Part shown: one piece after another, positions 1 to 64,000 of the stretch | How the letters are laid out: every line of letters begins with the position of its first letter | Position numbering within the stretch: position 1 is the first letter of the stretch | Sequence record: ON528727 | Reading direction: 5' to 3' (one strand) | Source: Shigella phage ESh17 | DNA: 64,000 nucleotides | Notes under the pieces: generated by a model | What the model was told of the DNA's origin: nothing | What the model saw: the letters and a program-made list of their open reading frames with translations, nothing else | The model's database searches: none | Program-made: the position numbers and the translations under genes

Positions 1-2122
1 ATGGTGTAGAGATACGAGTATCGTCGACGCCTGCGTCGAATTCAACTTGTGTAGCAATTTCAGCTATACCACTTAAACTTTCAGTTGCTCTACGGTCATT
101 TAAAGTTTTAGGAGTGACTGCACGAGTATAATCAGTTCCTGCATTAACTTCACTTTGCGTAGCAATTTCAATTAAACCAATTCTTCCATCAGTTGATGTC
201 TTTTTATGTAACGTTTCTGGCGTTACAACCGCATTTGCCCATCCTTCTTGGCTTTGTCCAGCAATTACTTCGCTTTCAACTGCTAAAATTACTGCACCTT
301 GTTGTGTTGGAGTAGCTTTATACTGATCCAGAGCTTTAGGCGAAACAACTAAATTATTAGTGTTTTTATTATAAACGTTTGTACCATTTAATTCACGACT
401 AGAAGCTGGAGTAGCTCCTGCGGTAGATACAAAGGTTACAATACCAGATAATGATTCAGAACCCTGACGAGCTTGAAGCTTTTTAGGAGTGATGATTGTA
501 GTATCATCAGTACCTGCATTAGTTTCCTGTTGCGTAGCAATTTCAGCAACACCTCTGCGAGTTTCTGTAGCAGTTCTTTCATTCAGCTTTTTAGGAGTGA
601 TGATAATATCATCAGCAAAAGAGAATGTGGTGTTCTGATTCACTTGAGCAGTTGTTGCTATTCTTGCGATACCTCTACGAGTTTCTGTAGCAGTACGGTT
701 AGCTAATGTTTCTGGAGTAATTGCTAATTCTTTTTGTGGAGAATTTTCTAAATCGGCATTAGCTTGAGCTTGTGTAGCTAAAGCAATTACGCCTAATCTT
801 GCTCTAGTAGAATCATTCAAAGAGTCTACTCTTTCTACGGTTGGAACGTTTTGTTGTACAACCCAGTATTTTCCATCAGAATCTTCTATATAAGCAAGTT
901 GTAAAACTGGAACATAATTAGTTTCACCGTTAAAAACTAATTCTTGAACAGTTACCCATTTAGTTTCAGGCGGATATTCTGAACGTTTTGGGAATTGCAG
1001 CAATTGAACTGAAGAAGCAATTTTATCTTCACCGGCAGCTTTGATTTTAACTGTTTGTCCTTTTCTCATGTAATTCATGGAAATTTTAACAGTATCACCA
1101 ACGGAGATATTAGTAGGAAGCTGAAGCTCAATTGTTTGAGTTGTTCCGTTATTCGCACCAAATACCATAACTTCTTCGTTTGGACGAATATTAGAATTAG
1201 TCGTTATAATGCGTAAACGTGCTTTACTATCCCCGTCAAACAATCTCCACAATTTCTCATTATCATCAAACATCAAGAAACCGTCAATCGATGTACGGCC
1301 TTCAATGGAATGAGTTCCAACTTCTTGCACTGAAGTCGTTTCATCGTATGTAGTAACAATTGTATGATAAAGTGGATTCAGTTTATCTAAATCAACGAAA
1401 TTAATAATATCGCCATGATTAGCAAATCTCGGAAGTTTAATATTTATCGGTGCAGCAGAAGTAAATCTACGTACGATAAAATCGTTGGATTGCGCTTGAT
1501 AAGTATTCGCTGGTGTTACAACTACAGCTTCTCTGCTATAATCAGCTACATACATTTGCCACAGACGATTACTAAAAATTAAAACTAACTGTGACTTTGG
1601 ATGAGTCATTAGTACTGAACGTACTTGCTCGCCTCTGAAGTTTACAATACTTTGCACTGGAGCTACAATTAAAACTTGGTTAACTCCAGGTTTTCCTCCA
1701 ATGTCTTGGAGAACGATAGTATCACCGTCAATTGGAGTAGATGGTAAAGTAAATGTAATATCATTACCAGCTGCAGTGTTAACCGAAATAGCTTCACCGG
1801 ATTTTAATTGATATGAACCAGATGAGACTGTAATCCAGTTAGCATCGGTACGTAATGCTCTCCAGCGTCCACTATTAAAAGCTCCTGCCGGTTTTGGAAT
1901 ATCATTTATAGCAGCCCAAAAGCGGTTATCATAAATGATTACAAAATCTTTTAAATATCCACGAGTTGGATCGTATTGTTGAACTGTGTTTTCTTGAATT
2001 AGGTAATCAACGTTAACACCGTCAGTTCCTACGGCACGATCAGCTAAAGCTACGTTGATTATTTTATCGCCACCTGCGTCCAGACCATCTTCTGCTCTGA
2101 ACTTTCTTTTAATCTCGGCCAT
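1..2122 (-). CDS. 34: Long tail fiber proximal subunit gp34, N-terminal part (gene runs off window start)
   Basis: Minus-strand ATG (complement of 2120-2122) translates MAEIKRKFRAEDGLDAGGDKIINVALADR, matching T4 gp34 N-terminus; not in ORF track because it has no in-window stop; internal repeats. Confidence 0.85.
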   Translation of the reverse strand, partial: MAEIKRKFRAEDGLDAGGDKIINVALADRAVGTDGVNVDYLIQENTVQQYDPTRGYLKDFVIIYDNRFWAAINDIPKPAGAFNSGRWRALRTDANWITVSSGSYQLKSGEAISVNTAAGNDITFTLPSTPIDGDTIVLQDIGGKPGVNQVLIVAPVQSIVNFRGEQVRSVLMTHPKSQLVLIFSNRLWQMYVADYSREAVVVTPANTYQAQSNDFIVRRFTSAAPINIKLPRFANHGDIINFVDLDKLNPLYHTIVTTYDETTSVQEVGTHSIEGRTSIDGFLMFDDNEKLWRLFDGDSKARLRIITTNSNIRPNEEVMVFGANNGTTQTIELQLPTNISVGDTVKISMNYMRKGQTVKIKAAGEDKIASSVQLLQFPKRSEYPPETKWVTVQELVFNGETNYVPVLQLAYIEDSDGKYWVVQQNVPTVERVDSLNDSTRARLGVIALATQAQANADLENSPQKELAITPETLANRTATETRRGIARIATTAQVNQNTTFSFADDIIITPKKLNERTATETRRGVAEIATQQETNAGTDDTTIITPKKLQARQGSESLSGIVTFVSTAGATPASSRELNGTNVYNKNTNNLVVSPKALDQYKATPTQQGAVILAVESEVIAGQSQEGWANAVVTPETLHKKTSTDGRIGLIEIATQSEVNAGTDYTRAVTPKTLNDRRATESLSGIAEIATQVEFDAGVDDTRISTP

Positions 2123-2156
2123 TCTCCCGGGCTCCTATTGTGTTTTCAATAATAAG

Positions 2157-2164
2157 TATTTATA
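2157..2164 (-). promoter_or_regulatory. Late promoter TATAAATA for gene 34
   Basis: TATTTATA on plus strand about 35 bp upstream of gene 34 start. Confidence 0.65.
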
Positions 2165-2167
2165 CTT

Positions 2168-2197
2168 GTTTACTTTAAGATTCGGATGGTATATAAT
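2168..2197 (+). promoter_or_regulatory. Early-type promoter (GTTTAC -35, TATAAT -10) for rnh
   Basis: GTTTAC then about 18 nt then TATATAAT; divergent from gene 34 late promoter. Confidence 0.5.
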
Positions 2198-2226
2198 AAA
2201 AATCTCACTAATTGAACGAGGTTCAT

Positions 2227-3144
2227 ATGGATTTAGAAATGATGCTGGATGAAGATTACAAAGAAGGAATCTGCTTAATTGACTTTAGTCAAATTGCGCT
2301 TTCAACTGCTTTGGTAAACTTTCCAGATAAAGAAAAAATTAATTTATCAATGGTTCGTCATTTGATATTGAACTCAATTAAGTTTAATGTCAAAAAAGCA
2401 AAAACTCTTGGATACACTAAAATTATATTGTGTATTGATAACGCGAAATCTGGATACTGGCGTCGTGATTTTGCTTATTATTATAAGAAAAACCGTGGAA
2501 AAGCACGAGAAGAATCTACTTGGGACTGGGAAGGTTATTTTGAATCCAGTCATAAAGTTATAGATGAATTGAAAGCTTATATGCCATACATTGTTATGGA
2601 TATTGATAAGTATGAAGCAGATGACCACATTGCTGTTCTTGTTAAAAAGTTCTCTTTAGAAGGACATAAGATTTTAATCATTTCGTCGGATGGTGACTTT
2701 ACACAGCTTCACAAATACCCAAATGTTAAGCAATGGTCACCGATGCACAAGAAATGGGTTAAAATTAAAAGCGGTTCTGCTGAAATTGACTGTATGACTA
2801 AAATCCTTAAAGGCGACAAAAAGGATAACGTTGCTTCAGTTAAAGTACGATCTGACTTTTGGTTTACCAGAGTTGAAGGTGAACGAACTCCTTCAATGAA
2901 AACTTCAATCGTTGAAGCTATTGCTAATGACCGTGAGCAAGCTAAGGTGCTTCTCACAGAATCTGAATATAATCGTTATAAAGAAAATTTAGTTCTAATT
3001 GATTTTGATTATATTCCTGATAATATTGCTTCAAACATTGTGAATTACTATAATTCATATAAATTACCACCTCGTGGCAAAATTTATTCATATTTTGTAA
3101 AAGCGGGTCTTTCTAAATTAACTAATAGCATTAATGAATTTTGA
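2227..3144 (+). CDS. rnh: RNase H (5'-3' exonuclease/flap endonuclease)
   Basis: Protein MDLEMMLDEDYKEGICLIDF... matches T4 RNase H; start moved from track TTG 2212 to first ATG after GAGG. Confidence 0.95.
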   Translation: MDLEMMLDEDYKEGICLIDFSQIALSTALVNFPDKEKINLSMVRHLILNSIKFNVKKAKTLGYTKIILCIDNAKSGYWRRDFAYYYKKNRGKAREESTWDWEGYFESSHKVIDELKAYMPYIVMDIDKYEADDHIAVLVKKFSLEGHKILIISSDGDFTQLHKYPNVKQWSPMHKKWVKIKSGSAEIDCMTKILKGDKKDNVASVKVRSDFWFTRVEGERTPSMKTSIVEAIANDREQAKVLLTESEYNRYKENLVLIDFDYIPDNIASNIVNYYNSYKLPPRGKIYSYFVKAGLSKLTNSINEF

Positions 3145-3152
3145 GGTGAATA

Positions 3153-3422
3153 ATGGCTAAAAAAGAAATGGTTGAATTTGATGAAGCTATCCATGGCGAA
3201 GACTTGGCTAAATTTATTAAAGAAGCATCTGATCATAAACTGAAAATTTCCGGTTATAATGAACTGATTAAAGATATTCGAATTCGTGCCAAAGATGAAC
3301 TTGGCGTTGATGGTAAGATGTTTAATCGTCTGTTAGCTTTGTATCATAAAGATAACCGTGATGTGTTTGAAGCTGAAACTGAAGAGGTAGTTGAACTTTA
3401 TGACACAGTTTTCTCTAAATGA
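3153..3422 (+). CDS. dsbA: dsDNA-binding protein DsbA (late transcription enhancer)
   Basis: 89 aa ORF, SD GAGGTG, position between rnh and 33 as in T4. Confidence 0.85.
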   Translation: MAKKEMVEFDEAIHGEDLAKFIKEASDHKLKISGYNELIKDIRIRAKDELGVDGKMFNRLLALYHKDNRDVFEAETEEVVELYDTVFSK

Positions 3423-3738
3423 TATTCGTCCGGTCGATGAGACCGGTCTTTCAGAAAAAGAACTTTCAATTAAGAAAGAAAAGGATGAAATTGCAAAGCT
3501 TCTTGACCGCCAAGAAAATGGATTTATTATTGAAAAAATGGTAGAAGAGTTTGGAATGAGTTATCTTGAAGCTACAACAGCATTCTTAGAAGAAAATTCT
3601 ATTCCTGAAACTCAATTTGCTAAATTTATTCCTTCGGGTATAATTGAAAAAATTCAGTCAGAAGCTATTGACGAAAATCTTTTACGTCCTTCTGTTGTTC
3701 GTTGTGAAAAAACTAATACATTAGATTTTCTATTATGA
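3400..3738 (+). CDS. 33: Late transcription coactivator gp33
   Basis: 112 aa from first ATG (track starts at TTG 3391); MTQFSLNDIRPVDETG; overlaps dsbA end as in T4. Confidence 0.88.
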   Translation: MTQFSLNDIRPVDETGLSEKELSIKKEKDEIAKLLDRQENGFIIEKMVEEFGMSYLEATTAFLEENSIPETQFAKFIPSGIIEKIQSEAIDENLLRPSVVRCEKTNTLDFLL

Positions 3739-4388
3739 TTAAACTCCGCATGCCTGCTGGTGGTGAAAGATATATTGATGGTAAATCAGTTTATAAATTA
3801 TACTTAATGATAAAACAACATATGAATGGAAAGTATGATGTAATTAAGTATAATTGGTGCATGCGGGTGTCTGATGCCGCTTATCAAAAGCGAAGGGATA
3901 AGTATTTTTTCCAGAAGTTATCAGAAAAATATAAATTAAAGGAACTTGCTTTAATCTTTATAAGCAATCTGGTTGCTAACCAAGATGCTTGGATTGGTGA
4001 CATCTCTGACGCTGATGCACTTGTGTTTTATCGTGAATATATCGGACGCTTAAAGCAAATTAAATTTAAGTTTGAAGAAGATATTCGCAATATTTACTAT
4101 TTTAGTAAAAAAGTTGAAGTTTCTGCTTTTAAAGAAATCTTTGAGTATAATCCAAAAGTTCAATCAAGTTATATTTTTAAACTACTTCAATCGAATATAA
4201 TTTCGTTTGAGACGTTTATCTTGCTTGATTCGTTTTTAAATATAATCGATAAACATGATGAACAGACTGATAATTTAGTCTGGAATAATTATTCTATAAA
4301 GTTAAAGGCTTATAGAAAAATTTTAAATATTGATTCACAGAAAGCTAAAAGTGTTTTTATTGAAACTGTGAAATCTTGTAAGTATTAA
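3735..4388 (+). CDS. 59: Helicase loader gp59
   Basis: 217 aa MIKLRMPAGGERYIDGKSVYKLY..., ATGA overlap with 33. Confidence 0.93.
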   Translation: MIKLRMPAGGERYIDGKSVYKLYLMIKQHMNGKYDVIKYNWCMRVSDAAYQKRRDKYFFQKLSEKYKLKELALIFISNLVANQDAWIGDISDADALVFYREYIGRLKQIKFKFEEDIRNIYYFSKKVEVSAFKEIFEYNPKVQSSYIFKLLQSNIISFETFILLDSFLNIIDKHDEQTDNLVWNNYSIKLKAYRKILNIDSQKAKSVFIETVKSCKY

Positions 4389-4396
4389 TTGCTTAT

Positions 4397-4404
4397 TATA
4401 AATA
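4397..4404 (+). promoter_or_regulatory. Late promoter TATAAATA upstream of gene 32
   Basis: TATAAATA immediately after gene 59 stop, adjacent to a TTGCTTAT MotA-like box. Confidence 0.5.
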
Positions 4405-4421
4405 GATTATAATTATCTCAC

Positions 4422-4487
4422 TGACCAGCTATGAGGTCATACATCGTCATAGCACCAACTGTTAATTAAATTAAAAAGGAAATAAAA
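4422..4487 (+). promoter_or_regulatory. 32: Gene 32 translational operator: leader pseudoknot plus A/U-rich gp32 binding region
   Basis: Interleaved stems TGACC...CTATGA...GGTCA...TCATAG (4422-4452) then TTAATTAAATTAAAAAGGAAATAAAA before the ATG. Confidence 0.7.
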
Positions 4488-5396
4488 ATGTTTAAACGTA
4501 AATCTACTGCTGAACTCGCTGCACAAATGGCTAAACTGGCTGGAAATAAAGGTGGTTTTTCTTCTGAAGATAAAGGCGAGTGGAAACTGAAACTCGACAA
4601 TGCGGGTAACGGTCAAGCAGTAATTCGTTTTCTTCCGTCTAAAAATGATGAACAAGCACCATTCGCAATTCTTGTAAATCACGGTTTCAAGAAAAACGGT
4701 AAATGGTATATTGAAAACTGTTCATCTACCCACGGTGATTACGATTCTTGTCCAGTATGTCAGTACATCAATAAAAATGATTTGTACAACACTGACAATA
4801 AAGAATACGGTCTTGTTAAACGTAAAACTTCTTACTGGGCTAACATTCTTGTTGTAAAAGACCCAGCTGCTCCAGAAAATGAAGGTAAAGTATTTAAATA
4901 CCGTTTCGGTAAGAAAATCTGGGATAAAATCAATGCAATGATTGCAGTTGATGTTGAAATGGGTGAAACTCCGGTTGATGTAACTTGTCCGTGGGAAGGT
5001 GCTAACTTTGTACTGAAAGTTAAACAAGTTTCTGGTTTTAGTAACTACGACGAATCTAAATTCCTGAATCAATCTGCGATTCCAAACATTGATGATGAAT
5101 CTTTCCAGAAAGAACTGTTCGAACAAATGGTTGACCTTTCTGAAATGACTTCTAAAGATAAATTCAAATCGTTTGAAGAACTGAGCACTAAGTTCAGTCA
5201 AGTTATGGGAACTGCTGCTATGGGTGGTGCCGCAGCAACTGCTGCTAAGAAAGCCGATAAAGTTGCTGATGATTTGGATGCATTTAATGTTGATGACTTC
5301 AAAACAAAAACTGAAGATGATTTTATGAGCTCAAGCTCTGGCAGTTCATCTAGTGCTGATGACACGGACCTGGATGACCTTTTGAATGACCTTTAA
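4488..5396 (+). CDS. 32: Single-stranded DNA-binding protein gp32
   Basis: [24 protein letters not shown]..., acidic Ser/Asp-rich C-terminus, upstream pseudoknot leader. Confidence 0.97.
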
Positions 5397-5418
5397 TAGA
5401 TTATATTACTAATTAATT

Positions 5419-5444
5419 GGGGACCTCTAGGGTCCCCTTTTTTA
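5419..5444 (+). terminator. Intrinsic terminator after gene 32
   Basis: GGGGACC-tctag-GGTCCCC followed by TTTTTTT. Confidence 0.75.
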
Positions 5445-5468
5445 TTTCAAAAATTTTTTCACAAAACG

Positions 5469-5498
5469 GTTTACATCCTTGTCCTTCCATGGTACTAT
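5469..5498 (+). promoter_or_regulatory. Early promoter
   Basis: GGTTTACA, 18 nt, TACTAT. Confidence 0.5.
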
Positions 5499-5541
5499 AC
5501 AACTATCGGCAATACTGCTGATGATTAAAGAGGAAAATAAT

Positions 5542-5769
5542 ATGGCTAAAGTTGATATTGACATCGTTGATTTTGAATATATCGAAGAAATTATTCGTAA
5601 TCGTTATCCTGAACTTAGTATCACAAGCGTGCAAGATTCTAAGTTTTGGAGTATTCAAATCGTTATTGAAGGTCCTCTTGAAGACCTCACCCGCTTTATG
5701 GCTAATGAGTATTGTGATGGTATGGATTCTGAAGACGCAGAATTTTACATGGGACTGATTGAACAATAA
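5542..5769 (+). CDS. Hypothetical early protein (frd.3 position)
   Basis: ORF with SD AAGAGG 9 nt before ATG 5542; track ORF starts at TTG 5479 upstream of the likely transcript start. Confidence 0.5.
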
Positions 5770-5776
5770 TTATCAA

Positions 5777-5798
5777 GGGGCTATTTGATAGCCCCGTT
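5777..5798 (+). terminator. Hairpin after frd.3-position ORF
   Basis: GGGGCTAT-ttga-TAGCCCC then GTT. Confidence 0.5.
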
Positions 5799-5815
5799 AA
5801 ACTGAGGAAATCAAA

Positions 5816-6202
5816 ATGGAAGTTGGAAAAACTTATATCATTAACCCTTTATTTAAAAATGACTTTGCTAACGAGTGCCGTTGCAATGTAATGATGCTAA
5901 ATTTAATAGAGAAGCACGGACCTAGTTTTGTTGTAGATGAAATGGAAAGTGATGATTGTGCTGGTGAATGTGTGGTACGTGTAACTATGGAAGATGGCAC
6001 TAAATACATGGCGGGTGGCCCACTTGAGACGTATTTTGAGATTTACTCTGAAGAATTCAAATACTTTACTGAGGTAACTTTAGAAAAGCCTCAATCCGCT
6101 AATGAAGGTATAGTTTCTGGCGTAACAAAAATTCACTGCATTGTTGACGAAAACAATGTAGATGAAATCATTGAACTTTTGCGAAAAACTTTCAAAAAGT
6201 AG
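5816..6202 (+). CDS. Hypothetical early protein, Cys-rich (frd.x position)
   Basis: 128 aa ORF, SD GAGGA, follows terminator hairpin. Confidence 0.6.
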   Translation: MEVGKTYIINPLFKNDFANECRCNVMMLNLIEKHGPSFVVDEMESDDCAGECVVRVTMEDGTKYMAGGPLETYFEIYSEEFKYFTEVTLEKPQSANEGIVSGVTKIHCIVDENNVDEIIELLRKTFKK

Positions 6203-6231
6203 TTTACAACAGGGTAGTAGTGTGATACTAT
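6202..6231 (+). promoter_or_regulatory. Early promoter with dyad symmetry AGGGTA/TACCCT around the -10
   Basis: GTTTACA, spacer, TACTAT; inverted repeat 6211-6216/6232-6237. Confidence 0.5.
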
Positions 6232-6259
6232 TACCCTATCAACTACTGAGGAGAATAAA

Positions 6260-6502
6260 ATGAGATTACAACGCCAGAGCATCAAAGATTCAGAAGTTAG
6301 AGGTAAATGGTATTTTAATATCATCGGTAAAGATTCTGATCTCGTTGAAAAAGCTGAACATCTTTTACGTGACATGGGATGGGAAGATGAATGCGATGGA
6401 TGTCCTCTTTATGAAGACGGAGAAAGCGCAGGATTTTGGATTTACCATTCTGACGTCGAGCAGTTTAAAGCTGATTGGAAAATTGTGAAAAAGTCTGTTT
6501 GA
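6260..6502 (+). CDS. Hypothetical early protein
   Basis: 80 aa ORF with SD GAGGAG, own early promoter upstream. Confidence 0.6.
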   Translation: MRLQRQSIKDSEVRGKWYFNIIGKDSDLVEKAEHLLRDMGWEDECDGCPLYEDGESAGFWIYHSDVEQFKADWKIVKKSV

Positions 6503-6511
6503 GGAAATATA

Positions 6512-7332
<821 letters not shown>

Positions 7333-7334
7333 AA

Positions 7335-7744
7335 TAACGCGTGGCGGAAAATATGAATTTTAATTATTACCCTATTCTATTAGAAAAAGACGCGAAACAG
7401 CCAAAGTGGCAGGGTCCTCAGTTTATTAAAGGTGTCTATCAATTAGTAGTTCCTAAAGACAAGATTTATAGCAGTTGTTTCACTGAATCCGCTTGCAGTA
7501 TTTTCGGTAATAGTTCTCCGTATTGGAATTTTGACATAAAGCTGGATAGAAATATCGATATTTGGTTGAAAGCTATGGATATTGGTAATATTACGTTTGA
7601 TGAGAATAATTATCATATTATTGGTCGCTTTTCCAAACGCGGTAAAGAATTATATTTCACGCCTGAAATTGAGAGAAAATTTGATGCTAAACCGTATTGA
7701 TTATTAGCTTCATAAAATGTATTATAATTTATATAAGGTACTAA
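7335..7744 (+). other. Inserted segment between frd stop and td start, flanked by 8 bp direct repeat AAATGAAA
   Basis: frd TGA is overlapped by ATG AAA TAA (td start remnant) at 7329-7337; identical ATG AAA begins intact td at 7745. Confidence 0.6.
7353..7700 (+). CDS. Hypothetical protein encoded on an insertion at the frd/td junction
   Basis: 115 aa from first ATG (track starts at GTG 7341); no recognisable motif; flanked by duplicated AAATGAAA. Confidence 0.55.
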   Translation: MNFNYYPILLEKDAKQPKWQGPQFIKGVYQLVVPKDKIYSSCFTESACSIFGNSSPYWNFDIKLDRNIDIWLKAMDIGNITFDENNYHIIGRFSKRGKELYFTPEIERKFDAKPY

Positions 7745-8605
7745 ATGAAACAATACCAAGATTTAATTAAAGACATTTTTGAAAATGGTTATGAAACCGA
7801 TGACCGAACAGGCACAGGAACAATTGCTTTGTTCGGTACTAAATTACGCTGGGATTTAACTAAAGGTTTTCCTGCAGTAACAACTAAGAAGCTCGCCTGG
7901 AATGCATGTATTGCTGAGCTTCTATGGTTTATTTCCGGTTCTACCAATGTTAATGATTTACGTCTTCGCACTCATGGTAGTCTTATTCAAGGTAAAACTA
8001 TTTGGGACGATAACTATGAAAACCAGGCTAAAGACCTAGGATATCATAGTGGTGAACTTGGTCCAATTTATGGAAAACAGTGGCGTGATTTTGGCGGTGT
8101 AGACCAAATTATAGAAGTTATTGATCGTATTAAAAAACTGCCAAATGATAGGCGTCAAATTGTTTCTGCATGGAATCCAGCTGAACTTAAATATATGGCA
8201 TTACCGCCTTGTCATATGTTCTATCAATTTAATGTTCGTAACGGATACCTTGACCTCCAGTGGTATCAACGTTCGGTAGATGTTTTCCTCGGTCTTCCAT
8301 TTAATATTGCATCATATGCTACGTTAGTTCATATTGTAGCTAAGATGTGTAATCTTATTCCGGGAGATTTGATATTTTCTGGCGGTAATACTCATATCTA
8401 TATGAATCACGTAGAACAATGTAAAGAAATTTTACGTCGTGAACCTATGGATTTATGCGAATTGCAATTAAAATTTCCAGATGAATTTGATGAATGGGAC
8501 ACAGAGTCGCAGGTATTTTGGTTGAGTCAATTCGCAAAGCCGCATAATTTTGTTCTTAACAACTATGAATCACACCCTCCTATTAAAGGAAAGATGGCGG
8601 TGTAA
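7745..8605 (+). CDS. td: Thymidylate synthase (uninterrupted, no intron)
   Basis: 286 aa [26 protein letters not shown]... with PCH active-site motif; continuous ORF. Confidence 0.97.
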
Positions 8606-8625
8606 TTTTATTATTGCGAGGATAT

Positions 8626-8889
8626 ATGATTTTACGATTTAAAGATACTTCTGGCGTTGTTCTTTTTACACTTCCTAACCCAAGCGAGTTAGAAGTTCCA
8701 GGACCAGAACAGCCTATTACCATTTATGGTAAAAAATACTATACTCATAAAATGACTCGTGAGTATTTTGATAATAAAATTTCCACAGTTAAAACTTCTT
8801 CCGATTGTTACTATGATATTACTGTATTAACGGAAAAACAATATGACGAATTATTCCAGCGTGGGCCGTCTATGCCGGGTAGTGAATAA
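8626..8889 (+). CDS. Hypothetical protein (nrdA.2 position)
   Basis: ORF from first ATG after GAGG (track TTG 8614). Confidence 0.5.
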
Positions 8890-9169
8890 ATACAAATCCG
8901 ACTTTGATGTTAATATTCACCGTGGTACATTTTGGGGAAATTACGTCGGTAAAGATGCTGGCAGCCGGGAGGCTGCCATTGAATTATTCAAAAAAGATTT
9001 TATACGTCGAATTAAATCCGGAGAAATAACTAAAGCACATTTAGAGCCTTTACGTGGAATGAGGCTAGGATGCACATGTAAACCAAAGCCGTGTCATGGT
9101 GATATAATAGCTCATATAGTTAACCGATTGTTTAAAGACGATTTTCAAGTTGAGGACTTATGCAATTAA
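8843..9169 (+). CDS. Hypothetical protein with CxC...CHG cluster (nrdA.1 position)
   Basis: 108 aa ORF overlapping previous ORF by 47 nt; alternative GTG start at 8882. Confidence 0.5.
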
Positions 9170-11424
9170 TTAATGTTATCAAAAGTAGTGGTGTTTCTCA
9201 GAGCTTTGACCCGCAAAAAATTATTAAAGTTTTATCTTGGGCAGCTGAAGGAACATCAGTAGATCCTTATGAATTATATGAAAACATTAAATCTTATCTC
9301 CGTGATGGAATGACAACTGATGATATTCAGACTATTGTCATTAAGGCTGCTGCGAATTCTATTTCGGTTGAAGAACCTGATTATCAATATGTAGCTGCAC
9401 GCTGTTTAATGTTTGCTCTTCGTAAGCATGTTTACGGGCAGTATGAACCGCGTTCATTTATTGACCATATTTCTTACTGTGTAAATGAAGGTAAATATGA
9501 CCCTGAATTATTGTCAAAATATTCAGCAGAAGAAATTACATTTTTAGAATCAAAAATTAAGCACGAGCGGGATATGGAATTTACTTATTCCGGGGCGATG
9601 CAATTAAAAGAAAAATATCTAGTTAAAGATAAAACCACTGGTCAAATTTATGAAACTCCACAGTTTGCGTTTATGGCTATTGGAATGGCACTGCATCAAG
9701 ATGAACCTGTTGATAGATTAAAACATGTTATCCGTTTTTATGAAGCAGTATCAACCCGACAGATTTCATTGCCAACTCCTATTATGGCTGGTTGTCGTAC
9801 TCCGACTCGACAGTTCAGTTCATGTGTTGTTATTGAGGCAGGAGATTCGTTGAAGTCTATCAATAAGGCTTCCGCTTCAATTGTTGAATATATCTCTAAA
9901 CGCGCTGGAATTGGTATTAATGTTGGTATGATTCGTGCCGAAGGTTCTAAGATTGGCATGGGTGAAGTACGCCATACTGGTGTTATTCCTTTTTGGAAAC
10001 ATTTTCAGACTGCAGTTAAATCATGTTCACAGGGTGGAATTCGTGGCGGCGCTGCTACTGCTTATTATCCTATTTGGCATTTGGAAGTTGAAAATCTTCT
10101 CGTTTTGAAAAATAACAAAGGCGTAGAAGAAAACCGCATCCGTCATATGGATTATGGTGTTCAGTTGAATGATTTGATGATGGAACGATTTGGAAAGAAC
10201 GATTACATTACTTTGTTCAGTCCGCATGAAATGGGTGGCGAGCTTTATTATTCTTATTTTAAAGACCAAGACCGTTTCCGTGAATTATACGAAGCAGCAG
10301 AAAAAGACCCTAATATTCGTAAAAAGCGTATTAAAGCCCGTGAACTATTTGAATTGCTCATGACTGAACGTTCAGGAACAGCAAGGATTTATGTACAGTT
10401 CATTGATAATACGAATAACTATACTCCGTTTATTCGTGAAAAGGCACCTATTCGTCAAAGTAACTTGTGCTGTGAAATTGCTATTCCAACAAATGATGTG
10501 AATAGCCCTGATGCTGAAATTGGGTTGTGTACTCTCTCTGCATTTGTGTTGGATAACTTCGATTGGCAAGACCAAGATAAAATTAATGAATTGGCAGAAG
10601 TTCAAGTTCGTGCTCTTGATAATCTTTTGGATTACCAAGGATATCCAGTTCCTGAAGCAGAAAAAGCTAAAAAGCGTCGAAACCTTGGTGTAGGTGTTAC
10701 TAACTATGCAGCTTGGCTGGCAAGTAACTTTGCTTCTTATGAAGATGCTAACGATTTAACACATGAACTATTTGAGAGATTACAGTATGGACTCATTAAA
10801 GCATCCATTAATCTCGCCAAAGAAAAAGGACCTTGCGAATATTATTCAGACACTCGTTGGTCTCGAGGCGAATTACCTATCGACTGGTACAATAAAAAGA
10901 TTGACCAAATCGCAGCTCCAAAATACGTTTGTGACTGGTCGTCGCTGCGGGAAGACCTTAAGCTCTTTGGCATCCGTAATAGCACATTATCAGCACTTAT
11001 GCCATGTGAGTCATCTTCCCAAGTTTCTAACAGTACAAACGGTATCGAGCCTCCACGTGGACCAGTCTCTGTTAAAGAATCAAAAGAGGGCTCCTTTAAT
11101 CAAGTCGTGCCCAATATTGAGCATAACATAGACCTCTATGATTATACATGGAAATTAGCTAAGAAAGGTAATAAACCTTATCTTACGCAGGTAGCTATTA
11201 TGCTGAAATGGGTTTGTCAATCAGCTTCGGCGAATACATACTATGACCCGCAGATTTTTCCAAAAGGAAAGGTTCCAATGTCAATAATGATTGATGACCT
11301 TTTGTATTTTTGGTATTTTGGCGGAAAAAATTTCTATTATCATAATACCCGTGATGGTTCTGGTACTGATGATTATGAAATAGAAACTCCAAAAGCTGAA
11401 GATTGTTCATCCTGTAAATTATGA
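9160..11424 (+). CDS. nrdA: Aerobic ribonucleotide reductase large subunit
   Basis: 754 aa, ATP-cone N-terminus and class I RNR catalytic core. Confidence 0.97.
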   Translation: MQLINVIKSSGVSQSFDPQKIIKVLSWAAEGTSVDPYELYENIKSYLRDGMTTDDIQTIVIKAAANSISVEEPDYQYVAARCLMFALRKHVYGQYEPRSFIDHISYCVNEGKYDPELLSKYSAEEITFLESKIKHERDMEFTYSGAMQLKEKYLVKDKTTGQIYETPQFAFMAIGMALHQDEPVDRLKHVIRFYEAVSTRQISLPTPIMAGCRTPTRQFSSCVVIEAGDSLKSINKASASIVEYISKRAGIGINVGMIRAEGSKIGMGEVRHTGVIPFWKHFQTAVKSCSQGGIRGGAATAYYPIWHLEVENLLVLKNNKGVEENRIRHMDYGVQLNDLMMERFGKNDYITLFSPHEMGGELYYSYFKDQDRFRELYEAAEKDPNIRKKRIKARELFELLMTERSGTARIYVQFIDNTNNYTPFIREKAPIRQSNLCCEIAIPTNDVNSPDAEIGLCTLSAFVLDNFDWQDQDKINELAEVQVRALDNLLDYQGYPVPEAEKAKKRRNLGVGVTNYAAWLASNFASYEDANDLTHELFERLQYGLIKASINLAKEKGPCEYYSDTRWSRGELPIDWYNKKIDQIAAPKYVCDWSSLREDLKLFGIRNSTLSALMPCESSSQVSNSTNGIEPPRGPVSVKESKEGSFNQVVPNIEHNIDLYDYTWKLAKKGNKPYLTQVAIMLKWVCQSASANTYYDPQIFPKGKVPMSIMIDDLLYFWYFGGKNFYYHNTRDGSGTDDYEIETPKAEDCSSCKL

Positions 11425-11475
11425 TATAATTTGACTCACGGACGAGTCACCAACTATTAACTAAGCGGAAAATTT

Positions 11476-12654
11476 ATGAGCACAGTTTTTAATACAAATC
11501 CAGTTGATGTTTTAAAAGAACCTATGTTTTTTGGTTCAGGTCTTGGTATTGCGCGTTATGATATTCAACGTCATAAAGTTTTTGAAGATTTAACCGAAAA
11601 GCAATTATCATTTTTCTGGCGTCCTGAAGAAGTAAACTTGATGATGGATGCTGCACAGTTTAATAAGCTTCCTCAGTATCAGAAAAATATTTTTACTAAT
11701 AATCTGAAATATCAATCACTTTTGGATAGCATTCAGGGTCGTGCGCCGTCTGCTGTACTTATGTCATTAATTTCAGACCCAAGCCTTGATACATGGGTTG
11801 CTACGTGGACTTTTAGTGAAACTATTCACAGCCGTTCATATACACATATCATGCGAAATCTTTATACTGATCCATCGAAGGTGTTTGATGAGATTGTATT
11901 AGATGAAGCTATTATGAAACGTGCTGAATCCATTGGACGTTATTATGATGATGTTCTGATTAAAACTCGTTATTGGGAAAACGCTAAAGCTGATATCAAA
12001 TACCAAAAAGAAATTAATGCAGACGAAGACGTTATTGAAGATGCTATTGAGCATGAGACATATTGGAAGCATGAGCTAATGAAATCTCTTTACCTCTGTT
12101 TGCATGTAATCAACGCATTGGAAGCTATTCGTTTTTATGTATCTTTCGCATGTACCTTTAACTTCCATAAAAACATGGAAATCATGGAAGGTAATGCCAA
12201 GATTATGAAGTTCATTGCGCGCGATGAGCAACTTCACCTTAAAGGCACTCAATATATTATTCGTCAGCTTCAATCCGGTACTGATGGTGATGAATGGGTT
12301 AAAATTGCTCAAGAGTGTGAACAAGAAGCAGTTGATATTTTCATGGAAGTTAACCGCCAAGAAAAAGATTGGGCGGTTCATTTATTTAAAGATGGCGATG
12401 TTCCTGGATTAAATACAAATAGCATGTGGAGCTTTATTGATTACTTAACTGTATCTCGTATGAAACAGTGTGGTCTTCCATGCCCAATTACCGATGCTCC
12501 GGTTAAACATCCATATCCTTGGATTCGTGAATATCTTAATTCTGATAATGTTCAATCCGCGCCACAAGAAGTAGAACTGTCATCTTATCTTGTTGCACAG
12601 ATTGATAATGATGTTGATGATAAAGTTATGATGAGTTTTAAAAAATATTTTTAA
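11476..12654 (+). CDS. nrdB: Aerobic ribonucleotide reductase small subunit (uninterrupted)
   Basis: 392 aa MSTVFNTNPVDVLKEPMFFGSG..., continuous ORF. Confidence 0.96.
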   Translation: MSTVFNTNPVDVLKEPMFFGSGLGIARYDIQRHKVFEDLTEKQLSFFWRPEEVNLMMDAAQFNKLPQYQKNIFTNNLKYQSLLDSIQGRAPSAVLMSLISDPSLDTWVATWTFSETIHSRSYTHIMRNLYTDPSKVFDEIVLDEAIMKRAESIGRYYDDVLIKTRYWENAKADIKYQKEINADEDVIEDAIEHETYWKHELMKSLYLCLHVINALEAIRFYVSFACTFNFHKNMEIMEGNAKIMKFIARDEQLHLKGTQYIIRQLQSGTDGDEWVKIAQECEQEAVDIFMEVNRQEKDWAVHLFKDGDVPGLNTNSMWSFIDYLTVSRMKQCGLPCPITDAPVKHPYPWIREYLNSDNVQSAPQEVELSSYLVAQIDNDVDDKVMMSFKKYF

Positions 12655-12659
12655 GGAGT

Positions 12660-12678
12660 GGGCCGCAAGGCCCATTTT
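12660..12678 (+). terminator. Hairpin/terminator between nrdB and denA
   Basis: GGGCC-gcaa-GGCCC then ATTTT, just before denA ATG. Confidence 0.5.
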
Positions 12679-12681
12679 ATT

Positions 12682-14269
<1,588 letters not shown>

Positions 14270-14272
14270 GCT

Positions 14273-14326
14273 GTTTACAAGTCCCTCGTGTTGTGTTATA
14301 GTAGTCTTACTGACATAACATGAGGA
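14273..14326 (+). repeat. 54 bp promoter/leader cassette, copy 1 (upstream of alc)
   Basis: GTTTACAAGTCCCTCGTGTTGTGTTA...TTACTGACATAACATGAGGA nearly identical to 29620-29673. Confidence 0.7.
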
Positions 14327-14330
14327 CTTT

Positions 14331-14837
14331 ATGATGGATTTGCAGCTTATTACTACTGAAATGGTCGTTGAAGCATACGGTGATACTACAGATGGGATTT
14401 CTGTATTCAAAGGAAATCGTCGAGTTGGATATATCACCGATCTTAAGAAAGATTTAGCTAAGCAAGTCAAGCGGAAAACGACCATTAAAGAATATCGAAA
14501 TCGTCGTCTTGAGCAAGCTCGTGATATGCTTCCTGATGCGGTTGAAGAGATGAAAGTCTTTTTAGAAAATCAACTCGCTAAGTATGATTGTGATGTGTTC
14601 ATTAATCAGACTCAACCTAATGTTCATATTAACAACTGTAAATGCTATATCATCGTTAATCCTTTAACGGGAAAACATCGTCTTGGAATTAGTAATCCAA
14701 ATCGTAGCGCATCGGATATGGCAGAAGATGTTGAGGCATGCTTTAAAATTTCTAAATCTCCTGCTGAACATCATATTTTAATTAACGGTCTTTCTCAAGA
14801 CGATATTATAGAGGTTATTAAAACTTTATGCAATTAA
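14331..14837 (+). CDS. alc: Alc, inhibitor of host transcription on cytosine DNA
   Basis: 168 aa ORF at alc position between rnlA and pseT cluster; recalled T4 Alc size about 167 aa. Confidence 0.75.
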   Translation: MMDLQLITTEMVVEAYGDTTDGISVFKGNRRVGYITDLKKDLAKQVKRKTTIKEYRNRRLEQARDMLPDAVEEMKVFLENQLAKYDCDVFINQTQPNVHINNCKCYIIVNPLTGKHRLGISNPNRSASDMAEDVEACFKISKSPAEHHILINGLSQDDIIEVIKTLCN

Positions 14838-15181
14838 GTAATACGACAGCAGGTTTGCTATTACTTGTAATAGTATTTGGCGGAACATCTATTATTTTAA
14901 AAAATAAGGTAGAAAGATTAGAAACATCGGTTACTGAAATTACAAAAACGGCCAATGAAAACGCCTTAGCATTAAATAATTTGCGAATTCAGTATAATTA
15001 TATTGATGCGATGAATAATAAAAATCGTGAGGCAATTGCTGCTATTGAGCGTGAAAATGAAAAACTGCGCAAAGACGCAAAGAAGGCGGATGTGGTGGCT
15101 CATAAGCCAGGATTGGTTGAAAAACAAATCAACAACTCCTTCAACAAGTTCGCAGAAGACATCCAGGACCTTTCTAAATGA
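14828..15181 (+). CDS. Hypothetical membrane-anchored coiled-coil protein (pseT.3 position)
   Basis: N-terminal hydrophobic segment LLLLVIVFGGTSIIL then charged helical region. Confidence 0.6.
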   Translation: MQLSNTTAGLLLLVIVFGGTSIILKNKVERLETSVTEITKTANENALALNNLRIQYNYIDAMNNKNREAIAAIERENEKLRKDAKKADVVAHKPGLVEKQINNSFNKFAEDIQDLSK

Positions 15182-15477
15182 TTAAACTATCAGCAGTAAT
15201 ATTATCTATTGGTCTTCTAGTTGGTTGTTCTACAAAGCCTCTAGAAGTAAAGAAAGAAACAGTTCATCCTAATTGGCCTGTACAAATAAAGTCATATGAC
15301 GAAGCTAAACTATCTTGGCAAGTTAAAGTTATCGATGGTAAAGCTTGGGTCGGTATGCCATTTGAAGATTCTCAGGAATTTCGTATTTGGCTTAATGATG
15401 TAAAACGATATGTACATGACCAGAAAACTATGATATGCTATTATCGTCAAGAGTTAAAAGAGGATAAATGTAAATGA
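15178..15477 (+). CDS. Hypothetical lipoprotein (pseT.2 position)
   Basis: Signal peptide with lipobox LLVGC. Confidence 0.6.
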   Translation: MIKLSAVILSIGLLVGCSTKPLEVKKETVHPNWPVQIKSYDEAKLSWQVKVIDGKAWVGMPFEDSQEFRIWLNDVKRYVHDQKTMICYYRQELKEDKCK

Positions 15478-15701
15478 TTTCATGGCATCAATTTGAACAT
15501 CTCAAAGGATTGATTTATGAATCCGAGATGGCTGCAATGATTTATGGACGCCAGATTCAGCGGTTAGAATCTTTACCTCCAACTAATGATGTTTTATTAG
15601 CTCAATCACGTGCTAATCTCAAAAATGAATATCAAAATAAGTGGGGTAAAGCATCTAAAGACCTGTATGATTATATTCAATCATTGGTTGAGGAAAAATA
15701 A
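15474..15701 (+). CDS. Hypothetical protein
   Basis: 75 aa ORF, ATGA overlap with upstream gene. Confidence 0.55.
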   Translation: MISWHQFEHLKGLIYESEMAAMIYGRQIQRLESLPPTNDVLLAQSRANLKNEYQNKWGKASKDLYDYIQSLVEEK

Positions 15702-16908
<1,207 letters not shown>

Positions 16909-16909
<1 letters not shown>

Positions 16910-17106
16910 TGGCTTTGCACCATGAAACTTGGGCTATTATTATTGTAAATAGTGGTTTAGTCGGTACTAGTAATGGACAATTTTGTGTATTCACTAGTGA
17001 AATCAGAGCATGGGAGGAATGTCTTAAATTAAGAGAAAAGAATCCCGATGTTGAACTAACAGTAAAGAAAACTAAACTGCCTTTACCATGGAAAACTTAT
17101 GAATAA
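16909..17106 (+). CDS. Hypothetical protein (cd.x cluster)
   Basis: ATG overlapping pseT stop (TAATG); track ORF begins at 16879 inside pseT. Confidence 0.5.
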
Positions 17107-17299
17107 CCTAGAAAAGATTTATCGTCTTTGTGATAAAATTGAAAAAGAAAAGAAATATCTATTTTGTCTATGGCCTATTGTTAACGGAAGATTAGGCCTA
17201 GATGTTCTTGATTATGAAACAGAAGACAAAGTAGATGGTTCAACTTTTGATAATGCATTGGATGTTATTGATTGGCTTGAAGAAAATTATGTGAGGTAA
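17099..17299 (+). CDS. Hypothetical protein (cd.x cluster)
   Basis: 66 aa ORF overlapping neighbours. Confidence 0.5.
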   Translation: MNNLEKIYRLCDKIEKEKKYLFCLWPIVNGRLGLDVLDYETEDKVDGSTFDNALDVIDWLEENYVR

Positions 17300-17301
17300 A
17301 T

Positions 17302-17577
17302 ATGTTTCCGACTTATTCTAAAATCGTAGAAGTAGTGTTTAGCCAAATTATTGCTAATAATATGTTTGAAAAGCTTGATAACGCAGCCGAGCTTCGAATT
17401 CATGCTCAAGTGACTCATGTATTGAACACTTTGCTTCCAGACCAGGTGGATTCTATTGCAATTACGCTATATCCAGGTTCCGCGCATATCATTGTTGTAT
17501 TCGGTCTTGATGCTGAGTTAGTTATCAAAGGCGACATTCGTTTTGAATCGCAGACAGCAGAATTCAAAGCAATTTAA
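17302..17577 (+). CDS. Hypothetical protein (cd.x cluster)
   Basis: 91 aa ORF, SD GAGG. Confidence 0.55.
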   Translation: MFPTYSKIVEVVFSQIIANNMFEKLDNAAELRIHAQVTHVLNTLLPDQVDSIAITLYPGSAHIIVVFGLDAELVIKGDIRFESQTAEFKAI

Positions 17578-17579
17578 TA

Positions 17580-17609
17580 GTTTACTTTACGGTAGAGTTG
17601 TGATATTAT
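17580..17609 (+). promoter_or_regulatory. Early promoter with dyad symmetry GGTAGAG/CTCTACC
   Basis: GTTTACT, 18 nt, TATTAT; inverted repeat 17591-17597/17612-17618. Confidence 0.5.
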
Positions 17610-17638
17610 AGCTCTACCAAACAAATGAGGAAAACAAA

Positions 17639-17878
17639 ATGCTGCTAAGTGAAAAACCAATTACTGTTAAAGAATTCCAAGAAAAAGTTAAACTATTTGC
17701 GCAGGAATTAGTAAATAAGGTTTCTGAACGATTTCCTGAAACATCGGTTCGTGTTATTACCGAAACTCCTCGTTCAGTATTAGTAATTGTGAATCCAGGT
17801 GATGGCGATCAAATATCGCATCTTAAATTGGATTTTGATGGATTAGTTGAAGCACAAAGGGTGTATGGCGTACTATGA
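17639..17878 (+). CDS. Hypothetical protein (cd.x cluster)
   Basis: 79 aa ORF downstream of early promoter, SD GAGG. Confidence 0.55.
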   Translation: MLLSEKPITVKEFQEKVKLFAQELVNKVSERFPETSVRVITETPRSVLVIVNPGDGDQISHLKLDFDGLVEAQRVYGVL

Positions 17879-18213
17879 TGAATTTAACTGATATAATTGA
17901 TAATTGTCTTGAAAATGATGCTGGCGATCATAGAGCGCTTGATTCTGAAACAGCACAGTTCATTAGAATAACTTTAATGAATGATACTCTGGTGAATAGT
18001 ATTCATCCTTCTGTGTATGATGCTATTATTGTGACGAAGTATCCAGTTGAGCTTCACAAAAAGATGGTTGGCGCAATTTTTATTGATAAGAAAAACCGCT
18101 TTAAAGATGGGCAGAATATAATTAGTTCTGTTATTAAAAGTATAACTAAACTTCGTCACGAAATTTATCGTGTTGAAACTGCTAAATCTGCTTATCTGGT
18201 GATTATGAAATGA
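17875..18213 (+). CDS. Hypothetical protein (cd.x cluster)
   Basis: 112 aa ORF, ATGA overlaps on both sides. Confidence 0.55.
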   Translation: MMNLTDIIDNCLENDAGDHRALDSETAQFIRITLMNDTLVNSIHPSVYDAIIVTKYPVELHKKMVGAIFIDKKNRFKDGQNIISSVIKSITKLRHEIYRVETAKSAYLVIMK

Positions 18214-18791
18214 AAGCGAGTACAGTACTTCAAATTGCATATTTAGTATCACAGGAATCAAAATGTTGCTCCTGGAAGGTAGGAGCAGTAATTGAAAAGA
18301 ATGGACGTATTATTTCTACTGGGTATAATGGTTCCCCAGCAGGGGGTGTGAACTGTTGTGATTATGCTGCTGAGCAAGGTTGGTTGTTGAATAAGCCTAA
18401 ACACACTATCATTCAAGGTCATAAGCCTGAATGCGTATCATTTGGTTCAACTGATCGTTTTGTTTTGGCGAAAGAACATCGTAGCGCTCACTCTGAATGG
18501 TCGTCTAAAAATGAAATTCATGCTGAACTAAATGCAATTTTGTTTGCTGCACGAAATGGTTCTTCTATTGAAGGTGCTACTATGTATGTAACACTTTCTC
18601 CTTGCCCAGATTGCGCAAAAGCAATAGCTCAATCTGGTATTAAAAAGCTGGTTTATTGCGAAACATATGATAAAAATAAACCTGGCTGGGATGATATTCT
18701 GCGAAATGCAGGTATTGAAGTGTTTAATGTTCCTAAGAAAAACTTGAATAAGTTAAATTGGGAAAATATCAACGAATTCTGTGGTGAATAA
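18210..18791 (+). CDS. cd: dCMP deaminase
   Basis: 193 aa with zinc-binding deaminase motifs HAELNA and PCPDC. Confidence 0.95.
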   Translation: MKASTVLQIAYLVSQESKCCSWKVGAVIEKNGRIISTGYNGSPAGGVNCCDYAAEQGWLLNKPKHTIIQGHKPECVSFGSTDRFVLAKEHRSAHSEWSSKNEIHAELNAILFAARNGSSIEGATMYVTLSPCPDCAKAIAQSGIKKLVYCETYDKNKPGWDDILRNAGIEVFNVPKKNLNKLNWENINEFCGE

Positions 18792-19027
18792 TGAAATTTC
18801 GTTTGGTAAAGCTTACAGCAATTAGTTCTTATTCTAACGAGAACATCTCATTTGCTGTAGAGTATAAGAAATATTTTTTCTCTAAATGGAAACAGTATTA
18901 TAAAACTGATTGGACTAGTATTGATAGACCGTATAGTTGGAAATCTGATTTAGAAAAATGCCAAAAATTACTTTCCACCCTTAAAGAACGTGGAACAACT
19001 CATATTAAAACTGTAATAGGTAAATAA
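18791..19027 (+). CDS. Hypothetical protein (31.2 position)
   Basis: 78 aa ORF, TAATG overlap with cd. Confidence 0.55.
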   Translation: MKFRLVKLTAISSYSNENISFAVEYKKYFFSKWKQYYKTDWTSIDRPYSWKSDLEKCQKLLSTLKERGTTHIKTVIGK

Positions 19028-19336
19028 ATGAAACTGACAACTGAGCAGAAAGTAGCAATTCGTGAAATTTTGAAAACTAAACTGTCCATGGGTGTTTCAA
19101 ACGTAGTTTTTGAAAAGTCTGACGGTACTATTCGTACTATGAAAGGTACTCGTGATGCAGACTTTATGCCAACCATGCAAACTGGTAAATTGACTGAATC
19201 TACTCGGAAAGAATCTACTGACATGATTCCAGTATTTGATGTTGAGCTTGGTGCGTGGCGAGGTTTTTCTATTGACAAATTGATTTCCGTTAATGGTATG
19301 AAAGTTGAGCATTTGCTTCAATTTATTGGTAAATAA
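19028..19336 (+). CDS. Hypothetical protein (31.1 position)
   Basis: 102 aa ORF. Confidence 0.55.
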   Translation: MKLTTEQKVAIREILKTKLSMGVSNVVFEKSDGTIRTMKGTRDADFMPTMQTGKLTESTRKESTDMIPVFDVELGAWRGFSIDKLISVNGMKVEHLLQFIGK

Positions 19337-19392
19337 ATGCTTTAAGAATTATTTGTTATTATTAATTCATCTGTTAACAAAAAGGAAAAACG

Positions 19393-19728
19393 ATGTCTGA
19401 AGTACAACAGCTACCAATTCGTGCTGTCGGTGAATATGTTATTTTAGTTTCTGAACCTGCACAAGCCGGTGATGAAGAAGTTACAGAATCAGGACTTATT
19501 ATCGGTAAACGTGTTCAAGGTGAAGTTCCTGAACTGTGTGTAATTCACTCTGTTGGTCCTGATGTTCCTGAAGGTTTCTGTGAAGTTGGTGATTTGACTT
19601 CTCTTCCAGTTGGTCAAATTCGAAACGTTCCACATCCTTTTGTAGCTCTGGGTCTTAAGCAGCCAAAAGAAATTAAGCAAAAATTCGTTACCTGTCACTA
19701 TAAAGCTATTCCGTGTCTTTATAAGTGA
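19393..19728 (+). CDS. 31: Co-chaperonin gp31 (GroES analogue)
   Basis: 111 aa [29 protein letters not shown]... Confidence 0.92.
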
Positions 19729-19875
19729 TATAAATAATAATATGAATTGGGTGTCGGAATAATAAGTTAACCGAACAATTCTATGTGGTAGTCTACAACT
19801 GAGAGATCTGTCGAAAGAAGATGAAATTCAGAAGAACGTGACTACCGAGTTTTAATCTCTAACGAGAATTTTTAA

Positions 19876-20124
19876 ATGATTAAACAATTACAACACGCTC
19901 TTGAACTGCAACGAAACGCATGGAATAATGGTCACGAAAACTATGGCGCATCTATTGATGTTGAAGCCGAAGCTCTTGAAATCCTGCGTTATTTTAAACA
20001 TCTGAATCCTGCTCAAACTGCATTAGCTGCTGAGCTTCAGGAAAAAGATGAACTTAAATATGCTAAGCCTCTGGCTTCTGCTGCACGAAAAGCAGTTCGT
20101 CACTTTGTGGTAACACTGAAGTAA
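19876..20124 (+). CDS. rIII: rIII lysis-inhibition accessory protein
   Basis: 82 aa MIKQLQHALELQRNAWNNGHENYG... Confidence 0.88.
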   Translation: MIKQLQHALELQRNAWNNGHENYGASIDVEAEALEILRYFKHLNPAQTALAAELQEKDELKYAKPLASAARKAVRHFVVTLK

Positions 20125-20368
20125 TTTATTGGAGATTCACTGCCTTAGTGTGAGCTAAAATCGAGGAGCCGTCGAACTGTCTGATTAATGATTTGCGAAT
20201 CATTATAGTTTTAAGACCCCGGCAGTTTTACGGTGTACCTCTTGAATGTGAATGATGACGGGTTTATGGTTATCCTGTCGGTAAATATACAAAACCTAAG
20301 TACCCCCTTGAGGGCTTGCGCAGGCAATGCCAATAAGTCCTGCATTTTCATTTAAAAGAGAATTTATA

Positions 20369-20545
20369 ATGGCAAAACAAGTTAAAGCAAAGAAAGCAGT
20401 TGAAAAGAAAGTTGGTGATTCTAAACGCGCTGGCTACAAGCGTGGGTCGAACTCTCGTATCAATCAAACTGTTGAGAAGATCATGCGCCGAGCACGTGCG
20501 GTTCTTCGAGATGATGCTTCTCGTTTTGGTAAGCAGAAAGCATAA
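20369..20545 (+). CDS. Small highly basic hypothetical protein (30.9 position)
   Basis: 58 aa MAKQVKAKKAVEKKVGDSKRAGYKRG..., followed by strong terminator. Confidence 0.5.
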   Translation: MAKQVKAKKAVEKKVGDSKRAGYKRGSNSRINQTVEKIMRRARAVLRDDASRFGKQKA

Positions 20546-20550
20546 GTTGA

Positions 20551-20574
20551 GGACTCCTTCGGGAGTCCTTTTTT
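20551..20574 (+). terminator. Intrinsic terminator after 30.9-position ORF
   Basis: GGACTCC-ttcg-GGAGTCC then TTTTTT. Confidence 0.8.
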
Positions 20575-20598
20575 ATTTTCCAAAGATTGCATAAAGTT

Positions 20599-20628
20599 GT
20601 TTACAGTATAGTTCCTTTGTGATAGTAT
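20599..20628 (+). promoter_or_regulatory. Early promoter
   Basis: GTTTACA, 18 nt, TAGTAT; CCTTTGT 20614-20620 is complementary to ACAAAGG at the SD. Confidence 0.5.
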
Positions 20629-20655
20629 TATCTTACACAAACAAAGGAGAATAAA

Positions 20656-21024
20656 ATGAAAATCAATCTTAACTCATACATCAAAGGTAAAGATCACGAC
20701 GGCTATAAAGCTATCGAAACTAAAGAACTTCAGTGGCACTTATACAAAGAACAATTTGAATTTGTAAGTTGCATGACTCCTGAAGGTCCTTCTGATGATT
20801 TCTCTTGGAAAATAATGTTAACTAACTTTTTTACTGGAGATACATACGAATTGAAAACTTTGATTATTGGTAAAATTCGTTGTGAGACTTATGAAGATAA
20901 AGAAACTGGTTACTCTGAAGATGTTACGTGGTATCAAAATGGTCGTATTACCGCTGACCTCTTGATTGAAAAAATGAAAGCCAAAGGTGAATTAAATTTA
21001 GATAATTGGATTAAAGTTGCATAA
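20656..21024 (+). CDS. Hypothetical protein (30.x cluster)
   Basis: 122 aa ORF, SD AAGGAG, early promoter upstream. Confidence 0.55.
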   Translation: MKINLNSYIKGKDHDGYKAIETKELQWHLYKEQFEFVSCMTPEGPSDDFSWKIMLTNFFTGDTYELKTLIIGKIRCETYEDKETGYSEDVTWYQNGRITADLLIEKMKAKGELNLDNWIKVA

Positions 21025-21028
21025 AATA

Positions 21029-21058
21029 GTTTACTTTGGTACAGGATATGATATTATA
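21029..21058 (+). promoter_or_regulatory. Early promoter with dyad symmetry GGTACAGG/CCTGTACC
   Basis: GTTTACT, 17 nt, TATTAT; 8 bp inverted repeat 21038-21045/21061-21068. Confidence 0.5.
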
Positions 21059-21093
21059 TACCTGTACCGCAATTAAACATCTTGGAGAATAAA

Positions 21094-21459
21094 ATGAACT
21101 ACATCAACTTTGAACGTAAATATGTTTCTAATGGTATTGCAGGTTCTATTGATACTATCTGCCTTTGGAAACATCAAAATGGATCAGTATGCGAAATTGA
21201 ACAGTATATGACTCCTAACTACGTTTATATGCGATTTGAAAATGGAATCACGGTTTCAATCACAATGGAAGGTTCAAACTTCAAAATCGCTCTGGATGAT
21301 GATTTTCGTCAACGTGATTTAGGGACTCATCCTTGCTGGAATGGTGCTAATCGCAAGCTTTTGGTTAAAACTTGGATTCGTCATATTCTGAGTAATAGAG
21401 CTAAACCTGAGCATCTTGAAGCAATCTTTGATGTAGTTCTTAACGAATTTGATATTTAA
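21094..21459 (+). CDS. Hypothetical protein (30.x cluster)
   Basis: First ATG after SD GGAG (track TTG 21082). Confidence 0.55.
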   Translation: MNYINFERKYVSNGIAGSIDTICLWKHQNGSVCEIEQYMTPNYVYMRFENGITVSITMEGSNFKIALDDDFRQRDLGTHPCWNGANRKLLVKTWIRHILSNRAKPEHLEAIFDVVLNEFDI

Positions 21460-21469
21460 AATAAAATGA

Positions 21470-21489
21470 GGGGCTTCGGCCCCTTGCTG
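21470..21489 (+). terminator. Hairpin, weak terminator
   Basis: GGGGC-ttcg-GCCCC then TTGCTG. Confidence 0.45.
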
Positions 21490-21500
21490 AGGAAAATACT

Positions 21501-21788
21501 ATGTTTATGACTACTTATTTTGATACTCGTAAAAACTTCTGTGAAGTGGTTTTCTCTAAGGCGCCTAAAGACCTTCCTGCTCATTTGCAACCTACCAGCG
21601 AATCGATTAAAAACTACGTTAATGTAGTATGTCCTTTAGAGTTCCGTACTGTAAATGGGCGCGATACTTTAGCTATCACTAAACTCAATCGTGAAATTGA
21701 CATTGACCCTTCAATTGCGCGCGAAATTAATATCTCTGATATTGGCGGCGGTAATGTTAAATCGCACGGTTTTCAGATGAGGTTCTAA
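21501..21788 (+). CDS. Hypothetical protein (30.x cluster)
   Basis: 95 aa ORF, SD GAGGA. Confidence 0.55.
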   Translation: MFMTTYFDTRKNFCEVVFSKAPKDLPAHLQPTSESIKNYVNVVCPLEFRTVNGRDTLAITKLNREIDIDPSIAREINISDIGGGNVKSHGFQMRF

Positions 21789-21985
21789 TGAAATTCTTTT
21801 TAGGTCAAACTGTTGAATTAAAGGGAGTTGGTATACCTGGATTAATTTCTAAGGTTCTACCTCCATTTAAATGGAGTGGTATTCAAATAAAAGAGGCTTA
21901 TATTGTTTCCTGGGTAGATGGAAATGAAGACCTTCGTATGGGCGATGAATTATCTCCTATTTACGGATTAAAGGAATTAGTATGA
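21788..21985 (+). CDS. Hypothetical protein (30.x cluster)
   Basis: 65 aa ORF, TAATG coupling. Confidence 0.5.
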   Translation: MKFFLGQTVELKGVGIPGLISKVLPPFKWSGIQIKEAYIVSWVDGNEDLRMGDELSPIYGLKELV

Positions 21986-22188
21986 ATATAATTAATAAGA
22001 TTTTTGGAATTCAGTACATTAAGGTCACATATAAAGTAACAGATAAAAATCCATATACTGATGAACACGAAGAACCACGAGTTGAGTCTATTATATTAGA
22101 AAAGGACCCTAACTGGCCAGTTGAATTTCGTCTTCCTTGCTATGGTCATTGGGCTGATGTTGAAATTATAAGCATTGAAAATGTCTGA
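21982..22188 (+). CDS. Hypothetical protein (30.x cluster)
   Basis: 68 aa ORF, ATGA coupling. Confidence 0.5.
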   Translation: MNIINKIFGIQYIKVTYKVTDKNPYTDEHEEPRVESIILEKDPNWPVEFRLPCYGHWADVEIISIENV

Positions 22189-22639
22189 GTTAGAGATTAG
22201 AAGCAATTTTAGGTGGCCATCATGTGCATTAAGTAATTTCGCCCAATGGCCTTTCGTTATGGATGGTATTCAATTTGGAGGTCTTGAAGGATTCCTCCAA
22301 GGGTGCAAGGTGAAAAATGTTGAACAACAACGTCGTATATTTGGGTTATCCGGGCTTGCCGCCCAACAAGCTGGAAGGTCTTATGCTAGAGCTCAGGACC
22401 GTGGGACCCTCTTCTGGCTTGGAGTTCCATTTTCAAGATACTCCCCAGCGTGGAAAGAATTATACACAAATGCATATTTTGAAGCAGCGATCCAAAATAG
22501 GGGCTTTCGCGATGCATTACAAGCCTCGAAAGGAAAAGTTTTGAAGCACAGCATGGCTAGTGGTCTAACAAAAGATGATACAATACTAACCGAAGCTGAA
22601 TTTATTGATGTGTTAAACCTATTAAGAGACTCTCTATGA
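22181..22639 (+). CDS. NADAR/YbiA-like (DUF1768) protein
   Basis: LSNFAQWPFVMDGIQFGGLEGFLQ resembles the YbiA motif FSNFAAWPIKVDG...HYFQ; first ATG used (track TTG 22175); locally GC-richer by eye. Confidence 0.55.
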   Translation: MSELEIRSNFRWPSCALSNFAQWPFVMDGIQFGGLEGFLQGCKVKNVEQQRRIFGLSGLAAQQAGRSYARAQDRGTLFWLGVPFSRYSPAWKELYTNAYFEAAIQNRGFRDALQASKGKVLKHSMASGLTKDDTILTEAEFIDVLNLLRDSL

Positions 22640-23499
22640 AGCCTACTATTTTAACTGATATTGATGGAGTATGTTTAAGCTGGCAATCAGGTCTTCCTTA
22701 TTTTGCTCAGAAATATAATCTTCCGTTAGAACATATTTTAAAAATGATCCAAGATGAGAAATTTATTTCTCCAGGTAAACTATTTAATTGTGATGAAGAA
22801 CTTGGCGTCAAGTTAATTGAAAAATACAATCGTTCAGATTTTATTCGTTACTTGTCTCCGTATAAAGATGCTCTGTGTGTAATTAACAAATTAAAAGAAG
22901 ATTATAATTTTGTAGCTGTTACAGCATTGGGTGATTCTATTGACGCTCTGTTGAATCGTCAATTTAATTTGAATGCTCTTTTTCCTGGTGCCTTCTCAGA
23001 AGTAATGATGTGTGGTCATGATTCTTCAAAAGAAGAGTTATTCAAAAAGGCAAAAGAGAAATATAACGTAATTTGTTATATTGACGATCTTGCTCACCAC
23101 TGCGATCATGCGAGTGAAATATTAAATGTTCCGGTTTATTGGATGGCTCGAGGAGAGCGTGACAATATTCCAAAAACTGCGCAGCGAGTTTATACATGGA
23201 ATGATGTAGAAAATAAGCTTTTTTCACCGAAGGAAAATAAAGAAAGTTTTGATAGTGAAAAAGCTATAAAAGATGTAATTGAGAAGATGGTTAAAAACGA
23301 TTCTTTTCGTTGGAACACTACCTGGAGAACTCCTGGATTTAATCCGTATAATCCATATTATACACATCCATATAATCCATATTATACACACCCGTATCAT
23401 ATGAATCCATTCCATACGTGGAGTTATACTAAGCCTGGTGATGCAGGGTATTTTAATAGATTTACTAGTGGTGATAATATTTTCCAAGGAGCATTCTAA
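22636..23499 (+). CDS. HAD-superfamily phosphatase/nucleotidase-like protein with C-terminal NPYYTHPY repeats
   Basis: N-terminal ILTDIDGV (HAD motif I); C-terminal tandem Pro/Tyr repeats. Confidence 0.6.
   Translation: MKPTILTDIDGVCLSWQSGLPYFAQKYNLPLEHILKMIQDEKFISPGKLFNCDEELGVKLIEKYNRSDFIRYLSPYKDALCVINKLKEDYNFVAVTALGDSIDALLNRQFNLNALFPGAFSEVMMCGHDSSKEELFKKAKEKYNVICYIDDLAHHCDHASEILNVPVYWMARGERDNIPKTAQRVYTWNDVENKLFSPKENKESFDSEKAIKDVIEKMVKNDSFRWNTTWRTPGFNPYNPYYTHPYNPYYTHPYHMNPFHTWSYTKPGDAGYFNRFTSGDNIFQGAF
23350..23397 (+). repeat. 24 bp tandem repeat, 2 copies, encoding NPYYTHPY
   Basis: aatccatattatacacatccatat followed by aatccatattatacacacccgtat, in frame within the HAD-like ORF. Confidence 0.7.
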
Positions 23500-23768
23500 T
23501 GTTTGTCGTTCACACTATTTATGAAAATGAAGGTAATACTACACGTGATTATGGTCACGTAAATCAATTTTTTAGATGCAATCCAGAATTCCGAGCTCAA
23601 AAAGACGAACGAATTTTTAAAAAATGTGTAGAGCAAGGTTTCATTTATATCAAGCACTGGATGCAAGGAAATAAAGTTAGAACTACATATCATAGGTCTT
23701 TGACTGAGCTTAATGATGAATTGATTTATAATAGAGCTGTAAACCAAACTCTAAAGGATGAACAATGA
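23499..23768 (+). CDS. Hypothetical protein (30.1 position)
   Basis: 89 aa ORF, TAATG/ATGA coupling. Confidence 0.55.
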   Translation: MFVVHTIYENEGNTTRDYGHVNQFFRCNPEFRAQKDERIFKKCVEQGFIYIKHWMQGNKVRTTYHRSLTELNDELIYNRAVNQTLKDEQ

Positions 23769-25228
23769 TTCTTAAAATTCTGAACGAAATAGCATCTATT
23801 GGTTCAACTAAGCAGAAGCAAGCAATTCTTGAAAAGAATAAAGATAATGAATTGCTTAAACGAGTATATCGTCTAACTTATTCTCGTGGGTTACAGTATT
23901 ATATCAAGAAATGGCCTAAACCTGGTATTGCTACCCAGAGTTTTGGAATGTTGACTCTTACCGATATGCTTGACTTCATTGAATTCACATTAGCTACTCG
24001 GAAATTGACTGGAAATGCGGCAATTGAAGAATTAACTGGATATATCACCGATGGTAAAAAGGATGATGTTGAAGTTTTGCGTCGGGTGATGATGCGAGAC
24101 CTTGAATGCGGTGCTTCAGTATCTATTGCAAACAAAGTTTGGCCAGGTTTAATTCCTGAACAACCTCAAATGCTGGCAAGTTCTTATGATGAAAAAGGCA
24201 TTAATAAGAATATCAAATTTCCAGCCTTTGCCCAATTAAAAGCTGATGGAGCTCGGTGTTTTGCCGAAGTCAGAGGTGATGAATTAGATGATGTTCGTCT
24301 TTTATCACGAGCTGGTAATGAATATCTAGGATTAGACCTTCTCAAAGAAGAGTTAATCAAAATGACCGCTGAAGCCCGCCAGATTCATCCAGAAGGTGTG
24401 TTAATTGATGGCGAATTGGTATACCATGAGCAAGTTAAAAAGGAGCCAGAAGGCCTAGATTTTCTTTTTGATGCTTATCCTGAAATTAGTAAAGCTAAAG
24501 AATTCGCCGAAGTAGCTGAATCTCGTACTGCATCTAATGGCATCGCCAATAAATCTTTAAAGGGAACCATTTCTGAAAAAGAAGCACAATGCATGAAGTT
24601 TCAGGTCTGGGATTATGTACCGTTGGTAGAAATATACGGTCTTCCGGCGTTTCGTTTAAAATATGATGTACGTTTTTCTAAACTAGAACAAATGACATCA
24701 GGATATGATAAAGTAATTTTAATTGAAAACCAGGTAGTAAATAACCTAGATGAAGCTAAGGTAATTTATAAAAAGTATATTGACCAAGGTCTTGAAGGTA
24801 TTATTCTCAAAAATACCGATGGATTGTGGGAAAATGCTCGTTCAAAAAATCTCTATAAATTTAAAGAAGTAATTGATGTTGATTTAAAAATTGTAGGAAT
24901 TTATCCTCACCGTAAAGACCCTACTAAAGCAGGTGGATTTATTCTTGAATCAGAGTGTGGAAAAATTAAAGTAAATGCTGGTTCAGGCTTAAAAGATAAA
25001 GCTGGTGTAAAATCGCATGAACTTGATCGTACTCGCATTATGGAAAACCAAAATTATTATATTGGAAAAATTCTAGAGTGCGAATGCAACGGTTGGTTAA
25101 AATCTGATGGACGTACTGATTACGTTAAATTATTTCTTCCGATTGCGATTCGTTTACGTGAAGATAAAACTAAAGCTAATACATTCGAGGATGTATTTGG
25201 TGATTTTCATGAGGTAACTGGTCTATGA
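23765..25228 (+). CDS. 30: ATP-dependent DNA ligase
   Basis: 487 aa MILKILNEIASIGSTKQKQAILEKNKDNELLKRVYRL..., adenylation motif KADGAR. Confidence 0.97.
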   Translation: MILKILNEIASIGSTKQKQAILEKNKDNELLKRVYRLTYSRGLQYYIKKWPKPGIATQSFGMLTLTDMLDFIEFTLATRKLTGNAAIEELTGYITDGKKDDVEVLRRVMMRDLECGASVSIANKVWPGLIPEQPQMLASSYDEKGINKNIKFPAFAQLKADGARCFAEVRGDELDDVRLLSRAGNEYLGLDLLKEELIKMTAEARQIHPEGVLIDGELVYHEQVKKEPEGLDFLFDAYPEISKAKEFAEVAESRTASNGIANKSLKGTISEKEAQCMKFQVWDYVPLVEIYGLPAFRLKYDVRFSKLEQMTSGYDKVILIENQVVNNLDEAKVIYKKYIDQGLEGIILKNTDGLWENARSKNLYKFKEVIDVDLKIVGIYPHRKDPTKAGGFILESECGKIKVNAGSGLKDKAGVKSHELDRTRIMENQNYYIGKILECECNGWLKSDGRTDYVKLFLPIAIRLREDKTKANTFEDVFGDFHEVTGL

Positions 25229-25413
25229 AAGCTTACTTAGAAACAATTGTCATTGCTCAAAAAGAAGGTGGAGATGTTTCTACTTCTGTATCACAAGTCA
25301 TTCTCGAATTTGTAGATGCATATGCTTATAATAAATTCACAGAAACATTTGATGCCTATGAAAAAGGTCCAAAGTTTGAAATATATCGTACTCTCTTACC
25401 ACTAGATTACTAA
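25225..25413 (+). CDS. Hypothetical small protein between ligase and alt
   Basis: 62 aa ORF, ATGA overlap with ligase, followed by hairpin. Confidence 0.5.
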   Translation: MKAYLETIVIAQKEGGDVSTSVSQVILEFVDAYAYNKFTETFDAYEKGPKFEIYRTLLPLDY

Positions 25414-25434
25414 AGGCCTTCGGGCCTTTAATTT
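25414..25434 (+). terminator. Hairpin/terminator before alt
   Basis: AGGCC-ttcg-GGCCT then TTAATTTT. Confidence 0.5.
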
Positions 25435-25442
25435 TATAAATA
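25435..25442 (+). promoter_or_regulatory. Late promoter TATAAATA for alt
   Basis: TATAAATA about 24 bp before alt ATG, after a terminator hairpin. Confidence 0.6.
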
Positions 25443-25465
25443 GAATAAACACTAGAGAGGATATG

Positions 25466-27559
25466 ATGGAACTCATTACAGAATTATTTGACGAAGATAC
25501 TACTCTTCCGATTACAAACTTAAATCCAAAGAAGAAAATACCGCAAATTTTTTCAGTTCATGTTGATGACGCAATTGAACAACCAGGCTTTCGTTTATGT
25601 ACCTATACATCTGGAGGTGATACTAATCGCGATTTAAAGATGGGCGATAAAATGATGCATATTGTTCCTTTTACATTAACTGCTAAAGGTTCAATTGCTA
25701 AATTAAAAGGTCTCGGTCCAAGCCCAATTAATTACATCAATTCAGTTTTTACTGTTGCAATGCAAACGATGCGTCAGTATAAAATTGATGCCTGCATGCT
25801 CCGTATTCTTAAGTCTAAAACTGCTGGTCAAGCTCGTCAAATTCAACTTATTGCTGATAGACTTATCCGCAGTCGTTCAGGTGGCAGATACGTCCTTCTT
25901 AAGGAACTCTGGGATTACGATAAAAAGTATGCATATATTCTTATACATCGCAAAAATGTATCACTAGAAGACATTCCAGGAGTTCCGGAAATTAGTACCG
26001 AGCTCTTTACTAAAGTTGAATCGAAGGTCGGTGATGTTTATATCAATAAAGATACTGGAGCTCAAGTAACTAAAAATGAGGCAATTGCAGCATCTATTGC
26101 GCAAGAAAATGATAAACGTTCTGACCAAGCTGTAATCGTTAAAGTTAAAATTTCACGTAGAGCAATTGCGCAAAGTCAATCATTGGAATCTTCTAGATTT
26201 GAAAGTGAATTATTCCAGAAGTATGAATCTACCGCAGCTAATTTCAATAAACCTGCTACCGCTCCTTTAATTCCCGAAGCAGAAGAAATGAAGCTTGGAA
26301 TTAATTCGTTAGCTTCTAAAACTAAGGCAGCAAAAATTATTGCCGAAGGAACTGCGAATGAACTTCACTATGACTATAAATTCTTTTCAAAAAGTGAGGT
26401 TGATGAAGTTTCAGAAAAAATTAAAGATGTAATTTTTAACGCAATCAAAAATGAACCAACTACTTCAATAAAATGTTTAGAGAAATACGCAGCAGCTGTT
26501 AATAAATTCTTTGAAGAATATAAAGATAATTGGCTTGATAAACATAATAAAACTCGTAAAGGGCAACCAGATGAAGTCTGGGGAGAAATAACTAAAAATG
26601 CATGGAATGCAGCAAAAACTAAATTCCTCAAACGAATGATTTATAGCTTTTCTGGAATTGGTGCTGGTCCAATGATTGATATTACTATTGCCCGTGATGG
26701 TTCTAAATATACTCCATCACAAAAGCGAGGTATTAGAGAATATTGTGGTTCAGGATATACAGACATTAATAATCTTCTTTTAGGTCGTTACAATCCAGAA
26801 CGATATGATGTAATGAGTGAAAAAGAAATTGAATCTGCTATAAATAATTTAGATTCAGCTTTTGAAAATGGTGACCGCATACCGGAAGGCATTACAGTTT
26901 ATCGTGCTCAAAGTATGACTGCTCCTATATACGAAGCACTAGTTAAAAATAAAGTGTTCTATTTCAGAAATTTTGTATCTACTTCTTTAACTCCTATCAT
27001 TTTTGGACGTTTTGGAATTACACATGCTGGTATTGGTCTTTTAGAACCAGAAGCTCGCAATGAATTAACAGTTGATAAAAATGAAGAAGGAATAACTATT
27101 AATCCAAACGAAATAAGAGCGTATAAAGAAAATCCTGAATACGTTAAAGTTCAAATAGGATGGGCAATTGATGGAGCTCATAAAGTTAATGTTGTATATC
27201 CAGGAAGTCTCGGAATAGCAACAGAAGCCGAAGTTATTCTACCGCGCGGATTGATGGTCAAAGTTAATAAAATAACTGATGCTTCTAATAATGACGGAAC
27301 CACGTCTAATAATACAAAACTCATTCAAGCTGAAGTTATGACCACCGAAGAACTCACCGAATCGGTAATTTATGACGGTGACCGTTTAATGGAAACCGGC
27401 GAAGTAGTTGCAATGACAGGTGATATTGAAATAGAAGACAGAGTTGACTTTGCATCATTTGTTTCATCAAATGTTAAACAGAAAGTAGAATCATCTCTTG
27501 GAATTATTGCGTCTTGCATAGATATTACAAACATGCCTTACAAGTTCGTTCAAGGATAA
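25466..27559 (+). CDS. alt: Alt ADP-ribosyltransferase (head-packaged, injected)
   Basis: 697 aa MELITELFD..., ART motifs TVYRAQS, FVSTSL, EAEVILPRG; late promoter upstream. Confidence 0.9.
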   Translation: MELITELFDEDTTLPITNLNPKKKIPQIFSVHVDDAIEQPGFRLCTYTSGGDTNRDLKMGDKMMHIVPFTLTAKGSIAKLKGLGPSPINYINSVFTVAMQTMRQYKIDACMLRILKSKTAGQARQIQLIADRLIRSRSGGRYVLLKELWDYDKKYAYILIHRKNVSLEDIPGVPEISTELFTKVESKVGDVYINKDTGAQVTKNEAIAASIAQENDKRSDQAVIVKVKISRRAIAQSQSLESSRFESELFQKYESTAANFNKPATAPLIPEAEEMKLGINSLASKTKAAKIIAEGTANELHYDYKFFSKSEVDEVSEKIKDVIFNAIKNEPTTSIKCLEKYAAAVNKFFEEYKDNWLDKHNKTRKGQPDEVWGEITKNAWNAAKTKFLKRMIYSFSGIGAGPMIDITIARDGSKYTPSQKRGIREYCGSGYTDINNLLLGRYNPERYDVMSEKEIESAINNLDSAFENGDRIPEGITVYRAQSMTAPIYEALVKNKVFYFRNFVSTSLTPIIFGRFGITHAGIGLLEPEARNELTVDKNEEGITINPNEIRAYKENPEYVKVQIGWAIDGAHKVNVVYPGSLGIATEAEVILPRGLMVKVNKITDASNNDGTTSNNTKLIQAEVMTTEELTESVIYDGDRLMETGEVVAMTGDIEIEDRVDFASFVSSNVKQKVESSLGIIASCIDITNMPYKFVQG

Positions 27560-27562
27560 ATC

Positions 27563-29620
27563 ATGGAACTTATTACAGAATTATTTGACGGCGCTTCGGC
27601 GCCGGTTGTTAACTTAAATCCTAAGCATAAAATACCACAAATTTTTGCTATTCAAGCCGGTGAAGAAAGCGTGCTTCCTGGATTTAGATTTTGTACATAC
27701 ACCTCTGGCGGTGATACGAATAAAAACGTTAAGCCAGGCGATAAAATGATGCATATCGTAATGATAGGTGTCAACGAGAAATTATCGCTGGTTAAGCTTA
27801 GAAACTTGGGTGGAAATCCAATTGGCGTCATTAATGCTGTTTTTGATACTGCTCTTCAAACAATGAAACAGTATAAAATTGACGCATGCCTATTCCGCGT
27901 ACTAAAAAGTAAAACAAATGGCGCTGCTCGTCAAATGCAAGTTATTGCTGACCGTTTAGTACGTACTAAAGGAGCAGGTCGATATGTTCTTTTAAAGGAA
28001 ATCTGGGACTATGATAAAAAGTATGCATATATTATGGTTTACCGTAAAAATGCCAATTTAGAAGACATTCCAGGTGTACCTCCTATTTCAACTGAGTTAT
28101 TCACAAAAGTTGAATCGAAGGTCGGTGATGTTTATGTAGATGTTAAAACAGGTAATGCTGTTCCTAAAGCTGTCGCTGTTGCTGCTTCTATTGCTTTAGA
28201 AAATGATAAGCGCACGGATCAAGCTGTTATTCAAAAAACTAAAATTAGTCGTCGATTAGCAGCACAAGCTCAATATTCTACTGTCGATGCTTCACTTCAG
28301 GGTGATAGCTTCGCTGCTAAGAAATATCAAGAGTTTGAATCTAAAGTTCCGGTATATAAAGCAGAAGGTCCGATGAACTCTGGCGTTATCCAGATTGGTT
28401 CAAACTTCAGCAAAGGAGCTATCGGTGGTATGAGGAGTGCTTCTCGTTTTAAATCTAGCGATTATGAACTAGAAAACTTCCGAAATCATATTGCATTGGC
28501 CCATGCACGTTTACGTGATCCATCTATCAAGTTGCAGAGCGATATAACATATCAAGGTTCTCAAGAATATTTAAAGAATAAAGAATTCTTTGATTATAAA
28601 ACTGATAAAATTTTAAGCGATCTTGCTGACATTAATATTTCTAATAGCTTTGATGTTATTAAGAAAATTATTAATGATTTAGTTAAAGGTTCTAAAGCTA
28701 CGCCAGATGAAAAGACAGCTATTATTCAATTTGTCATGAATGGCATTTATAAATTGATTAATGAATCTGCTGCCCAGGCATATGAATATGCAAGCACCGA
28801 AGTAACTCCAAAAGGATTAACTCAGGCTGAGTCTGATGTAATTGAAGATTATTGTGCAGATTCATATGTTGAAATGAACTCGTTCCTCTTGGGTAAACCA
28901 GATTCTACCCGTGAAGAATACATGGAACGAGCTATTAAACACATCGAGACAATGGATTCTGCATTCGCTAAAGGTTCAGTTCTTCCTCCAGGAACTACGC
29001 TTTATCGTGGACAAGAAGTTACTTTTAAAACTTTACGTCATAATATTGAAAACAAAATGTTCTATTTCAAGAACTTTGTATCCACGTCGCTTAAACCAAA
29101 CATCTTCGGTGAGCATGGTAAAAACTATATGGCTCTAGATGATTCCGGTGCAGTATTTTCTGGTGAAGGAGAAGGTTCTGTTGATGCTGAAGATTTAATG
29201 CATATGGGTAGTCACTCTGCTTATGCGAATGAAGACGCTGAAACTAGCGTAGGTATGGTAATTAAAGGGGCTGAGCGAATCAAAGTTATCGTTCCAGGTC
29301 ATTTATCAGGATTTCCATCAGAAGCTGAAGTTATTTTACCGCGTGGAATTTTGCTGAAGATTAATAAAGTGAGCACGTACATGATGAAAGAAACTGCTTA
29401 TAATAAGTATCTAATCGAAGGCACAATCGTTCCTCCTTCTGAACAATTAGAAGAATCGGTATATGATGGCGATCATCTAATGGAAACTGGTGAAGTTCGT
29501 CCAATGGCTGGGTTTAATCAATTCCTTGTAGAAGAATCAAAAGAAGAGGAAAACGAAGTTTCTCAAATCTTGGCTTCTTTGGTTAACATCAACGGAATGT
29601 CTAAAAAGTTCAAGATGTAG
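27563..29620 (+). CDS. Alt-like ADP-ribosyltransferase paralogue
   Basis: 685 aa; same N-terminus MELITELFD and same ART motifs (TLYRGQE, FVSTSL, EAEVILPRG), divergent middle region. Confidence 0.8.
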   Translation: MELITELFDGASAPVVNLNPKHKIPQIFAIQAGEESVLPGFRFCTYTSGGDTNKNVKPGDKMMHIVMIGVNEKLSLVKLRNLGGNPIGVINAVFDTALQTMKQYKIDACLFRVLKSKTNGAARQMQVIADRLVRTKGAGRYVLLKEIWDYDKKYAYIMVYRKNANLEDIPGVPPISTELFTKVESKVGDVYVDVKTGNAVPKAVAVAASIALENDKRTDQAVIQKTKISRRLAAQAQYSTVDASLQGDSFAAKKYQEFESKVPVYKAEGPMNSGVIQIGSNFSKGAIGGMRSASRFKSSDYELENFRNHIALAHARLRDPSIKLQSDITYQGSQEYLKNKEFFDYKTDKILSDLADINISNSFDVIKKIINDLVKGSKATPDEKTAIIQFVMNGIYKLINESAAQAYEYASTEVTPKGLTQAESDVIEDYCADSYVEMNSFLLGKPDSTREEYMERAIKHIETMDSAFAKGSVLPPGTTLYRGQEVTFKTLRHNIENKMFYFKNFVSTSLKPNIFGEHGKNYMALDDSGAVFSGEGEGSVDAEDLMHMGSHSAYANEDAETSVGMVIKGAERIKVIVPGHLSGFPSEAEVILPRGILLKINKVSTYMMKETAYNKYLIEGTIVPPSEQLEESVYDGDHLMETGEVRPMAGFNQFLVEESKEEENEVSQILASLVNINGMSKKFKM

Positions 29621-29673
29621 TTTACAAGTCCCTCGTGTTGTGTTACAATAGTTTTACTGACATAACATGAGGA
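29620..29673 (+). repeat. 54 bp promoter/leader cassette, copy 2 (after alt paralogue)
   Basis: Same sequence as 14273-14326 with a few substitutions; -10 here is TACAAT. Confidence 0.7.
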
Positions 29674-29680
29674 ACACAAA

Positions 29681-29971
29681 ATGAAATCTTCTTTACGCTT
29701 TTTAGGTCAAGAACTTGTAGTTGAAGGCGTTATTCCTGCTGATAACGCTTTTAATGAAGCAGTTTATGATGAATTTATCAAAATTTTTGGAACAGATAAA
29801 AAGTTCGGAATTTTTCCTTCTGAAAATTTTTCAAAGCCAGAGCAGACTGAAAGCATTTTCCAAGGTGTAGTAACAGGTAAATTTGAGTCAGAAGCTCCGG
29901 TAAAAATTGAAGTTTATATTGAAGACAGTTTAGTTGCTTCAGTTGCTGCTTTTATTTCATTCCGTAAATAA
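29681..29971 (+). CDS. Hypothetical protein with own early promoter
   Basis: 96 aa ORF, SD GAGGA, convergent with gene 54. Confidence 0.55.
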   Translation: MKSSLRFLGQELVVEGVIPADNAFNEAVYDEFIKIFGTDKKFGIFPSENFSKPEQTESIFQGVVTGKFESEAPVKIEVYIEDSLVASVAAFISFRK

Positions 29972-29977
29972 AAATAT

Positions 29978-29995
29978 GGGGACCGAAAGGTCCCC
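29978..29995. terminator. Bidirectional terminator between convergent 96-aa ORF and gene 54
   Basis: GGGGACC-gaaa-GGTCCCC with A/T-rich flanks on both sides. Confidence 0.7.
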
Positions 29996-29999
29996 ATTG

Positions 30000-30965
30000 T
30001 TATATTGCTCCTAATATTTTACTTTGCGAATTGACAATTCCCGTCATAGTATTAATGTTTGAAATGCTTCCCGCAGTTCCTCCTAATCTACTAAGTCGTG
30101 AAAGCGAATTAGATAGTCCAGTAACACCTCCACTATTTCCGAGAACGCTTTGAATGCCATTTATAGCAGCAGATTCAAGCCACTCAAGCGCAGCTTGTCT
30201 ATCAACCGACCCAGCCTGCATGACTCTATACGCAAAAGTAACATCAAATGTAGTTATTTGGTTATCTCCATCATATGATAGCTCAGGAGCGCTCACTGAC
30301 ACTGGAATGCATCCGGTGAACATCACTGCAGTATGAGGTAATCCATTACGAGCATGAAGATTAACCTGAATATCTGCCTCAACATCTTGTGGCAAAGCAC
30401 GCAGTCCAGTTACTGGGTCTTGAACAGCGTTAACCCAGTCTTGCATTGCACGATAGTTACAAGCTTCTGAATCCATTCTAAATGAAATAACCAAAGGGTC
30501 TAATTCTCTCCCAGTTATACGAATATTAGGAGAGTTATAGTTCCAGTCAGTTTCATAGGATAATCTATTCTCTGGCATTTTTACAGAGTATATCATCAAT
30601 CCAGATGAATTATATGCCATATTAAAGAAGTCAATTAAATATGTACCAACTGTAAATGAACCCAATAAACTTTGAACTGTACGTTGACTCATGGCACCAA
30701 TAAGATATTTACTAACCCCTGATTTTCTTATCAGTTTTTGTGTGCCAGCAGTAATTAGCGTGGTAATTCCCTGATTAATATCGCCTTGAGTCAATCCTAA
30801 CCAATCTGAATTTAGACCCAAGTTATTATAAGAAAAGTTGCTAATTGAACTTATCAACGAAGAGCTTTTAGTTGATGGAGTTGTCGCAAAAACGCAGCTA
30901 AACATATTATTACGTTGAAAATCTGCGTTTATTGCTTGATTATTAAATTCCTCTAAAGAATACAT
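30000..30965 (-). CDS. 54: Baseplate tail-tube initiator gp54
   Basis: 321 aa, position and size as T4 gp54. Confidence 0.9.
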   Translation of the reverse strand: MYSLEEFNNQAINADFQRNNMFSCVFATTPSTKSSSLISSISNFSYNNLGLNSDWLGLTQGDINQGITTLITAGTQKLIRKSGVSKYLIGAMSQRTVQSLLGSFTVGTYLIDFFNMAYNSSGLMIYSVKMPENRLSYETDWNYNSPNIRITGRELDPLVISFRMDSEACNYRAMQDWVNAVQDPVTGLRALPQDVEADIQVNLHARNGLPHTAVMFTGCIPVSVSAPELSYDGDNQITTFDVTFAYRVMQAGSVDRQAALEWLESAAINGIQSVLGNSGGVTGLSNSLSRLSRLGGTAGSISNINTMTGIVNSQSKILGAI

Positions 30966-32059
30966 TAAAAAGTCCCCGCATATAAAGAAGCACGGTTTAA
31001 CGTGATAATTTCTCTCATAGTAATCTCAAGAGTAAATGTACTAGGGAGGTTTGGAGCAATAGCTAATCCGTTAAAGTTACCATTAGGCGTTTTATCAAAT
31101 CTGATGCTCTGTATTTGGCATGGACCAAATATTTCCGTTTTTCCATCAAACTTAGATGTTGCGCCAAAGTTTTTCACCATCCAAATTGTCGGGTTTGAAA
31201 CTACTAAAACGTTAGTTAAACTTGATGTCATTTTCTCAAATAGTGTTTTATTTTTAGCTGCGTCTTCCGGAGATAAAGGTTCAATTAACGTAGAACGATA
31301 CCAATCATCTAAATACCCCTTTATTTCAGCAGCATATTGAGATTTACCAGTTTCACCATAAGAAAAATAGTTAAAATATTGATAGATATTAATAATAGCC
31401 ATCAAATCTTCTGTTGAACGTGGAGTCAAATCCCATGTAAACACTTTAGTTCTATTCTCAGCACCACCATACATACTTCTGGCTGTCGTATAAATCTGTT
31501 CATTATTATCAGCCATTATACCTTGTGTTATACTTTCCAGTGCCCCAAACACTGCAGTTGAAGCAATATTACTTAACACACCAGTAGCAGTACCTCCGCC
31601 TCTGCTGATAAGACTTTCTTGAACATCATTAAATCTGTGTGATGATGTATCAACATCAGATTTAGATCTCGGTAAAAGAATGTTTGCGACAGGAGCTTTA
31701 CTTATTGTTCCTGAATTGTTATTTGATATTAATCCATTTGATAGTTTTGATACTGTACTACTAATAGTGTTTCTAGCTGTACTTAAAATACTCGAAGATG
31801 AAGAAGAGTAGTTAGATCTCATCGATCTAAGACTTCCAGAATCCCTAGATGACATATTGTATGCAGTAAATAATAATCCATTCTTATATAGATCTGTTAC
31901 CTGGAAGTCCCCTGTAGTGTCATTACCACTAGCACGCCCAGTTGGAAACTGGGCAGTGTATGTTTTAGTTGCTACTTCTGATTTAGTACTCTGTCCGGCT
32001 GAAATTTTCTCACCGGACTTTTTAATTAAATCAGCAGTTATTTCTTTAACAATTGCCAT
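30965..32059 (-). CDS. 48: Baseplate tail-tube cap gp48
   Basis: 364 aa MAIVKEITADLIKK... Confidence 0.9.
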   Translation of the reverse strand: MAIVKEITADLIKKSGEKISAGQSTKSEVATKTYTAQFPTGRASGNDTTGDFQVTDLYKNGLLFTAYNMSSRDSGSLRSMRSNYSSSSSSILSTARNTISSTVSKLSNGLISNNNSGTISKAPVANILLPRSKSDVDTSSHRFNDVQESLISRGGGTATGVLSNIASTAVFGALESITQGIMADNNEQIYTTARSMYGGAENRTKVFTWDLTPRSTEDLMAIINIYQYFNYFSYGETGKSQYAAEIKGYLDDWYRSTLIEPLSPEDAAKNKTLFEKMTSSLTNVLVVSNPTIWMVKNFGATSKFDGKTEIFGPCQIQSIRFDKTPNGNFNGLAIAPNLPSTFTLEITMREIITLNRASLYAGTF

Positions 32060-32067
32060 ATTATTCC

Positions 32068-33840
32068 TTAATTAACTCCAGTCGCATCAAATACACCAGG
32101 AGCAGTCGTGCTCGTTACGGGTGTCATATTATGAACGACAGTATTTTTCTTAATAACATTATTAGTATTATTGATTGAAGGAGATGCTTGTTGAACAGGA
32201 GCTTGCTGTGCTTTGTTCTTTTCTATTACCTGGACTTGTTTTGCTTCTGGCGATTTAGCAGAAGTTTCAGGTTTGGCATTAGGCTGATTTTTCTTGAGCT
32301 CTTGATAAGTAGCATCAATTTTAGAAAATCTAGCAGCAAGTTCTTTTTTAACTGCCGGTGAATTATTTAAATCCGGGTCATCCATTCGTTTTTTAAGGTC
32401 TTCATAAGCAGCTTCAACTGATTTAACCGTTGAGTCTTTACTCATATCAGCCGAATCAGCATATTTTTCAAAACGAATCATCGCGGCCCGAGCTTCATTA
32501 GCCTTCATTAAAGCATTTTTTCTTTCTTCAGGTGAAAGTTGCTTTAATTTTTCTTCTTCTGCTGCACGTTCTTCGTCGGTAGTTAGTGCTTCTTTATTAT
32601 CAACCCCACGAATCCAATTAGATGCACGAGTTTTCCAATTAGCAATTTTATCTAATCCTTTTGCTATCGGACCAAGGTCTCCGTTCATTCGTTTATCTTG
32701 ATAATTTGCAACTTTTTCCTGGTCTTCTTTATTGAGAGATGCTCCAGTAGAATTTTGGAAATTTTCTAATGCTCTTCCTTCTACTTCATCAGCAGTATCC
32801 TTCATACCAGGAATGACTCGAAGAATTGCTGCAGATAATTTAGCCATACCTAATTGAATAAGTTCACCTAAATTAAAAAGAACACTTCCGAGTCCTTCAA
32901 CAATAGCTGCTGTCAATCCACCCCAATCTCCCGCTTCCCAAAGTTGTTTAATTTTATCAATAGAATCAAAGATGCTCTGTAATAAAGGACCCCATGTTCC
33001 GGTTTCGCTAGAGAATTTAGTAAAGTTGCCACTATATAAATCCCAGGCTTTTGAAAATTTATCTGACCAGTATTTAAAATGAACCATCAACAGGTCTATT
33101 CCAACAACAACAGCCAATATCATTGCAGTCATTTTAGCAGCTTCAATAGCAGCACTGACGGTGTACTTAAATAGCATGCTTGATATTTTATCAGTAATTG
33201 AAATGGATTTTTTAAATCCAAAATCAACAGTCTTCGTTAATTTATCTAAAGCTTGAGATAATTTTAAGTTAAATGCTTCTTTTTTCTGTTTTTCTTCTGG
33301 CGATTCTTGTTTGGGTTCAACTGGCTGAGGGGTAGGGAAAAAATCAGCGTCAGGATCATTATTAACTGCTTCAGGGGCCGGTAATAAAGGACCCACAGAT
33401 TCAGCTGTATCATCCTCAACAACTTTAACAGGAATAGCATTTTCGACTACTGCTAAACTCGTTCCAGTCTGTTGAATTCCAGCTGTCTGAATTTTTTGTT
33501 CTAATAAACTCGTTAATTTATCTAATTTGCTTCCGAGTGATTCGCCTATTTCTTTATTGATATTATTGCCAATTTCAACAGTTTCGGCAATTAACTCAGA
33601 ACCTGCGGTAGTATCACTCACTGCGCTTTCTACGTTGTCAATTGCTCCAACTATTTCATTCGATTTTTCTTCGACAGTTTGAGCTATTAATTCAGAGGCA
33701 GCTTGAGCATCATCTAATTTTGTAGAAATGTTATTAAGACCAGATAAAGTATTAGAAGCGGATTTAGCCGCTTCCTGTGTTGGTTTATTATCTGAAATAA
33801 CTTTTCTACGCATCGTTTGCATTTCTTGTGGCTTTTTCAT
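32068..33840 (-). CDS. 29: Baseplate hub / tail length protein gp29
   Basis: 590 aa, size and order as T4. Confidence 0.9.
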   Translation of the reverse strand: MKKPQEMQTMRRKVISDNKPTQEAAKSASNTLSGLNNISTKLDDAQAASELIAQTVEEKSNEIVGAIDNVESAVSDTTAGSELIAETVEIGNNINKEIGESLGSKLDKLTSLLEQKIQTAGIQQTGTSLAVVENAIPVKVVEDDTAESVGPLLPAPEAVNNDPDADFFPTPQPVEPKQESPEEKQKKEAFNLKLSQALDKLTKTVDFGFKKSISITDKISSMLFKYTVSAAIEAAKMTAMILAVVVGIDLLMVHFKYWSDKFSKAWDLYSGNFTKFSSETGTWGPLLQSIFDSIDKIKQLWEAGDWGGLTAAIVEGLGSVLFNLGELIQLGMAKLSAAILRVIPGMKDTADEVEGRALENFQNSTGASLNKEDQEKVANYQDKRMNGDLGPIAKGLDKIANWKTRASNWIRGVDNKEALTTDEERAAEEEKLKQLSPEERKNALMKANEARAAMIRFEKYADSADMSKDSTVKSVEAAYEDLKKRMDDPDLNNSPAVKKELAARFSKIDATYQELKKNQPNAKPETSAKSPEAKQVQVIEKNKAQQAPVQQASPSINNTNNVIKKNTVVHNMTPVTSTTAPGVFDATGVN

Positions 33841-34370
33841 TCAAATAATCCAATAATATTGCCAATTCCGGTTATTGGACCATTAGGGCCAGGAATTGCT
33901 AAAGTTGTAGAAATATCATTTGCCCATTTTAAAACAAATGCTGGCATCTCAAGAAAATTAATTTCTTTAACTTCATCATTGATCTTAAGCAAGCATTTGG
34001 ATAACATATCGCTTACAGTTAAAAATTGTTCAAATTTTCCAGGAGGTCTAAAATAAAATGTATTTCCTTGGTATTGAAATTCCAATCTTTGGCATACATA
34101 AACGTCATTAATATCATAAGTATAACCATCTATTTCTTTACGAGATTTAATCTTTCCATTAAATTCTAGCAAATGAATAGAAACGAAATCAACTTCTGCC
34201 GGTGATAAATTTGGACAAATAGAATCAATAAGAAGCTTTAAATTTTCATCAGGACCTTTAACATCTTTTAAAATGTTATAATGTTTAAGACCCATCTTAG
34301 GAATAGAAACTTCTTTATTACTTATCGGAAGAACTACTTTCTTCAGTGGTAGTATCAGTTTTAAATTCAT
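33837..34370 (-). CDS. 28: Baseplate hub distal subunit gp28
   Basis: 177 aa from internal ATG ([11 protein letters not shown]); track ORF extends 14 codons further into gene 27. Confidence 0.8.
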
Positions 34371-35490
34371 TTTTAACCTTAACTGGGTCGATTGTTTCCA
34401 GTTTCGTTGCATTAGTGAACATGTAAAGATGAGTTACGGAATTATTATTTGATAATTCGTGAATAACTTCATCAACGTAAAATTCTGTTTTAAATTGGTT
34501 TTTACTATCATTAAAAATAATTTTAACGCCAGGAGTCAAGTTAAAATTACCGACAGTAGAACATTTAGCATAGCCATCATATTGCGCCATAGTCTGAAGA
34601 CGAATAGCTTCTTCATATCCATTTCTATAAGTCATTTCAGAATAAGCACCTGACCTTGACACTACAATAGAGTTTTCACCCTTTCCTGTAGTAATCATTG
34701 GCAGTGAAGAATCTAAAAACGAATGAGCATAGATAGTAGCATTTTTCATTGGATCACGTTTATGCGGGTTTGATTTAGTCAACCAAACAAAATCATATGC
34801 TAATGGATATTTCAATTCTTGGACGAATTGACCTATTAAAGTTGGCTCACCTACAATCATTGGATATGGTTCTTGATTTATCATCATATCATAGTCCATC
34901 ATGTTAACTCCCATGATGTCTTGCCACACAAATACAAATTTGTCACTTCCTACAGCTAGAGCAACTTCTCTTACATAGGACAAATAATTTTCAAATGTAC
35001 TAGTCCATGGAATATCAGGAACATAAGCATTTATAGCATTTATTGCTGGAGTTAATAATGTGCGGTCTTGATAAATGACACCAAGCATTTCTTTTATAGA
35101 TTCACCTGCATCAGGGAAAAATGGTCTACCAAATTTAAGATTTTCTATAGAATGAATAGTTCCCAATTCAATAGCAATGATGTTATCGCCTTTTGAATCT
35201 ACTGACACGGAAAAATGCTTGCATCCATAAATTCGTGTTTTAACATTATTAATATCGTTTGCATTAGCTACAGAAATTTGAATTATTTCATTTCCATCCA
35301 TTTTTGTGTGGATATTTTTAGAATCATAAAACTGCAGCATTCCTTCATTTCGTCCATAAAGAGAATCCCGCATAGTTAATGTGGTAATAGTAGCAGCTAA
35401 TTCAACAAATCTATTATTACTCCAAGCGTCGTAGCTATCAAATAATTTAACGCTGAGATTTGGATATCCGGGGCGTTGCAACATACTCAT
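34318..35490 (-). CDS. 27: Baseplate hub subunit gp27
   Basis: 390 aa, order 51-27-28-29. Confidence 0.9.
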
Positions 35491-36239
35491 TATTGTTTAT
35501 CCTTCTCAATCAGTTTTAATACGAATCCGCGCTCGGCAGGAATCATTTTCATTATTGAATTTAAGCTATAATTACTTTTTACGAGTGTGTGATTAATTTG
35601 ATAAAAAGTAAATATCTCATCTGGGTTAACTAATAGCTTAAACACGTCTACTATATCAGTGTATTTTTTAATGTACTTATTACAGCATGACATATGTAGA
35701 GTTAAATTAATAGGATTCATTGCATCGAGAATTTTTTCTAATGTTTCTATCTCGATGGCGTCAACTAGTTCTATTTGACTGGACTCGCTAATTTCCTTCC
35801 AATCATACCATATTTCATCTACTTGAACAGAATGAATATTTTCAGTAATCATCTTTGCTTTATTTTCATAAAACTCAGAAGGAAACTTTAATTTAATTTT
35901 AACATTAGCTACATCAAAAACAGGTTCCTTTAATTCTTTTTGATATATTTCAAATGGAACTGTCTTTTCTTTTTTACATTTTGGACATACAAATGTGACC
36001 GGTACTTTAGTTTTACCTATTGACCCTACAAATACCTGCAAAAATATAAATGGTTGCCAAGTCTTCGGATAGTCTCCAAAATAATCGGCAATTAAATCAG
36101 CAATTATTTCTTTTTGTTCTTGTGGTGACCGATGTTCTATATCGTTTCGAACTAACAAAAAATCTCGATAATCTTCTACCGTAAATGGTTTAAAACGATG
36201 AACACCATCTGGTAATTTACAACGAATAATGTTTGCCAT
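35490..36239 (-). CDS. 51: Baseplate hub assembly protein gp51
   Basis: 249 aa MANIIRCKL..., Cys cluster. Confidence 0.88.
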
Positions 36240-36256
36240 AGATGCTCCTTTTATTC

Positions 36257-36268
36257 TATTTATAAATA
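36257..36268. promoter_or_regulatory. Bidirectional late promoter TATTTATAAATA between divergent genes 51 and 26
   Basis: Overlapping TATAAATA on both strands, 18-22 bp from each start codon. Confidence 0.65.
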
Positions 36269-36289
36269 TGATAAATAAAGGAGCTAAAT

Positions 36290-36916
36290 ATGTATGAATA
36301 CAAATTTGATGTGAGAGTTGGTTCTAAAATAATCAATTGTCGCGCATTCACGCTTAAAGAATATCTAGAACTTATTACTGCCAAAAATAATGGTTCCGTA
36401 GAAGTAATTGTTAAAAAGCTAATCAAAGACTGCACAAATGCAAAAGATTTAAACCGCCAAGAATCAGAACTATTGTTGATTCATTTATGGGCACATTCTC
36501 TTGGTGAAGTTAATCACGAAAACTCCTGGAAGTGCACCTGTGGAACTGAAATACCAACCCATATAAATCTATTACATACACAAATAGATGCACCAGAAGA
36601 CCTCTGGTATACACTGGGTGACATTAAAATTAAGTTCCATTACCCTAAAATTTTTGATGATAAAAATATAGCCCACATGATAGTATCATGTATAGAAACG
36701 ATTCACGCTAACGGGGAAAGCATTCCAGTTGAAGACTTAAATGAAAAAGAACTGGAAGATTTATATTCTATCATCACAGAGTCAGATATTGTAGCTATAA
36801 AAGATATGCTTTTAAAACCTACTGTTTATTTGGCTGTTCCAATTAAGTGTCCAGAGTGTGGAAAAACCCATGCTCATGTAATAAGAGGACTCAAAGAATT
36901 CTTTGAGCTATTGTAA
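36290..36916 (+). CDS. 26: Baseplate hub subunit gp26
   Basis: 208 aa [11 protein letters not shown]..., divergent from 51. Confidence 0.88.
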
Positions 36917-37314
36917 TGGCAAATATTAATAAGCTTTATTCTGACATTGACCCAGAAATGAAAATGGATTGGGACAAAGACGTTTCTAGATCCCTTGGAT
37001 TAAGGTCAATTAAAAATAGCCTTTTGGGAATTATTACAACCAGAAAAGGGTCAAGGCCATTTGACCCAGAATTTGGATGCGATTTATCTGACCAACTTTT
37101 TGAGAATATGACTCCTCTTACTGCTGACACGGTTGAGCGTAATATCGAAAGCGCGGTAAGAAACTATGAGCCACGTATTGATAAATTATCAGTTAATGTG
37201 ATACCGGTTTATGATGATTATACTCTGATAGTAGAAATACGCTTTTCGGTCATCGATAATCCTGATGATATTGAGCAGATAAAACTGCAACTGGCTTCCA
37301 GTAATAGAGTATAA
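36916..37314 (+). CDS. 25: Baseplate wedge subunit gp25
   Basis: 132 aa [22 protein letters not shown]... Confidence 0.93.
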   Translation: MANINKLYSDIDPEMKMDWDKDVSRSLGLRSIKNSLLGIITTRKGSRPFDPEFGCDLSDQLFENMTPLTADTVERNIESAVRNYEPRIDKLSVNVIPVYDDYTLIVEIRFSVIDNPDDIEQIKLQLASSNRV

Positions 37315-37340
37315 TGCTTCACGTATAAACGTGGTATAAT
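37315..37340 (+). promoter_or_regulatory. Middle promoter (MotA box TGCTTCA plus -10 TATAAT) for uvsY
   Basis: TGCTTCA immediately after gene 25 stop, 13 nt, TATAAT. Confidence 0.6.
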
Positions 37341-37380
37341 GAATCTAAGTCCATCCAATAACAATTGAATAGAGAACAAT

Positions 37381-37794
37381 ATGAAATTAGAAGATCTTCA
37401 AGAAGAATTGAAGAAAGATGTGTTTATAGATTCGACTAAATTACAGTATGAAGCAGCTAATAATGTGATGTTATATAGTAAATGGCTTAATAAGCATTCA
37501 AGTATTAAAAAGGAAATGCTTAGAATTGACGCGCAAAAGAAAGTTGCTCTTAAAGCTAAATTAGACTACTACTCGGGACGAGGAGATGGTGATGAATTTA
37601 GTATGGATCGTTACGAGAAATCAGAAATGAAGACAGTTCTATCAGCTGATAAGGATGTTTTAAAGGTTGATACCTCGCTGCAGTATTGGGGGATTTTATT
37701 AGATTTCTGTAGTGGAGCTCTTGATGCTATCAAATCACGCGGATTTGCTATTAAGCATATTCAAGACATGCGGGCATTTGAGGCTGGAAAATAA
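37381..37794 (+). CDS. uvsY: Recombination mediator UvsY
   Basis: 137 aa MKLEDLQEELKKDVFIDSTKLQYEAANNV... Confidence 0.95.
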   Translation: MKLEDLQEELKKDVFIDSTKLQYEAANNVMLYSKWLNKHSSIKKEMLRIDAQKKVALKAKLDYYSGRGDGDEFSMDRYEKSEMKTVLSADKDVLKVDTSLQYWGILLDFCSGALDAIKSRGFAIKHIQDMRAFEAGK

Positions 37795-38018
37795 TGAGAT
37801 ATAGCATTGATGATGCTTTTAATTATGAAGAAGAATTTGAAACTGAGATTCAATTCTTAATGAAAAAGCATAATCTTAAGCGTCAGGATATTCGTATCCT
37901 GGCCGACCACCCGTGTGGTGAAGATGTCCTTTATATTAAAGGAAAATTTGCCGGATATCTTGATGAATATTTTTATTCTAAAGATATGGGCATTGATATG
38001 CATATGAGAGTTATATAA
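37794..38018 (+). CDS. Hypothetical protein (uvsY.-1 position)
   Basis: 74 aa ORF, ATGA overlap with uvsY. Confidence 0.6.
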   Translation: MRYSIDDAFNYEEEFETEIQFLMKKHNLKRQDIRILADHPCGEDVLYIKGKFAGYLDEYFYSKDMGIDMHMRVI

Positions 38019-38046
38019 ATAGATATATAATTTAGAGGAGACAATC

Positions 38047-38214
38047 ATGTCAGATAAGATTTGCGTTGTCTGTAAAACTCCAATCGATTCTGCATTGGTT
38101 GTTGAAACAGACAAAGGTCCTGCACATCCTGGGCCTTGTTATAATTACATTAAAGAACTACCAGTTTCAGAAAGTTCGGAAGAACAATTAAATGAAACGC
38201 AACTTTTGCTATAG
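38047..38214 (+). CDS. Small Cys-rich hypothetical protein (uvsY.-2 position)
   Basis: 55 aa ORF (below track cutoff) MSDKICVVCKTPIDS...PGPCYNY; SD GAGGAG and TATAAATA upstream. Confidence 0.45.
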   Translation: MSDKICVVCKTPIDSALVVETDKGPAHPGPCYNYIKELPVSESSEEQLNETQLLL

Positions 38215-38237
38215 TGTGACCTTTAGTCTATAGTTTT

Positions 38238-38266
38238 GGCCCTTCCTTTTTGGTTGGGCCTTTTTT
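38238..38266 (+). terminator. Terminator after uvsY operon
   Basis: GGCCC...GGGCC stem followed by TTTTTT. Confidence 0.5.
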
Positions 38267-38269
38267 AAT

Positions 38270-38500
38270 TTAAAAGCTTTCTTCTACTTCATCGTCTGAA
38301 TCTTCTAATTCAGCTCTTTTTCCTGCCAAAGCATCTCTGACTGAGATGTCATCAGTATCTTTTAATTCAGTTTCTTTAACTCTTTTCTTATAATAAGCTT
38401 CAAGTTCTTCTAAACCTTCTAATGTTTGACAAGAGGCAATTTTACCCATAAATTCATCAATAGAAGCTTCATAAAGAAATTGTTTAAATTCTAGTAACAT
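38270..38500 (-). CDS. uvsW.1: UvsW.1 small protein
   Basis: 76 aa from first ATG (track starts at TTG 38512). Confidence 0.7.
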   Translation of the reverse strand: MLLEFKQFLYEASIDEFMGKIASCQTLEGLEELEAYYKKRVKETELKDTDDISVRDALAGKRAELEDSDDEVEESF

Positions 38501-38525
38501 CTTTTTCTCCAAAGGGCCGAAGCCC

Positions 38526-40034
38526 TTATAAATTAACTGTTTTCATTACGTAATTAAATTTTTCATCTGCGTAGCGCTGAATACGATCAATGCCGTGTTT
38601 TAAAAGATAGTTTAAATGAACATATTTCTTTTTCGTATTAGCAGATTTTGGCTTAACACCACAATCATCTATGAGGTCCCAGACTGTTGCTATTGTCTTA
38701 GAACCATGCTTACGTAATACACGACCGATTGTTTGTAATACAATGATTTTTGATTTAACACCATGCGCTAAAACAACGTGATGCAGATTTTTAACTGAAA
38801 TACCAGTAGAAAATACACCATAACTAGCTACTATAATTATTCCTTTACCATTTTCAGCTAAGGTTTTCATTATATTGCGGGTTTCGGTATCAACTTCCCC
38901 TGATACGTAATAAACTTTATCGTACTCATTTTTAATTAAATCGAAAATAGCTTTACCATGTGATACATGTTTAAACATGACAAAAGCGTTTTCATCTTTT
39001 TGCGCAAGCTTAATAGCTAATTTAGCGATCCATTTATTTCTTTTACTAAGCCCCGTAATAATTTTTATTTCTTCTTGATAAGTTTTTCCCTTTAATTTAG
39101 TAGTGAACTCATCGGGATAGCGAAGAAAAATACTATTAATTTTTAGCTCAGTTACTTGTCCATCTTCCATTAACTTAGAAGTCGTTACTGGCTTAAATAT
39201 TTCACCAAACATTCCAACATACTGCATGATATTGGCTTTGCCATCACGTAATGAACCAGATAGACCAAATTTGAACATGCAGTTATTTAAACCTGATATG
39301 ATGGATGAAATACTTTTTCCTGTAGCAAGATGACATTCATCATTCATCATCATTCCAAACTGTGAGAACCATTCTTTCGGTTGTTTTACTACAGTTTGCC
39401 ATGTACCAACAACGACTGGTGCATCATTTTTATATTTATCATCTTTTGATGCTCCGCCACCAATTTTCTTTATCATTGCATGACTGAATAAACGATAGTC
39501 AACGAAGTCATCAGCCATCTGAGTTGTCAGAGCAGTTGTTGGAACAATGATAAGAATTTTGCCTTCATAATTTTCCAAATAATATCGCGCAAGCAAAGCT
39601 TGAATTAAAGATTTACCAGCGGATGTTGGAAGATTAAGAATTCTACGACGATTAACTAATCCTTCGAACACTGCATCTTTTTGATACCAGTGTGGTTCAA
39701 TTCTTTTATTTCCTGAATAGATTTCTAATTTAGAAAGCCATTCATCAAAATCTTTTCTTGATAATTCTTCTTTTTCGTTAATTTGTGGGTCAATCCAGGC
39801 TTTATAGCCAAAGTTATCACAGAACTTTTTAATTTGCCCGACTAAGCCGAATGGAAGAAGACGATTATAATCTAAAAGACGGATTCGTCCATCCCAGTTG
39901 CCATATCTGAAGCGAGGATTAAACCTATATCCATCGGCCTCAAACGAAAAGAAATCTCTTAATTCGTGGAACGTGCTCTCTTCACAATCGATGCGTACAT
40001 GGCTGAAGTCGTGAAAATGTACTTTAATATCCAT
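38526..40034 (-). CDS. uvsW: UvsW DNA/RNA helicase
   Basis: 502 aa, SF2 helicase motifs (PTSAGKS, DECH). Confidence 0.93.
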   Translation of the reverse strand: MDIKVHFHDFSHVRIDCEESTFHELRDFFSFEADGYRFNPRFRYGNWDGRIRLLDYNRLLPFGLVGQIKKFCDNFGYKAWIDPQINEKEELSRKDFDEWLSKLEIYSGNKRIEPHWYQKDAVFEGLVNRRRILNLPTSAGKSLIQALLARYYLENYEGKILIIVPTTALTTQMADDFVDYRLFSHAMIKKIGGGASKDDKYKNDAPVVVGTWQTVVKQPKEWFSQFGMMMNDECHLATGKSISSIISGLNNCMFKFGLSGSLRDGKANIMQYVGMFGEIFKPVTTSKLMEDGQVTELKINSIFLRYPDEFTTKLKGKTYQEEIKIITGLSKRNKWIAKLAIKLAQKDENAFVMFKHVSHGKAIFDLIKNEYDKVYYVSGEVDTETRNIMKTLAENGKGIIIVASYGVFSTGISVKNLHHVVLAHGVKSKIIVLQTIGRVLRKHGSKTIATVWDLIDDCGVKPKSANTKKKYVHLNYLLKHGIDRIQRYADEKFNYVMKTVNL

Positions 40035-40036
40035 AA

Positions 40037-40654
40037 TTATGCCTTACTAAATTTGCCTTTAGAATCTCTTTTCATGAGACGACCTTTAATAAATCCGTCG
40101 GGAATAATACCGTCTGGTTGTATTAATTTATTTATTGCACCATTATTGACCCAAAAAGTTCCTGTGGTAGTTGGTTTGACTTTACATCCTTTTCTGGACT
40201 TTCTATTAGGATGAACCATCCCTTTTACAAATCCTTCTGGAACAAGTTCTCCAGGTTTAATAAAAATATTTTTAGTTCCATTAGTGTAACAAGTTGTACC
40301 TAATACCGTGCCCGGTGAGTTTTCAAATCTCTTAGCGGAAGATTCTTTCATCTTTGCTATAACCTCTGTAGTCATAACAATTCCACCAATTCCACCAGGT
40401 TTCATATTATAATAATTTTTGCTTTTTATTATTTCAGGAGTTATAATTTCTTCTTCATACATGTACGCTTCTTCGGAAGTTTTAAACTCTTTTAGTATTG
40501 TTCTAGAGAAATTGTTTTCACCATATTTCTTTATAGCCTGCTGAATTGCCTTACCGGAACCAAGGTAACCATCATTCAAGTCATCAGTAGAGTGTTTTCC
40601 TATATACTTTTTACCATTTATTAGATTTGTTGTTTCATATACAAAGTGGTACAT
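40037..40654 (-). CDS. segE: GIY-YIG homing endonuclease, SegE-like
   Basis: 205 aa MYHFVYETTNLINGKKYIGKHS (GIY-YIG motif); sits between uvsW and inh/hoc where T4 segE lies. Confidence 0.82.
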   Translation of the reverse strand: MYHFVYETTNLINGKKYIGKHSTDDLNDGYLGSGKAIQQAIKKYGENNFSRTILKEFKTSEEAYMYEEEIITPEIIKSKNYYNMKPGGIGGIVMTTEVIAKMKESSAKRFENSPGTVLGTTCYTNGTKNIFIKPGELVPEGFVKGMVHPNRKSRKGCKVKPTTTGTFWVNNGAINKLIQPDGIIPDGFIKGRLMKRDSKGKFSKA

Positions 40655-40682
40655 ACTATTTTCCGAGTAATAAATATATCTA

Positions 40683-40690
40683 TATTTATA
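40683..40690 (-). promoter_or_regulatory. Late promoter TATAAATA for segE
   Basis: TATTTATA on plus strand 29 bp upstream of segE start. Confidence 0.5.
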
Positions 40691-40703
40691 CTGAGGAAAT
40701 ATT

Positions 40704-41384
40704 ATGATAGATAAAGATTATATTGCAGAGCTGAAGGCTCTTGATGATAACAAAGAAGCTAAAGCTAAATTAGCTGAATATGCTGAACAGTTTGGTATAA
40801 AGGTCAAAAAGAATAAATCTTTTGATAATATCGTTGTTGATATTGAAGAAGCCCTCCAGAAGCTCGCTAGTGAACCTATGCCAGAGACTGATGGGTTATC
40901 TATTAAAGACTTAATTGATGCTGCTGATGCTGCAGAGGGATTAAAATATGACGATGAAGAAGTCAATCCAGAAGCAGCACTTCTGATTGATTCTCCGGTT
41001 AAATCTGACATTAAAATTGAAGTAGTAGAAACGGATAAAATTCCTGAAAATACCGATGTTTTGATTGAAGATACTCCTTTTGTTGAAGAAAAATTTGAAC
41101 AGGCTGTAGCTGAAATTATTGAATCTGAAAATCCGTCTGTATTTACTCTTCCGGAAAACTTTAGCCCGAATCTTCAGTTGATTGGAAAAAATCCAGGATT
41201 CTGTACTGTTCCTTGGTGGATTTATCAATGGATTGCTGAAACTCCGGATTGGAAATCTCACCCAACAAGTTTTGAGCATGCGTCAGCACACCAAACTTTA
41301 TTTAGCTTAATTTACTACATTAATCGTGACGGATCAGTTCTAATTCGTGAAACACGTAATTCTTCTTTCGTAACATTAAAATAA
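40704..41384 (+). CDS. inh: Inh, inhibitor of prohead protease gp21
   Basis: 226 aa acidic ORF between segE and hoc; position as T4 inh. Confidence 0.75.
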   Translation: MIDKDYIAELKALDDNKEAKAKLAEYAEQFGIKVKKNKSFDNIVVDIEEALQKLASEPMPETDGLSIKDLIDAADAAEGLKYDDEEVNPEAALLIDSPVKSDIKIEVVETDKIPENTDVLIEDTPFVEEKFEQAVAEIIESENPSVFTLPENFSPNLQLIGKNPGFCTVPWWIYQWIAETPDWKSHPTSFEHASAHQTLFSLIYYINRDGSVLIRETRNSSFVTLK

Positions 41385-41393
41385 GGATAATTT

Positions 41394-42524
41394 ATGACTT
41401 TTACAGTTGATATAACTCCTAAAACGCCTACTGGAGTTATAGATCAGACTCAGCAGTTTACTGCTACACCCAGTGGTCAAACTGGAGATGGACCTATTAC
41501 ATATGCTTGGACTGTAGACGACGCTCCGCAGGAAGAAACGTCAGCAACTTTTAGTTATGTACTAAAAGGACCTGCCGGTCAAAAAACTATTAAAGTAGTT
41601 GCAACAAACCCAGTTCCAGATACTGATGCTGAAACAGCAGAAGCTACTACAACTATCACAGTTCAAAATAAGACACAGACAACTACTTTAGCTGTAACTC
41701 CTGATAGTCCTTCAGTTGGAGTAATTGGAACCCCAGTTCAATTTACTGCTGCCTTATCTTCTCAACCAGTTGGAGCGTCTGCTACGTATCAATGGCACGT
41801 TGACGGTTCTCCTGTAGGCGAAGCAACTTCTGCTACATTCAATTACACTCCTACCACAAGTGGAGTAAAAAGAATTAAATGCGTAGCCCAAGTAACTGCT
41901 GAAAATTACAATGAAAAGGAAGTTACTTCGAATGAAGTATCATTAACAGTTAATAAGAAGACAATGAATCCACAGGTTACATTGACTCCTCCTTCTATTA
42001 ACGTTCAACAAGATGCTTCGGCTACATTTACTGCTAATGTCACTGATGCACCAGAAGAAGCACAAATTGCTTATTCATGGAAGAAAGATTCTTCTCCCGT
42101 AGAAGGATCAACTAATGTGTATACCGTTGATACGTCATCTGTTGGAAGTCAAACTATTGAAGTTACTGCTATCGTTACGGCAACTGATTATGATAGTAAA
42201 ACTATTACAGCAGAAGGTCAAGTTCAAGTGACTGATAAAGTTGCTCCAGAACCAGAAGGTGAATTACCTTATGTTCATCCTCTTCCACACCGTAGCTCAG
42301 CTTACATCTGGTGCGGTTGGTGGGTTATGGATGAAATCCAAAAAATGACCGAAGAAGGTAAAGATTGGAAAACTGATGATCCAGATAGTAAGTACTACTT
42401 GCATCGTTACACTCTTCAGAAAATGATGAAAGACTATCCAGAAGTTGATGTTCAAGAATCACGTAATGGATACATCATTCACAAAACTGCTTTAGAAACT
42501 GGTATCATCTATACCTATCCATAA
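41394..42524 (+). CDS. hoc: Hoc, highly immunogenic outer capsid protein
   Basis: 376 aa with repeated Ig-like segments. Confidence 0.9.
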   Translation: MTFTVDITPKTPTGVIDQTQQFTATPSGQTGDGPITYAWTVDDAPQEETSATFSYVLKGPAGQKTIKVVATNPVPDTDAETAEATTTITVQNKTQTTTLAVTPDSPSVGVIGTPVQFTAALSSQPVGASATYQWHVDGSPVGEATSATFNYTPTTSGVKRIKCVAQVTAENYNEKEVTSNEVSLTVNKKTMNPQVTLTPPSINVQQDASATFTANVTDAPEEAQIAYSWKKDSSPVEGSTNVYTVDTSSVGSQTIEVTAIVTATDYDSKTITAEGQVQVTDKVAPEPEGELPYVHPLPHRSSAYIWCGWWVMDEIQKMTEEGKDWKTDDPDSKYYLHRYTLQKMMKDYPEVDVQESRNGYIIHKTALETGIIYTYP

Positions 42525-42530
42525 TCATAA

Positions 42531-42550
42531 GGGGCTTCGGCCCCTTTTTT
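42531..42550 (+). terminator. Intrinsic terminator after hoc
   Basis: GGGGC-ttcg-GCCCC then TTTTTT. Confidence 0.8.
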
Positions 42551-42613
42551 CATTTTGAAAGCACACAAAACACAATCAGAAAATGGTGTATATAATGGCA
42601 CCAACTCGATAAC

Positions 42614-42829
42614 ATGAGATTGATTATGAGAACTGAGGTTGTGGTGTTTACTCTTCATGAGTCTGGAAAGTCATTCATTGAAATTGCTCGTGAATTAAAC
42701 TTACAGGCGAAAGAAGTGGCTGTATTATGGGCTCGAGCTATGACTGCTAAGAATAAATTTGAAACTCGAGAAAAAGTTGTCTATAGAAAAAGACATATCA
42801 ATAAAAAGGTGAAAAATGGAACAGTATGA
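42614..42829 (+). CDS. Hypothetical small protein, possible helix-turn-helix
   Basis: 71 aa ORF; ESGKSFIEIARELNL resembles an HTH. Confidence 0.45.
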   Translation: MRLIMRTEVVVFTLHESGKSFIEIARELNLQAKEVAVLWARAMTAKNKFETREKVVYRKRHINKKVKNGTV

Positions 42830-43094
42830 TCTTTATGAAAATGAATCTTTTGCTAATCAATTACGTGAAAAAGCATTAAAAAGTAAACAGTTTAAGCTAG
42901 AGTGTTTTATTAAAGATTTTTCAGAACTTGCTAATAAAGCAGCTGAACAAGGTAAAACATATTTTAGTTATTATTGTACTGCTCGCGATAAATTGATTAC
43001 TGAAGAAATTGGTGATTGGCTGAGAAAAGAAGGATTCAGCTTTAAAGTCAATAGTGATCAGCGTGATGGTGATTGGTTAGAAATTACATTTTGA
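42816..43094 (+). CDS. Hypothetical protein (24.2 position)
   Basis: 92 aa ORF. Confidence 0.55.
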   Translation: MEQYDLYENESFANQLREKALKSKQFKLECFIKDFSELANKAAEQGKTYFSYYCTARDKLITEEIGDWLRKEGFSFKVNSDQRDGDWLEITF

Positions 43095-43103
43095 GGATTA
43101 ATT

Positions 43104-44108
43104 ATGTTTAAAAAGTATAGCAGTCTTGAAAATCATTACAACTCTAAATTTATTGAAAAACTTTACAGCTTGGGATTGACTGGCGGCGAATGGGTAGCTC
43201 GTGAAAAGATTCACGGCACAAATTTCTCGTTGATTATTGAGCGTGATAAAGTGACTTGCGCTAAACGTACTGGACCGATTCTTCCTGCTGAAGATTTCTT
43301 CGGTTATGAAATTATTTTAAAGAATTACGAAGATTCTATTAAAGCTGTCCAAGAAATTATGGAAACTTCAGCTGTTGTGACTTATCAAGTTTTTGGCGAA
43401 TTCGCTGGACCTGGCATTCAGAAGAATGTTGATTATGGCGATAAAGATTTTTATGTATTTGACATTATTGTCACTACCGAAAGTGGTGATGTAACTTATG
43501 TTGATGATTACATGATGGAATCGTTTTGTAATTCATTTGGGTTTAAAATCGCTCCACTTTTGGGTCGTGGTAAATTTGAAGATCTTATTAAACTTCCAAA
43601 TGATTTGGATTCTGTTGTTCCGTCTTATAATTTTACCGTAGATAATGCAGGTTTAATTGACGCTAACAAATGTGTTTGGAAAGCTGAAGCCAAAGGCGAA
43701 GTATTTACCGCTGAAGGATATGTATTGAAACCTTGCTATCCTTCTTGGCTGCCTAATCGCAATCGTGTAGCCATCAAATGCAAGAATTCTAAATTTAGTG
43801 AAAAGAAAAAGTCTGATAAGCCTATTAAAGCTAAAGTTGAACTGTCAGAAGCTGATAACAAATTGGTGGGGATTTTAGCTTGTTACGTTACACTAAACCG
43901 AGTAAATAACGTTATTTCTAAAATTGGCGAAATTGGTCCAAAAGATTTTGGAAAGGTGATGGGACTAACTGTTCAAGATATTTTGGAAGAAACTTCTCGT
44001 GAAGGTATTACTCTAACTCAAGCGGATAATCCTTCTTTGATTAAAAAGGAATTAGTTAAAATGGTACAAGATGTACTTCGTCCGGCTTGGATTGAATTGA
44101 ATTGGTAA
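43104..44108 (+). CDS. rnlB: RNA ligase 2
   Basis: 334 aa with nucleotidyltransferase motif I KIHGTN. Confidence 0.93.
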
Positions 44109-44120
44109 GTTAAATAAAAA

Positions 44121-44142
44121 GGGACCGAAAGGTCCCTTTGTT
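44121..44142. terminator. Bidirectional terminator between convergent rnlB and gene 24
   Basis: GGGACC-gaaa-GGTCCC with T-rich tract on both strands. Confidence 0.75.
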
Positions 44143-45426
44143 TTATTCATCAATGATAATTTTTGGTAGCTTAACACCTAATAAAACAGACAAATCTGAA
44201 CGACCCGCCATTTTATCCATGTCTCCACCATCAATTACTCTTGCTTCTTTTTCATCTTTTGCTACGGTGTAAGGATTTGCAGATAAAGCATATCTAACTA
44301 ATAAACCGATAGACGGTTGCAAGCTTTCTGGATCAACAACAACTTTAAATGCACCTACATGTTCAGGGTCATCTAAGTCGAGACCTTCTGTATACGGAGC
44401 ATAGAAAATTGATCCAACAATTTCTTTTTCACCGATATTTTCTACTACGCCAACGATTACATAATCTAATGGGCTGTTAGTATCGCAATAAAGTGGTAAA
44501 CCATTAGCTAAAAACCCATAGGCATTTTGTGAAAGATATTTATCATCTTCTGGTTTATGTTTTAACCAACCTGATGCAGCAAGAATCGCGGCGGCACGAG
44601 CAGAAGCTACACAGAACGTTGCTGTATAAGTTGATTCTTTTTGGATATGCGAAACCATTTCACATACCATTCGGTATAATGAACGACCAGCTTCAGGAGC
44701 AGATGCATAACTCAAATCAATGAATCCGGTATCAGTAATTCCTGTAACTTTATAGCGTTTTGACACTGTAATCAAAGACTGCAGAATATCTTTATTGATT
44801 TCATCTGCCATTTCAGTTGCAAGCAAATCTTCTAAGAAATTAGGAGCATCGAATCCATTTGCTTCTAAATCTTGCGCTAATTCAACTGTGATGCCAGTTT
44901 TAAGTTTACGAGATTTAACCGCGGTTTGCCATTTATTAATCTGGAATCTAGCATCCGCAATTTCACTATCAGAGCTTTCAAATTTGCTTGTTACTGCAGC
45001 ATCAGAAAATAGACGAACCTTTAAAAGAACGATTGCAATCTGAAGAGCTAATTCTAAATCGCTTTCTTCAATATCAGCAAATGGTGTATCTTCTAATACT
45101 TTATAAACGATATTATTATATTTGAATAAATCGCCTTTATTGAGAGTTAATTTAGACTCTTCTGTTAATTCTGTGATTTGTTCTCGGTCTACGTATCCAG
45201 CTTCGCCAGCGTAAGTAGCACCAGTTTTAAATGTAAATTCATTGTCTGGGTTAAGGTATTTGATACCATAAAAAGCAGCAACAGGTTGATTAGTTCTTTG
45301 TGTTGCTACAATGTCAGAATATATTAATTTAGTGGTAGCGCGAGTCAAAGCAACGAGATTTGGGCGACCGATTGAGTTGCTATTCGTTGTGGTTGATTCG
45401 CGCAGAAGTTCGTTGATTTTAGCCAT
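44143..45426 (-). CDS. 24: Head vertex protein gp24
   Basis: 427 aa, paralogue of major capsid protein. Confidence 0.93.
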   Translation of the reverse strand: MAKINELLRESTTTNSNSIGRPNLVALTRATTKLIYSDIVATQRTNQPVAAFYGIKYLNPDNEFTFKTGATYAGEAGYVDREQITELTEESKLTLNKGDLFKYNNIVYKVLEDTPFADIEESDLELALQIAIVLLKVRLFSDAAVTSKFESSDSEIADARFQINKWQTAVKSRKLKTGITVELAQDLEANGFDAPNFLEDLLATEMADEINKDILQSLITVSKRYKVTGITDTGFIDLSYASAPEAGRSLYRMVCEMVSHIQKESTYTATFCVASARAAAILAASGWLKHKPEDDKYLSQNAYGFLANGLPLYCDTNSPLDYVIVGVVENIGEKEIVGSIFYAPYTEGLDLDDPEHVGAFKVVVDPESLQPSIGLLVRYALSANPYTVAKDEKEARVIDGGDMDKMAGRSDLSVLLGVKLPKIIIDE

Positions 45427-45453
45427 TGCGCTTTCCTTTTGGTTTATATGATT

Positions 45454-45461
45454 TATTTATA
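45454..45461 (-). promoter_or_regulatory. Late promoter TATAAATA for gene 24
   Basis: TATTTATA 28 bp upstream of gene 24 start. Confidence 0.6.
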
Positions 45462-45478
45462 CCATAAAAACAACTAAA

Positions 45479-45494
45479 GGGACCCGAAGGTCCC
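45479..45494 (-). terminator. Hairpin after gene 23
   Basis: GGGACC-cgaa-GGTCCC between gene 23 stop and gene 24 late promoter. Confidence 0.5.
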
Positions 45495-45509
45495 TTAAAT
45501 CGTCAAAGA

Positions 45510-47075
45510 TTAGATACCTTTAACATATACACGGCGGAAGTAAGCGTTTTTACCAAGGCTATTCAGAATAGAAGGCATACCGCTTTGGATGCGAGAAGCC
45601 GGAGCCTGAGCAGCGGATTCTGCAAATGGGTTGATACCGATACCGTAACGAGTTTTGAATCCCATTACTGGTTGGAAGTTCTTCGGATCGGAACCACGCA
45701 GCGGAGTCAGCGCTACATATGGAGCGTAGTAAATACCAGCATCCATTTCGTTCGGACCTTTATAACCTACAGTGAAATAATCCTGTTTAGCATACTGGTC
45801 GATATATACGCGGTATTTACCACCCAGAACACCAGCAAATACTGACTTGGTAGTATCAGTGTTAAAGCCGGTAGCCAGACCCTGTGCAGCATAAGAAATG
45901 CCGGTATCAACTGAAGCCAGAACGTTAACTACGTTACGGGAAGCGATAATGAAGTTACCTTCACCACGACCGGTCTGACGAGCAATTTCAACTGCTTCTT
46001 TGTCAATCTGGAACAACAGAGCTTTAAAGGATTCACCCGCCCAGCGAGCACCACGAATATCAATCGGATCCTGGAAGTCAAATACACCAGCTTTAGAACC
46101 CGGAGTCAGGGTCATACCAGATTTACCAACCTGTGCGGAGTAGTTAATCCAATCAACAACTTCACGGTTGATTTCTAGCATGATTTCGGTAGCCAGAATA
46201 CCAGACAGTTCAGCATCAGCATCCATACCGTGAACAGCGCGGAGGTCTTGTGCTAATTCGATAGAGTAAGCAGCTTTCAGCTGGCGAGATTTAGCTTCGA
46301 TAACTTGTTTATCGATACGGAAGCCCATTTCATTCCATGGGTTATCGGTAGAACCATTGAAACCTTCCTGAAGTTCAGCGATAGAAGTAGCCATGCCTTC
46401 AGCGATTTCTACCAGTACACCAGCTTCCATTTGTTTCTTAACTTCGGCATCTAATTTAGCAGCATCAGTCGCACCAGCATCAATTGTTACTACAGCGGAA
46501 GCTTGCAGATATACAGTGCCAGTTTCCTGGAAGAAGTGAGAATAGATGTCACCTACAACGGTTTGTGTGCTAGCAGCCAGAGCTGGGAATTTCTTAGCAG
46601 CACCCTGACCAGAGAACATTGCATCTGGACCATACATTGGGTGGAATGCTTCTTTAGCACCGGCAGCCACTGGGTCTTTACCATATACTGCGCGCAGTGC
46701 GAATACCTGGCCAGTCGGGCTGTTCATCGGCTGAACACCACAAATATCGAAAGCAATCAGGTTAGGAATAGCACGACGTACCATACCCATAACAGCTGGG
46801 CCAATCTGGGTTACTGCGCCAGAAGTCTGACCTGCAGCGATGTTAGTAGCATTGTAACCATGGTCACCGCCGATTTCAGCTTCTGTTAAGAAAGAACCAA
46901 ATGCCTGAGCAATTTTTTCGTCTTTATATTCCGGAGCTGTCTGGAAATCTTTTTCCTGGTTTTCAAAGATTTTAGCGATAATCGCTTGTTTGCTATTAGC
47001 AATTTCCGGTAAACCTTCACCTTCCAGTAATGGCTTCCATTTGTTCAAAAGTTCAGCTTTAGTTTTGATAGTCAT
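45510..47075 (-). CDS. 23: Major capsid protein gp23
   Basis: 521 aa MTIKTKAELLNKWKPLLEGEGLPEIANSKQAIIAKIF... Confidence 0.97.
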   Translation of the reverse strand: MTIKTKAELLNKWKPLLEGEGLPEIANSKQAIIAKIFENQEKDFQTAPEYKDEKIAQAFGSFLTEAEIGGDHGYNATNIAAGQTSGAVTQIGPAVMGMVRRAIPNLIAFDICGVQPMNSPTGQVFALRAVYGKDPVAAGAKEAFHPMYGPDAMFSGQGAAKKFPALAASTQTVVGDIYSHFFQETGTVYLQASAVVTIDAGATDAAKLDAEVKKQMEAGVLVEIAEGMATSIAELQEGFNGSTDNPWNEMGFRIDKQVIEAKSRQLKAAYSIELAQDLRAVHGMDADAELSGILATEIMLEINREVVDWINYSAQVGKSGMTLTPGSKAGVFDFQDPIDIRGARWAGESFKALLFQIDKEAVEIARQTGRGEGNFIIASRNVVNVLASVDTGISYAAQGLATGFNTDTTKSVFAGVLGGKYRVYIDQYAKQDYFTVGYKGPNEMDAGIYYAPYVALTPLRGSDPKNFQPVMGFKTRYGIGINPFAESAAQAPASRIQSGMPSILNSLGKNAYFRRVYVKGI

Positions 47076-47093
47076 TTGTGTTAACCTTTAAAA

Positions 47094-47903
47094 TTAGAAA
47101 CGAGATGCGACTTTCGCATATACACTTACAATATCTTCTGCACCCTGTGCAGCTTTATCTTCTACAGCTTCAGTGACGAAATTCAGTCCGGCTGCTTCAG
47201 TATCAGGAGTATTTATACTCTCAGTAATAGTGCTTTCATCTTTATTAGATTTCTTCACCATTTCTACGATTGCACTCAATTTACTTGAGAATGCATCTGA
47301 ATAATCCATACCTTCGACCAGAGCAGAGACTTTTTCTTTTTGAGACTCAGTCAGATCTTTAGTACTTTCGCTCAATGCCACTTCACGCTGCACATAATTG
47401 ATATATGCGTCACGCTTATTGAGTTCTTCGAACAGACGAGCTGATTCTTCTTTATGTTCTTGCAGCTCTTCTTCCATTTCAGCTACAACATCAACTGATT
47501 CTTCTGGAACAACAACGTTGTGTTCAACAAAGAGCTCTTTTAATCCACCAAGCATGGATTCAAACAGTTCGGCTTTGATGCCTTTATCAACTGCTAATTT
47601 ATTTTCAGCGAGCCATTCTTTCGCAAGATGGTCAATGAATTTAGAAGCTTGCTCAGCGATTTTCTTCTCAGCTTTTTCTTCGGCTTCTTCTTTATTTTTT
47701 TCTACTTCTTCTTCTGCTTTTTCAGCAATTTTAGCGATATGAGATTCAGCTAATTTAACGGCGTGCTGCTTGACGGTAGCTTCGAATACAGTGCCGAAAG
47801 TTTCTTTTGCTTCCGGAGAAATATTAACTGATTCGAAAATACTATCAAGAGCAACGGAAGCATCAATTTTCTGCGCTTCGGCAATCAGTTGTTCTTTAAG
47901 CAT
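47094..47903 (-). CDS. 22: Prohead core scaffold protein gp22
   Basis: 269 aa, Glu/Lys-rich helical. Confidence 0.92.
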   Translation of the reverse strand: MLKEQLIAEAQKIDASVALDSIFESVNISPEAKETFGTVFEATVKQHAVKLAESHIAKIAEKAEEEVEKNKEEAEEKAEKKIAEQASKFIDHLAKEWLAENKLAVDKGIKAELFESMLGGLKELFVEHNVVVPEESVDVVAEMEEELQEHKEESARLFEELNKRDAYINYVQREVALSESTKDLTESQKEKVSALVEGMDYSDAFSSKLSAIVEMVKKSNKDESTITESINTPDTEAAGLNFVTEAVEDKAAQGAEDIVSVYAKVASRF

Positions 47904-47930
47904 TTTGTAGTCCTGTTGTTTAGATAATAA

Positions 47931-47938
47931 TATTTATA
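47931..47938 (-). promoter_or_regulatory. Late promoter TATAAATA for gene 22
   Basis: TATTTATA 28 bp upstream of gene 22 start, overlapping gene 21 stop. Confidence 0.6.
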
Positions 47939-48572
47939 ACGCTTTTTTCATGGCCTCTGCGAGAGCCATATAGGCGTCATCGGCACTTGTATCGGCTTCC
48001 GCCGTCTGTGATTCGGTAATTTCCTTAGGAGTTACCCATGCATCTGGAGCACTTGGACCCCATACTGCATCAACACCTACAGTTAATTTGAATCCTTCGT
48101 TTACGATACGATAACCTTTATTTGTGTCAGTCAATGAACCTAATCCACGAGAAGAAACTCCTGGAATCCATCCGGCACGAATATTAGCTGCTAATTTATC
48201 TCCAGGACCATGGTCACCTTCAATAACACGAGCTCGTCCGTATACGTCATTTCCTTTCCACCACATATCTTCTATAATGATAGCGGCTTGCATCGGGTCA
48301 ACATTAGCGCGTGGAGGATGATTTAATTCTCCGAGAGCTTGTTTAGTTAAAACTTGCTCATTAATATAGTCTTTTACCGCTTTTTCTAATATGCGTTTTG
48401 GATAAAGACGTTTATTTCTATTGACGACTTCCGCTTGCATGAATATTCCTTCGATGTATAAACCTGGTTTTAAACCTAAGTCTTTTCCATCATGAGATTC
48501 AAGCATTGGTACGCCATCAATAATTTCGCCAGGTTGACCCCAAGTTTCAATTAGTAATTGGGGTTCATTCAT
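47934..48572 (-). CDS. 21: Prohead core protease gp21
   Basis: 212 aa [20 protein letters not shown]... Confidence 0.93.
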   Translation of the reverse strand: MNEPQLLIETWGQPGEIIDGVPMLESHDGKDLGLKPGLYIEGIFMQAEVVNRNKRLYPKRILEKAVKDYINEQVLTKQALGELNHPPRANVDPMQAAIIIEDMWWKGNDVYGRARVIEGDHGPGDKLAANIRAGWIPGVSSRGLGSLTDTNKGYRIVNEGFKLTVGVDAVWGPSAPDAWVTPKEITESQTAEADTSADDAYMALAEAMKKAL

Positions 48573-48997
48573 TAGCTTAATCCTAATGCTTTACGGCGTT
48601 TAAGAGCTTTTTTACGCTTACGCTGAGCACGAGATTGACCTGCTGGATTGGCAATCTTCGTTTTGGTAGCTTTGCGAGCAATTTGTCTACGTTTTGCTTT
48701 AGACAGCCCGGTGGTTTGAAATGCATTACGTTCACGCGTCTTGCGGTCTTTAGTACGTGTAATTTCACCACGGGCGGAAACATGTTTAACGATAAATTCA
48801 TTTAGCGGCATATTTTCATTAATAGAAGCTAATGCAACCGCTAAATCAGTTTCATCATCAAGCATATTCTCGACAATTGTATTTATATCGTCTTTATTTA
48901 AAGCAGAAGACAATTCGTCAAAGCGACCCTGTGCTTCAGGAATAAGTGCTTCGACATTCTCGAGAACTAATTCATGAGTTTCAGGGATCAGAAGCAT
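48572..48997 (-). CDS. 68: Prohead core protein gp68
   Basis: 141 aa with basic C-terminus. Confidence 0.8.
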
Positions 48998-49244
48998 TAT
49001 TCATCATCCTCGTCTTCGTCATCTTCATCAGAGTCTTTGTCTTTTTTGTCGTCTTTATCATCACTATCTTCGTCTTCGTCATCATCCTCGTCATCAGGTT
49101 CTTCACCTTCGATTAAGAAATTACGAGCGATAGCGATTTTTTCTTCTTTAATTAAATCAATCGTTCTTGCAGCCATGGCTTCAGCAAATAATTTACGAGC
49201 GGCTACGAGGTCGTTTGATTTAATAGCTTCAATTAAACCTTCCA

Positions 49245-49245
<1 letters not shown>
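48997..49245 (-). CDS. 67: Prohead core protein gp67
   Basis: 82 aa with poly-acidic C-terminal tail. Confidence 0.8.
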
Positions 49246-50896
<1,651 letters not shown>

Positions 50897-50902
50897 TTCA
50901 TT

Positions 50903-51394
50903 TTATTCCCAATAATCGAGAGCAAGAGTTACTTCAAATGTTTGGATTTCATTGTTTGAATCCCAATCTAATTGAAGTTCACCCACGTTAGTAGGCCACA
51001 GACCTTTAATTTCAATTTCTTTTGTTACTGTTTTAGCGTCACGAGCATATTGACGAACGATAGCGCTCTTTTTATACTCTGCAGGTTTTCCACCAGTAAT
51101 TTCGTTTCCTTGCCCCGCAGCAATGCTTTGCCAATCAACGAACTTCTGGCGAGCATCATGAGCTTCATCGTTCATTACTGTAACAGTCCAGTCATCGAAT
51201 GTACGATCGCCTGCTACGTTAATTTTACGGTTCATAAATCCGACTGGAATTTTTTCTACAATACCAGCTGGTAGAGCAGTAGCTTTACATTGGAACGTAA
51301 AATTTTGTCCAAGATAAGAAATTTCTACTTGGAATAAGTTAGGTCGAGCAAAATCACCAGATTCAAACGCTCGTGTTACATCATCTACAAACAT
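50903..51394 (-). CDS. 19: Tail tube protein gp19
   Basis: 163 aa MFVDDVTRAFESGDFARPNLFQVEISYLG... Confidence 0.95.
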   Translation of the reverse strand: MFVDDVTRAFESGDFARPNLFQVEISYLGQNFTFQCKATALPAGIVEKIPVGFMNRKINVAGDRTFDDWTVTVMNDEAHDARQKFVDWQSIAAGQGNEITGGKPAEYKKSAIVRQYARDAKTVTKEIEIKGLWPTNVGELQLDWDSNNEIQTFEVTLALDYWE

Positions 51395-51408
51395 ATTAGC
51401 CTCTGTAG

Positions 51409-51416
51409 TATTTATA
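51409..51416 (-). promoter_or_regulatory. Late promoter TATAAATA for gene 19 (second copy at 51468-51475)
   Basis: TATTTATA 15 bp upstream of gene 19 start. Confidence 0.55.
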
Positions 51417-51476
51417 TCCCTATGTTTAACCTAGGGCATATAGAATTAAAGAATTAAGGATATAGTGTATTTATAT

Positions 51477-51494
51477 GGCCTGCCGAAGCAGGCC
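51477..51494 (-). terminator. Hairpin after gene 18
   Basis: GGCCTGC-cgaa-GCAGGCC between gene 18 stop and gene 19 late promoters. Confidence 0.45.
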
Positions 51495-51510
51495 TTTAGA
51501 ATGCACCGTA

Positions 51511-53490
51511 TTAACCTGCAAGACCAGTTAACTCATCGAAATCTGCACCAGTAGCAGTTGCTACGAAGTTTAAGGTAATGTAGTTAATGCTTCTAGCCGG
51601 TTGGATGTAGAATGTTGCAACAAACTCATTTCTATCAATTACTGACGGAGTATTATTTGTTGTATCGCAAACTACACGATATTCATAAATTCCACCGAGA
51701 GCTTTAATTCCCTGCAAGTATTGGGCAGTTTCTGTGCGGAATGATGAACGAGTAAACGCGTTGTTTAATTCGAACAAACGATATTTTGAACTACGTCCGA
51801 TATTCGTTTTCAACATATTAAACAGACGACGAACGTTAATACGATCAAATGGAGAAGGAACAGAAGTAGCTGTTTTATCACCATACAATACGTAACCATC
51901 ACCACCTGTACCAGTTACTGGGTTGATAGCTTCTTGGTATAAACGGTCACGCTGAGCCTGGCGAGTTTCAATAGCAAGTTTAATAACGTTCAAAATTTGG
52001 CCACGATTATAACCAGCTGGAGACATCCAAGTCTGAGATACGTTATCAGTTCTTGCGCATAAACCAGCAATATCAGCTGCTAATGGAACCCAACGATTCA
52101 CATCATTATATTTGTCATACTGATATTTGTAGTTGCCGTCGATTGCTGCATAGGTTGAACTGATATTAAAATTATTATCAGTGTATGAACCTGCTGCAGT
52201 TCTCCAATTGACTAAGTTATCAACAGCACGAGTTACAGGAATTCCAACTACAGTTTCGCGCGGAGGAGAACACAATACTAAGCAATCTTGACGAGCATCC
52301 CCGATTGAAACAACATGTTTTTGGACAGTAGATGCTGTTTCTAAAGATTCACCGGCACAAGAACCCGCAATAAACAGTTGAACGTCAACAGATTCACGGT
52401 CAGCAAAAAAGTCCCAAGCTTCCATCAAATCTCCTGCTGTTACTTCAGCATTTGATGATAATCCACCAGACAGAGTTAAAATTCCAGAGAAGCCTTCTGG
52501 CCAGTTTTGTGCAGTTGCAAAAATATATTCTGAACCACCTTTTGCGAAAAAGTCATCGATATAGATGTTACTATCGTAAATATCTTTTTCACCACGCTTA
52601 GTTGAAAGAACAACGCTTTGAACAATAGCATCATTACGACGAACTATAATAGCATACTGTGAATCAGTTTGTGGTCCATATCCAAACACTGCTTTAGCAG
52701 TAGATGCACGAGTACCACCGCCCGGATAAATTGGGAGTAATGCAGAAGCTCCTTTTGCGTAGTCAGCTTTAGATACAATTTCAATTTCAATTTTATCGCC
52801 TAATTCGCCTGGATAAAGAGCTACTACTCCTGGAATTCCGTATTTTTCGAGATTTGCTTGAAAGTCAACCGCTGTCATAGCAGCTTCAGCATTTTCAATT
52901 TCAGCTAATAAAATACCAGAATCAGTAATAATTTTTCCAAGAGTTATTACTGCGGCTAAACCAGAGGAAGACGAAGAAATTTCTGCAGTCCAGTTAGAAC
53001 CTAATGTTGGGTATTCACCGACTTCTTTAGCTTTAGCGATAATTTTTGCAGTAGGAATATTAATTTTCTTAATTTTTCCATCTGCGTCTACTTCAGTAAT
53101 TTTACCTTCAGTTTCAATATCATCTGAAACATATTTGACCGTGATTTTATCTCCAACTGCATAGTTACTACCTGGGGTAGAAATTGTGTATTCAATATTA
53201 CCAGCAATCGGAGATGAGTTTTTAGCGGTATCTCTATCAACAGCACGAACTACTCGTAAGTCATTTCCGTACTGTAAGAAATTCATCGCAGACATAAAAT
53301 AGTCAGCAGTTTCAGCGGTTGGTTGACCAAAAGTATTAACTAAATCTACTTCATTTGTAACCTGTTTAATCTGAAAAGCAGGACCCCACTGGAATTTACC
53401 GGCCAAAGCTGCTGTACCAGTAGAGTTATTAACCACGGTGCTTTGAACCGTAGTTTCTTTGAGCTCAATGCCCGGAGATAATAAAGTCAT
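51511..53490 (-). CDS. 18: Tail sheath protein gp18
   Basis: 659 aa MTLLSPGIELKETTVQ... Confidence 0.97.
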   Translation of the reverse strand: MTLLSPGIELKETTVQSTVVNNSTGTAALAGKFQWGPAFQIKQVTNEVDLVNTFGQPTAETADYFMSAMNFLQYGNDLRVVRAVDRDTAKNSSPIAGNIEYTISTPGSNYAVGDKITVKYVSDDIETEGKITEVDADGKIKKINIPTAKIIAKAKEVGEYPTLGSNWTAEISSSSSGLAAVITLGKIITDSGILLAEIENAEAAMTAVDFQANLEKYGIPGVVALYPGELGDKIEIEIVSKADYAKGASALLPIYPGGGTRASTAKAVFGYGPQTDSQYAIIVRRNDAIVQSVVLSTKRGEKDIYDSNIYIDDFFAKGGSEYIFATAQNWPEGFSGILTLSGGLSSNAEVTAGDLMEAWDFFADRESVDVQLFIAGSCAGESLETASTVQKHVVSIGDARQDCLVLCSPPRETVVGIPVTRAVDNLVNWRTAAGSYTDNNFNISSTYAAIDGNYKYQYDKYNDVNRWVPLAADIAGLCARTDNVSQTWMSPAGYNRGQILNVIKLAIETRQAQRDRLYQEAINPVTGTGGDGYVLYGDKTATSVPSPFDRINVRRLFNMLKTNIGRSSKYRLFELNNAFTRSSFRTETAQYLQGIKALGGIYEYRVVCDTTNNTPSVIDRNEFVATFYIQPARSINYITLNFVATATGADFDELTGLAG

Positions 53491-53518
53491 TTTTAATCCT
53501 CTTTAATATGCTTTAATA

Positions 53519-56659
<3,141 letters not shown>

Positions 56660-56700
56660 GATTTCTCCTAATCTGGGCTTTAATTAGTTTATAATATTTA

Positions 56701-58402
<1,702 letters not shown>

Positions 58403-58414
58403 TTAAAATCCTTT

Positions 58415-58430
58415 GGGGCCTTGCGGCCCC
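58415..58430 (-). terminator. Hairpin after wac
   Basis: GGGGCC-ttgc-GGCCCC between wac stop and gene 13 start. Confidence 0.5.
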
Positions 58431-58433
58431 ATG

Positions 58434-59897
58434 TTATGCTGGTGATAAAAAGGTAGAAAGCAATACCCATTCGCCGTCTTTACGAACGTAAGCTTGGCCA
58501 TCTTTTGGAGCTTCAGGAATATAACCTGCTTCTTGGAGAGCTTGAACATCGCCTTGTAAAGAAGATATATTGCCTTTAGCTGTATTCACTTCTTGTGTAA
58601 CTGATGCAATGTTGGTTTCGTTAGCTTTTATTGAATTGGTTAATCCGCGTTCTTCAACAGTTGAACCATTTGGGTTAGTTCCATTTACTAAAGTATTTAA
58701 CGCTACAACTTGCCCTTTAATTCCTGTGCTGTTATTACCAATCTCTACTTGTAGGTTTTGAACATCGTTATTCAAGCCTGAAACAGAAGTTTCAATTGTA
58801 GAAACTCGGTTTAAAAGAGACCCAGGAGGAGAAGGTTGTCCACCGCTAGAATCAGTTCCAACAATTTGGTTTAACCACGAAACATTCGCTCTTAAACCAG
58901 ATGAAGTGTTTTCACCGACGATTCCATTTAAAGATTCGATTGAAGTTGTATTATCTTTGATTTGGCCTTTAATACTCGAAGGAATATCATCTGAACCAAT
59001 AGAAGTTTCAATAACGGTTAAACGCTGTTTAATACCTCCACTTTGATTTAGCTCTAAATTAATAGATGCAATATTATCAGTGTTTGTATTAACACTAGTA
59101 ATAATCGAATTATTTCCTGGATATCCTATTGAGGTCTTAATAGCACTAATGTCAGACTCAACTGTTGTCTGTTTAGTGTCAATTTCATTTAAACGACTAT
59201 AAACGTTCTGTGAAAATGATGGTGGTTTCGGTCCAAGCTCTTCGCGAAGATTACCAACTTCAATAGTCAAAGAACCTACATCAGATTCAATAAATTTTGT
59301 TTCTAATTCACTTAAACGTATTCCCTGTGAAGTAATGACATCAGTATTATTAATAATGCGATGCTTCATTCCACTACTAGGATTTCCTACAACAGGAAGA
59401 CCATTAATATCTTGACCGGTGTATTGTCCAAGTTCACGCTTTATCCACAGTAAATCATTTCTGATTGTTCTGTATACAGAGTTGGCCTCGGAGTTAAATG
59501 GACCAATATCAGCAAGAATGTTGTCAACAGTACTATTAGTTCCATTTAATATTTCTGTATGTTCACTGGTTAGCGTTTTGAGGTCAGAAATATCCTTTTT
59601 ATTGATACTTATTTGCGCTAAAGCTTCAATATCACCAGATACATCTAAGATGCCCTGGATGGTTTTAATATCACTATTTGCGGTTTCTAAAGATGTTTTA
59701 AGTATTCCAATGTTTTTATCAAGAACTTCAACATTTCTTAGTACAGAAACTGTAGGTCTATTCATTGAACCTTCGCTTCCATACTGTGTGTCAGCTCCTA
59801 ATATTTCTTCGCCGTTTTTAATCCAGGAAATGCGGCTCTGGCCCTCCGCAGGAGGGCCGTCAACGAATGGTAAGTCATTCAGTACAATATCTGTCAT
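58434..59897 (-). CDS. wac: Fibritin (whisker antigen control)
   Basis: 487 aa coiled-coil with C-terminal foldon [27 protein letters not shown]. Confidence 0.94.
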
Positions 59898-61477
59898 TCT
59901 TTTACCTTAATTATGTAGTTTAAAGAAATGTTCCATGGACGTGTTTCATTTCCAATTAATTCAGGACGATTTAATGTATATTTGGAATTTCGTTGTGATG
60001 CCGGGTCAATTTCATATCCGTCATTGGTGAAGTATGAACGGTTATCCCAGTCAAGTCCTTTACGTGTACCAACAAAATTTGATCTACGGGTATTACCGAA
60101 TGCTCCAGAATCATCATGCTCACCAAATCCGCCAGCATGTTTATGATAAGACATCTGTTGTTTCTGTACTTCACCAACATATCCACCAGTACAACCTACA
60201 CCTAATCTAGGCTTACCAAACTGGTCATTACCATTAACATTTGGATTTGTTAAGTGAGAGCCACGACCAGAGCCGCGAACAAAAAGACCGCGCATATCAG
60301 GTAATCCAGGATTTGATGAACTTCCGCCATATCTTGTTCCAATTCTAGAAGCATATAATGGACAATCTGATGCTGAAACAGTTCCGCCATGGCAAAAACG
60401 CCAAGCATCACTAGGAAGACTATCAGCGGCCCACATCATAATAGCTCCGACAGGAATGGTTCTATCAATTTCATTTTGTGTTACGACACGCTTACCTTGA
60501 ATATAACCACCGGTCATGTTAACTGTTCCGGTAATATTTGCTCCACCTGAAGCTATCGTGAGCGTATTATTAATGCGAAGTGTTCCATTAATCGTTTGAC
60601 CACCTCTTTGGTGGATAACATCAGCATTCCAAGCTAGTGCTGATGAAGCATCACCTCCACTCTGTGAGCCGGCAGTTGTAGTTAATTTAACTACGCCTCT
60701 CATTGACGTTGTAGAACCACGACCATTAAGAGTTGCGCCAGTAACCGCAACAGAAGCATTATTAGAGTTAACTTCTGATTGTGTTCCTAATTTAATTACG
60801 CCTTTATATTCTTCAGTAGCAGATGAATTCATAAACGTATAAGGAGAAATTGCATAGCCTTCTCTTAAAGTTCCCTGACGAACCTGCGCTACTGTTGCTA
60901 ATTGAACAACACCTTGGTCCGATTCAGTAGCTGTGGTTTCAGAAGGAGCAATTTGCGCAATTAATTTAATAGCTAACTGCTGTGTTTTTAATGGAGTCAT
61001 TGCAGTAGTATCATCTGCACCAGCTAATGCTTGCGGTAGAGATGAAATTTTAATAACACCATTCGAGGATTCAGTTGAAACTCGTGTTTCAAACGCATTA
61101 TTAAGAGCAACAGTAAATTTAGCTGGAGTTATAGAAGATTCATTATTAACTCCGGCAATGGCTTCATCATTGGTTGAATATCTTGTTAATCCGTAAACAG
61201 TTTCAGTTGCGTTTGGATATGATAATCTTGTTGCCAACGTTGCTGGTGTAACTGCTTTGGTATTATTAGTTCCATCTATAACTTCCTGTTCAGTGGCAAG
61301 AAATAAAATTCCCTTTGTTGTTGACGATGCATCAGGAACTCCATTTACGCCAGCAGGAGAAATGGCTGCTATAGCAGCCTGAACATCAGTAATCTCTGGT
61401 GGAAAATTCGTATCGGTAGGATCAAATTTTACATAACGAGATTCATTAGAAACGTGTTGATATGTATTATTACTCAT
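59894..61477 (-). CDS. 12: Short tail fiber gp12
   Basis: 527 aa. Confidence 0.93.
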
Positions 61478-62133
61478 GCTGTTCTCTCAAAATGATAAAA
61501 TACTGTAGGAGTCTGCTGATTATCTAAAGTTACAGTTTGTGCGCCTAATAAATTCCATGTACCATAGCCAGGTTTAGACTCAGAAATAATTTCCTGCGAA
61601 ATAGTTATTCCATATGTAGAATATGTGCTTAATACATGTTTTTGATTATCTAAATAAGTAACTTCTAATTTACTACCATCTGTTGGATGGTCTTTATATG
61701 AGTTGATAGCAGTAAATGACGCAATAGCTTCTTGAAGGGCAACACGAACTTTTGCAACAAACTCAATTGCCGTCATTCCAGTTGTTGCTGAAACTGGAAG
61801 ACCAAATACTAATACCGTAACAGGAGAACCCGGAGGAAGAGAATCGTCTGTTACAGTTCCAGAAAATGCCCAATAATCAGTTTGAGAAACACCCTCAGGA
61901 GAAACACCAGTTTTATTAGTAATAATTGTACCAACGTCTTTTATAGAAAAATTATGAACGTCATTAATAGCTGATTCTACGTTTGGTTCATAAAATCCTT
62001 TTGCTAATTGAGAAATTGTCACTGACCCAACTGATTGACGATTCATTACATCTATATTACCAGCTTTAGGTCTAAAACCAAGAAAATCGGCTAAGCGGGA
62101 AATAACTCCCGCTTTATTATTAAGTAAACTCAT
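61474..62133 (-). CDS. 11: Baseplate wedge subunit gp11
   Basis: 219 aa from ATG overlapping gene 10 stop ([13 protein letters not shown]); track ORF has 6 extra codons. Confidence 0.9.
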
Positions 62134-63941
62134 TATGCAATCCTTATCCAACGATAAACTGTAATATATGGTTGAATGTTAGTTATTGATGTTGGCGGAG
62201 TGTGAGTAGAGTTAGTAGATGCTTTAGCTTCACGGTATTTAGTGTAAATTGGACCGGATTCATCTGGATCGTATTGACACCCACCAACAATGACTGATCC
62301 ATTTTCATCAACTATTAGAACTTCTTCATCTGTTTCAGTTGCAGGAAGATTAGCATTTTCCAATGTAACAGAAGTAGAACCACCTGTTCCACCTGCAGTA
62401 TGCGAAGGATTTCCGCCAGAATCTAAATCGTTGTTATTTAGAGCAAAATTCGGATCCGAAATATCTTCATTCCATCCAACTAAAACTTTTCCTTGCCCAA
62501 ATAATTTCCATGAGCCGAATCCCATATATGTAACAGGGTTGTTTGGATTAACAGCGTTTTCATATATAGTTCCAATAGGATAAATCGTATCAAAGATATT
62601 TGAAACAGCATTAAATTCGCGTTGATAAGATTGAACTGCTTCTACATTTGGCCAACCAATTTTATCAAAGTCTGTTAAATTTACATCACCGGAAATATCT
62701 ACTCCTGGTCCTTGCGATACATAGAGATTATCAGTTTCATCAATAATCTCATCTTTCGTTAATAATGTACCCAAATCATTATTAAACCAGGTGATATTGA
62801 TAATGTCACCATGCTCAAATACTCTATCGAAATGTAAAATTTCCGGTATGCCGTTTTCATCAGTTTCAACTGAATAATCGGTATGAGATTGTTCCCAAGT
62901 TCCACCTAAAACAGAGCATTCTACTTCATCGTCTGAATCGGCACCAACACAATGAAATAATGGCATTCCAACTGTGCCAGCCAATTCCTGCAAAATCCCG
63001 TTAAAACGAACCTCAAGAGAGTTAGGATTAATAGGTTCTCCTGGAATTAATCCAAAAGCAGAAAATGGAATTGATTTCATTGTTGATAAATCAGTAACGT
63101 AAATGCTTCCTTCTAAAGAAGTTTTTGACGTTAATTTTGAATCTAACACTCTAATTTGACGTCTTGTATATGAACTTCTCCACTGTGATACGCCATCCAT
63201 AAATGTTTCAATTTGAACAGTATCACCAATATTACAAGGCTGTCTTAATCGAATATTAAATCCATCAAGAGGAACTAATTCACCTTCGTTTTCGCCCGGA
63301 GAGCCAAAATCGCTGTTTTCACTAAATACATCGCCGTAATACAATTCGTTACCACGATGTTTTACTCTGATGTTATTTACATTATAACTAGTTCCACGGA
63401 AAACATCTAAAAAGTCTGTTTGTCCTTGGACTTCGACTAAAAATTCTTTACGAGCTACATTACTAATGTCTGAACTGGTAATTTTGTCAATTTGTTTATT
63501 TTTGACATATTCCCAACGTCCTGGAGCACAATACACTAGTTCTAAATCGCTGAATTGAACATTAATTTCAACTGGTACTGCAGACCCTTTAATCGTATCG
63601 CCGGAAGCAGCTACTAGTGTAACTGGGTTGACGTTCCACGTAGCAAATACGTCTCTAGCTCTAATTACCTTGTTGTAATCATTAACTGTACCCTTTGGAA
63701 GATTTATAGTCACTCTTCCAGAAGATGTATTAATAGCGTATGATTTTCCCCATTCTGCTGTTAATGTTTGTCCTGATGAAGCATTATAAGTTTTCCAGGC
63801 ACCGGCTGAATATGGAACATCACCATCACCGAGTTCATAATAAAGCTCATCAAAGTTTTCATTTATTTTTATACCACCTTTACGCAGGTAGTCACCGGTA
63901 CCATCATCAACAACATTACCGATATTAATATTTTGTTTCAT
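62133..63941 (-). CDS. 10: Baseplate wedge subunit gp10
   Basis: 602 aa. Confidence 0.93.
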
Positions 63942-64000
63942 TATTGAGCCACCCCGATTTTCTGCGTAGCGATAACTTTAACTGCTGCTCTCATACCGAC
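63942..64000 (-). CDS. 9: Baseplate wedge protein gp9, C-terminal end (gene continues beyond window)
   Basis: Minus-strand frame ending in TAA at 63942-63944 adjacent to gene 10 start; encodes ...VGMRAAVKVIATQKIGVAQ. Confidence 0.65.

Follow-up and report, generated by a model that had tools for sequence, protein, structure and literature searches.

Early promoters nested in hairpins predicted to mask the Shine-Dalgarno sequence of read-through transcripts before alc, alt.-3 and 30.8 in T4-like phages

Introduction

Among virulent phages, T4 serves as the reference for how genes are controlled in time. In four of its genes (e, soc, 49 and I-TevI) a promoter is located within a hairpin that hides the ribosome site of long transcripts, and all four of these promoters are late ones (PMC3014915). 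The promoter-in-hairpin logic has been experimentally established for e and I-TevI (PMC3014915). A helix that covers the ribosome site and lowers translation of long transcripts has also been described for Aeh1 mobE, I-TevII/III and segB (PMC3014915).

A different kind of element, the PeSL cassette, is known from phages RB49 and phi1. PeSLs are stem-loops overlapping early promoters, and a role in transcription termination or attenuation and in recombination has been ascribed to them (PMC2839356). The stem-loops often lie between the -35 and -10 elements or overlap the -10 (PMC2839356). Five positional subclasses have been distinguished, each of them ending before the start site, and the Shine-Dalgarno (SD) sequence is treated as a separate downstream motif (PMC2839356); translation is not discussed for PeSLs in the main text of that study (PMC2839356). 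In the T4/PST type the stem-loop is placed upstream of the promoter, whose consensus is TTTACW-N17-TAYWAT (PMC4122927).

The sharp stop of early protein synthesis in T4 has been credited to an incompletely understood shut-off of the early promoters together with RegB cleavage (PMC3014915). A widespread mismatch between the timing of T4 mRNAs and that of their proteins is likewise unexplained, and SD context has been named as a subject for future study (PMC9697503).

We report here on three early promoters, located before genes alc, alt.-3 and 30.8, that lie within hairpins predicted to include the SD of the downstream gene. The sites were analysed in a 64,000-nt stretch of Shigella phage ESh17 (ON528727), hereafter the window, to which coordinates refer. 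The original prediction held that these hairpins would hide the SD in read-through transcripts and leave it free in transcripts started at the local promoter, and that such a mechanism is documented for T4 genes such as e and soc but not for these loci. The latter point agrees with PMC3014915, which gives only e, soc, 49, I-TevI and homing-endonuclease genes. Our literature search found no earlier account of early-promoter/SD hairpins at alc, alt.-3 or 30.8; an older mention in PMC150520 or in the 1994 T4 book is possible. The three sites join the two kinds of element outlined above, the gate of e, soc, 49 and I-TevI and the PeSL promoter-stem-loop cassette, and we regard them as a new variant.

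Results

The segment of the window from 13500 to 15500 is 100% identical to that of Shigella phage ESh18 (ON528728.1; Tequatrovirus), and about 500 T4-like genomes share 97-98% identity with it. All three sites recur with the same sequences in T4 itself (NC_000866), and hence the finding concerns T4 biology generally. The sense strand of the early genes is the strand of the window, and the genes, promoters, hairpin arms and terminator-like element described below all lie on this (+) strand. The three internal promoters share a common plan of the GTTTAC-N18-TAnnnT early type, in which GTTTAC is followed by a spacer of 18 nt with TGn at its end and by a -10 element of the form TAnnnT. A generic promoter pattern scan scored those of alc and alt.-3 with 10 of 12 matches and an extended -10, and the late-promoter motif TATAAATA was absent at the three sites in a motif scan. 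The local start was taken as about 7 nt after the -10 at each site, which is a presumed position predicted from the sequence; a literature search for RNA-seq maps of T4 start sites found none. No feature is annotated for hairpins at these three places in the T4 RefSeq record. When the whole window was searched with Rfam 15, no family reached its gathering score, and at the E-value threshold the region 14200-14400 gave only a chance mir-5 match (E = 0.85, below gathering score).

Upstream of alc lies rnlA (gene 63; 13145-14269 in the annotation), whose stop codon TAA (14267-14269) is separated by 9 nt from the 5′ arm of the alc hairpin. The alc early promoter spans 14273-14302 and is composed of the -35 element GTTTAC(A), with GTTTAC at 14273-14278, the spacer 14279-14296, with TG at -15/-14, and the -10 element TATAGT at 14297-14302; the T4 sequence is identical. 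In the minimum free energy (MFE) structure the 5′ arm comprises 14279-14297 and includes the anti-SD CCCTC, and the 3′ arm comprises 14312-14329, lies in the leader and covers the SD GAGGA (14322-14326). The alc coding sequence is 14331-14837 in both the ORF list and the annotation. Its first ATG is 1 nt beyond the end of the 3′ arm; two ATGs are adjacent (14331 and 14334), and the T4 annotation uses the second. It had been proposed that CCTCGTGTT (14284-14292) is complementary, with one G-U pair, to AACATGAGG (14317-14325), which overlaps the SD. That core is present exactly as described, but its extent had been understated, since the predicted helix (14279-14297/14312-14329) has about 18 pairs, three of them G-U, with one bulged C and, in addition, a 4-bp inner stem. 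The read-through fold reaches -24.4 kcal/mol (z = -4.3), an energy that none of 200 dinucleotide shuffles equalled, and shuffling of the spacer gave z = -5.4 to -6.3 for the 5′ arm. As this arm is upstream of the predicted start, it would be present only in read-through RNA.

The second site is located after a full-length alt paralogue (27563-29620 in the annotation), whose stop codon TAG (29618-29620) shares its last base with the first G of the alt.-3 -35 element and is 7 nt away from the stem. The promoter (29620-29649) has GTTTAC at 29620-29625 and the -10 TACAAT at 29644-29649. According to the MFE structure, the 5′ arm extends over 29628-29645 and the 3′ arm over 29658-29675, covering the SD GAGGA (29669-29673); the ATG of alt.-3 is at 29681. 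This fold has -20.8 kcal/mol in read-through RNA (z = -3.9), and again no shuffle out of 200 was as good. Read side by side from the -35 to the SD (about 55 nt), the cassettes of alc and alt.-3 prove near-identical. Within the 5′ arm, a 20-nt core (29626-29645) is shared letter for letter with the alc site and has no third copy in the window, where 0.01 matches would be expected by chance. The three differences between both copies in the window all fall in the loop (the -10 and start region) and none in the arms; the T4 copies differ at one position in 53 nt. The second copy that had been announced at 29620-29673 is thus borne out, with the same arm core and the same SD pairing. A motif scan located the late-promoter motif at 25435-25442, just before alt.

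At the third site, the 30.8 early promoter spans 20599-20628 (GTTTAC at 20599-20604, -10 TAGTAT at 20623-20628) and is identical in T4. Folding pairs a 5′ arm at 20612-20620 (TTCCTTTGT) with a 3′ arm at 20641-20649 (ACAAAGGAG) that covers the SD AAGGAG (20644-20649), and the ATG of the 30.8-like gene is at 20656. The relation earlier noticed between CCTTTGT (20614-20620) and ACAAAGG (20641-20647), at the SD, is indeed found, and it forms part of a full stem of 9 bp. This is the weakest of the three sites: the read-through fold has -12.1 kcal/mol, with z = -2.1 and 4 of 200 shuffles as good in dinucleotide shuffles, and z = -3.05 against spacer-only shuffles. An intrinsic terminator-like hairpin followed by a T-run is present in the sequence at 20550-20575, upstream of the promoter. 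It occurs also in T4 and in orthologous loci, in a PeSL arrangement, and it should already cut most of the read-through at this site.

We then compared the predicted structure of the read-through RNAs with that of the RNAs started about 7 nt past the -10. In the MFE structure of read-through RNA the SD is within the stem at all three sites. The local RNAs are unstructured and fold no better than shuffles (-4.2 kcal/mol for alc, -2.2 for alt.-3 and 0 for 30.8). Partition-function accessibility gave a cost of opening the segment from the SD to the AUG of 13.0 kcal/mol in read-through versus 3.6 in local RNA at alc, of 13-15 versus 2.3 at alt.-3, and of about 8 versus 1.6 at 30.8, hence a rise of about 9, 11-13 and 6-7 kcal/mol, respectively. 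The addition of 0, 100, 200 or 400 nt of upstream context barely altered these costs. The claim that read-through RNA hides the SD and local RNA does not is supported, both in the predicted folds, where the SD is buried in the former and open in the latter at the three sites, and in the opening costs.

A tblastn search with Alc returned more than 1,100 phage records, and the rnlA-alc junction was compared in nine other lineages, five more distant ones and 46 IMG/VR contigs. In most genera examined rnlA lies directly before alc, with a gap of about 55-65 nt that holds a GTTTAC promoter; the exceptions are Gaprivervirus, with an extra ORF in between, and Ac42 and Cronobacter phage LPCS28, with other genes upstream of alc. 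The pairing between spacer and SD before alc is kept in at least nine other genus-level lineages with different sequences. It spans 9-15 bp and involves sequences wholly unlike those of T4, as obtained from independent folds. The 5′/3′ arms are ATCTCCGTTTAGTT/AACTAAACGGAGAT in Gelderlandvirus, TCTCCATTTGG/CCAAATGGAGA in Karamvirus, ATCCTCATCAG/CTGATGAGGAT in Jiaodavirus, AACCTCTCATTTT/AAAATGAGAGGTT in Bragavirus, TCTCCTCAT/ATGAGGAGA in Dhakavirus and TCCTCATTTCGTT/AACGAAATGAGGA in Winklervirus. The IMG/VR contigs contribute the lineages L027 (arms ATCCTCATTTTGTTG/CAACAAAATGAGGAT), L041 and L046/L048 (arms CCTCGTTTGTT/AACAAACGAGG).

A sequence-based MAFFT alignment of eight alc promoter-leaders places the 3′ arms out of register, which makes a column-wise count of pairs meaningless. 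Covariation was judged instead from the independent folds and from a comparison of own with deranged duplexes. In the pair table of the alc orthologues both partners have changed at spacer positions 4, 5 and 7-12, and the 108 stem pairs are 102 Watson-Crick and 6 G-U. In the alignment-free control, duplexes between each spacer and its own leader have a mean of -16.7 kcal/mol; deranged pairs give -9.4 ± 0.86, and the observed energy was reached in 0 of 18,281 derangements. Where an alc orthologue has a hairpin that covers the SD, SD and anti-SD form its outermost conserved pairs, always directly after the -35. That the pairing has been kept by compensating mutations makes the predicted role in restricting translation very probably real.

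The pairing is not universal at alc. In RB69-like phages it is lost: the spacer is a different one, with a small internal hairpin of its own, and the 3′ arm that is kept (AACAACACGAGGAG) is predicted to form a duplex of -20.6 kcal/mol with the spacer of T4. This loss indicates that the pairing is dispensable. A strong hairpin across the alc -10 that stops short of the SD was found in Providencia phage PSTCR6, in Acinetobacter phages and in the lineages L038/L053 and L044, and folding detected no such hairpin before alc in Aeromonas phages and Ac42. In Bragavirus and Dhakavirus the upstream stop codon TAG overlaps the -35 and is about 6 nt from the anti-SD.

Variation at the other two sites was also analysed. 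One alt.-3 variant (L067) carries three changes in the 5′ arm, which turn a G-U pair into A-U and a C-G pair into U-G and extend the pairing; this arm pairs with the GAGGAAC of alt.-3 itself at -25.7 kcal/mol. These changes suggest that the alt.-3 copy is evolving to suit its own context. The 30.8 orthologues of other genera show pairing between spacer and SD with different sequences, such as TCCAGTG/CACTGGA or, with one G-U, TCTCCGGT/ACTGGAGA.

Hairpin-nested early promoters are not restricted to these genes. Six of the eight perfect-GTTTAC promoters of the window are nested in hairpins (z ≤ -3 against spacer-only shuffles); the hairpins at 14273, 20599 and 29620 mask the SD and those at 6202, 17580 and 21029 leave it free, as does, in T4, the one at 57990. 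A census was next made over about 91% of the T4 genome, from which positions 100001-114999 were left out, and it yielded 29 distinct early promoters of the perfect-GTTTAC type with a nearby SD and start codon. Their own spacer-leader duplexes average -9.07 versus -6.64 kcal/mol when permuted (z = -5.8, p < 5e-5). This duplex test, with the leader limited to +1 onward, clips stems in which the 3′ arm starts right after the -10, and whole-region folds were used for counting hairpin-nested promoters: against spacer shuffles, z fell below -3 (z < -3) in 13 of the 29 regions. Sense folds of the T4 promoter regions are more stable than antisense ones (-13.8 versus -10.3 kcal/mol, Wilcoxon p = 3.5e-4), an asymmetry that fits an RNA with G-U pairs and to which base composition could add. 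Anti-SD tetramers are present in 9 of the 29 spacers versus 9.2% of background 18-mers (p = 9e-4). SD-covering duplexes of -11 to -22 kcal/mol precede eight T4 genes, namely motB.2 (whose promoter is the well-studied P8.1), nrdC.8, regB, denV, alt.-3, 30.8, alc and ndd.4.

About half of the hairpin-nested early promoters leave the SD outside the hairpin. Such SD-free hairpins being common, promoter-spanning hairpins must have some role independent of the ribosome site. Where leaders are very short, the SD could have come to lie in the hairpin partly by accident, and selection on the class as a whole may have been for something other than SD masking.

For a hairpin of this type to matter, transcripts have to come from upstream. 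On the sense strand, a scan of 12500-15500 and 27000-29975, which cover the upstream gene ends and the alc and alt.-3 sites, found no intrinsic terminator. The middle promoters PnrdA, PnrdB and PI-TevIII have been mapped upstream of rnlA-alc, the next one listed downstream being Pcd (PMC2988021, Table 1). The lack of a terminator together with these upstream middle promoters makes read-through RNA plausible at alc. The protein level of Alt climbs late in T4 infection (PMC9697503), and this late accumulation, the late-promoter motif before alt and the lack of a terminator make read-through plausible at alt.-3 as well. In T4, the genes alc, alt.-3, 30.8, regB, denV, motB.2 and nrdC.8 have been classed as early-RNA/early-protein, and rnlA and nrdB, directly upstream of alc, as early-RNA/late-protein (PMC9697503). 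These classes are consistent with an insulated expression of the downstream genes; the agreement is circumstantial, as the classes are coarse and it is possible to explain them also by mRNA decay, RegB or detection limits.

Discussion

Taken as a whole, the folds, the comparisons among genera and the T4 census lead us to favor, with moderate confidence, the reading that the three early promoters are nested in SD-masking hairpins which would act as translational insulators. The 5′ arm would be the early-promoter spacer, with its anti-SD stretch just after the -35, and the 3′ arm would be the part of the leader that starts at about +3 and takes in the SD of the following gene. RNA started locally would lack the 5′ arm and keep its ribosome site open, and alc, alt.-3 and 30.8 would be translated in the few minutes during which early promoters fire. 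RNA coming from upstream would carry both arms, and the local fold would bury the SD and leave the downstream cistron silent. At alc such RNA would come from early and middle transcription through nrd-denA-rnlA; at alt.-3 it would consist of alt transcripts, late ones included, and at 30.8 of whatever gets past the upstream terminator. The outcome would be expression from the own promoter only, hence early only, despite continuing transcription. The presence and quantity of read-through RNA are inferred, as is the block to 30S binding. Upstream ribosomes or co-transcriptional effects could open the stem in vivo, and stop codons located 9 and 7 nt away are probably too far for this.

The arrangement resembles that of e, soc, 49 and I-TevI in that the SD and/or the AUG is predicted to be paired in RNA derived from upstream, in that the promoter lies between the arms so that RNA started from it would lack the 5′ arm and could be translated, and in that it would limit the timing of the protein while transcription continues. 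The timing is inverted, however. In those genes, which have late promoters (TATAAATA, gp55), early and middle RNAs are silenced and translation is postponed, whereas the three sites have a sigma-70 early promoter inside and later or longer RNAs would be the silenced ones. Their 5′ arm is moreover the spacer between -35 and -10, and they are known here from sequence and predicted folds. As the internal promoter is early and not late, we consider the sites a variant, and not a member, of that type. The predicted helix over the ribosome site is shared with Aeh1 mobE, I-TevII/III and segB, but the helices of these genes are not early-promoter spacers and serve to keep the endonuclease low, not to make a gene depend on its own early promoter.

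With the PeSLs (Arbiol et al., 2010; Comeau et al., 2014) the three sites share a succession in which the stop codon of the upstream gene is followed by a strong early promoter, a stem-loop containing G-T pairs, an SD and a start codon. The promoter is sigma-70-like, matches the T4/PST consensus and is located in intergenic space, and the stem-loop overlaps the -10. The cassette is repeated in the genome (alc and alt.-3), and the 30.8 site has the additional upstream stem-loop of T4/PST PeSLs. Unlike in published PeSLs, the 3′ arm enters the transcribed leader, where it covers the SD, and a U-tract is lacking.

This likeness raises the question of whether the hairpins act on the upstream transcript, as a PeSL-type insulator or attenuator, being the overlap with the SD a by-product of a 60-nt intergenic space. 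Polymerase pausing or termination, or a 3′ stability barrier for processed upstream mRNA, are possible variants of this reading. One RB49/phi1 stem-loop cut expression of a downstream lacZ about as much as a strong terminator (PMC2839356), many promoter hairpins of the T4 family leave the SD untouched, alc and alt.-3 are a repeated cassette as PeSLs would be, and 30.8 has the upstream stem-loop of the T4/PST type (PMC4122927). Against it, no U-tract comes after any of the hairpins that cover the SD, an A-rich spacer between SD and AUG being found there instead, and the terminator scan was empty on the sense strand at alc and alt.-3, although attenuation of a non-canonical kind could escape such a scan. 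The placement of the SD/anti-SD pairs as the outermost conserved ones directly after the -35 in the alc orthologues with SD-covering hairpins, the enrichment of anti-SD tetramers in the spacers and the refitting of the arm of the alt.-3 variant to the bases flanking its SD likewise speak against it. We consider this explanation unlikely, though it deserves to be kept in mind. Translational coupling would make use of the same fold in another way: the SD would be closed on polycistronic RNA until the ribosome that ends the upstream gene melts the hairpin, and the downstream gene would not be silent on read-through RNA but would depend on upstream translation. The upstream stops are indeed near the 5′ arm (9 nt at alc, 7 nt at alt.-3), and in Bragavirus and Dhakavirus the TAG is only about 6 nt from the anti-SD. 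The helicase of the ribosome reaches about 5 nt past a stop codon in the A site. With such a reach, at most the first one or two pairs of stems of 10-20 bp would be opened, and the assignment of rnlA to the late-protein and of alc to the early-protein class (PMC9697503) speaks against tight coupling, which we regard as improbable.

A role at the DNA level, as an inverted repeat around the -10 that serves promoter function, cruciform formation or recombination of cassettes, has in its favor that PeSLs have been proposed as recombination substrates, with crossovers mapped within loops and in the interval from the -10 to the SD (PMC2839356), that the alc and alt.-3 cassettes are near-identical, and that the RB69-like alc keeps a T4-type 3′ arm beside a different spacer, as if half a cassette had been swapped. 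Recombination accounts for the duplication but not for the covariation; the arms vary freely among genera while complementarity is kept, which makes sequence-specific protein binding unlikely, and the G-U pairs and the asymmetry between sense and antisense folding indicate a sense RNA. The chance that such a role explains the hairpins appears to us slight. Matches of 4-5 nt between a pyrimidine-rich spacer and a purine-rich SD are occasionally expected, and 30.8, taken alone, has a z of about -2 to -3. A chance match is nevertheless effectively refuted at alc and alt.-3, whose energies no shuffle equalled, and the covariation across genera and the excess of the T4 promoters over permuted promoter-leader pairs also argue against it, so that as a general explanation it is hardly credible.

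Beyond the three sites, it is possible, though we put this forward tentatively and with some doubt, that T4-like phages have a genome-wide code of translational insulation, with an anti-SD in the spacer of about one quarter of the early promoters. If this were true, alc, regB, denV, motB.2 and alt.-3 would each be translated only from RNA of their own promoter, and the shut-off of early promoters would end the synthesis of such proteins even though middle and late transcription crosses the genes. It would represent a cis-encoded, factor-free contributor to the abrupt drop in early protein synthesis and would contribute to the mismatches in timing between mRNA and protein in T4, as a mirror image of the late-gene gate of e and soc. 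A spacer acting as anti-SD would explain why alc is expressed only early, without a terminator, behind a gene whose protein still accumulates. It would also give a second meaning to the unusually information-rich region of the T4 early promoter and would add a translational role to PeSL cassettes, so far viewed only in terms of promoter activity, attenuation and recombination. Synthetic operons could possibly make use of it as a compact design rule, by which a cistron is expressed solely from its own promoter.

Other known classes of element were considered for these hairpins and rejected. An intrinsic terminator was discarded at alc and alt.-3, where neither a U-run nor a scan match is found and the tails are CUUUAUGAUG and AACACAAAAUG, and a protein operator or palindrome because the arms vary between genera while the pairing stays and the stems contain G-U pairs. 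A conserved RNase III stem of about two turns, with at least 20 bp, was rejected as well, since the orthologous stems are of 9-15 bp; only the alc and alt.-3 stems of Tequatrovirus come near 20 bp.

Hairpins at Other Early Promoters

At three early promoters of the window, the promoter is nested in a strong hairpin that leaves the Shine-Dalgarno (SD) sequence unpaired in the predicted folds. They are located at 6202-6262 (dG -15.2 kcal/mol; z against shuffled sequences -3.2), 17580-17641 (-18.3 kcal/mol, z -4.7) and 21029-21096 (-19.4 kcal/mol, z -5.0). The 3′ arm of each corresponds to the extreme 5′ end of the transcript, and the hairpins are predicted to occur only in read-through RNA.

In T4, the regB early promoter (NC_000866, 62740-62797) includes a spacer, TTTTCCTCTTGACTG, complementary to CAGTTAAGAGGAGAA, which spans the regB SD (-21.4 kcal/mol). 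RegB has been reported to cleave the SD of its own gene, a GGAG (PMC3014915). As the spacer pairs over the same SD that RegB reportedly cuts, regB may be subjected to two layers of ribosome-site control.

The alc Locus and Its Relatives

The alc gene of the window begins with a pair of adjacent ATG codons (14331-14336), of which the first is annotated as the start in ESh18 and the second in T4. Because the SD lies 7 nt from the second ATG and 4 nt from the first, spacing favours the second as the start codon. In RB69-like phages (locus L007, from NHEP11, and locus L042), a leader, AACAACACGAGGAG, located about 60 nt upstream of the alc ATG (at 404), retains complementarity to the alc spacer of T4 (-20.6 kcal/mol). 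The spacer of these promoters is unlike that of T4 and contains a small hairpin of its own (ACACC..GGTGT); the upstream half of the promoter cassette looks as if it had been swapped. In the Gaprivervirus loci L005 (VR7, 88-404), L015, L030 and L031, alc lacks a promoter of its own, and an additional 78-aa ORF, annotated in VR7 as 'inhibitor of host transcription', is found between rnlA and alc. Upstream of this ORF, a GC-rich hairpin with a T-rich tail overlaps the -35 element GTGTAC.

A Repeated Leader Block and Other Features of the Window

A near-identical block comprising the -10 element and the leader, TGGTACTATACAACTATC, is common to several early promoters, one at 5469-5544 in the window and others in T4 (27080, 53943, 55384, 70696, 146875 and 163673); all but one of the six T4 copies are extended by AACTAC. 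The spacers and SD regions of these promoters are not alike. The block is a repeated cassette, which fits the expectation for shuffling of the promoter-early stem-loop (PeSL) type.

Where T4 retains just two remnants, alt.-1 and alt.-2, ESh18 carries an intact second alt-like gene (27563-29620, 2058 nt), whose stop codon overlaps the -35 element of the alt.-3 promoter. A GC-rich hairpin with a perfect stem of 9 bp (29976-29997) separates alt.-3 from the gene 54 homologue, a convergent tail gene. It looks like a bidirectional terminator, since the scan flags it as terminator-like on both the + and - strands.

Finally, a promoter-like site with a perfect GTTTAC-N18-TACAAT arrangement (1640-1700, + strand) lies antisense within the homologue of tail-fibre gene 34. 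The spacer of this site, together with the region downstream of it, makes up an inverted repeat (CTGGAG/CTCCAG).

Follow-up and report, generated by a model that had tools for sequence, protein, structure and literature searches.

The 244 bp that separate rIII from 30.9 in Shigella phage ESh17 (sequence record ON528727) are best explained as a transcribed spacer built from folded plus-strand modules, in which module M1 would be a stable RNA and module M2 a cis-acting leader; we estimate the probability of this reading at about 0.5. The window analysed is a stretch of 64,000 nucleotides of this genome, and all positions below refer to it. The spacer and its neighbours are laid out as follows.

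19876–20124, plus strand: rIII, an ORF of 82 amino acids, annotated as rIII in relatives
20137–20153, plus strand: P0, a hairpin with a UCAC/GUGA stem and a 9-nt loop, UGCCUUAGU, recognized by covariation seen by eye
20159–20247, plus strand: M1, a structured RNA cassette of about 89 nt, recognized by covariation, a covariance model and the minimum free energy (MFE) fold
20253–20368, plus strand: M2, the 30.9 leader, with a pseudoknot, two hairpins and the Shine–Dalgarno (SD) region
20369–20545, plus strand: 30.9, an ORF for a basic protein of 58 amino acids, always downstream of a structured spacer
20549–20570, plus strand: intrinsic terminator (GAGGACUCCUUCGGGAGUCCUU and a U-run), the first one downstream of rIII
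20600–20628, plus strand: early-type promoter (TTTACA-17-TAGTAT), located after the terminator

The window belongs to a Tequatrovirus. Its region 19700–20700 is 100% identical to Shigella phage ESh18 and shows 95–99% identity to hundreds of T4-like genomes, and the plus-strand gene order is cd, two small ORFs, 31, rIII, the gap, 30.9, the terminator and 30.8. The original prediction of a noncoding gap of about 240 bp after rIII holds: rIII stops at 20122–20124 and the ATG of 30.9 is at 20369, which gives exact bounds of 20125–20368, and the strings quoted in that prediction are present inside. The T4 counterpart has the same 244 bp and the same layout (NC_000866, 130541–130784), and neither T4 record (NC_000866 and AF158101) has a feature annotated in the interval. 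The gap had also been described as GC-richer than its surroundings. This claim is weak, as its GC content of 0.402 compares with 0.406 for rIII and 0.441 for 30.9; the whole-window value is 0.361 (sd 0.04), and 14.7% of all 244-bp windows match or exceed the gap.

That no plausible ORF would be visible here turned out to be mostly right, since reading frames are not kept in relatives, and wrong in so far as a mechanical ORF listing does return the following.

20233–20355, plus strand: ORF of 40 amino acids with a GTG start
20211–20351, minus strand: ORF of 46 amino acids
20327, plus strand: upstream ATG in frame with 30.9

The 40- or 46-amino-acid ORF could be a hidden small protein gene, or the gap could be a decayed gene. 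In support of this, ORFs of 38–57 amino acids ending in PLRACAGNANKSCIFI are open in several relatives, and hypothetical proteins are annotated in the gap in the ESh18 record (which has the 40-amino-acid ORF, a PHANOTATE call) and in a few others. However, the middle of the 40-amino-acid ORF is read in two different frames among phages while its nucleotides are conserved. T4 has the ORF split, O157 typing phage 3 and vB_SsoM_113 have truncated versions of it, and BCPEco001 lacks it. Its GTG has no SD sequence, and the start falls within helices P2 and P1 of M1. The indels that distinguish relatives in the gap measure 1, 2 and 5 nt; they shift the frames, yet they are matched across helices and base pairing persists, which also speaks against the decayed gene proposed originally. 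Because the ORFs are shifted or broken in relatives despite conserved nucleotides, they are not considered coding, and a coding past or present for the gap is scarcely credible. The comparison of the rIII–30.9 interval of T4 and relatives, part of the original prediction, revealed conserved structure, with other RNA cassettes and no ordinary coding sequence at this position; on this comparative basis the gap is shown to be genuinely non-coding.

A BLAST search with the gap alone matched 770 phage records. M1 is 100% identical to RB69 (Mosigvirus) and 97.7% to IME08 (Dhakavirus), and M2 92% and 90%, respectively; the corresponding values are 86% and 84% for rIII and 90% and 68.5% for 30.9. The spacer is thus conserved above its coding flanks and a functional explanation is needed. 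Much of the identity of the gap among Tequatrovirus, Mosigvirus and Dhakavirus could reflect recent exchange rather than constraint. For M1 and for M2a, the pseudoknot of M2, this is argued against by the presence of compensatory changes.

M1 contains four helical elements, each recognized by covariation.

20163–20166 with 20238–20241, plus strand: helix P1
20168–20172 with 20230–20234, plus strand: helix P2
20174–20181 with 20220–20228, plus strand: helix P3
20186–20205, plus strand: hairpin P4, with loop UGCG at 20194–20197

Unpaired stretches are conserved at 20182–20185 (UGAU) and 20206–20219 (UAGUUUUAAGACCCC). On nine copies, RNAalifold predicts 26 pairs, 10 of which are compensatory. In this prediction P1–P3 form a long irregular stem, and beyond an asymmetric junction P4 has 8 bp and a UNCG-type tetraloop. 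Across 19 distinct copies, 98.6% of the cells pair and 11/27 pairs show double changes. The resulting covariation score is 0.322, whereas controls in which the 3' partners were slid by 1–3 columns reach at most 0.099 with at most one double-change pair, and 0/500 shuffles attained the score. P1 occurs as GAGG/CCUC, GGGG/CCCC or AGGG/CCCU and P2 as CCG/CGG or CUG/CAG, P3 has gained two extra base pairs on both strands together, and P4 is AAUGAU/AUCAUU, ACCGAU/AUCGGU or AGCAAU/AUUGUU. The hairpin AATGAT-ttgcga-ATCATT (20187–20204) of the original prediction is therefore real and has compensatory changes in relatives, but it is actually an 8-bp stem (20186–20193 with 20198–20205) with a UGCG tetraloop, the P4 of M1.

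Two G.U pairs of M1 are invariant and several U.G/G.U intermediates occur. On the other strand the G.U pairs would be A.C mismatches, and therefore the functional strand is the plus strand, which is also that of all neighbouring genes. Further invariant features are the unpaired UGAUUA, UAUxGUUUU and CCxC, and a C.U mismatch. The window copy has an MFE of −25.9 kcal/mol (z −3.28, 0/200 shuffles; z −2.10 for the minus strand) and its MFE fold is the covariation structure. Covariance model R1 of M1 finds a single copy in the 64-kb window, with 112.6 bits. Judged from these comparisons, M1 is shown to be a discrete plus-strand RNA fold of about 90 nt that is maintained by selection. Its covariation is as strong as in accepted RNA families, and its fold is outside Rfam.

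The gap varies in length among T4-like phages by loss and insertion of such pieces.

119 bp, BCPEco001: M2 alone
194 bp, 310Ecol104PP: top of M1 deleted
244 bp, T4 and this window
about 263–327 bp, RB69, KarlGJung and IME08: hairpin cassette 1b between M1 and M2
about 396 bp, vB_SsoM_113: cassette X between M1 and M2

Cassette X has a core of about 140 nt and appears as an insert of about 152 bp. M1 is thus lost or decayed in some T4-like phages (absent from BCPEco001, part-deleted in 310Ecol104PP). It is present in Tequatrovirus, Mosigvirus and Dhakavirus and in three unrelated lineages. Among the Kuravirus podoviruses, about 28 records contain it; in MN05 it forms a clean insertion of about 92 bp relative to phiEco32, located between the stop codon of the upstream gene and the operon terminator before terL. 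A few Vequintavirinae (W70, A73, A5-4, LTH01) have M1, and in W70 it lies about 135 nt 3' of a sigma70-like promoter (TTGACA-17-TAAGAT) and directly 5' of tRNA genes. W70 also carries an rnaD-like RNA close to M1. In the Stephanstirmvirinae, M1 is found in Phapecoctavirus phiWec188/190 between tRNA-Gln and tRNA-Pro, accompanied by P0 and 1b and ending in a U-run. In phi92, the entire gap is present in a T4-type version (96% identity) within the tRNA cluster; a direct repeat of 13 bp flanks it, and a permuted rIII fragment is attached. Pattern scans of IMG/VR, 185,579 species genomes and JGI metagenomes found nothing beyond T4-like and Kuravirus-like contigs. The gap had no BLAST match in 5,426 E. 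coli genomes and the M1 model gave only noise (at most 9 bits) on an rrn operon, so mimicry of a host sequence was rejected. M1 has no fixed gene partner, as the genes downstream of it vary by context (30.9, terL or tRNAs). As far as the occurrences allow, M1 is shown to be a discrete, horizontally mobile cassette of coliphages that is dispensable in some T4-like phages, and in this half of the gap the small RNA that was originally put forward as one option gains comparative support.

The contexts of M1 bear on two other readings. The main rival to a stable RNA is a role of M1 and the other hairpins in cis alone, as a processing or stability element (RNase III or RNase E site, or 3' protective structure) that would have no trans role and would let the rIII and 30.9 parts of the message decay independently. 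M1 is always on the transcribed strand, it stands right after a stop codon in T4-like phages and Kuravirus or else between processed RNAs, and the T4-like copies lack a promoter of their own. The irregular P1–P3 duplex (about 18 bp with internal loops) would furthermore resemble phage RNase III sites, of which those of T7 are the basis of the likeness. Tuerk and colleagues reportedly described in 1988 very stable tetraloop hairpins in T4 intercistronic regions. Nevertheless, simple barrier or cleavage hairpins need no invariant unpaired stretches, G.U pairs or C.U mismatch, and the cassette spreads among unrelated phages and into tRNA/ncRNA operons, which have no mRNA in need of protection. 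We hold a purely cis role to be possible and, on balance, unlikely.

The second is that M1, or M1 together with M2, would be a riboswitch-like sensor of the downstream gene. The fold is compact with highly conserved junction nucleotides, and in Kuravirus and phiWec190 a hairpin with a U-run follows within 10–60 nt downstream of M1. Small pseudoknot aptamers have a hairpin-plus-A-rich-tail topology, and that of M2a would be similar. However, the downstream genes (30.9, the terminase large subunit, tRNAs) are unrelated and represent no single class, M1 of T4 has no following terminator, the Kuravirus terminator also stands without M1 in phiEco32, and no known riboswitch model matches. A riboswitch is therefore very unlikely.

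P0, the most rIII-proximal hairpin, is found in other genera within the conserved block GGUGAUUYRCUACCWWAGUGYRRCUAGAAAAU. Its stem covaries by eye (CAC/GUG, CGC/GCG, UGC/GCA, AGC/GCU) and its thermodynamics are unremarkable (z −0.16). It is absent from RB69, and its location differs in Jiaodavirus and Gelderlandvirus. The P0 region (20135–20162) could be read as a mimic of a type I-F CRISPR repeat, that is an RNA anti-CRISPR, or as a relic of the 5' part of a tRNA-Gln. For the former, ATTCACTGCCTTAGTGTGAGCTAAAATC fits the E. coli type I-F repeat, GTTCACTGCCGTACAGGCAGCTTAGAAA, by eye at 18/28 positions, but the CUGCC/GGCAG stem of the repeat is lost and P0 covaries in another register. For the latter, a 13-mer, TTTATTGGAGATT, is common to P0 and to the 5' flank and acceptor arm of the phi92 tRNA-Gln; yet a 13-bp identity is expected by chance between two genomes of about 150 kb, and the shared 13-mer is explained as microhomology used for integration. 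Neither a CRISPR-DR nor a tRNA model matches. An RNA anti-CRISPR was consequently rejected, and we consider both versions extremely improbable.

The half of the gap next to 30.9 is organized differently and consists of the following elements.

20257–20296, plus strand: M2a, an H-type pseudoknot, recognized by covariation
20257–20262 (GACGGG) with 20274–20279 (CCUGUC), plus strand: stem S1 of M2a
20268–20271 (GGUU) with 20293–20296 (AACC), plus strand: stem S2 of M2a
20300–20343, plus strand: M2b, two hairpins, recognized by pairing and variants seen by eye
20305–20307 with 20312–20314, plus strand: first hairpin of M2b, GUA-CCC-CUUGA-GGG-CUUG
20320–20324 (GCAGG) with 20339–20343 (CCUGC), plus strand: second hairpin of M2b, with a 14-nt loop, CAAUGCCAAUAAGU
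20345–20368, plus strand: translation initiation region of 30.9, read from sequence

In M2a, the loop of S1 pairs (as S2) with the sequence that follows a conserved A-rich stretch, (G)UUAAAUAUCCAAAA; the A-rich loop 3 of the window is GGUAAAUAUACAAA and its S2 has only 4 bp. Among 21 sequences from several Tevenvirinae genera, 7/12 pairs of M2a show double changes, and the covariation score of 0.340 compares with at most 0.105 in slid controls. For M2b, 97% of the cells pair and there is a single compensatory pair (A-U to U-A); inspection by eye shows GCC/GGC and CCUC/GAGG as variants in two relatives (L084 and L056), and in Gelderlandvirus-type phages the second stem is AACUGG/CCAGUU while the 14-nt loop is kept. 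The M2b hairpins would thus appear weakly to moderately supported. A pairing between the 5' end of the gap and the M2b loop (UUUAUUGG with CCAAUAAG), suggested by the MFE fold, was rejected as it is not conserved: RB69 lacks the 5' partner and keeps the loop.

The SD sequence of 30.9, AAGAG, is at about 20356–20360, followed by a spacer to the ATG. UUUUC (20345–20349) could pair with GAGAA (20358–20362) over it, with three to five weak pairs. Other genera have, by eye, UCC-N5-6-GGA or an anti-SD-like string, CCUCCUUA, before GGAAG. The thermodynamic stability of M2 is ordinary (z −0.22), and therefore the case for M2 rests on comparative evidence.

Within Tequatrovirus, Mosigvirus and Dhakavirus, M2 is nearly invariant. 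More distant Tevenvirinae spacers were gathered by means of 30.9 homology, in genera that include Jiaodavirus, Mosugukvirus, Gelderlandvirus, Karamvirus and Moonvirus. The order rIII, structured spacer, 30.9 is kept in every genus sampled. The spacer itself is a mosaic across Tevenvirinae, in which four pieces recur beside 30.9, namely the pseudoknot, the small GUA-CCC-loop-GGG-CUUG hairpin, the hairpin with the variable stem and the short SD pairing. The comparison shows that the 30.9-proximal M2, with its covarying pseudoknot, stays attached to 30.9 across Tevenvirinae genera. The leader for the 58-amino-acid protein, likewise proposed originally, is supported for this half by the linkage to 30.9, the covarying pseudoknot and the SD region. 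The protein gp30.9 has no Pfam match and no PDB relative, and its sole family match is PHROG 1427 (unknown function). It is a small T4 protein that looks nucleic-acid-binding.

Expression of rIII and 30.9 was reportedly treated by Driukas and Nivinskas in 2003. For rIII, early, middle and late promoters have been described (PMC9409239), and a late-promoter-like TATAAATA is present at 19729–19736. In the gap (20125–20368), a sigma70 and terminator scan found no promoter-like or terminator-like site on the plus strand, and inspection by eye found neither a TATAAATA late box nor a TGCTT box plus TAnnnT (MotA-type middle). The sole −35/−10-like arrangement, GTTTAT-18-TATACA, has a −10 that varies in relatives, so that none of the T4 promoter types (early sigma70-type, MotA-dependent middle, late) is conserved in the gap. 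The first terminator is the one after 30.9, where relatives also annotate one, and together with the promoter behind it (20549–20628) it marks the 3' limit of the rIII–30.9 transcription unit. Since rIII has its promoters and no terminator precedes the end of 30.9, we expect that the spacer would be co-transcribed with both genes throughout infection.

These features also bear on whether the conservation might be a signal at the level of double-stranded DNA, for example an origin of replication, a promoter or a site used in recombination or homing. The cassettes do shuffle between genomes and recombination junctions lie at their edges, and T4-type hyperplastic regions shuffle via PeSL promoter–terminator cassettes (PMC2839356). 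The gap has, however, neither a sigma70-type promoter-like site nor a late box nor a MotA box plus −10, its candidate −10 positions vary between relatives, and covariation in which the G.U pairs fit a single strand is typical of RNA. To our knowledge, the known T4 origins are all located elsewhere. A DNA signal seems to us very improbable indeed.

The Rfam search suggested with the original prediction yielded nothing in the gap. At the gathering threshold, Rfam 15 gave 0 hits in the whole window, and at E ≤ 10 there was nothing inside the gap within 19700–20700; weak matches to Atu_C8 and Phe_leader correspond to the terminator after 30.9. At E ≤ 1, nothing was found on M1, 1b, X or M2 of four relatives (L005, L013, L014, L015). 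This null means only that the element is no curated family. ARAGORN detected no tRNA in the window and the Rfam tRNA model none in the gap. A tRNA-like RNA was rejected, as the 8-bp stem of P4 ends in a UNCG-type loop of 4 nt and there is no cloverleaf; the loops TTGCGA and TTACGA could recall a tRNA-Arg anticodon arm, but covariation gives the 8-bp stem with the 4-nt loop. A hammerhead ribozyme was rejected because the junction reads CUGAUUA in 19/19 copies, with U at the catalytic G, and no GAAA follows P4; Rfam ribozyme models had no match in the gap. For the unpaired CCCC and UUUAAG of M1, no pseudoknot partner was consistent across lineages.

Several known systems share features with the modules. 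The small stable T4 RNAs of species 1 and 2 (rnaC, rnaD) are, like M1, phage-encoded, structured and non-coding. Longer transcripts are processed to give them, and their genes are in the tRNA gene cluster, the kind of cluster in which the M1 copies of W70 and phiWec190 lie. In contrast to them, M1 has no sequence or model similarity and no tRNA-like T-arm, and in T4-like phages it sits in an mRNA spacer rather than in the tRNA cluster. Homology was rejected as R1 had no match in the T4 tRNA/rnaC/rnaD region (L018; E ≤ 10) and no similarity was visible by eye. The RNase III sites of T7 (R0.3–R18.5) and small RNAs derived from 3' UTRs that share the mRNA terminator resemble M1 in being irregular hairpins or structured RNAs between cistrons or at mRNA 3' ends; the Kuravirus M1 stands directly between stop codon and operon terminator. 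M1 differs from the RNase III sites by its conserved unpaired nucleotides and its wide distribution across phage families.

The autoregulatory leader of T4 gene 32 mRNA is one of several translational operators in T4, others being those of gp43 and RegA. It has a 5' pseudoknot and an A/U-rich operator, and M2 resembles it in having a pseudoknot 5' of an A/U-rich initiation region; M2a shows the two covarying helices of such a pseudoknot. This likeness suggests that M2 might be a cis-acting translational operator. M2 has no sequence relation to the gene 32 leader, however, and its pseudoknot lies about 75–110 nt before the start codon with two hairpins in between. The PeSLs, which combine a terminator stem-loop with an early promoter in T4-type hyperplastic regions (Arbiol et al. 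2010, PMC2839356; Comeau et al. 2014, PMC4122927), are like the gap modules short, conserved, non-coding and mobile T4-type cassettes at recombination boundaries. A PeSL-like cassette is present just downstream of 30.9, at 20549–20628. The gap has no plus-strand terminator and was not classified as a PeSL; M1 and M2 are unlike PeSLs in that they contain neither terminator nor promoter, and what is conserved in them are RNA helices. Neither rIII nor 30.9 is mentioned in PMC2839356 or PMC4122927. We found no discussion of the rIII–30.9 spacer in the literature searched. A catalogue of 10,006 viral structured-RNA candidates (Fremin 2023) may include motifs of the spacer. We consider M1 and M2 to be a conserved structured phage RNA cassette and an mRNA leader, the structures of which are well supported and the functions of which we infer.

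For M1 as a stable RNA, we propose that it acts as RNA and not via a neighbouring gene. It would most likely be cut from the transcript, as its copies in tRNA gene clusters would be, and persist; this release is an assumption in T4-like phages, where neither a promoter nor a terminator belongs to M1 itself. It could then bind a protein of the host or the phage, or titrate it, in an accessory host-takeover or counter-defence function. M1 is probably an accessory, horizontally mobile structured RNA, and a stable protein-binding RNA is favoured because its neighbours differ by lineage, because it occurs in tRNA/ncRNA operons in two of these, and because of its invariant nucleotides and G.U pairs. 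For M2, the most likely role is that of a 5' leader acting in cis on the 30.9 message, whose translation and/or stability it would set through its pseudoknot, through the hairpin with the conserved loop, which resembles a binding site, and through the weakly paired SD. The basic 30.9 protein might itself control it. This role is favoured because of the constant linkage to 30.9 and the arrangement of pseudoknot, loop and SD.

More speculatively, and in our view unlikely, the spacer would be an 'RNA accessory island', a slot that swaps mobile RNAs (M1, X, P0, 1b) with unrelated coliphages, with M1 as a trans-acting decoy or sponge against a host factor or defence. If true, phages would trade RNA counter-measures as they trade genes for anti-defence proteins.

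Although T4 serves as the reference phage, its annotation has nothing in this spacer, and in the records that call small ORFs in the gap these should be removed. The M1 fold occurs in four lineages that share little beyond enterobacterial hosts (mostly E. coli and Shigella), often among tRNA genes, and this distribution points to a host-directed RNA function. The interchangeable cassettes of the gap across Tevenvirinae offer a way into two questions, how non-coding RNA modules pass from phage to phage and how the widely conserved 30.9 is regulated.

Many genera of the Tevenvirinae carry in the spacer between rIII and 30.9 a distinct element of about 140 nt, here called cassette X, that runs from CGGCAAGUGCAUG to GCUAACGGUGUGCAACAGAUAAGAG. 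Its consensus fold, obtained with RNAalifold from 22 distinct copies, has 43 base pairs, 23 of which show compensatory changes, and a comparison of cassette X with Rfam gave no match. Cassette X is a second strong candidate, besides M1, for a structured RNA that is new. The positions of this and the other elements in the comparison sequences (relatives and contigs, L-numbers) are as follows.

Elements and variants of the rIII-30.9 spacer, and RNAs of phage W70, in the comparison sequences
Cassette X (absent from the window): e.g. L005:545-730, L040, L044, L051-L060, L064, L067, L069, L074, L076, L080-L084
Cassette 1b: L013:700-745, L008, L006, L014:1300-1350, L063, L068
Spacer decay variants: L007:451-644; L010:599-717; L037; L065
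rnaD-like RNA and tRNA-like sequence of phage W70: L012:1780-1890 and L012:1608-1690

Cassette 1b (CACGCGUCAGAAAAAGGUUAUCUGUCUAAGUCGUG) lies between the structured RNA cassette M1 and the 30.9 leader M2 in RB69, IME08 and KarlGJung, and in phiWec190 it follows M1 and precedes a U-run. It is found elsewhere, at different positions, in Karamvirus-like contigs, and has been deleted from T4 and from the spacer of the window. Other losses are also present: 310Ecol104PP retains M1 without the P4 hairpin and the junction owing to a deletion, the small hairpin P0 and M1 are wholly absent from BCPEco001, a deletion in contig L037 joins the M2b hairpins to the interior of 30.9, and in L065 a degenerate stem is the sole remnant of M1. 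These four represent a natural decay series of the spacer.

The spacer of the window contains two GGAG motifs, one at 20131-20134, 7 nt past the rIII stop codon, and one at 20165-20168, within the invariant GGAGC across helices P1 and P2 of M1. GGAG is the recognition sequence of the endoribonuclease RegB, and both motifs are candidate RegB sites; some M1-carrying phages are not known to have a RegB gene. The interval between 30.9 and 30.8 holds, at 20549-20628, a terminator whose hairpin has a C(UUCG)G loop and, just after it, the early-type promoter TTTACA-17-TAGTAT, an arrangement like the PeSL cassettes (terminator stem-loop plus early promoter) of T4-type hyperplastic regions. Weak Rfam matches (Atu_C8, E 3.7e-4, under the gathering score) reflected only this terminator.

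The public record that matches the window, ESh18 (ON528728, L001, marked UNVERIFIED), names the two small ORFs behind cd 'tail fiber protein' (window 18791-19336), annotates a 40-aa ORF within the spacer (window 20233-20355) and starts 30.9 at an upstream ATG, which gives 72 aa (window 20327-20545). All three look like annotation artefacts.

M1 also occurs near other RNAs. In W70 the sequence immediately after it is tRNA-like, has a long extra arm and is unannotated; ARAGORN made no call on this sequence, and many unrelated phages conserve it. Directly behind tRNA-Met, W70 also has a homolog of rnaD (T4 species 2 RNA) that is not annotated and shares the strings UAAGUCGUCGGACUGAUG and AUCACAGCAGAAACGGCGCACC. 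In phi92, an unrelated phage, the entire T4-type spacer is present within the tRNA gene cluster as a 96% identical insert (NC_023693 53489-53836, L011:2498-2845), after which comes the permuted 3' end of rIII. Gene_113 of phi92, annotated as 'rIII', is actually a fusion in which the leader and ATG of 30.9 are joined in frame with the final ~28 rIII codons. The insert is flanked by a 13-bp direct repeat, TTTATTGGAGATT, that extends into the acceptor arm of tRNA-Gln, and it looks like a circularised fragment that integrated via microhomology.

Follow-up and report, generated by a model that had tools for sequence, protein, structure and literature searches.

Most strong early promoters of the window, the whole 64,000-nucleotide stretch of Shigella phage ESh17 (ON528727) analysed here, carry a hairpin that spans the -10 element. 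These hairpins share an architecture and are non-random, their two arms co-vary across promoters, they fold better on the sense strand than on the antisense strand, and they stand at the junctions of gene modules. They are PeSL-type cassettes, a kind of element already described in T4-type phages, and judging from the predicted RNA folds they probably act at the RNA level, either insulating the cistron upstream or gating expression of the one downstream. To the earlier descriptions we add quantitative support, longer stems that include G.U pairs, the assignment of the hairpin to read-through RNA, a split according to coverage of the Shine-Dalgarno (SD) sequence, and a gene replacement flanked by two cassettes.

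Hairpins nested in early promoters

The window belongs to a T4-type phage of the genus Tequatrovirus. Over positions 20000-23000 it is 99% identical to Shigella phage ESh18, whose record it matches in minus orientation, and more than 900 T4-related genomes match here. Set against T4 (NC_000866), its first ~30 kb form the early region, which runs from rnh, 32, frd, td and nrdAB through alc, pseT, cd, 31 and rIII to 30.x, 30 and alt. A simple promoter score identified nine strong early promoters on the + strand (1641, 2169, 5470, 6203, 14274, 17581, 20600, 21030 and 29621), mostly within the frd.x, cd.x, 30.x and alt.x clusters; applied to T4, it picked out 44 on the early strand, of which 37 are followed by an SD and a start codon. 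Promoter 2169 has no co-directional gene upstream and no -10-spanning hairpin. The preliminary description had reported perfect inverted repeats around the -10 element of three of these promoters, all on the + strand (sites 1, 2 and 3 below), and both direct reading and folding find all three in place; most of the other strong early promoters of the window carry a -10-spanning hairpin as well. All three promoters also occur in T4 with identical hairpins (129917 for site 1, 133330 for site 2 and 146142 for site 3).

The predicted promoters at the three sites share one make-up, with a GTTTAC/TTTACW -35 element, a 16-17-nt spacer, a TG-extended TAYTAT -10 element and A-rich sequence upstream, and they are packed tightly between genes: the stop codon of the upstream ORF lies 0-6 nt before the -35 element, and the SD and ATG follow no more than 40 nt downstream. 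Within this gap the 5' arm of the repeat lies inside the spacer between -35 and -10, while the 3' arm begins 0-3 nt past the -10 element.

Site 1 (21029-21057, + strand) precedes the orthologue of gene 30.7, for which -35/-10 signals are annotated in the TuIa record. Its -35 element GTTTAC occupies 21029-21034 (hexamer TTTACT at 21030-21035) and is separated by a 16-nt spacer with TG at 21049-21050 from the -10 element TATTAT at 21052-21057, the same arrangement as at T4 129917; the upstream ORF ends with TAA at 21022-21024. The hairpin (21035-21072) is built on the perfect core GGTACAGG (21038-21045) / CCTGTACC (21061-21068), which is lengthened by AUAU/AUAU with one bulge so that the loop falls within the -10 box, and an outer helix pairs GUUUA (21029-33) with UAAAC (21074-78). 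The fold has a free energy of -19.2 kcal/mol (z = -5.5; matched by 0 of 200 dinucleotide shuffles). The SD (GGAG, 21084-21087) and start codon (ATG, 21094-21096) of the 30.7 orthologue lie outside the hairpin.

Site 2 (17580-17609, + strand), upstream of the cd.2 orthologue and equivalent to T4 Pe133295/133330, has GTTTAC at 17580-17585 and TATTAT at 17604-17609 and follows a stop codon at 17575-77. Its hairpin (17591-17618) pairs GGTAGAG (17591-17597) with CTCTACC (17612-17618) and, once G.U pairs are counted, forms a 12-bp stem (GGUAGAGUUGUG / UAUAGCUCUACC) with the loop AUAU in the -10 box. The sense strand folds at -16.3 kcal/mol (z = -3.8) and the antisense strand at -9.6 kcal/mol (z = -1.9).

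Site 3 (6202-6231, + strand), which stands upstream of the ORF at 6260-6502, has GTTTAC at 6202-6207 and TACTAT at 6226-6231; the final G of the upstream stop codon (TAG, 6200-02) is shared with GTTTAC. Here the perfect core AGGGTA (6211-6216) / TACCCT (6232-6237) is part of an inner 12-bp stem (6211-6222 / 6226-6237) whose 3' strand takes in the entire -10 hexamer, and an outer helix pairs 6199-6204 with 6241-6246, so that the hairpin as a whole extends over 6199-6246 (-19.2 kcal/mol; z = -2.6 against dinucleotide shuffles). At sites 1 and 3 the outer helices join the -35 region to sequence downstream, and at all three sites the extended -10 or the -10 itself forms the top of the stem. The repeat length of 6-8 bp given in the preliminary description is correct for the perfect cores and too short for the whole stems, which reach 12-13 bp with G.U pairs. 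A general repeat search recovered sites 2 and 3 as imperfect arms of 14 and 11 nt and did not return the 8-bp pair of site 1 (21038/21061), which was confirmed by direct reading, by script and by folding. A scan of the whole window against Rfam 15 returned no family at the gathering score.

Excess over chance and variation of the arms

AT-rich intergenic DNA combined with a partly self-complementary promoter core might produce such repeats without selection. The conserved core (GTGA/TACTAT, TGATATTATA) by itself supplies 3-5 pairs, some promoters have no such hairpin, and the preliminary description had allowed that the repeats might prove no commoner than chance. We therefore compared cognate promoters with chimeras in which the 5' half of each promoter (-35, spacer and -10) was joined to the 3' half of every other, a control that preserves composition, the conserved promoter core and position-specific biases. 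For the 37 T4 promoters the cognate minimum free energy (MFE) was -13.4 kcal/mol, compared with -8.87 +/- 0.40 kcal/mol in permutations (0 of 2000 as low), and for eight promoters of the window it was -15.7 compared with -10.45 +/- 1.23 kcal/mol (1 of 2000). Among 155 dereplicated early-type promoters from IMG/VR, mostly from T4-like loci, the cognate value was -11.9 kcal/mol and that of the chimeras -8.6 kcal/mol (z = -11.6); 37% of the cognates and 7% of the chimeras reached -14 kcal/mol or lower, and the 90 promoters of this set that were independent of the search pattern gave z = -9.7.

Counts of perfect repeats, defined as at least 6 Watson-Crick pairs between a 5' arm inside the spacer and a 3' arm no more than 25 nt after the -10 element, lead to the same result. 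Such repeats are present at 17/37 T4 promoters, compared with 8.6% of non-cognate arm pairs and 6.5% of shuffled arms (binomial P = 2e-9), and at 4/8 window promoters compared with 14% (P = 0.018); repeats of at least 8 bp occur at 7 T4 promoters where 0.4% are expected. The scan of early promoters in this genome and in T4 that the preliminary description had proposed thus finds an excess over both shuffled arms and non-cognate pairs. About 20% of chimeras do attain 8 consecutive pairs, and the number of base pairs enclosing the -10 element in MFE structures did not separate cognates from chimeras (any 69-mer pairs somewhere), whereas energy and run length did. With the chimera, permutation and shuffle controls widely exceeded in three independent data sets, with compensatory changes in the arms, and with arms that are kept while the neighbouring untranslated region diverges, a chance origin is effectively refuted and retains hardly any probability.

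The arms themselves differ from promoter to promoter. Nearly every promoter within one genome has arm sequences of its own, and among the early-type promoters of the IMG/VR loci many distinct arms surround one GTGATACTAT core. Upstream of the gene that begins atgaaacgttg, for instance, promoters carry AGGGT/ACCCT, GGGCT/AGCCC or TAGATAGGGTA/TACCCTATCTA. Compensatory changes are seen at site 3, where the window form AGGGTAGTAGT-gtga-TACTATTACCCT is replaced in three related contigs by AGGCTATGGTA-gtga-TACTATAGCCT; in the orthologues L025, L027 and L028 AGGGTA/TACCCT has become AGGCTA/TAGCCT, a G to C change on one side matched by a C to G change on the other, and both arms also change length by one base. 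The 13-bp stems of the T4 paralogues 57989 and 20611 are set apart by two double changes from T-A to C-G and two more that are compatible with wobble pairing. Three variants changed on one side only, picked by eye, can still pair through a wobble on the sense strand: CCTGTACC to CTTGTACC in the 3' arm of site 1 in locus L007, which gives G.U; GGTAGAG to GGTGGAG in a cd.2 orthologue (site 2), where A-U becomes G.U; and TATAGACC to TATGGACC. Across related promoter pairs, pairing was kept in 15 of 25 double changes and in 60 of 183 single changes, a weak enrichment in a count that is confounded by stem-register shifts and by non-independent pairs.

Site 1 keeps its arm sequences across 14 related IMG/VR loci, among them contigs the size of RB69 (~170 kb), and in about 10 of these loci the stretch between stem and SD has diverged; this is constraint and not covariation, and the alignment would fit selection on sequence as well as on structure. 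These single-protein orthologue searches yielded 5-14 loci each, mostly near-identical.

That the architecture is kept while the arms differ, as the preliminary description had it, is seen both between promoters of one genome and among the example orthologues, and its preference for a structural role over a single sequence-specific operator agrees with this pattern. If a dimeric DNA-binding regulator, perhaps one that turns off early promoters, used the repeats as its operator, this would account for a dyad symmetry centred on the -10 element, which is typical of repressor operators, and the shut-off of early promoters has been described as not completely understood. But the arms are unrelated between promoters, and their register and loop size vary, so that no one protein could recognise them all. 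This variety excludes a single operator-binding protein, and we consider operators of any such kind very improbable.

Read-through RNA as the probable level of action

Two observations favour RNA over DNA as the level at which the hairpins act. In T4 and in the window alike, folding favours the sense over the antisense strand by 3.3 kcal/mol, compared with a chimera baseline of 1.4 kcal/mol, and the sense strand is the better one at 8/8 window promoters; the advantage arises because of G.U pairs and is clearest at site 2, while site 3 folds equally well on both strands. In addition, every site has its 5' arm between -35 and -10. Transcription would be expected to start about 7 nt after the -10 element (21064-21066 at site 1), which places the 5' arm upstream of the probable start, and the hairpin should therefore exist only in RNA that reads through from upstream. 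Early transcripts of T4 are known to be extended in this way to give delayed-early and middle RNA. The most likely level of action is thus structure in read-through RNA. Among the structural roles put forward in the preliminary description, which also named a possible processing site in such RNA, control at the RNA level is best supported, by the position of the 5' arm and the sense bias, and the cruciform fares worst in view of the short arms, the G.T pairs and the weak antisense fold of site 2.

Action in DNA would involve a cruciform or single-stranded hairpin during replication or recombination, serving as an exchange hotspot, as in the PeSL mini-circle model, or modulating promoter melting. 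In its favour the cassettes lie exactly at replacement and indel junctions, PeSL mini-circles were detected in RB49 and phi1, where a recombination protein that binds the stem-loop was also speculated upon (Arbiol et al., 2010, PMC2839356), and the antisense folds of sites 1 and 3 are almost as good as the sense folds. Yet many stems need G.U pairs, which are C.A mismatches on the opposite strand, and the arms are short (6-13 bp) with loops of 3-15 nt. Short arms with such loops disfavour cruciform extrusion. Moreover, homology for recombination would be supplied by the conserved -35, -10 and SD and not by promoter-specific arms, so that a recombination role leaves the compensatory evolution of the arms unexplained, and the conserved promoter sequence alone accounts equally well for the location of the junctions. 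On balance we regard a DNA-level role as unlikely.

If the hairpins act in RNA, the arrangement may be understood as follows. A strong early (sigma-70) promoter is packed into an intergenic gap of ~60 nt and nested inside a stem-loop. Its own transcript, starting in or after the 3' arm, would lack the 5' arm and stay open, while RNA that arrives from early or middle promoters farther upstream would contain both arms and fold. The folded hairpin would mark the end of the upstream cistron and insulate it at the RNA level, through attenuation or pausing of read-through or as a barrier to 3'-to-5' decay. Intercistronic stabiliser hairpins and REP-like 3' barriers in E. coli operons are stem-loops that lack a U-tract and stand immediately behind a stop codon in polycistronic RNA, and the window stems, which also lack a U-tract and follow a stop codon, may be likened to them. 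REP elements share a conserved sequence as a family and come without a promoter; each window stem, in contrast, has its own sequence and overlaps a promoter. If the hairpins do act only in read-through RNA, dozens of packed, individually promoted small genes would be insulated without the space that terminators take, and the clean swapping of modules between phages at the cassettes would be explained.

A stricter form of insulation would make each hairpin a Rho-independent terminator or attenuator that stops RNA polymerase arriving from upstream, so that each small gene is served by its own promoter only. The stem-loop of phi1 PeSL211/210 acted like a strong terminator in a lacZ assay, lowering expression about as well as rrnB T1; the stem in this sole functional test was GC-rich, of G(n)/C(n) type (Arbiol et al., 2010, PMC2839356). 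The hairpins also resemble canonical terminators in their place at the cistron end, directly past the upstream stop codon, and their distribution is partly complementary to that of canonical terminators: in T4 the energy gain over chimeras is -0.8 kcal/mol at promoters with a canonical terminator upstream (n=6) and -5.4 kcal/mol at those without (n=31), a trend (Mann-Whitney p = 0.096) obtained with a perfect-stem detector that probably misses degenerate terminators. They differ from canonical terminators in having no T-run, GC-rich stem or stable tetraloop. The stems of the three sites are followed by GCAATTAA, AAACAAAT and ATCAACTA, and both loops and stems are AT-rich; the reading as a canonical terminator with GC-rich hairpin and U-tract was rejected. 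A terminator scan of 14-31 kb reported no -10-spanning stem and picked other hairpins, three canonical terminators (20549-20570, 25411-25430 and 29976-29997) each built of a GC-rich stem and a tetraloop, UUCG in two cases, with a T-run behind it. The first of these, which with its T-run occupies 20549-20578 (+ strand, UUCG loop), lies just upstream of promoter 20600 and provides a direct contrast. T4 delayed-early and middle RNA is, furthermore, known to extend through such junctions. The missing T-run and the different build of the genuine terminators in the window make efficient intrinsic termination unlikely, and we consider strict termination improbable. For annotation, -10-spanning stems at early promoters should be labelled neither terminators nor operators.

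In a subset of promoters that does not include the three sites, the read-through hairpin would in addition hide the SD of the downstream gene. Accessibility was predicted by partition-function folding of the read-through RNA and of the promoter's own transcript, an SD being called closed at a probability of being unpaired below 0.3 and open above 0.6. By this measure 9/37 T4 promoters and 4/8 window promoters are predicted to combine a closed SD in read-through RNA with an open one in their own transcript, and the genes behind them would be translated only from that transcript; about a quarter of T4 early genes are predicted to depend on their own promoter's RNA in this way. At the promoter of the alc orthologue (14274-14329, + strand) the 3' arm of a long hairpin (-24.4 kcal/mol) covers the SD GAGGA, whose predicted probability of being unpaired is 0.01 in read-through RNA and 0.72 in the own transcript. 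At the promoter of the 30.8-like gene (20600-20649, + strand) the spacer TTCCTTTGT is predicted to pair with the SD-containing ACAAAGGAG (0.00 versus 0.70). The promoter of the alt.-3 orthologue (29621-29674, + strand) is a near-copy of the 14274 cassette with a hairpin over the SD (-20.8 kcal/mol), and here the SD is predicted to be closed in both RNA contexts. T4 promoters with the 3' strand over the SD are 166806, 62796, 53942, 13185 and 8217.

At the three sites the SD is accessible, with predicted unpaired probabilities in read-through RNA of 0.75 (site 1), 0.32 (site 2) and 0.79 (site 3), and of 0.67 in the own transcript of site 1. Sequestration of the SD or AUG was accordingly rejected for them, and translational gating cannot be their role; at the RNA level they would be left with attenuating or pausing read-through, or with protecting the 3' end of the cistron upstream. 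The folding model thus suggests two subclasses of hairpin, SD-covering and non-covering.

For the SD-covering subclass there is a precedent in T4. Promoter-inside-hairpin gating is experimentally established for genes e and I-TevI and has also been described for soc and 49; in these four cases a late promoter lies inside the hairpin and translation proceeds only from the short transcript (PMC3014915). The early promoters studied here are similar in that the 5' strand of the helix lies upstream of the proximal start, placed by its expected distance from the -10 element, so that the long RNA would fold and the short one would not, and in that the 3' strand covers the SD in the subset 14274, 20600 and 29621. 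They differ in that the proximal promoter is early here and late there, and in that the SD is free at the three sites. It is possible, and we put it forward tentatively, that the hairpins discriminate transcript origin throughout the genome, as an RNA switch open in a promoter's own RNA and closed in read-through RNA. The same cistron would then differ in translation, processing or stability between immediate-early and delayed-early or middle RNA, and shut-off of its own promoter would stop its expression despite ongoing read-through. Such a switch would carry the logic of e, soc, 49 and I-TevI, four cases with a late promoter, over to dozens of early promoters and would give the PeSL stems of T-even phages a function beyond recombination.

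PeSL cassettes and gene-module junctions

PeSLs were defined in RB49 and phi1 as an early promoter with a stem-loop in the gap from a stop codon to the following SD; most commonly the stem-loop lies between -35 and -10 or overlaps -10, and the ~50 repeats stand mostly before ORFans and at indel or replacement junctions (Arbiol et al., 2010, PMC2839356). The discussion of that paper mentions T-even analogues on T4 early promoters with weaker, AT-rich stems of variable size and, as cited there, such T-even elements were first seen at IP loci by Repoila et al. (1994). The description was later extended to the T4/PST pair, with the promoter consensus TTTACW-N17-TAYWAT and variable stems, which a figure legend draws 'just upstream' of the promoter (Comeau et al., 2014, PMC4122927). 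The T4 reviews searched make no mention of promoter-embedded hairpins at early promoters, and the literature searched contained no T4 3'-end map, start-site map or structure probing and no later relevant PeSL work.

The window hairpins share with PeSLs the promoter, the stem-loop, the intergenic position, the repetition and the association with junctions. The predicted promoters are strong, of sigma-70 type and early, with the same sequences as T4 early promoters, and match the T4/PST consensus; a stable stem-loop (z = -5.5, -3.8 and -2.6 at sites 1 to 3) lies between -35 and -10 or overlaps -10; promoter and stem-loop are packed between the stop codon of a small gene and the next SD, as at all three sites; many copies (9 strong promoters in the window and ~37 in T4) lie in plastic regions, for the most part ahead of small, non-essential ORFs of no assigned function; and the cassettes mark points where close relatives differ by insertion, deletion or replacement. 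The 'just upstream' stem drawn for T4/PST corresponds here to the terminator-plus-promoter at 20549-20628, and the -10-spanning type is the one drawn for phi1 and RB49. Those phages have GC-rich G(n)/C(n) stems, whereas the window stems are AT-rich, promoter-specific, use G.U pairs and have no T-run. Also in T4, -10-spanning stems are present at the promoters 65798, 66497 and 73938 in the IP-gene regions.

The conserved cassettes may double as junctions at which gene modules are exchanged between phages. Some relatives have the cd.2 gene or the gene at 6260 without any cassette, and many match the window only from 21013 onward. When positions 20540-21110 are compared with T4, two near-identical blocks flank a divergent gene: the first comprises the terminator and the promoter-20600 cassette up to the first codons, and the second begins with GTTTAC at 21029. 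The gene between the cassettes at 20600 and 21030 encodes a protein with 39% identity to T4 gp30.8. In T4 the 6203 cassette, identical through ...TACCCTATCAA, is joined to a different downstream gene.

Apparent exchange of a gene between two cassettes

The gene at window positions 20656-21024 is a divergent 30.8 allele whose protein shares only 39% identity with T4 30.8, and it lies between two early-promoter cassettes (20549-20655 and 21029-21093) that are near-identical to their T4 counterparts. The gene looks like a clean module replacement, with the regulatory cassettes as its borders. The upstream cassette has the arrangement 'terminator just upstream of promoter', consisting of a canonical intrinsic terminator (20549-20570) and the early promoter at 20600. 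This terminator and a second at 25411-25430 have a GC-rich stem, a UUCG tetraloop and a T-run. A third canonical intrinsic terminator (29976-29997; GC-rich stem, tetraloop and T-run) is bidirectional and separates the alt.-3 orthologue from gene 54.

Tandem ORFs and uninterrupted genes

Two full-length ORFs stand in tandem at 25463-27559 (698 aa) and 27563-29620 (685 aa), where T4 carries alt followed by the truncated remnants alt.-1 and alt.-2. They may represent a duplication of alt in intact form; their assignment to alt comes from position and size only. Elsewhere in the window td (7745-8605, 286 aa) and nrdB (11476-12654, 392 aa) are uninterrupted ORFs, so the ESh17 phage appears to be without the group I introns of T4 and without I-TevI/III. 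The corresponding gaps (nrdA lies at 9160-11424, genes 59 and 32 at 3735-5396) likewise seem too small to accommodate mobE or segG.

Duplicated, antisense and variant promoter cassettes

The cassettes preceding the alc orthologue (14274-14330) and the alt.-3 orthologue (29621-29675) are far apart and nearly identical over ~50 nt (TTTACAAGTCCCTCGTGTTGTGT...ACATAACATGAGGA), and the long hairpin common to both covers the Shine-Dalgarno (SD) sequence. The same pair is found in T4, at 136335 and 123092. A strong early-type promoter on the plus strand (1641-1700) is antisense to gene 34, lying within the 5' part of this minus-strand gene, and is kept in T4 at 151290; it is followed by neither an SD nor an ORF. 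This promoter bears a stem of its own (CTGGAG/CTCCAG).

A third class of early promoter has a small hairpin (CCACA-AGGA-TGTGG) entirely within the spacer, which adjoins the -10 box and does not bracket it. Promoters of this class occur in T4 at 50972, 2457 and 167085 (loci L002-L005), and the window contains no copy of it. Among the IMG/VR promoters with GTGATACTAT (loci L030-L141), many have the hairpin loop GUGA, compatible with the GNRA tetraloop pattern and supplied by the extended -10; the top of the stem has the whole -10 hexamer as its 3' strand. In other promoters the register is moved by 6 nt, with AUAC as the loop.

Follow-up and report, generated by a model that had tools for sequence, protein, structure and literature searches.

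An intact adfN gene in a T4-like Shigella phage and the probable anti-DarTG1 role of its NADAR protein

The open reading frame at 22181-22639 (+) of the window, by which we mean the whole stretch of 64,000 nucleotides of Shigella phage ESh17 analysed here (record ON528727), is gene 30.3, now called adfN. It is an ordinary and intact copy of a counter-defence gene that has already been characterised, with the fold and the catalytic residues of a NADAR protein and with no toxin gene linked to it. We hold it to be very probable that its product is an orphan NADAR that reverses guanine ADP-ribosylation on phage DNA and in this way counters DarTG1. Since the fold, the activity and the anti-DarTG1 role were all published in 2024-2025, this copy adds little scientifically. 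Its practical value lies in the annotation of a widespread gene that still goes by the name of 'hypothetical protein', and it also serves as a calibration, given that family and biological role were both correctly named from the bare letters, with no tools at hand.

Gene 30.3 in a Tequatrovirus genome

The window is a segment of a Tequatrovirus (T4-like) genome, although the phage is not T4 itself. The 2.3 kb around adfN match 657 phage records by megablast, the best of which is Shigella phage ESh18 (98.7%). The gene order around adfN is the same as in the annotated T4 record, which identifies the reading frame as gene 30.3: it sits between gene 30.4 (21982-22188) and gene 30.2, upstream of the DNA ligase gene, and is followed in order by 30.2, 30.1 (DUF3045), the DNA ligase gp30, alt.1 and two Alt genes. 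The frame is intact from the ATG at 22181 to the TGA at 22637-22639, with a TTG in the same frame shortly ahead of it, at 22175. The features that matter for the argument are these:

22181-22639, + strand: coding sequence of adfN (T4 gene 30.3), 152 aa plus stop; putative orphan DNA ADP-ribosylglycohydrolase of the NADAR superfamily, with the function taken from the T4 protein
22186-22188, + strand: stop codon of gene 30.4; the end of 30.4 and the beginning of adfN share 8 nt (from the sequence and the ORF coordinates)
22229-22300, + strand: N-terminal NADAR signature LSNFAQWPFVMDGIQFGGLEGFLQ, residues 17-40, located in the translation; aligns to YbiA FSNFAAWPIKVDG...EHYFQ
22286-22288, + strand: Glu36 codon GAA, catalytic; invariant in the alignment, and E36A impairs T4 AdfN (PMC11825919)
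22307-22309, + strand: Lys43 codon AAG, catalytic or ADP-ribose-contacting; at least 90% conserved, and K43A impairs T4 AdfN (PMC11825919)
22547-22549, + strand: His123 codon CAC, right behind the last beta-strand (modelled at residues 120-122); invariant in the alignment, with the family rule for this position from PMC11125620
22592-22633, + strand: C-terminal alpha-helix, residues 138-151, from the structure model; identical in sequence to T4, and the element lost in the RB69 allele
22636-22639, + strand: ATGA overlap of the adfN stop and the gene 30.2 start, read from the sequence

Through the overlaps that join them, 30.4, adfN and 30.2 are tightly packed as an operon, and this suggests translational coupling. 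A promoter scan gave 38 sites versus 39.9 expected, and thus no excess over chance.

The product has the same length as T4 gp30.3 and is identical to it at 150 of 152 residues (99%), K107R and I125M being the only substitutions. Both are conservative and fall at variable positions of the alignment, in which Met125 is the consensus of the family (40 homologues), and from residue 126 to the C-terminus the two proteins are the same. The likeness to T4 AdfN extends to E36, K43 and H123, to the C-terminal helix and to the place between 30.4 and 30.2. Because of the 99% identity and of the variable positions at which both substitutions lie, we infer that this allele behaves like T4 AdfN. A protein 100% identical to it is encoded by Escherichia phage vB-Eco-KMB23.

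NADAR membership

The sequence-only reading had placed the protein in the NADAR/YbiA-like family because of a motif resembling one of YbiA, and had named a search against the NADAR profile as the way to check it. The motif is where it was said to be, at residues 17-40 (nt 22229-22300). The search with the single protein gave another picture: in hmmscan, AdfN matches PF08010 (Phage_30_3) with E=5e-70 and 234 bits, against a gathering cut-off of 36, and has no match to PF08719 (NADAR) at E<=1, because Pfam models the gp30.3 clade separately as PF08010. NCBIfam and PADLOC yielded zero matches for the protein, and a single-sequence search of the PDB returned nothing relevant. A naive Pfam NADAR scan, if taken by itself, would hence falsely reject AdfN. 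As the single-protein searches were silent, the NADAR link needed profiles and a structure model.

The profiles came from an alignment of 40 full-length homologues, 34-86% identical. PF08719 is matched by 18 of the 40, the best at 1.5e-7, and the profile of the homologue family reaches E. coli YbiA (2b3w) with E=0.003, exactly over the quoted motif. Comparing the alignment with YbiA from the K-12 genome, hhalign gives a probability of 94.4% (E=9.3e-8), and in the profile alignment AdfN LSNFAQWPFVMDGIQFGGLEGFLQ pairs column for column with the YbiA stretch FSNFAAWPIKVDGKTWPTSEHYFQ. Within the motif, L17, S18, N19, F20, F25, E36, G37, F38 and Q40 are invariant in the 40 homologues; among the catalytic positions, so are E36 and H123, while K43 is conserved in at least 90%. 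With E36, K43 and H123 all kept in our protein, the assignment to NADAR is supported, and it is remote homology and fold, and these only, that carry it.

The subfamily can be told from the last beta-strand, in which YbiA proteins carry Glu, DarT-linked NADARs Asp and phage gp30.3 proteins His (PMC11125620). AdfN has His123 there instead of the hallmark Glu of the YbiA subfamily, and the gene is not adjoined by a DarT (DUF4433) gene, as a NADAR of a DarTG1 module would be. A score for PF08010 above gathering, His123 and a full length that includes the C-terminal helix (138-151, intact according to the model and to the identity with T4) put it in the gp30.3 clade. DarG1 and the other DarT-associated NADAR antitoxins (BC4488-type; Geobacter lovleyi NADAR, PDB 8bat) are about 15% identical to AdfN, and they combine Asp in the last strand with an adjoining DarT gene, whereas AdfN has His and no such gene. 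E. coli YbiA (PDB 2b3w; PF08719) is about 20% identical and has Glu where AdfN has His; moreover, it is a chromosomal, LexA-regulated housekeeping gene, unlike adfN of phages.

Anti-DarTG1 activity and competing explanations

The resistance of T2 and T4 to DarTG1 was mapped to gene 30.3, which was renamed adfN for anti-DarT factor NADAR (Johannesman et al., Nat Commun 2025, PMC11825919). In the same study, ectopic AdfN restored the plating of RB69 on DarTG1 hosts, RB69 having a defective adfN allele in which a frameshift removes the C-terminal helix; E36A, K43A and an RB69-like truncation each impaired this rescue. Purified AdfN strips ADP-ribose from DarT1-modified DNA in vitro, does not bind DarT1, and has no effect on the thymidine-modifying DarTG2 (PMC11825919). 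Work from the Ahel laboratory had found independently that T4 gp30.3 hydrolyses guanosine-ADPr in vitro but not thymidine-ADPr (Toxins 2024, PMC11125620), and in a transposon screen of T4 (HIDEN-SEQ) adfN was dispensable on K-12 and required on DarTG1 hosts (bioRxiv 10.1101/2025.11.20.689424). Earlier still, bioinformatics had recognised phage NADARs in the early regions of T4-like phages near ARTs (PMC9503650, citing de Souza and Aravind 2012). The suggestion, made from the letters alone, that this protein could reverse ADP-ribosylation of guanine and oppose a DarT-like defence thus agrees with what has been shown experimentally for a 99% identical protein (PMC11825919; PMC11125620; bioRxiv 10.1101/2025.11.20.689424). 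By analogy with that T4 protein, activity, guanine specificity and anti-DarTG1 phenotype are all expected of the window allele.

According to the mechanism that we favour, AdfN would be a small stand-alone enzyme of NADAR fold, made early in infection. The DarT1 toxin of the host would ADP-ribosylate guanines of the replicating phage DNA; AdfN would hydrolyse the N-glycosidic bond between ADP-ribose and guanine, and with the base restored phage replication could continue. Like the DarG1 antitoxin of the host, AdfN would act catalytically on the damaged DNA and would leave the toxin unbound, which would make it a phage-borne 'orphan antitoxin'. T4 AdfN, however, does not replace DarG1 in uninfected cells: it fails to rescue uninfected E. 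coli from DarT1, and it barely helped T5 and Bas25 (PMC11825919; PMC11125620). Its inactivity outside T-even infection means that the simple picture of a free-standing glycohydrolase is incomplete. A T-even cofactor is suspected by the authors of the mapping study (PMC11825919), and why AdfN needs the context of a T-even infection is the question that touches this locus.

One answer would be that AdfN depends on a second phage protein encoded in the same operon, with gp30.2 as the candidate in a two-step module for de-ADP-ribosylation and clean-up of DNA, or else that it has a second substrate connected to Alt. We regard this as unlikely, and the partner idea by itself as equally so. It builds on the ATGA coupling of adfN and 30.2 and on the pair being still adjacent in a Straboviridae phage of another subfamily. 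The product of 30.2 has no Pfam or NCBIfam match; in the alignment of its family the HAD phosphatase motifs are kept (D8, D10, K132, D150 and D151 are invariant), and the family profile weakly matches a 5'(3')-deoxyribonucleotidase (E=0.034). These features mark gp30.2 as a HAD-fold phosphatase, closest to the 5'(3')-deoxyribonucleotidases; as a case for it being the partner they are suggestive but thin. The published chimera mapping counts against 30.2 as a partner, as the 3' part of 30.3 alone sufficed. We also considered a conserved NADAR-HAD pair in distant phage contigs and did not find it: the NADAR gene of contig L009 has no HAD neighbour, and the 199-aa ORF that overlaps it is unrelated to gp30.2.

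Alternatively, the main substrates of AdfN could be soluble molecules derived from ADP-ribose, either immune signals or RNA-repair by-products, and not ADP-ribosylated DNA. Such substrates had been suggested for phage NADARs from their context, at a time when the experiments were still to come (PMC9503650); the T4 early cluster includes an RNA-repair neighbourhood, pseT and rnlA being located a few kb upstream; the next gene after adfN, coupled to it in translation, encodes a HAD phosphatase; and as T4 AdfN is inactive outside T-even infection, it may well have further substrates. Nevertheless, the de-ADP-ribosylation of DNA seen in vitro, together with a mutant phenotype specific to DarTG1, already accounts for the selective value of adfN (PMC11825919; PMC11125620; bioRxiv 10.1101/2025.11.20.689424), and so far no soluble substrate has been demonstrated, so we see only a slim chance that this is the main role.

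The proximity to alt has its own possible reading, in which AdfN is the eraser for the phage's own writers and reverses or tunes the ADP-ribosylation carried out by Alt. The closeness to ADP-ribosyltransferase genes pointed out in the sequence-only reading is real: two full-length Alt paralogues, both PF03496, follow adfN on its own strand at a distance of 2.8 kb, as 25463-27559 (+) and 27563-29620 (+). NADARs are co-expressed with ARTs in T4-like phages (PMC9503650), and the synteny of NADAR, HAD, ligase and ART is retained in Acinetobacter phage Melin, from another subfamily of Straboviridae (Twarogvirinae), where the order at 4001-8438 is NADAR, HAD (30.2), DNA ligase, a small ORF and an Alt-like ART. 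There, rIII precedes the NADAR gene, whose product is 41% identical to AdfN. The ART gene of Melin, however, is on the opposite strand and behind terminators, and hence does not form one operon with NADAR. Furthermore, Alt targets arginines of proteins, whereas all NADARs tested act specifically on guanine-ADPr and not on thymidine-ADPr, activity on protein substrates has not been reported for NADARs, and on plain K-12 the loss of adfN gives no phenotype (bioRxiv 10.1101/2025.11.20.689424). We see no support for a functional connection of AdfN with Alt, and judge the eraser role to be highly improbable. Finally, a housekeeping N-glycosidase of YbiA type, acting on intermediates of the riboflavin pathway, can practically be dismissed: E. 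coli YbiA is the nearest sequence-level match among solved structures, but the last-strand catalytic residue is not the Glu of that subfamily, the AdfN family is confined to phage-like contexts, and the DarTG1 phenotype of adfN is published.

Protection of phage DNA from DarT1 thus stands as the preferred function, and here AdfN has company. AdfM (the T4 Tk.4 macrodomain) and AdfA (T4/RB69) belong to the same arms race as anti-DarT factors of T-even phages. The macrodomain fold of AdfM is unrelated to AdfN, and AdfM counters the thymidine-modifying DarT2; AdfA, unlike AdfN, binds DarT1 directly. Going by T4 map coordinates, adfM and adfA would lie outside this window. No DarT domain occurs among the 15 neighbouring ORFs (19393-29971), and PADLOC has no matches for adfN and 30.2.

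The Alt genes themselves deserve a remark. Where the window has two full-length paralogues in tandem, of 698 and 685 aa and 41% identical to each other, T4 carries a single alt and the remnants alt.-1 and alt.-2. In comparison with T4 Alt, the first copy (25463-27559) is a mosaic: it hardly differs in residues 1-245 and in the final ~100, but the part in between, catalytic domain included, agrees at only about half of its positions. The second copy matches, at its N-terminus, PHROG families that apparently correspond to the alt.-1/alt.-2 remnants of T4.

GC content, distribution and the embedded frame

The sequence-only reading had also noted locally raised GC and had seen in it a sign of horizontal acquisition. 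Calculation bears out the first of these: the GC content of adfN is 42.5%, against 36.1% for the window, and ranks 2nd among 82 ORFs (z 2.06), with 3.7% of all windows of the same length being as GC-rich (z 1.96); GC3 is 0.336 against a mean of 0.248 (3rd of 82). The elevation is real but moderate, at about two standard deviations. The second does not hold up. AdfN is rich in Gly, Ala, Arg, Gln and Leu and poor in Lys, Ile and Asn compared with the other ORFs, and from its amino-acid composition, under the window's own codon usage, a GC content of 40.8% is expected. Some 5 of the 6.4 excess points are therefore due to protein composition, leaving a residual of +1.8 points (15th of 82; the GC3 residual is 6th of 82). 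Furthermore, 40-42% GC is common to the adfN alleles of four genera of Tevenvirinae (Tequatrovirus, Mosigvirus, Gaprivervirus and Dhakavirus), and more distant homologues show no such excess over their surroundings, or a far smaller one: 34.8 versus 35.9% in Acinetobacter phage Melin, 44.4 versus 41.7% in Klebsiella phage VAC13, and 45.3 versus 45.1% and 31.3 versus 37.4% in metagenomic contigs. Being driven mostly by composition, in a gene whose place is conserved in distant Straboviridae, as the synteny kept in Melin attests, the GC content is no indicator of recent acquisition, and we reject it as a sign of horizontal transfer. We regard adfN as an old resident of this genome region, and any capture from bacteria as ancient.

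By tblastn, the AdfN family is found in 1,510 of 50,697 phage records, predominantly those of Straboviridae from Escherichia, Klebsiella, Shigella, Aeromonas, Acinetobacter, Vibrio and Enterobacter. A few members come from phages of Rhizobium and Ralstonia, and metagenomic relatives of 35-47% identity are also on phage-like contigs. In nearly every family record listed the annotation reads 'hypothetical protein'.

Disrupted adfN alleles are seen in data from T4-like phages and metagenomes. Represented by homologues P0007, P0013-P0017, P0039 and P0086, they comprise N- or C-terminal truncations, frameshifts that switch between the frames of 30.3 and 30.3', and deletions that fuse adfN to 30.4, 30.7 or 30.8 upstream of it. 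These alleles suggest recurrent gene loss or, in some cases, sequencing errors, and they fit a gene that is dispensable where DarTG1 is lacking.

The ORF 30.3' of the T4 annotation is present in the window as well (22317-22544, +), in frame +1 inside adfN and with 75 codons. Of eight alleles sampled from three genera, seven have it open, and in Mosigvirus APCEc01 it is broken. In synonymous resamplings that kept the AdfN protein and drew codons at background usage, chance alone leaves the frame open in 13-18% of cases (P about 0.13-0.18), and synonymous change in adfN is not reduced within the overlap. With chance openness, a broken allele and no synonymous constraint, 30.3' is unsupported as a genuine overlapping gene, and the higher GC content of adfN is a sufficient explanation for this long stop-free frame.

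A single ORF of the window exceeds adfN in GC content, at 45510-47075 (-), with 45.7% and a GC3 of 0.361. It encodes 521 aa, shows the largest GC3 excess over expectation in the window, and is presumably the gene of the major capsid protein.

Follow-up and report, generated by a model that had tools for sequence, protein, structure and literature searches.

A full-length alt.-2 gene beside alt in Shigella phage ESh17 is predicted to encode a second head-packaged arginine ADP-ribosyltransferase

The 64,000-nucleotide stretch of the Shigella phage ESh17 record (ON528727) that we analyzed, referred to here as the window, carries two adjacent Alt-type genes on the + strand, alt (ORF1, 697 aa, 25466..27559) and its intact paralog alt.-2 (ORF2, 685 aa, 27563..29620), separated by 3 nt. 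The alt.-2 product is predicted from its sequence to be a second head-packaged arginine ADP-ribosyltransferase (ART). We consider it likely that these genes form the complete, two-gene version of the alt locus of a T2/T6-like Tequatrovirus, that copy number at this locus has been changed by recombination between similar N-terminal domains, and that both genes encode arginine-specific mono-ADP-ribosyltransferases that would be packaged in the head and injected together with the DNA by the mechanism proposed below. The tandem pair is the standard state of the locus in T2, T6, RB32 and several hundred genomes and was already known: in RefSeq both carry the label "Alt-like RNA polymerase ADP-ribosyltransferase", and duplications of alt are described in the GenBank notes on T4 and in Nolan et al. 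2006. The points added here are the conservation of the cleavage sites in ORF2, the apparent operon, the purifying selection and the modular character of the locus.

Results

The window reads ligase, alt.1, ORF1, ORF2 and alt.-3, followed on the opposite strand by gp54, gp48 and gp29, which is the T4 gene order at the alt locus, with the pair placed between gene 30/alt.1 and alt.-3/gene 54. The alt.1 homolog (62 aa; 25225..25413, + strand; Pfam PF24647 Phage_blade, E 1.9e-29) is a small gene that separates the DNA ligase gene (gene 30) from alt, as alt.1 does in T4, and the downstream neighbor is a 96-aa alt.-3 homolog of the DUF5498 family (29681..29971, + strand; PF17602, E 1.4e-64); in T4, mutants with a C-terminal extension of Alt.-3 escape the CmdTAC defence system (PMC11618068). 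ORF1 has two adjacent candidate ATGs, at 25463 or 25466, which give 698 or 697 aa.

An earlier note on this DNA had described two adjacent Alt-type ORFs with highly similar first 230 residues or so, and both statements are borne out: the ORF list and BLASTP confirm the two proteins as paralogs with 41% overall identity at E = 1e-157, far beyond chance, and residues 7-235 are 66% identical. Every motif that it quoted is present in both proteins, namely MELITELFD at the N-terminus, the R motif (TVYRAQS in ORF1, TLYRGQE in ORF2), FVSTSL, EAEVILPRG and the C-terminal motif (ESVIYDGDRLMETGEV in ORF1, ESVYDGDHLMETGEV in ORF2). Its divergent center stood as to strong divergence but not as a single block of about 250 residues, as the divergence comprises roughly 180 residues (236-415, 13% identity) together with variable loops inside the catalytic domain. 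The catalytic domains are 35% identical and the C-terminal tails 43%, and the two proteins have unrelated loops next to ExE and following STS.

Judged by sequence and position, ORF1 is the positional ortholog of T4 Alt (NP_049811), and we designate it a T2/T6-type allele. The 70% overall identity is unevenly spread, at about 99% over residues 1-240, 10-40% over 256-405 and 80-97% in the C-terminal part; by domain, the N-terminal 99% and C-terminal propeptide 94% contrast with 32% in the central and 66% in the ART domain, so that ORF1 departs from T4 Alt at 68% of central-domain and 34% of ART-domain residues and carries another central-plus-ART cassette. ORF2 is 41% identical to T4 Alt and is the full-length form of alt.-2, of which T4 keeps only a frameshifted stub, having lost about 1.69 kb (the equivalent of ~27911-29600 in the window) and acquired frameshifts. 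Among the T4 alt.-1/alt.-2 products (NP_049810, NP_049809), the alt.-1 translation corresponds almost exactly to the first ~54 residues of ORF2, and the families of the T4 remnant ORFs, phrog_23015 and phrog_15247, match ORF2 at E 2e-40 and 1e-37 versus 1e-21 and 2e-19 for ORF1. The comparison with T4 Alt and the alt.-1/-2 region that the earlier note had proposed thus assigns ORF1 to the Alt ortholog and ORF2 to an intact alt.-2.

The alt/alt.-2 pair occurs in at least 340 phage records, including T2, T6 and RB32, and ORF2 orthologs at 95-100% identity occur in 396, those of RB32, T2 and T6 being 97-99% identical. Because full-length alt.-2 is widespread in the ~400 genomes compared, our results suggest that T4 represents the deleted state, the reverse of the GenBank notes, which record a duplication of 'the first part of gene alt' for T4 and an 'apparent insertion in alt.-2' for T6. 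Both genes are under strong purifying selection, with dN/dS of 0.03-0.07 in every domain (against T2, T6 and UFV-AREG1), and these values, together with the 396 records, indicate that both are functional. The selection analysis effectively refutes the view that ORF2 is a decaying duplicate, a non-functional relic heading for the T4 state. T4 proves that alt.-2 can be lost, and one low-quality record, Shigella phage sb4, has alt.-2 split into fragments, but the ORF2 frame is open from end to end, its dN/dS is 0.026-0.040 against the same three phages (dS up to 0.22), its near-identity extends across all 396 records, every catalytic and cleavage motif is kept, and alt and gp48 are likewise split in sb4, which points to sequencing errors.

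Both proteins belong to the R-S-E clade of ARTs by profile and by motif. The PF03496 ADPrib_exo_Tox profile scores 128.7 bits with ORF1 (E 2.2e-37) and 73.2 bits with ORF2 (E 2.3e-20) against a curated cut-off of 23.4 bits, and phrog_802 aligns over the full length of both (E 3e-272 and 5e-256). The catalytic residues are R480 (TVYRAQS), S505-T-S507 (FVSTSL) and E587-A-E589 (EAEVILPRG) in ORF1 and R482 (TLYRGQE), S507-T-S509 (FVSTSL) and E587-A-E589 (EAEVILPRG) in ORF2, whose codons lie on the + strand at 29006-29008, 29081-29089 and 29321-29329; careful alignment, which might have disclosed their loss, instead found the motifs intact in both ORFs, as the earlier note had held. In this family the ExE motif predicts arginine specificity. 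T4 Alt with its catalytic Glu mutated (published E577A) is inactive (PMC11404850), and T4 E577 corresponds to E589 here, provided that the published numbering begins at the upstream ATG.

The catalytic ART domain of ORF2 spans aa 416-631 (28808..29455, + strand) by Pfam, Foldseek and profile alignment. The AlphaFold2 model of ORF2 (pLDDT 75.6, with block means mostly 60-90 within the ART domain) supports an ART fold for this domain: its Foldseek matches Vis, C3bot, Certhrax, VIP2 and CDTa have E values from 7e-8 to 1e-4, and in profile alignment the ORF2 YRG and ExE motifs line up with the YRG and [QE]xE motifs of C3-like and BECa toxins of solved structure. Upstream of it lies an all-helical variable central domain (aa 236-415; 28268..28807, + strand), the region of 13% identity to ORF1, which is 7-29% identical across the family, modeled as helical with pLDDT 80-93, and proposed here as the module for substrate selection in Alt.-2. 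A conserved N-terminal alpha/beta domain (aa 7-235; 27581..28267, + strand; Pfam PF26846 Tevenvirinae_ADPRT on orthologs) precedes it. Because a search for a known fold returned no match to this domain, its role as a docking domain for the prohead core is a guess.

ORF1 and ORF2 share the Alt-family architecture of an N-terminal Alt domain followed by an ART domain in about 600-710 aa. The N-terminal Alt domain was found in 69 clusters among 1.84 billion proteins, the full-length ones mostly of 560-790 aa, and an ART domain accompanies it in 7 of the 10 clusters checked with Pfam. Two other architectures were considered and rejected. A MuF-fused head-packaged effector or polyvalent protein does not apply, as Pfam gave no MuF (Phage_Mu_F) match in either ORF at E up to 1; a review presents MuF fusion and the T4-type locus context as two alternatives (PMC9503650). 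The duplicated ART-like N-terminal adaptor of VIP2/iota type was dismissed because the N-terminal domain showed no ART-like fold.

These conservation patterns bear on whether Alt.-2 is kept mainly as a prohead-core or internal head protein that serves head filling or DNA ejection, its enzymatic activity being secondary or absent in vivo. Alt has been described as a T4 head core component (PMC9026906, PMC11404850), alt mutants reportedly package more DNA (PMC3012670), and the non-catalytic N-terminal domain is the most conserved part of the family, its dN/dS staying at 0.03-0.07 even in deeply diverged comparisons. However, the catalytic Arg, STS and ExE are retained in 56-57 of 57 divergent Alt-family clusters and the ART domain has dN/dS of 0.03-0.05, neither of which would be expected if catalysis were unimportant, and we regard a mainly structural role as improbable.

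Cleavage motifs for the prohead protease gp21 are present at both ends of the two proteins. In T4 Alt, mass spectrometry has identified gp21 sites at ITE-6, where six residues are removed, and at LTE-619 (PMC5694885; PMC9026906). The shared N-terminus, taken in the earlier note as a plausible protease-processing signal, carries this ITE-6 site: the predicted N-terminal propeptide MELITE occupies 25466..25483 in Alt, where it is identical to that of T4 Alt, and the same six residues occupy 27563..27580 in Alt.-2 (both + strand). Alignment with T4 LTE-619 predicts C-terminal propeptides of 65 aa after LTE-632 in Alt (27362..27556, + strand) and of 54 aa after LEE-631 in Alt.-2 (29456..29617, + strand). 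The gp21 rule that we applied, [LI]-x-E after residue 6 and [LIMV]-x-E about 50-65 residues before the C-terminus, describes both ends of ORF1 and ORF2, and of 57 Alt-family members 55 have E6 and 55 have E631. The SVYDGDHLMETGEV motif falls inside the predicted C-terminal propeptide of Alt.-2, and since the C-terminal motif directly follows the second cleavage site, it is predicted to belong to a removed propeptide and not to the mature enzyme; in the Alt.-2 model, MELITE is disordered and residues 630-685 have pLDDT below 50. By analogy with T4, the prohead protease gp21, whose gene lies at 47937..48572 on the - strand (Pfam Peptidase_S77, E 1.5e-111) and whose role in Alt processing is published (PMC5694885, PMC9026906), is expected to cut both propeptides off both proteins. 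Packaging and injection of the ORF2 product would thus be well motivated, because both T4 Alt cleavage sites are conserved in it.

Promoters and terminators were assigned as consensus matches. A terminator-like hairpin with a T-run lies just upstream of alt (25411..25430, + strand), where it probably blocks read-through from early genes, and is followed by an exact match to TATAAATA (25435..25442, + strand), which is the late-promoter consensus of T4 and lies some 24 nt before the ATG of alt. The T4 alt upstream region has an identical hairpin and TATAAATA at the same place, although the motif occurs 18 times in the window against ~9 expected by chance. In the same consensus scan, the 3-nt ORF1/ORF2 junction contained neither a terminator-like site nor a separate late-promoter motif, and alt and alt.-2 appear to form one operon behind the T4-type late-promoter motif. 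Before alt.-3 there is a sigma-70-like promoter by pattern match (29621..29649, + strand; TTTACA, 17 nt spacer, TACAAT, upstream TG; 10 of 12 consensus matches), and a bidirectional terminator-like hairpin lies between alt.-3 and gene 54 (29976..29997, both strands).

Discussion

From these features we propose that the late promoter behind the terminator would drive a two-gene transcript, alt first and alt.-2 second, as the motifs and the 3-nt gap suggest, and that the precursors would enter the prohead scaffolding core, probably via the conserved N-terminal domain and/or the propeptides. As published for T4 Alt, gp21 would then trim six N-terminal residues after ITE and the tail after L-x-E, leaving predicted mature Alt and Alt.-2 of about 70 and 69 kDa. 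The mature enzymes would be injected with the DNA and would ADP-ribosylate host proteins on arginine, a step published for T4 Alt and suggested here by the motifs. The choice of substrates would probably depend on the central domain, which is helical and variable, and on the loops that surround the catalytic site. A literature search returned no virion proteomics, transcript data or enzymology for alt.-2 orthologs.

The activity of Alt on RNA polymerase and on a host toxin (MazF), which the earlier note mentioned, is on record (PMC8120803); the published evidence for 'alteration', in which RNA polymerase alpha is ADP-ribosylated at Arg265, comes from T4 Alt alone, which has at least 27 targets (PMC8120803). 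Because the central domain and loops differ almost completely between Alt and Alt.-2, the two enzymes probably modify different host protein sets, and it is from this divergence of central domain and substrate loops that we infer diversified target specificity. Each enzyme is dispensable, since T4 grows although it has no alt.-2, and the Alt-type cassette is missing from ECML-134 and PST, and this dispensability fits redundancy as well as separate targets. An active, injected Alt.-2 could instead modify essentially the same host proteins as Alt, among them RNA polymerase alpha (at Arg265); a second copy would then contribute dosage, or robustness to such things as host variants or inhibitors, and no new targets. 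Consistent with such a back-up are the natural loss of either cassette (T4 has no alt.-2; ECML-134, SCS4 and PST have only the Alt.-2 type), the breadth of T4 Alt itself, and the T4 precedent of Alt and ModA overlapping on alpha subunit R265 (PMC8120803). We nonetheless think it unlikely, given central domains that are 13% identical, unrelated loops by ExE and after STS, and strong purifying selection on both genes in ~400 genomes, which is unusual for fully redundant genes.

By sequence comparison, the locus is a cassette system of a conserved N-terminal domain and propeptides around a replaceable central-plus-ART module. The number of genes at the alt locus varies among related phages from a single hybrid gene to two or three genes, and the complete genomes of ECML-134, SCS4 and Yersinia phage PST have single hybrid genes that join the Alt N-terminus to the rest of Alt.-2. 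In Dhakavirus WG01, three N-terminal domains are 63-68% identical to each other and 42-46% to the Tequatrovirus ones, and the ART domain of its ORF200 is 95% identical in protein to that of ORF1, the module being 81% identical in nucleotides where the flanking ligase gene is 65.6%.

Among known systems, T4 Alt, an NAD+--arginine ADP-ribosyltransferase present at ~40 copies per head, has its locus, its N-terminal domain, the two gp21 cleavage motifs and the R / STS / ExE residues in common with ORF1 and ORF2, and its upstream hairpin and late-promoter motif recur at the window alt; ORF2 differs from it in the central domain, which is unrelated, and in the loops close to the catalytic site. The C3-like and binary-toxin ARTs of the R-S-E clade (C3bot, Vis, Certhrax, VIP2, iota Ia, CDTa, BECa) have the same catalytic fold and R / STS / [QE]xE motifs, but their sequence identity to ORF2 is only 13-19%, and they are delivered by secretion or a B-component pore, whereas Alt proteins travel in the phage head. 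T4 ModA and ModB are likewise phage-encoded R-S-E ARTs that hit host transcription and translation proteins, but they are small enzymes made after infection from a different locus, without an N-terminal Alt domain or propeptides; the cited review places Alt immediately after infection and ModA and ModB later, and we found no ModA/ModB-type gene in the alt region of the window. [quoted passage not shown] They are, however, small, non-enzymatic and present at ~360 copies per head, in contrast to the Alt proteins, enzymes of ~70 kDa that have in addition a conserved domain of 230 residues and a second propeptide at the C-terminus.

Two intact Alt-like genes at the alt locus

Judged by its sequence, the window is a segment of a Tequatrovirus genome; over 25200-30000 its identity is 99.7% to Shigella phage ESh18 and 97% to T2, RB32, Shfl2 and others. 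The genes run DNA ligase (23765-25228), alt.1, ORF1, ORF2 and alt.-3, with gp54, gp48 and gp29 next on the other strand, and this order from ligase to gp29 is that of the T4 alt locus. The two ORFs reported in the earlier note, ORF1 (alt, 25466-27559, +; 697 aa) and ORF2 (alt.-2, 27563-29620, +; 685 aa), lie where it placed them, separated by 3 nt. They are paralogs, with 41% identity by BLASTP (E = 1e-157); by region, residues 7-235 are 66% identical, residues 236-415 13%, the catalytic domain 35% and the C-terminal tail 43%. Both pass the threshold of Pfam PF03496 and match the Alt PHROG family end to end, and all of the sequence motifs quoted for them earlier were found. The observation of paired ADP-ribosyltransferases (ARTs) was correct, and the interpretation first placed on it largely sound.

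The gene pair is already annotated and present in the literature, and is no discovery. RefSeq names both genes "Alt-like RNA polymerase ADP-ribosyltransferase", the RB32 record names the second alt.-2, the T4 record notes alt.-1 and alt.-2 as the trace of an old alt duplication, and the T6 record describes the gene as an apparent insertion in alt.-2; alt paralogs adjoining alt in RB49, 44RR and T4 were listed by Nolan et al. (2006). In the literature on Alt-like proteins, alt.-2, T2/T6 paralog function and virion proteomics, we found no paper testing what the second gene does, whether its product is packaged or what it targets. Alt.-2 has apparently been left unstudied because the model phage T4 lacks alt.-2.

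ORF1 is the Alt ortholog, but a mosaic one: identity to T4 Alt is ~99% over residues 1-240, just 10-40% over 256-405, 60-73% over most of the catalytic domain and 80-97% at the C-terminus. Its T2/T6-type middle section recurs at ≥95% identity in 314 phage records, whereas T4-type phages show only ~43-46% identity to it. ORF1 has an adjacent ATG pair at 25463 and 25466 (within 25463-25468), as does T4 alt; the second ATG is preferred by Shine-Dalgarno spacing and is the annotated T4 start. Published T4 Alt numbering places the catalytic Glu at E577 after a 7-residue propeptide (PMC11404850, PMC9026906), while the 682-residue T4 Alt gives E576 and a propeptide of 6 residues, a discrepancy that probably arose from the upstream ATG.

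Expression signals and flanking genes

Upstream of ORF1, a terminator-like hairpin (25411-25430) is followed by a pattern match to TATAAATA at 25435-25442, a layout identical to that upstream of T4 alt, and ORF2 has its own AAGGA ribosome-binding motif. As a scan of the ORF1/ORF2 junction found no terminator-like site and no separate late-promoter motif, alt and alt.-2 are likely to share one late transcript. A second exact TATAAATA lies within ORF1 (26839-26846, +), ~720 nt upstream of ORF2, and could be an internal late promoter; we treat it as a probable chance match because the window contains 18 occurrences against ~9 expected.

The gene pair is directly followed by alt.-3 (29681-29971, +; 96 aa, DUF5498), with a bidirectional terminator hairpin (29976-29997) within 5 nt after its stop codon. 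T4 mutants with C-terminal extensions of alt.-3 (110 or 117 aa) evade the CmdTAC defence system, in which the toxin is also an ADP-ribosyltransferase (PMC11618068). Elsewhere in the window, the gene 30.2 homolog (22636-23499, +; 287 aa) has a short tandem peptide repeat, NPYNPYYTHPYNPYYTHPYHMNPF, at its end, and varies in length among relatives, with 278 aa in T4 and 284 or 279 aa at two metagenome loci.

Selection, catalytic residues and processing by gp21

Estimated by the Nei-Gojobori method against T2, T6 and UFV-AREG1, dN/dS was 0.030-0.070 for ORF1 and 0.026-0.040 for ORF2, and low across all domains. Against a more distant metagenome tandem pair (L004), the central domain evolved fastest (0.59 in Alt, 0.20 in Alt.-2) and the N-terminal domain slowest (0.03-0.07). 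Shigella phage sb4 (L007, PQ666542) was left out of the selection analysis because its alt, alt.-2 and gp48 are each broken into several short CDSs, a pattern that suggests frameshift sequencing errors and not biology.

Loss of catalytic residues, raised in the earlier note as a possible refutation of a pair of ARTs, was checked by alignment, and the residues are kept. Across 57 family proteins (55 representatives of clusters at 50% identity, plus ORF1 and ORF2), the Arg, the first Ser and both Glu are present in all 57 and the second Ser in 56. Three residues ahead of the first catalytic Glu, at a position that would correspond to a substrate-recognition loop of C3-like toxins, 45/57 have Tyr, Phe or His, with Phe in ORF2 and Ile in ORF1.

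In T4, the prohead protease gp21 cuts Alt after ITE-6 and LTE-619, as determined by mass spectrometry (Ali et al., 2017; PMC5694885), removing 6 and 63 residues to leave a mature protein of 68.2 kDa (PMC5694885; reviewed in PMC9026906). Both cleavage sites are kept here, as ITE-6 in both ORFs, LTE-632 in ORF1 and LEE-631 in ORF2, and the shared N-terminus, previously proposed as a protease-processing signal, does contain ITE-6, as in T4 Alt. The predicted mature masses are 70.1 kDa (ORF1) and 69.1 kDa (ORF2), with acidic predicted C-terminal propeptides of 65 and 54 residues, respectively. Family-wide, Glu6 and Glu631 each occur in 55 of the 57 aligned proteins, and the YDGD motif after the latter in ~45-48. 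The C-terminal segment ESV(I/Y)DGD..., which had been listed alongside the ART motifs, is present, but with the gp21 sites conserved in both ORFs it straddles the cleavage site, running into the first part of the removed propeptide. The gp21 gene is itself encoded within the window (47937-48572, -).

ORF2 is the full-length form of a gene reduced in T4

By sequence comparison, the gene annotated as alt.-1 and alt.-2 in T4 is present at full length as ORF2. The T4 alt.-1 translation matches residues 1 to ~54 of ORF2 near-exactly before a frameshift, the PHROG families of the T4 alt.-1/alt.-2 remnant ORFs match ORF2 better than ORF1, and in DNA alignment T4 has no counterpart of window positions ~27911-29600, about 1.69 kb. 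Orthologs with 95-100% protein identity to ORF2 were found in 396 records, T2, T6 and RB32 included, beyond which identity falls sharply to <60%.

Modular evolution of the locus

At the same locus, Dhakavirus WG01 (L005, NC_031928, 2012-8124) carries three tandem Alt-like genes of 631, 693 and 707 aa, the first of which has ITE at the C-terminal cleavage position but lacks the YDGD...ETGE tail of the other copies. N-terminal domains cluster by genome, while cassettes, each a variable central domain plus an ART domain, cluster by type across genera. The three WG01 N-terminal domains share 63-68% identity with one another and 42-46% with those of Tequatrovirus, and in their ART domains WG01 ORF200 and ORF1 are 95% identical, WG01 ORF199 and ORF2 56%. 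The cassette shared by WG01 and ORF1 retains 81% nucleotide identity across 1263 nt, compared with 65.6% in the ligase gene next to it. The central domain, at 7-29% identity family-wide, is essentially unconserved.

Three proteins (P0003, P0005 and P0007) are hybrids in which an Alt-type N-terminus gives way, at differing breakpoints, to the remainder of Alt.-2. One such hybrid is the sole alt-family gene in the complete genomes of ECML-134 (NC_025449, 120744-122801), SCS4 and Yersinia phage PST (NC_027404, 120982-123039), where the PST gene is annotated plainly as 'alt', and a single hybrid also occupies 5001-7055 of locus L002. These single Alt/Alt.-2 hybrids imply unequal recombination between tandem N-terminal domains. 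P0005 and P0007 might instead be read as metagenome assembly artefacts, and individual Logan contigs with hybrids could be collapsed repeats, but for the hybrid type as a whole this is ruled out because the complete isolate genomes of ECML-134, SCS4 and PST carry it. Within the window, the two N-terminal regions share ~71% DNA identity and no long exact repeat. The alt locus exists as one hybrid gene, one gene with a remnant (T4), two genes (the window) or three (WG01).

Domain structure and distribution of the N-terminal domain

In the AlphaFold2 model of ORF2 (mean pLDDT 75.6), the termini (1-11 and 630-685) are disordered. Between them lie an N-terminal domain of alpha/beta type (~12-235), a central domain made up entirely of helices (~250-415, block-mean pLDDT mostly 80-93) and the catalytic domain (416-630). 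At the sequence level, a HMMER search of 1.84 billion representative proteins restricted the N-terminal domain to 69 clusters. Among 10 members checked against Pfam, the ART domain was present in 7, and the N-terminal part of the other 3 still matched the Alt PHROG, so there is no clear evidence at this level that the domain is a cargo-independent module serving other cargos. A MuF-like identity for it was ruled out by the lack of a Pfam match.

An Alt-like N-terminal domain and a middle region are common to two distantly related metagenome proteins, P0184 (541 aa) and P0187 (786 aa); P0187 alone ends in an ART domain, and P0184, with no recognisable catalytic domain, may be a case of different or lost cargo. 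Separately, the N-terminal domain of ORF2 (27581-28267) has moderate structural matches in BFVD (E 1e-10 to 1e-4, query TM-score ~0.4-0.6). The proteins matched are large and uncharacterised, come from Erwinia, Dickeya, Shigella MK-13, Vibrio and Agrobacterium phages, and in some cases have a Zeta-toxin, deaminase or ParB domain in their annotation. These model-based matches may hint at a wider superfamily of delivery domains.

Discussion

The best-supported reading of these findings is that the phage packages and injects two arginine-specific mono-ADP-ribosyltransferases built on a common delivery scaffold and differing in their substrate-facing parts. Conservation strongly suggests that ORF2 is catalytically competent, packaged and processed, and separate targets for the two proteins are plausible; that different phages have naturally lost one cassette or the other is equally consistent with partial redundancy. 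Going further, we tentatively propose, as a joint reading that we regard as possible but somewhat short of probable, that most T-even phages inject two different ARTs, that Alt.-2 has targets of its own, and that the alt locus resembles a polymorphic effector locus. Its fixed delivery scaffold would consist of the N-propeptide, N-terminal domain and C-propeptide, with central-plus-ART cassettes swapped between phages and even genera at 1 to 3 copies per genome, and, given that Alt acts on MazF, the Alt.-2 target might by analogy be a protein of host defence or stress response.

T4 encodes three ARTs, Alt, ModA and ModB, and to our knowledge work on phage ADP-ribosylation has been based almost wholly on this phage. 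In the usual Tequatrovirus state, represented by T2, T6, the RB phages and ~400 genomes, there is also a fourth ART, which is conserved, probably injected and subject to strong purifying selection. If the targets of Alt.-2 differ from those of Alt, T4-based models of host takeover would be incomplete for most of its relatives, many candidate therapeutic phages among them. With its cassette-like architecture, the locus also points to a natural scaffold with which engineered enzymes could be delivered through the phage head. What remains of interest is an enzyme that is conserved in most T-even phages, is probably injected, and has been passed over by the literature we found.

There appears to be no solved Alt structure: a PDB sequence search with ORF2 alone gave no match at E ≤ 0.01, and matches of ORF1 and of the family profile were confined to the catalytic domains of toxins. 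The modelled ORF2 catalytic domain matched Vis, C3bot, Certhrax, VIP2, CDTa and iota-like toxins by Foldseek (E 7e-8 to 1e-4), and the YRG and ExE motifs of the solved toxins line up with the Alt family profile.
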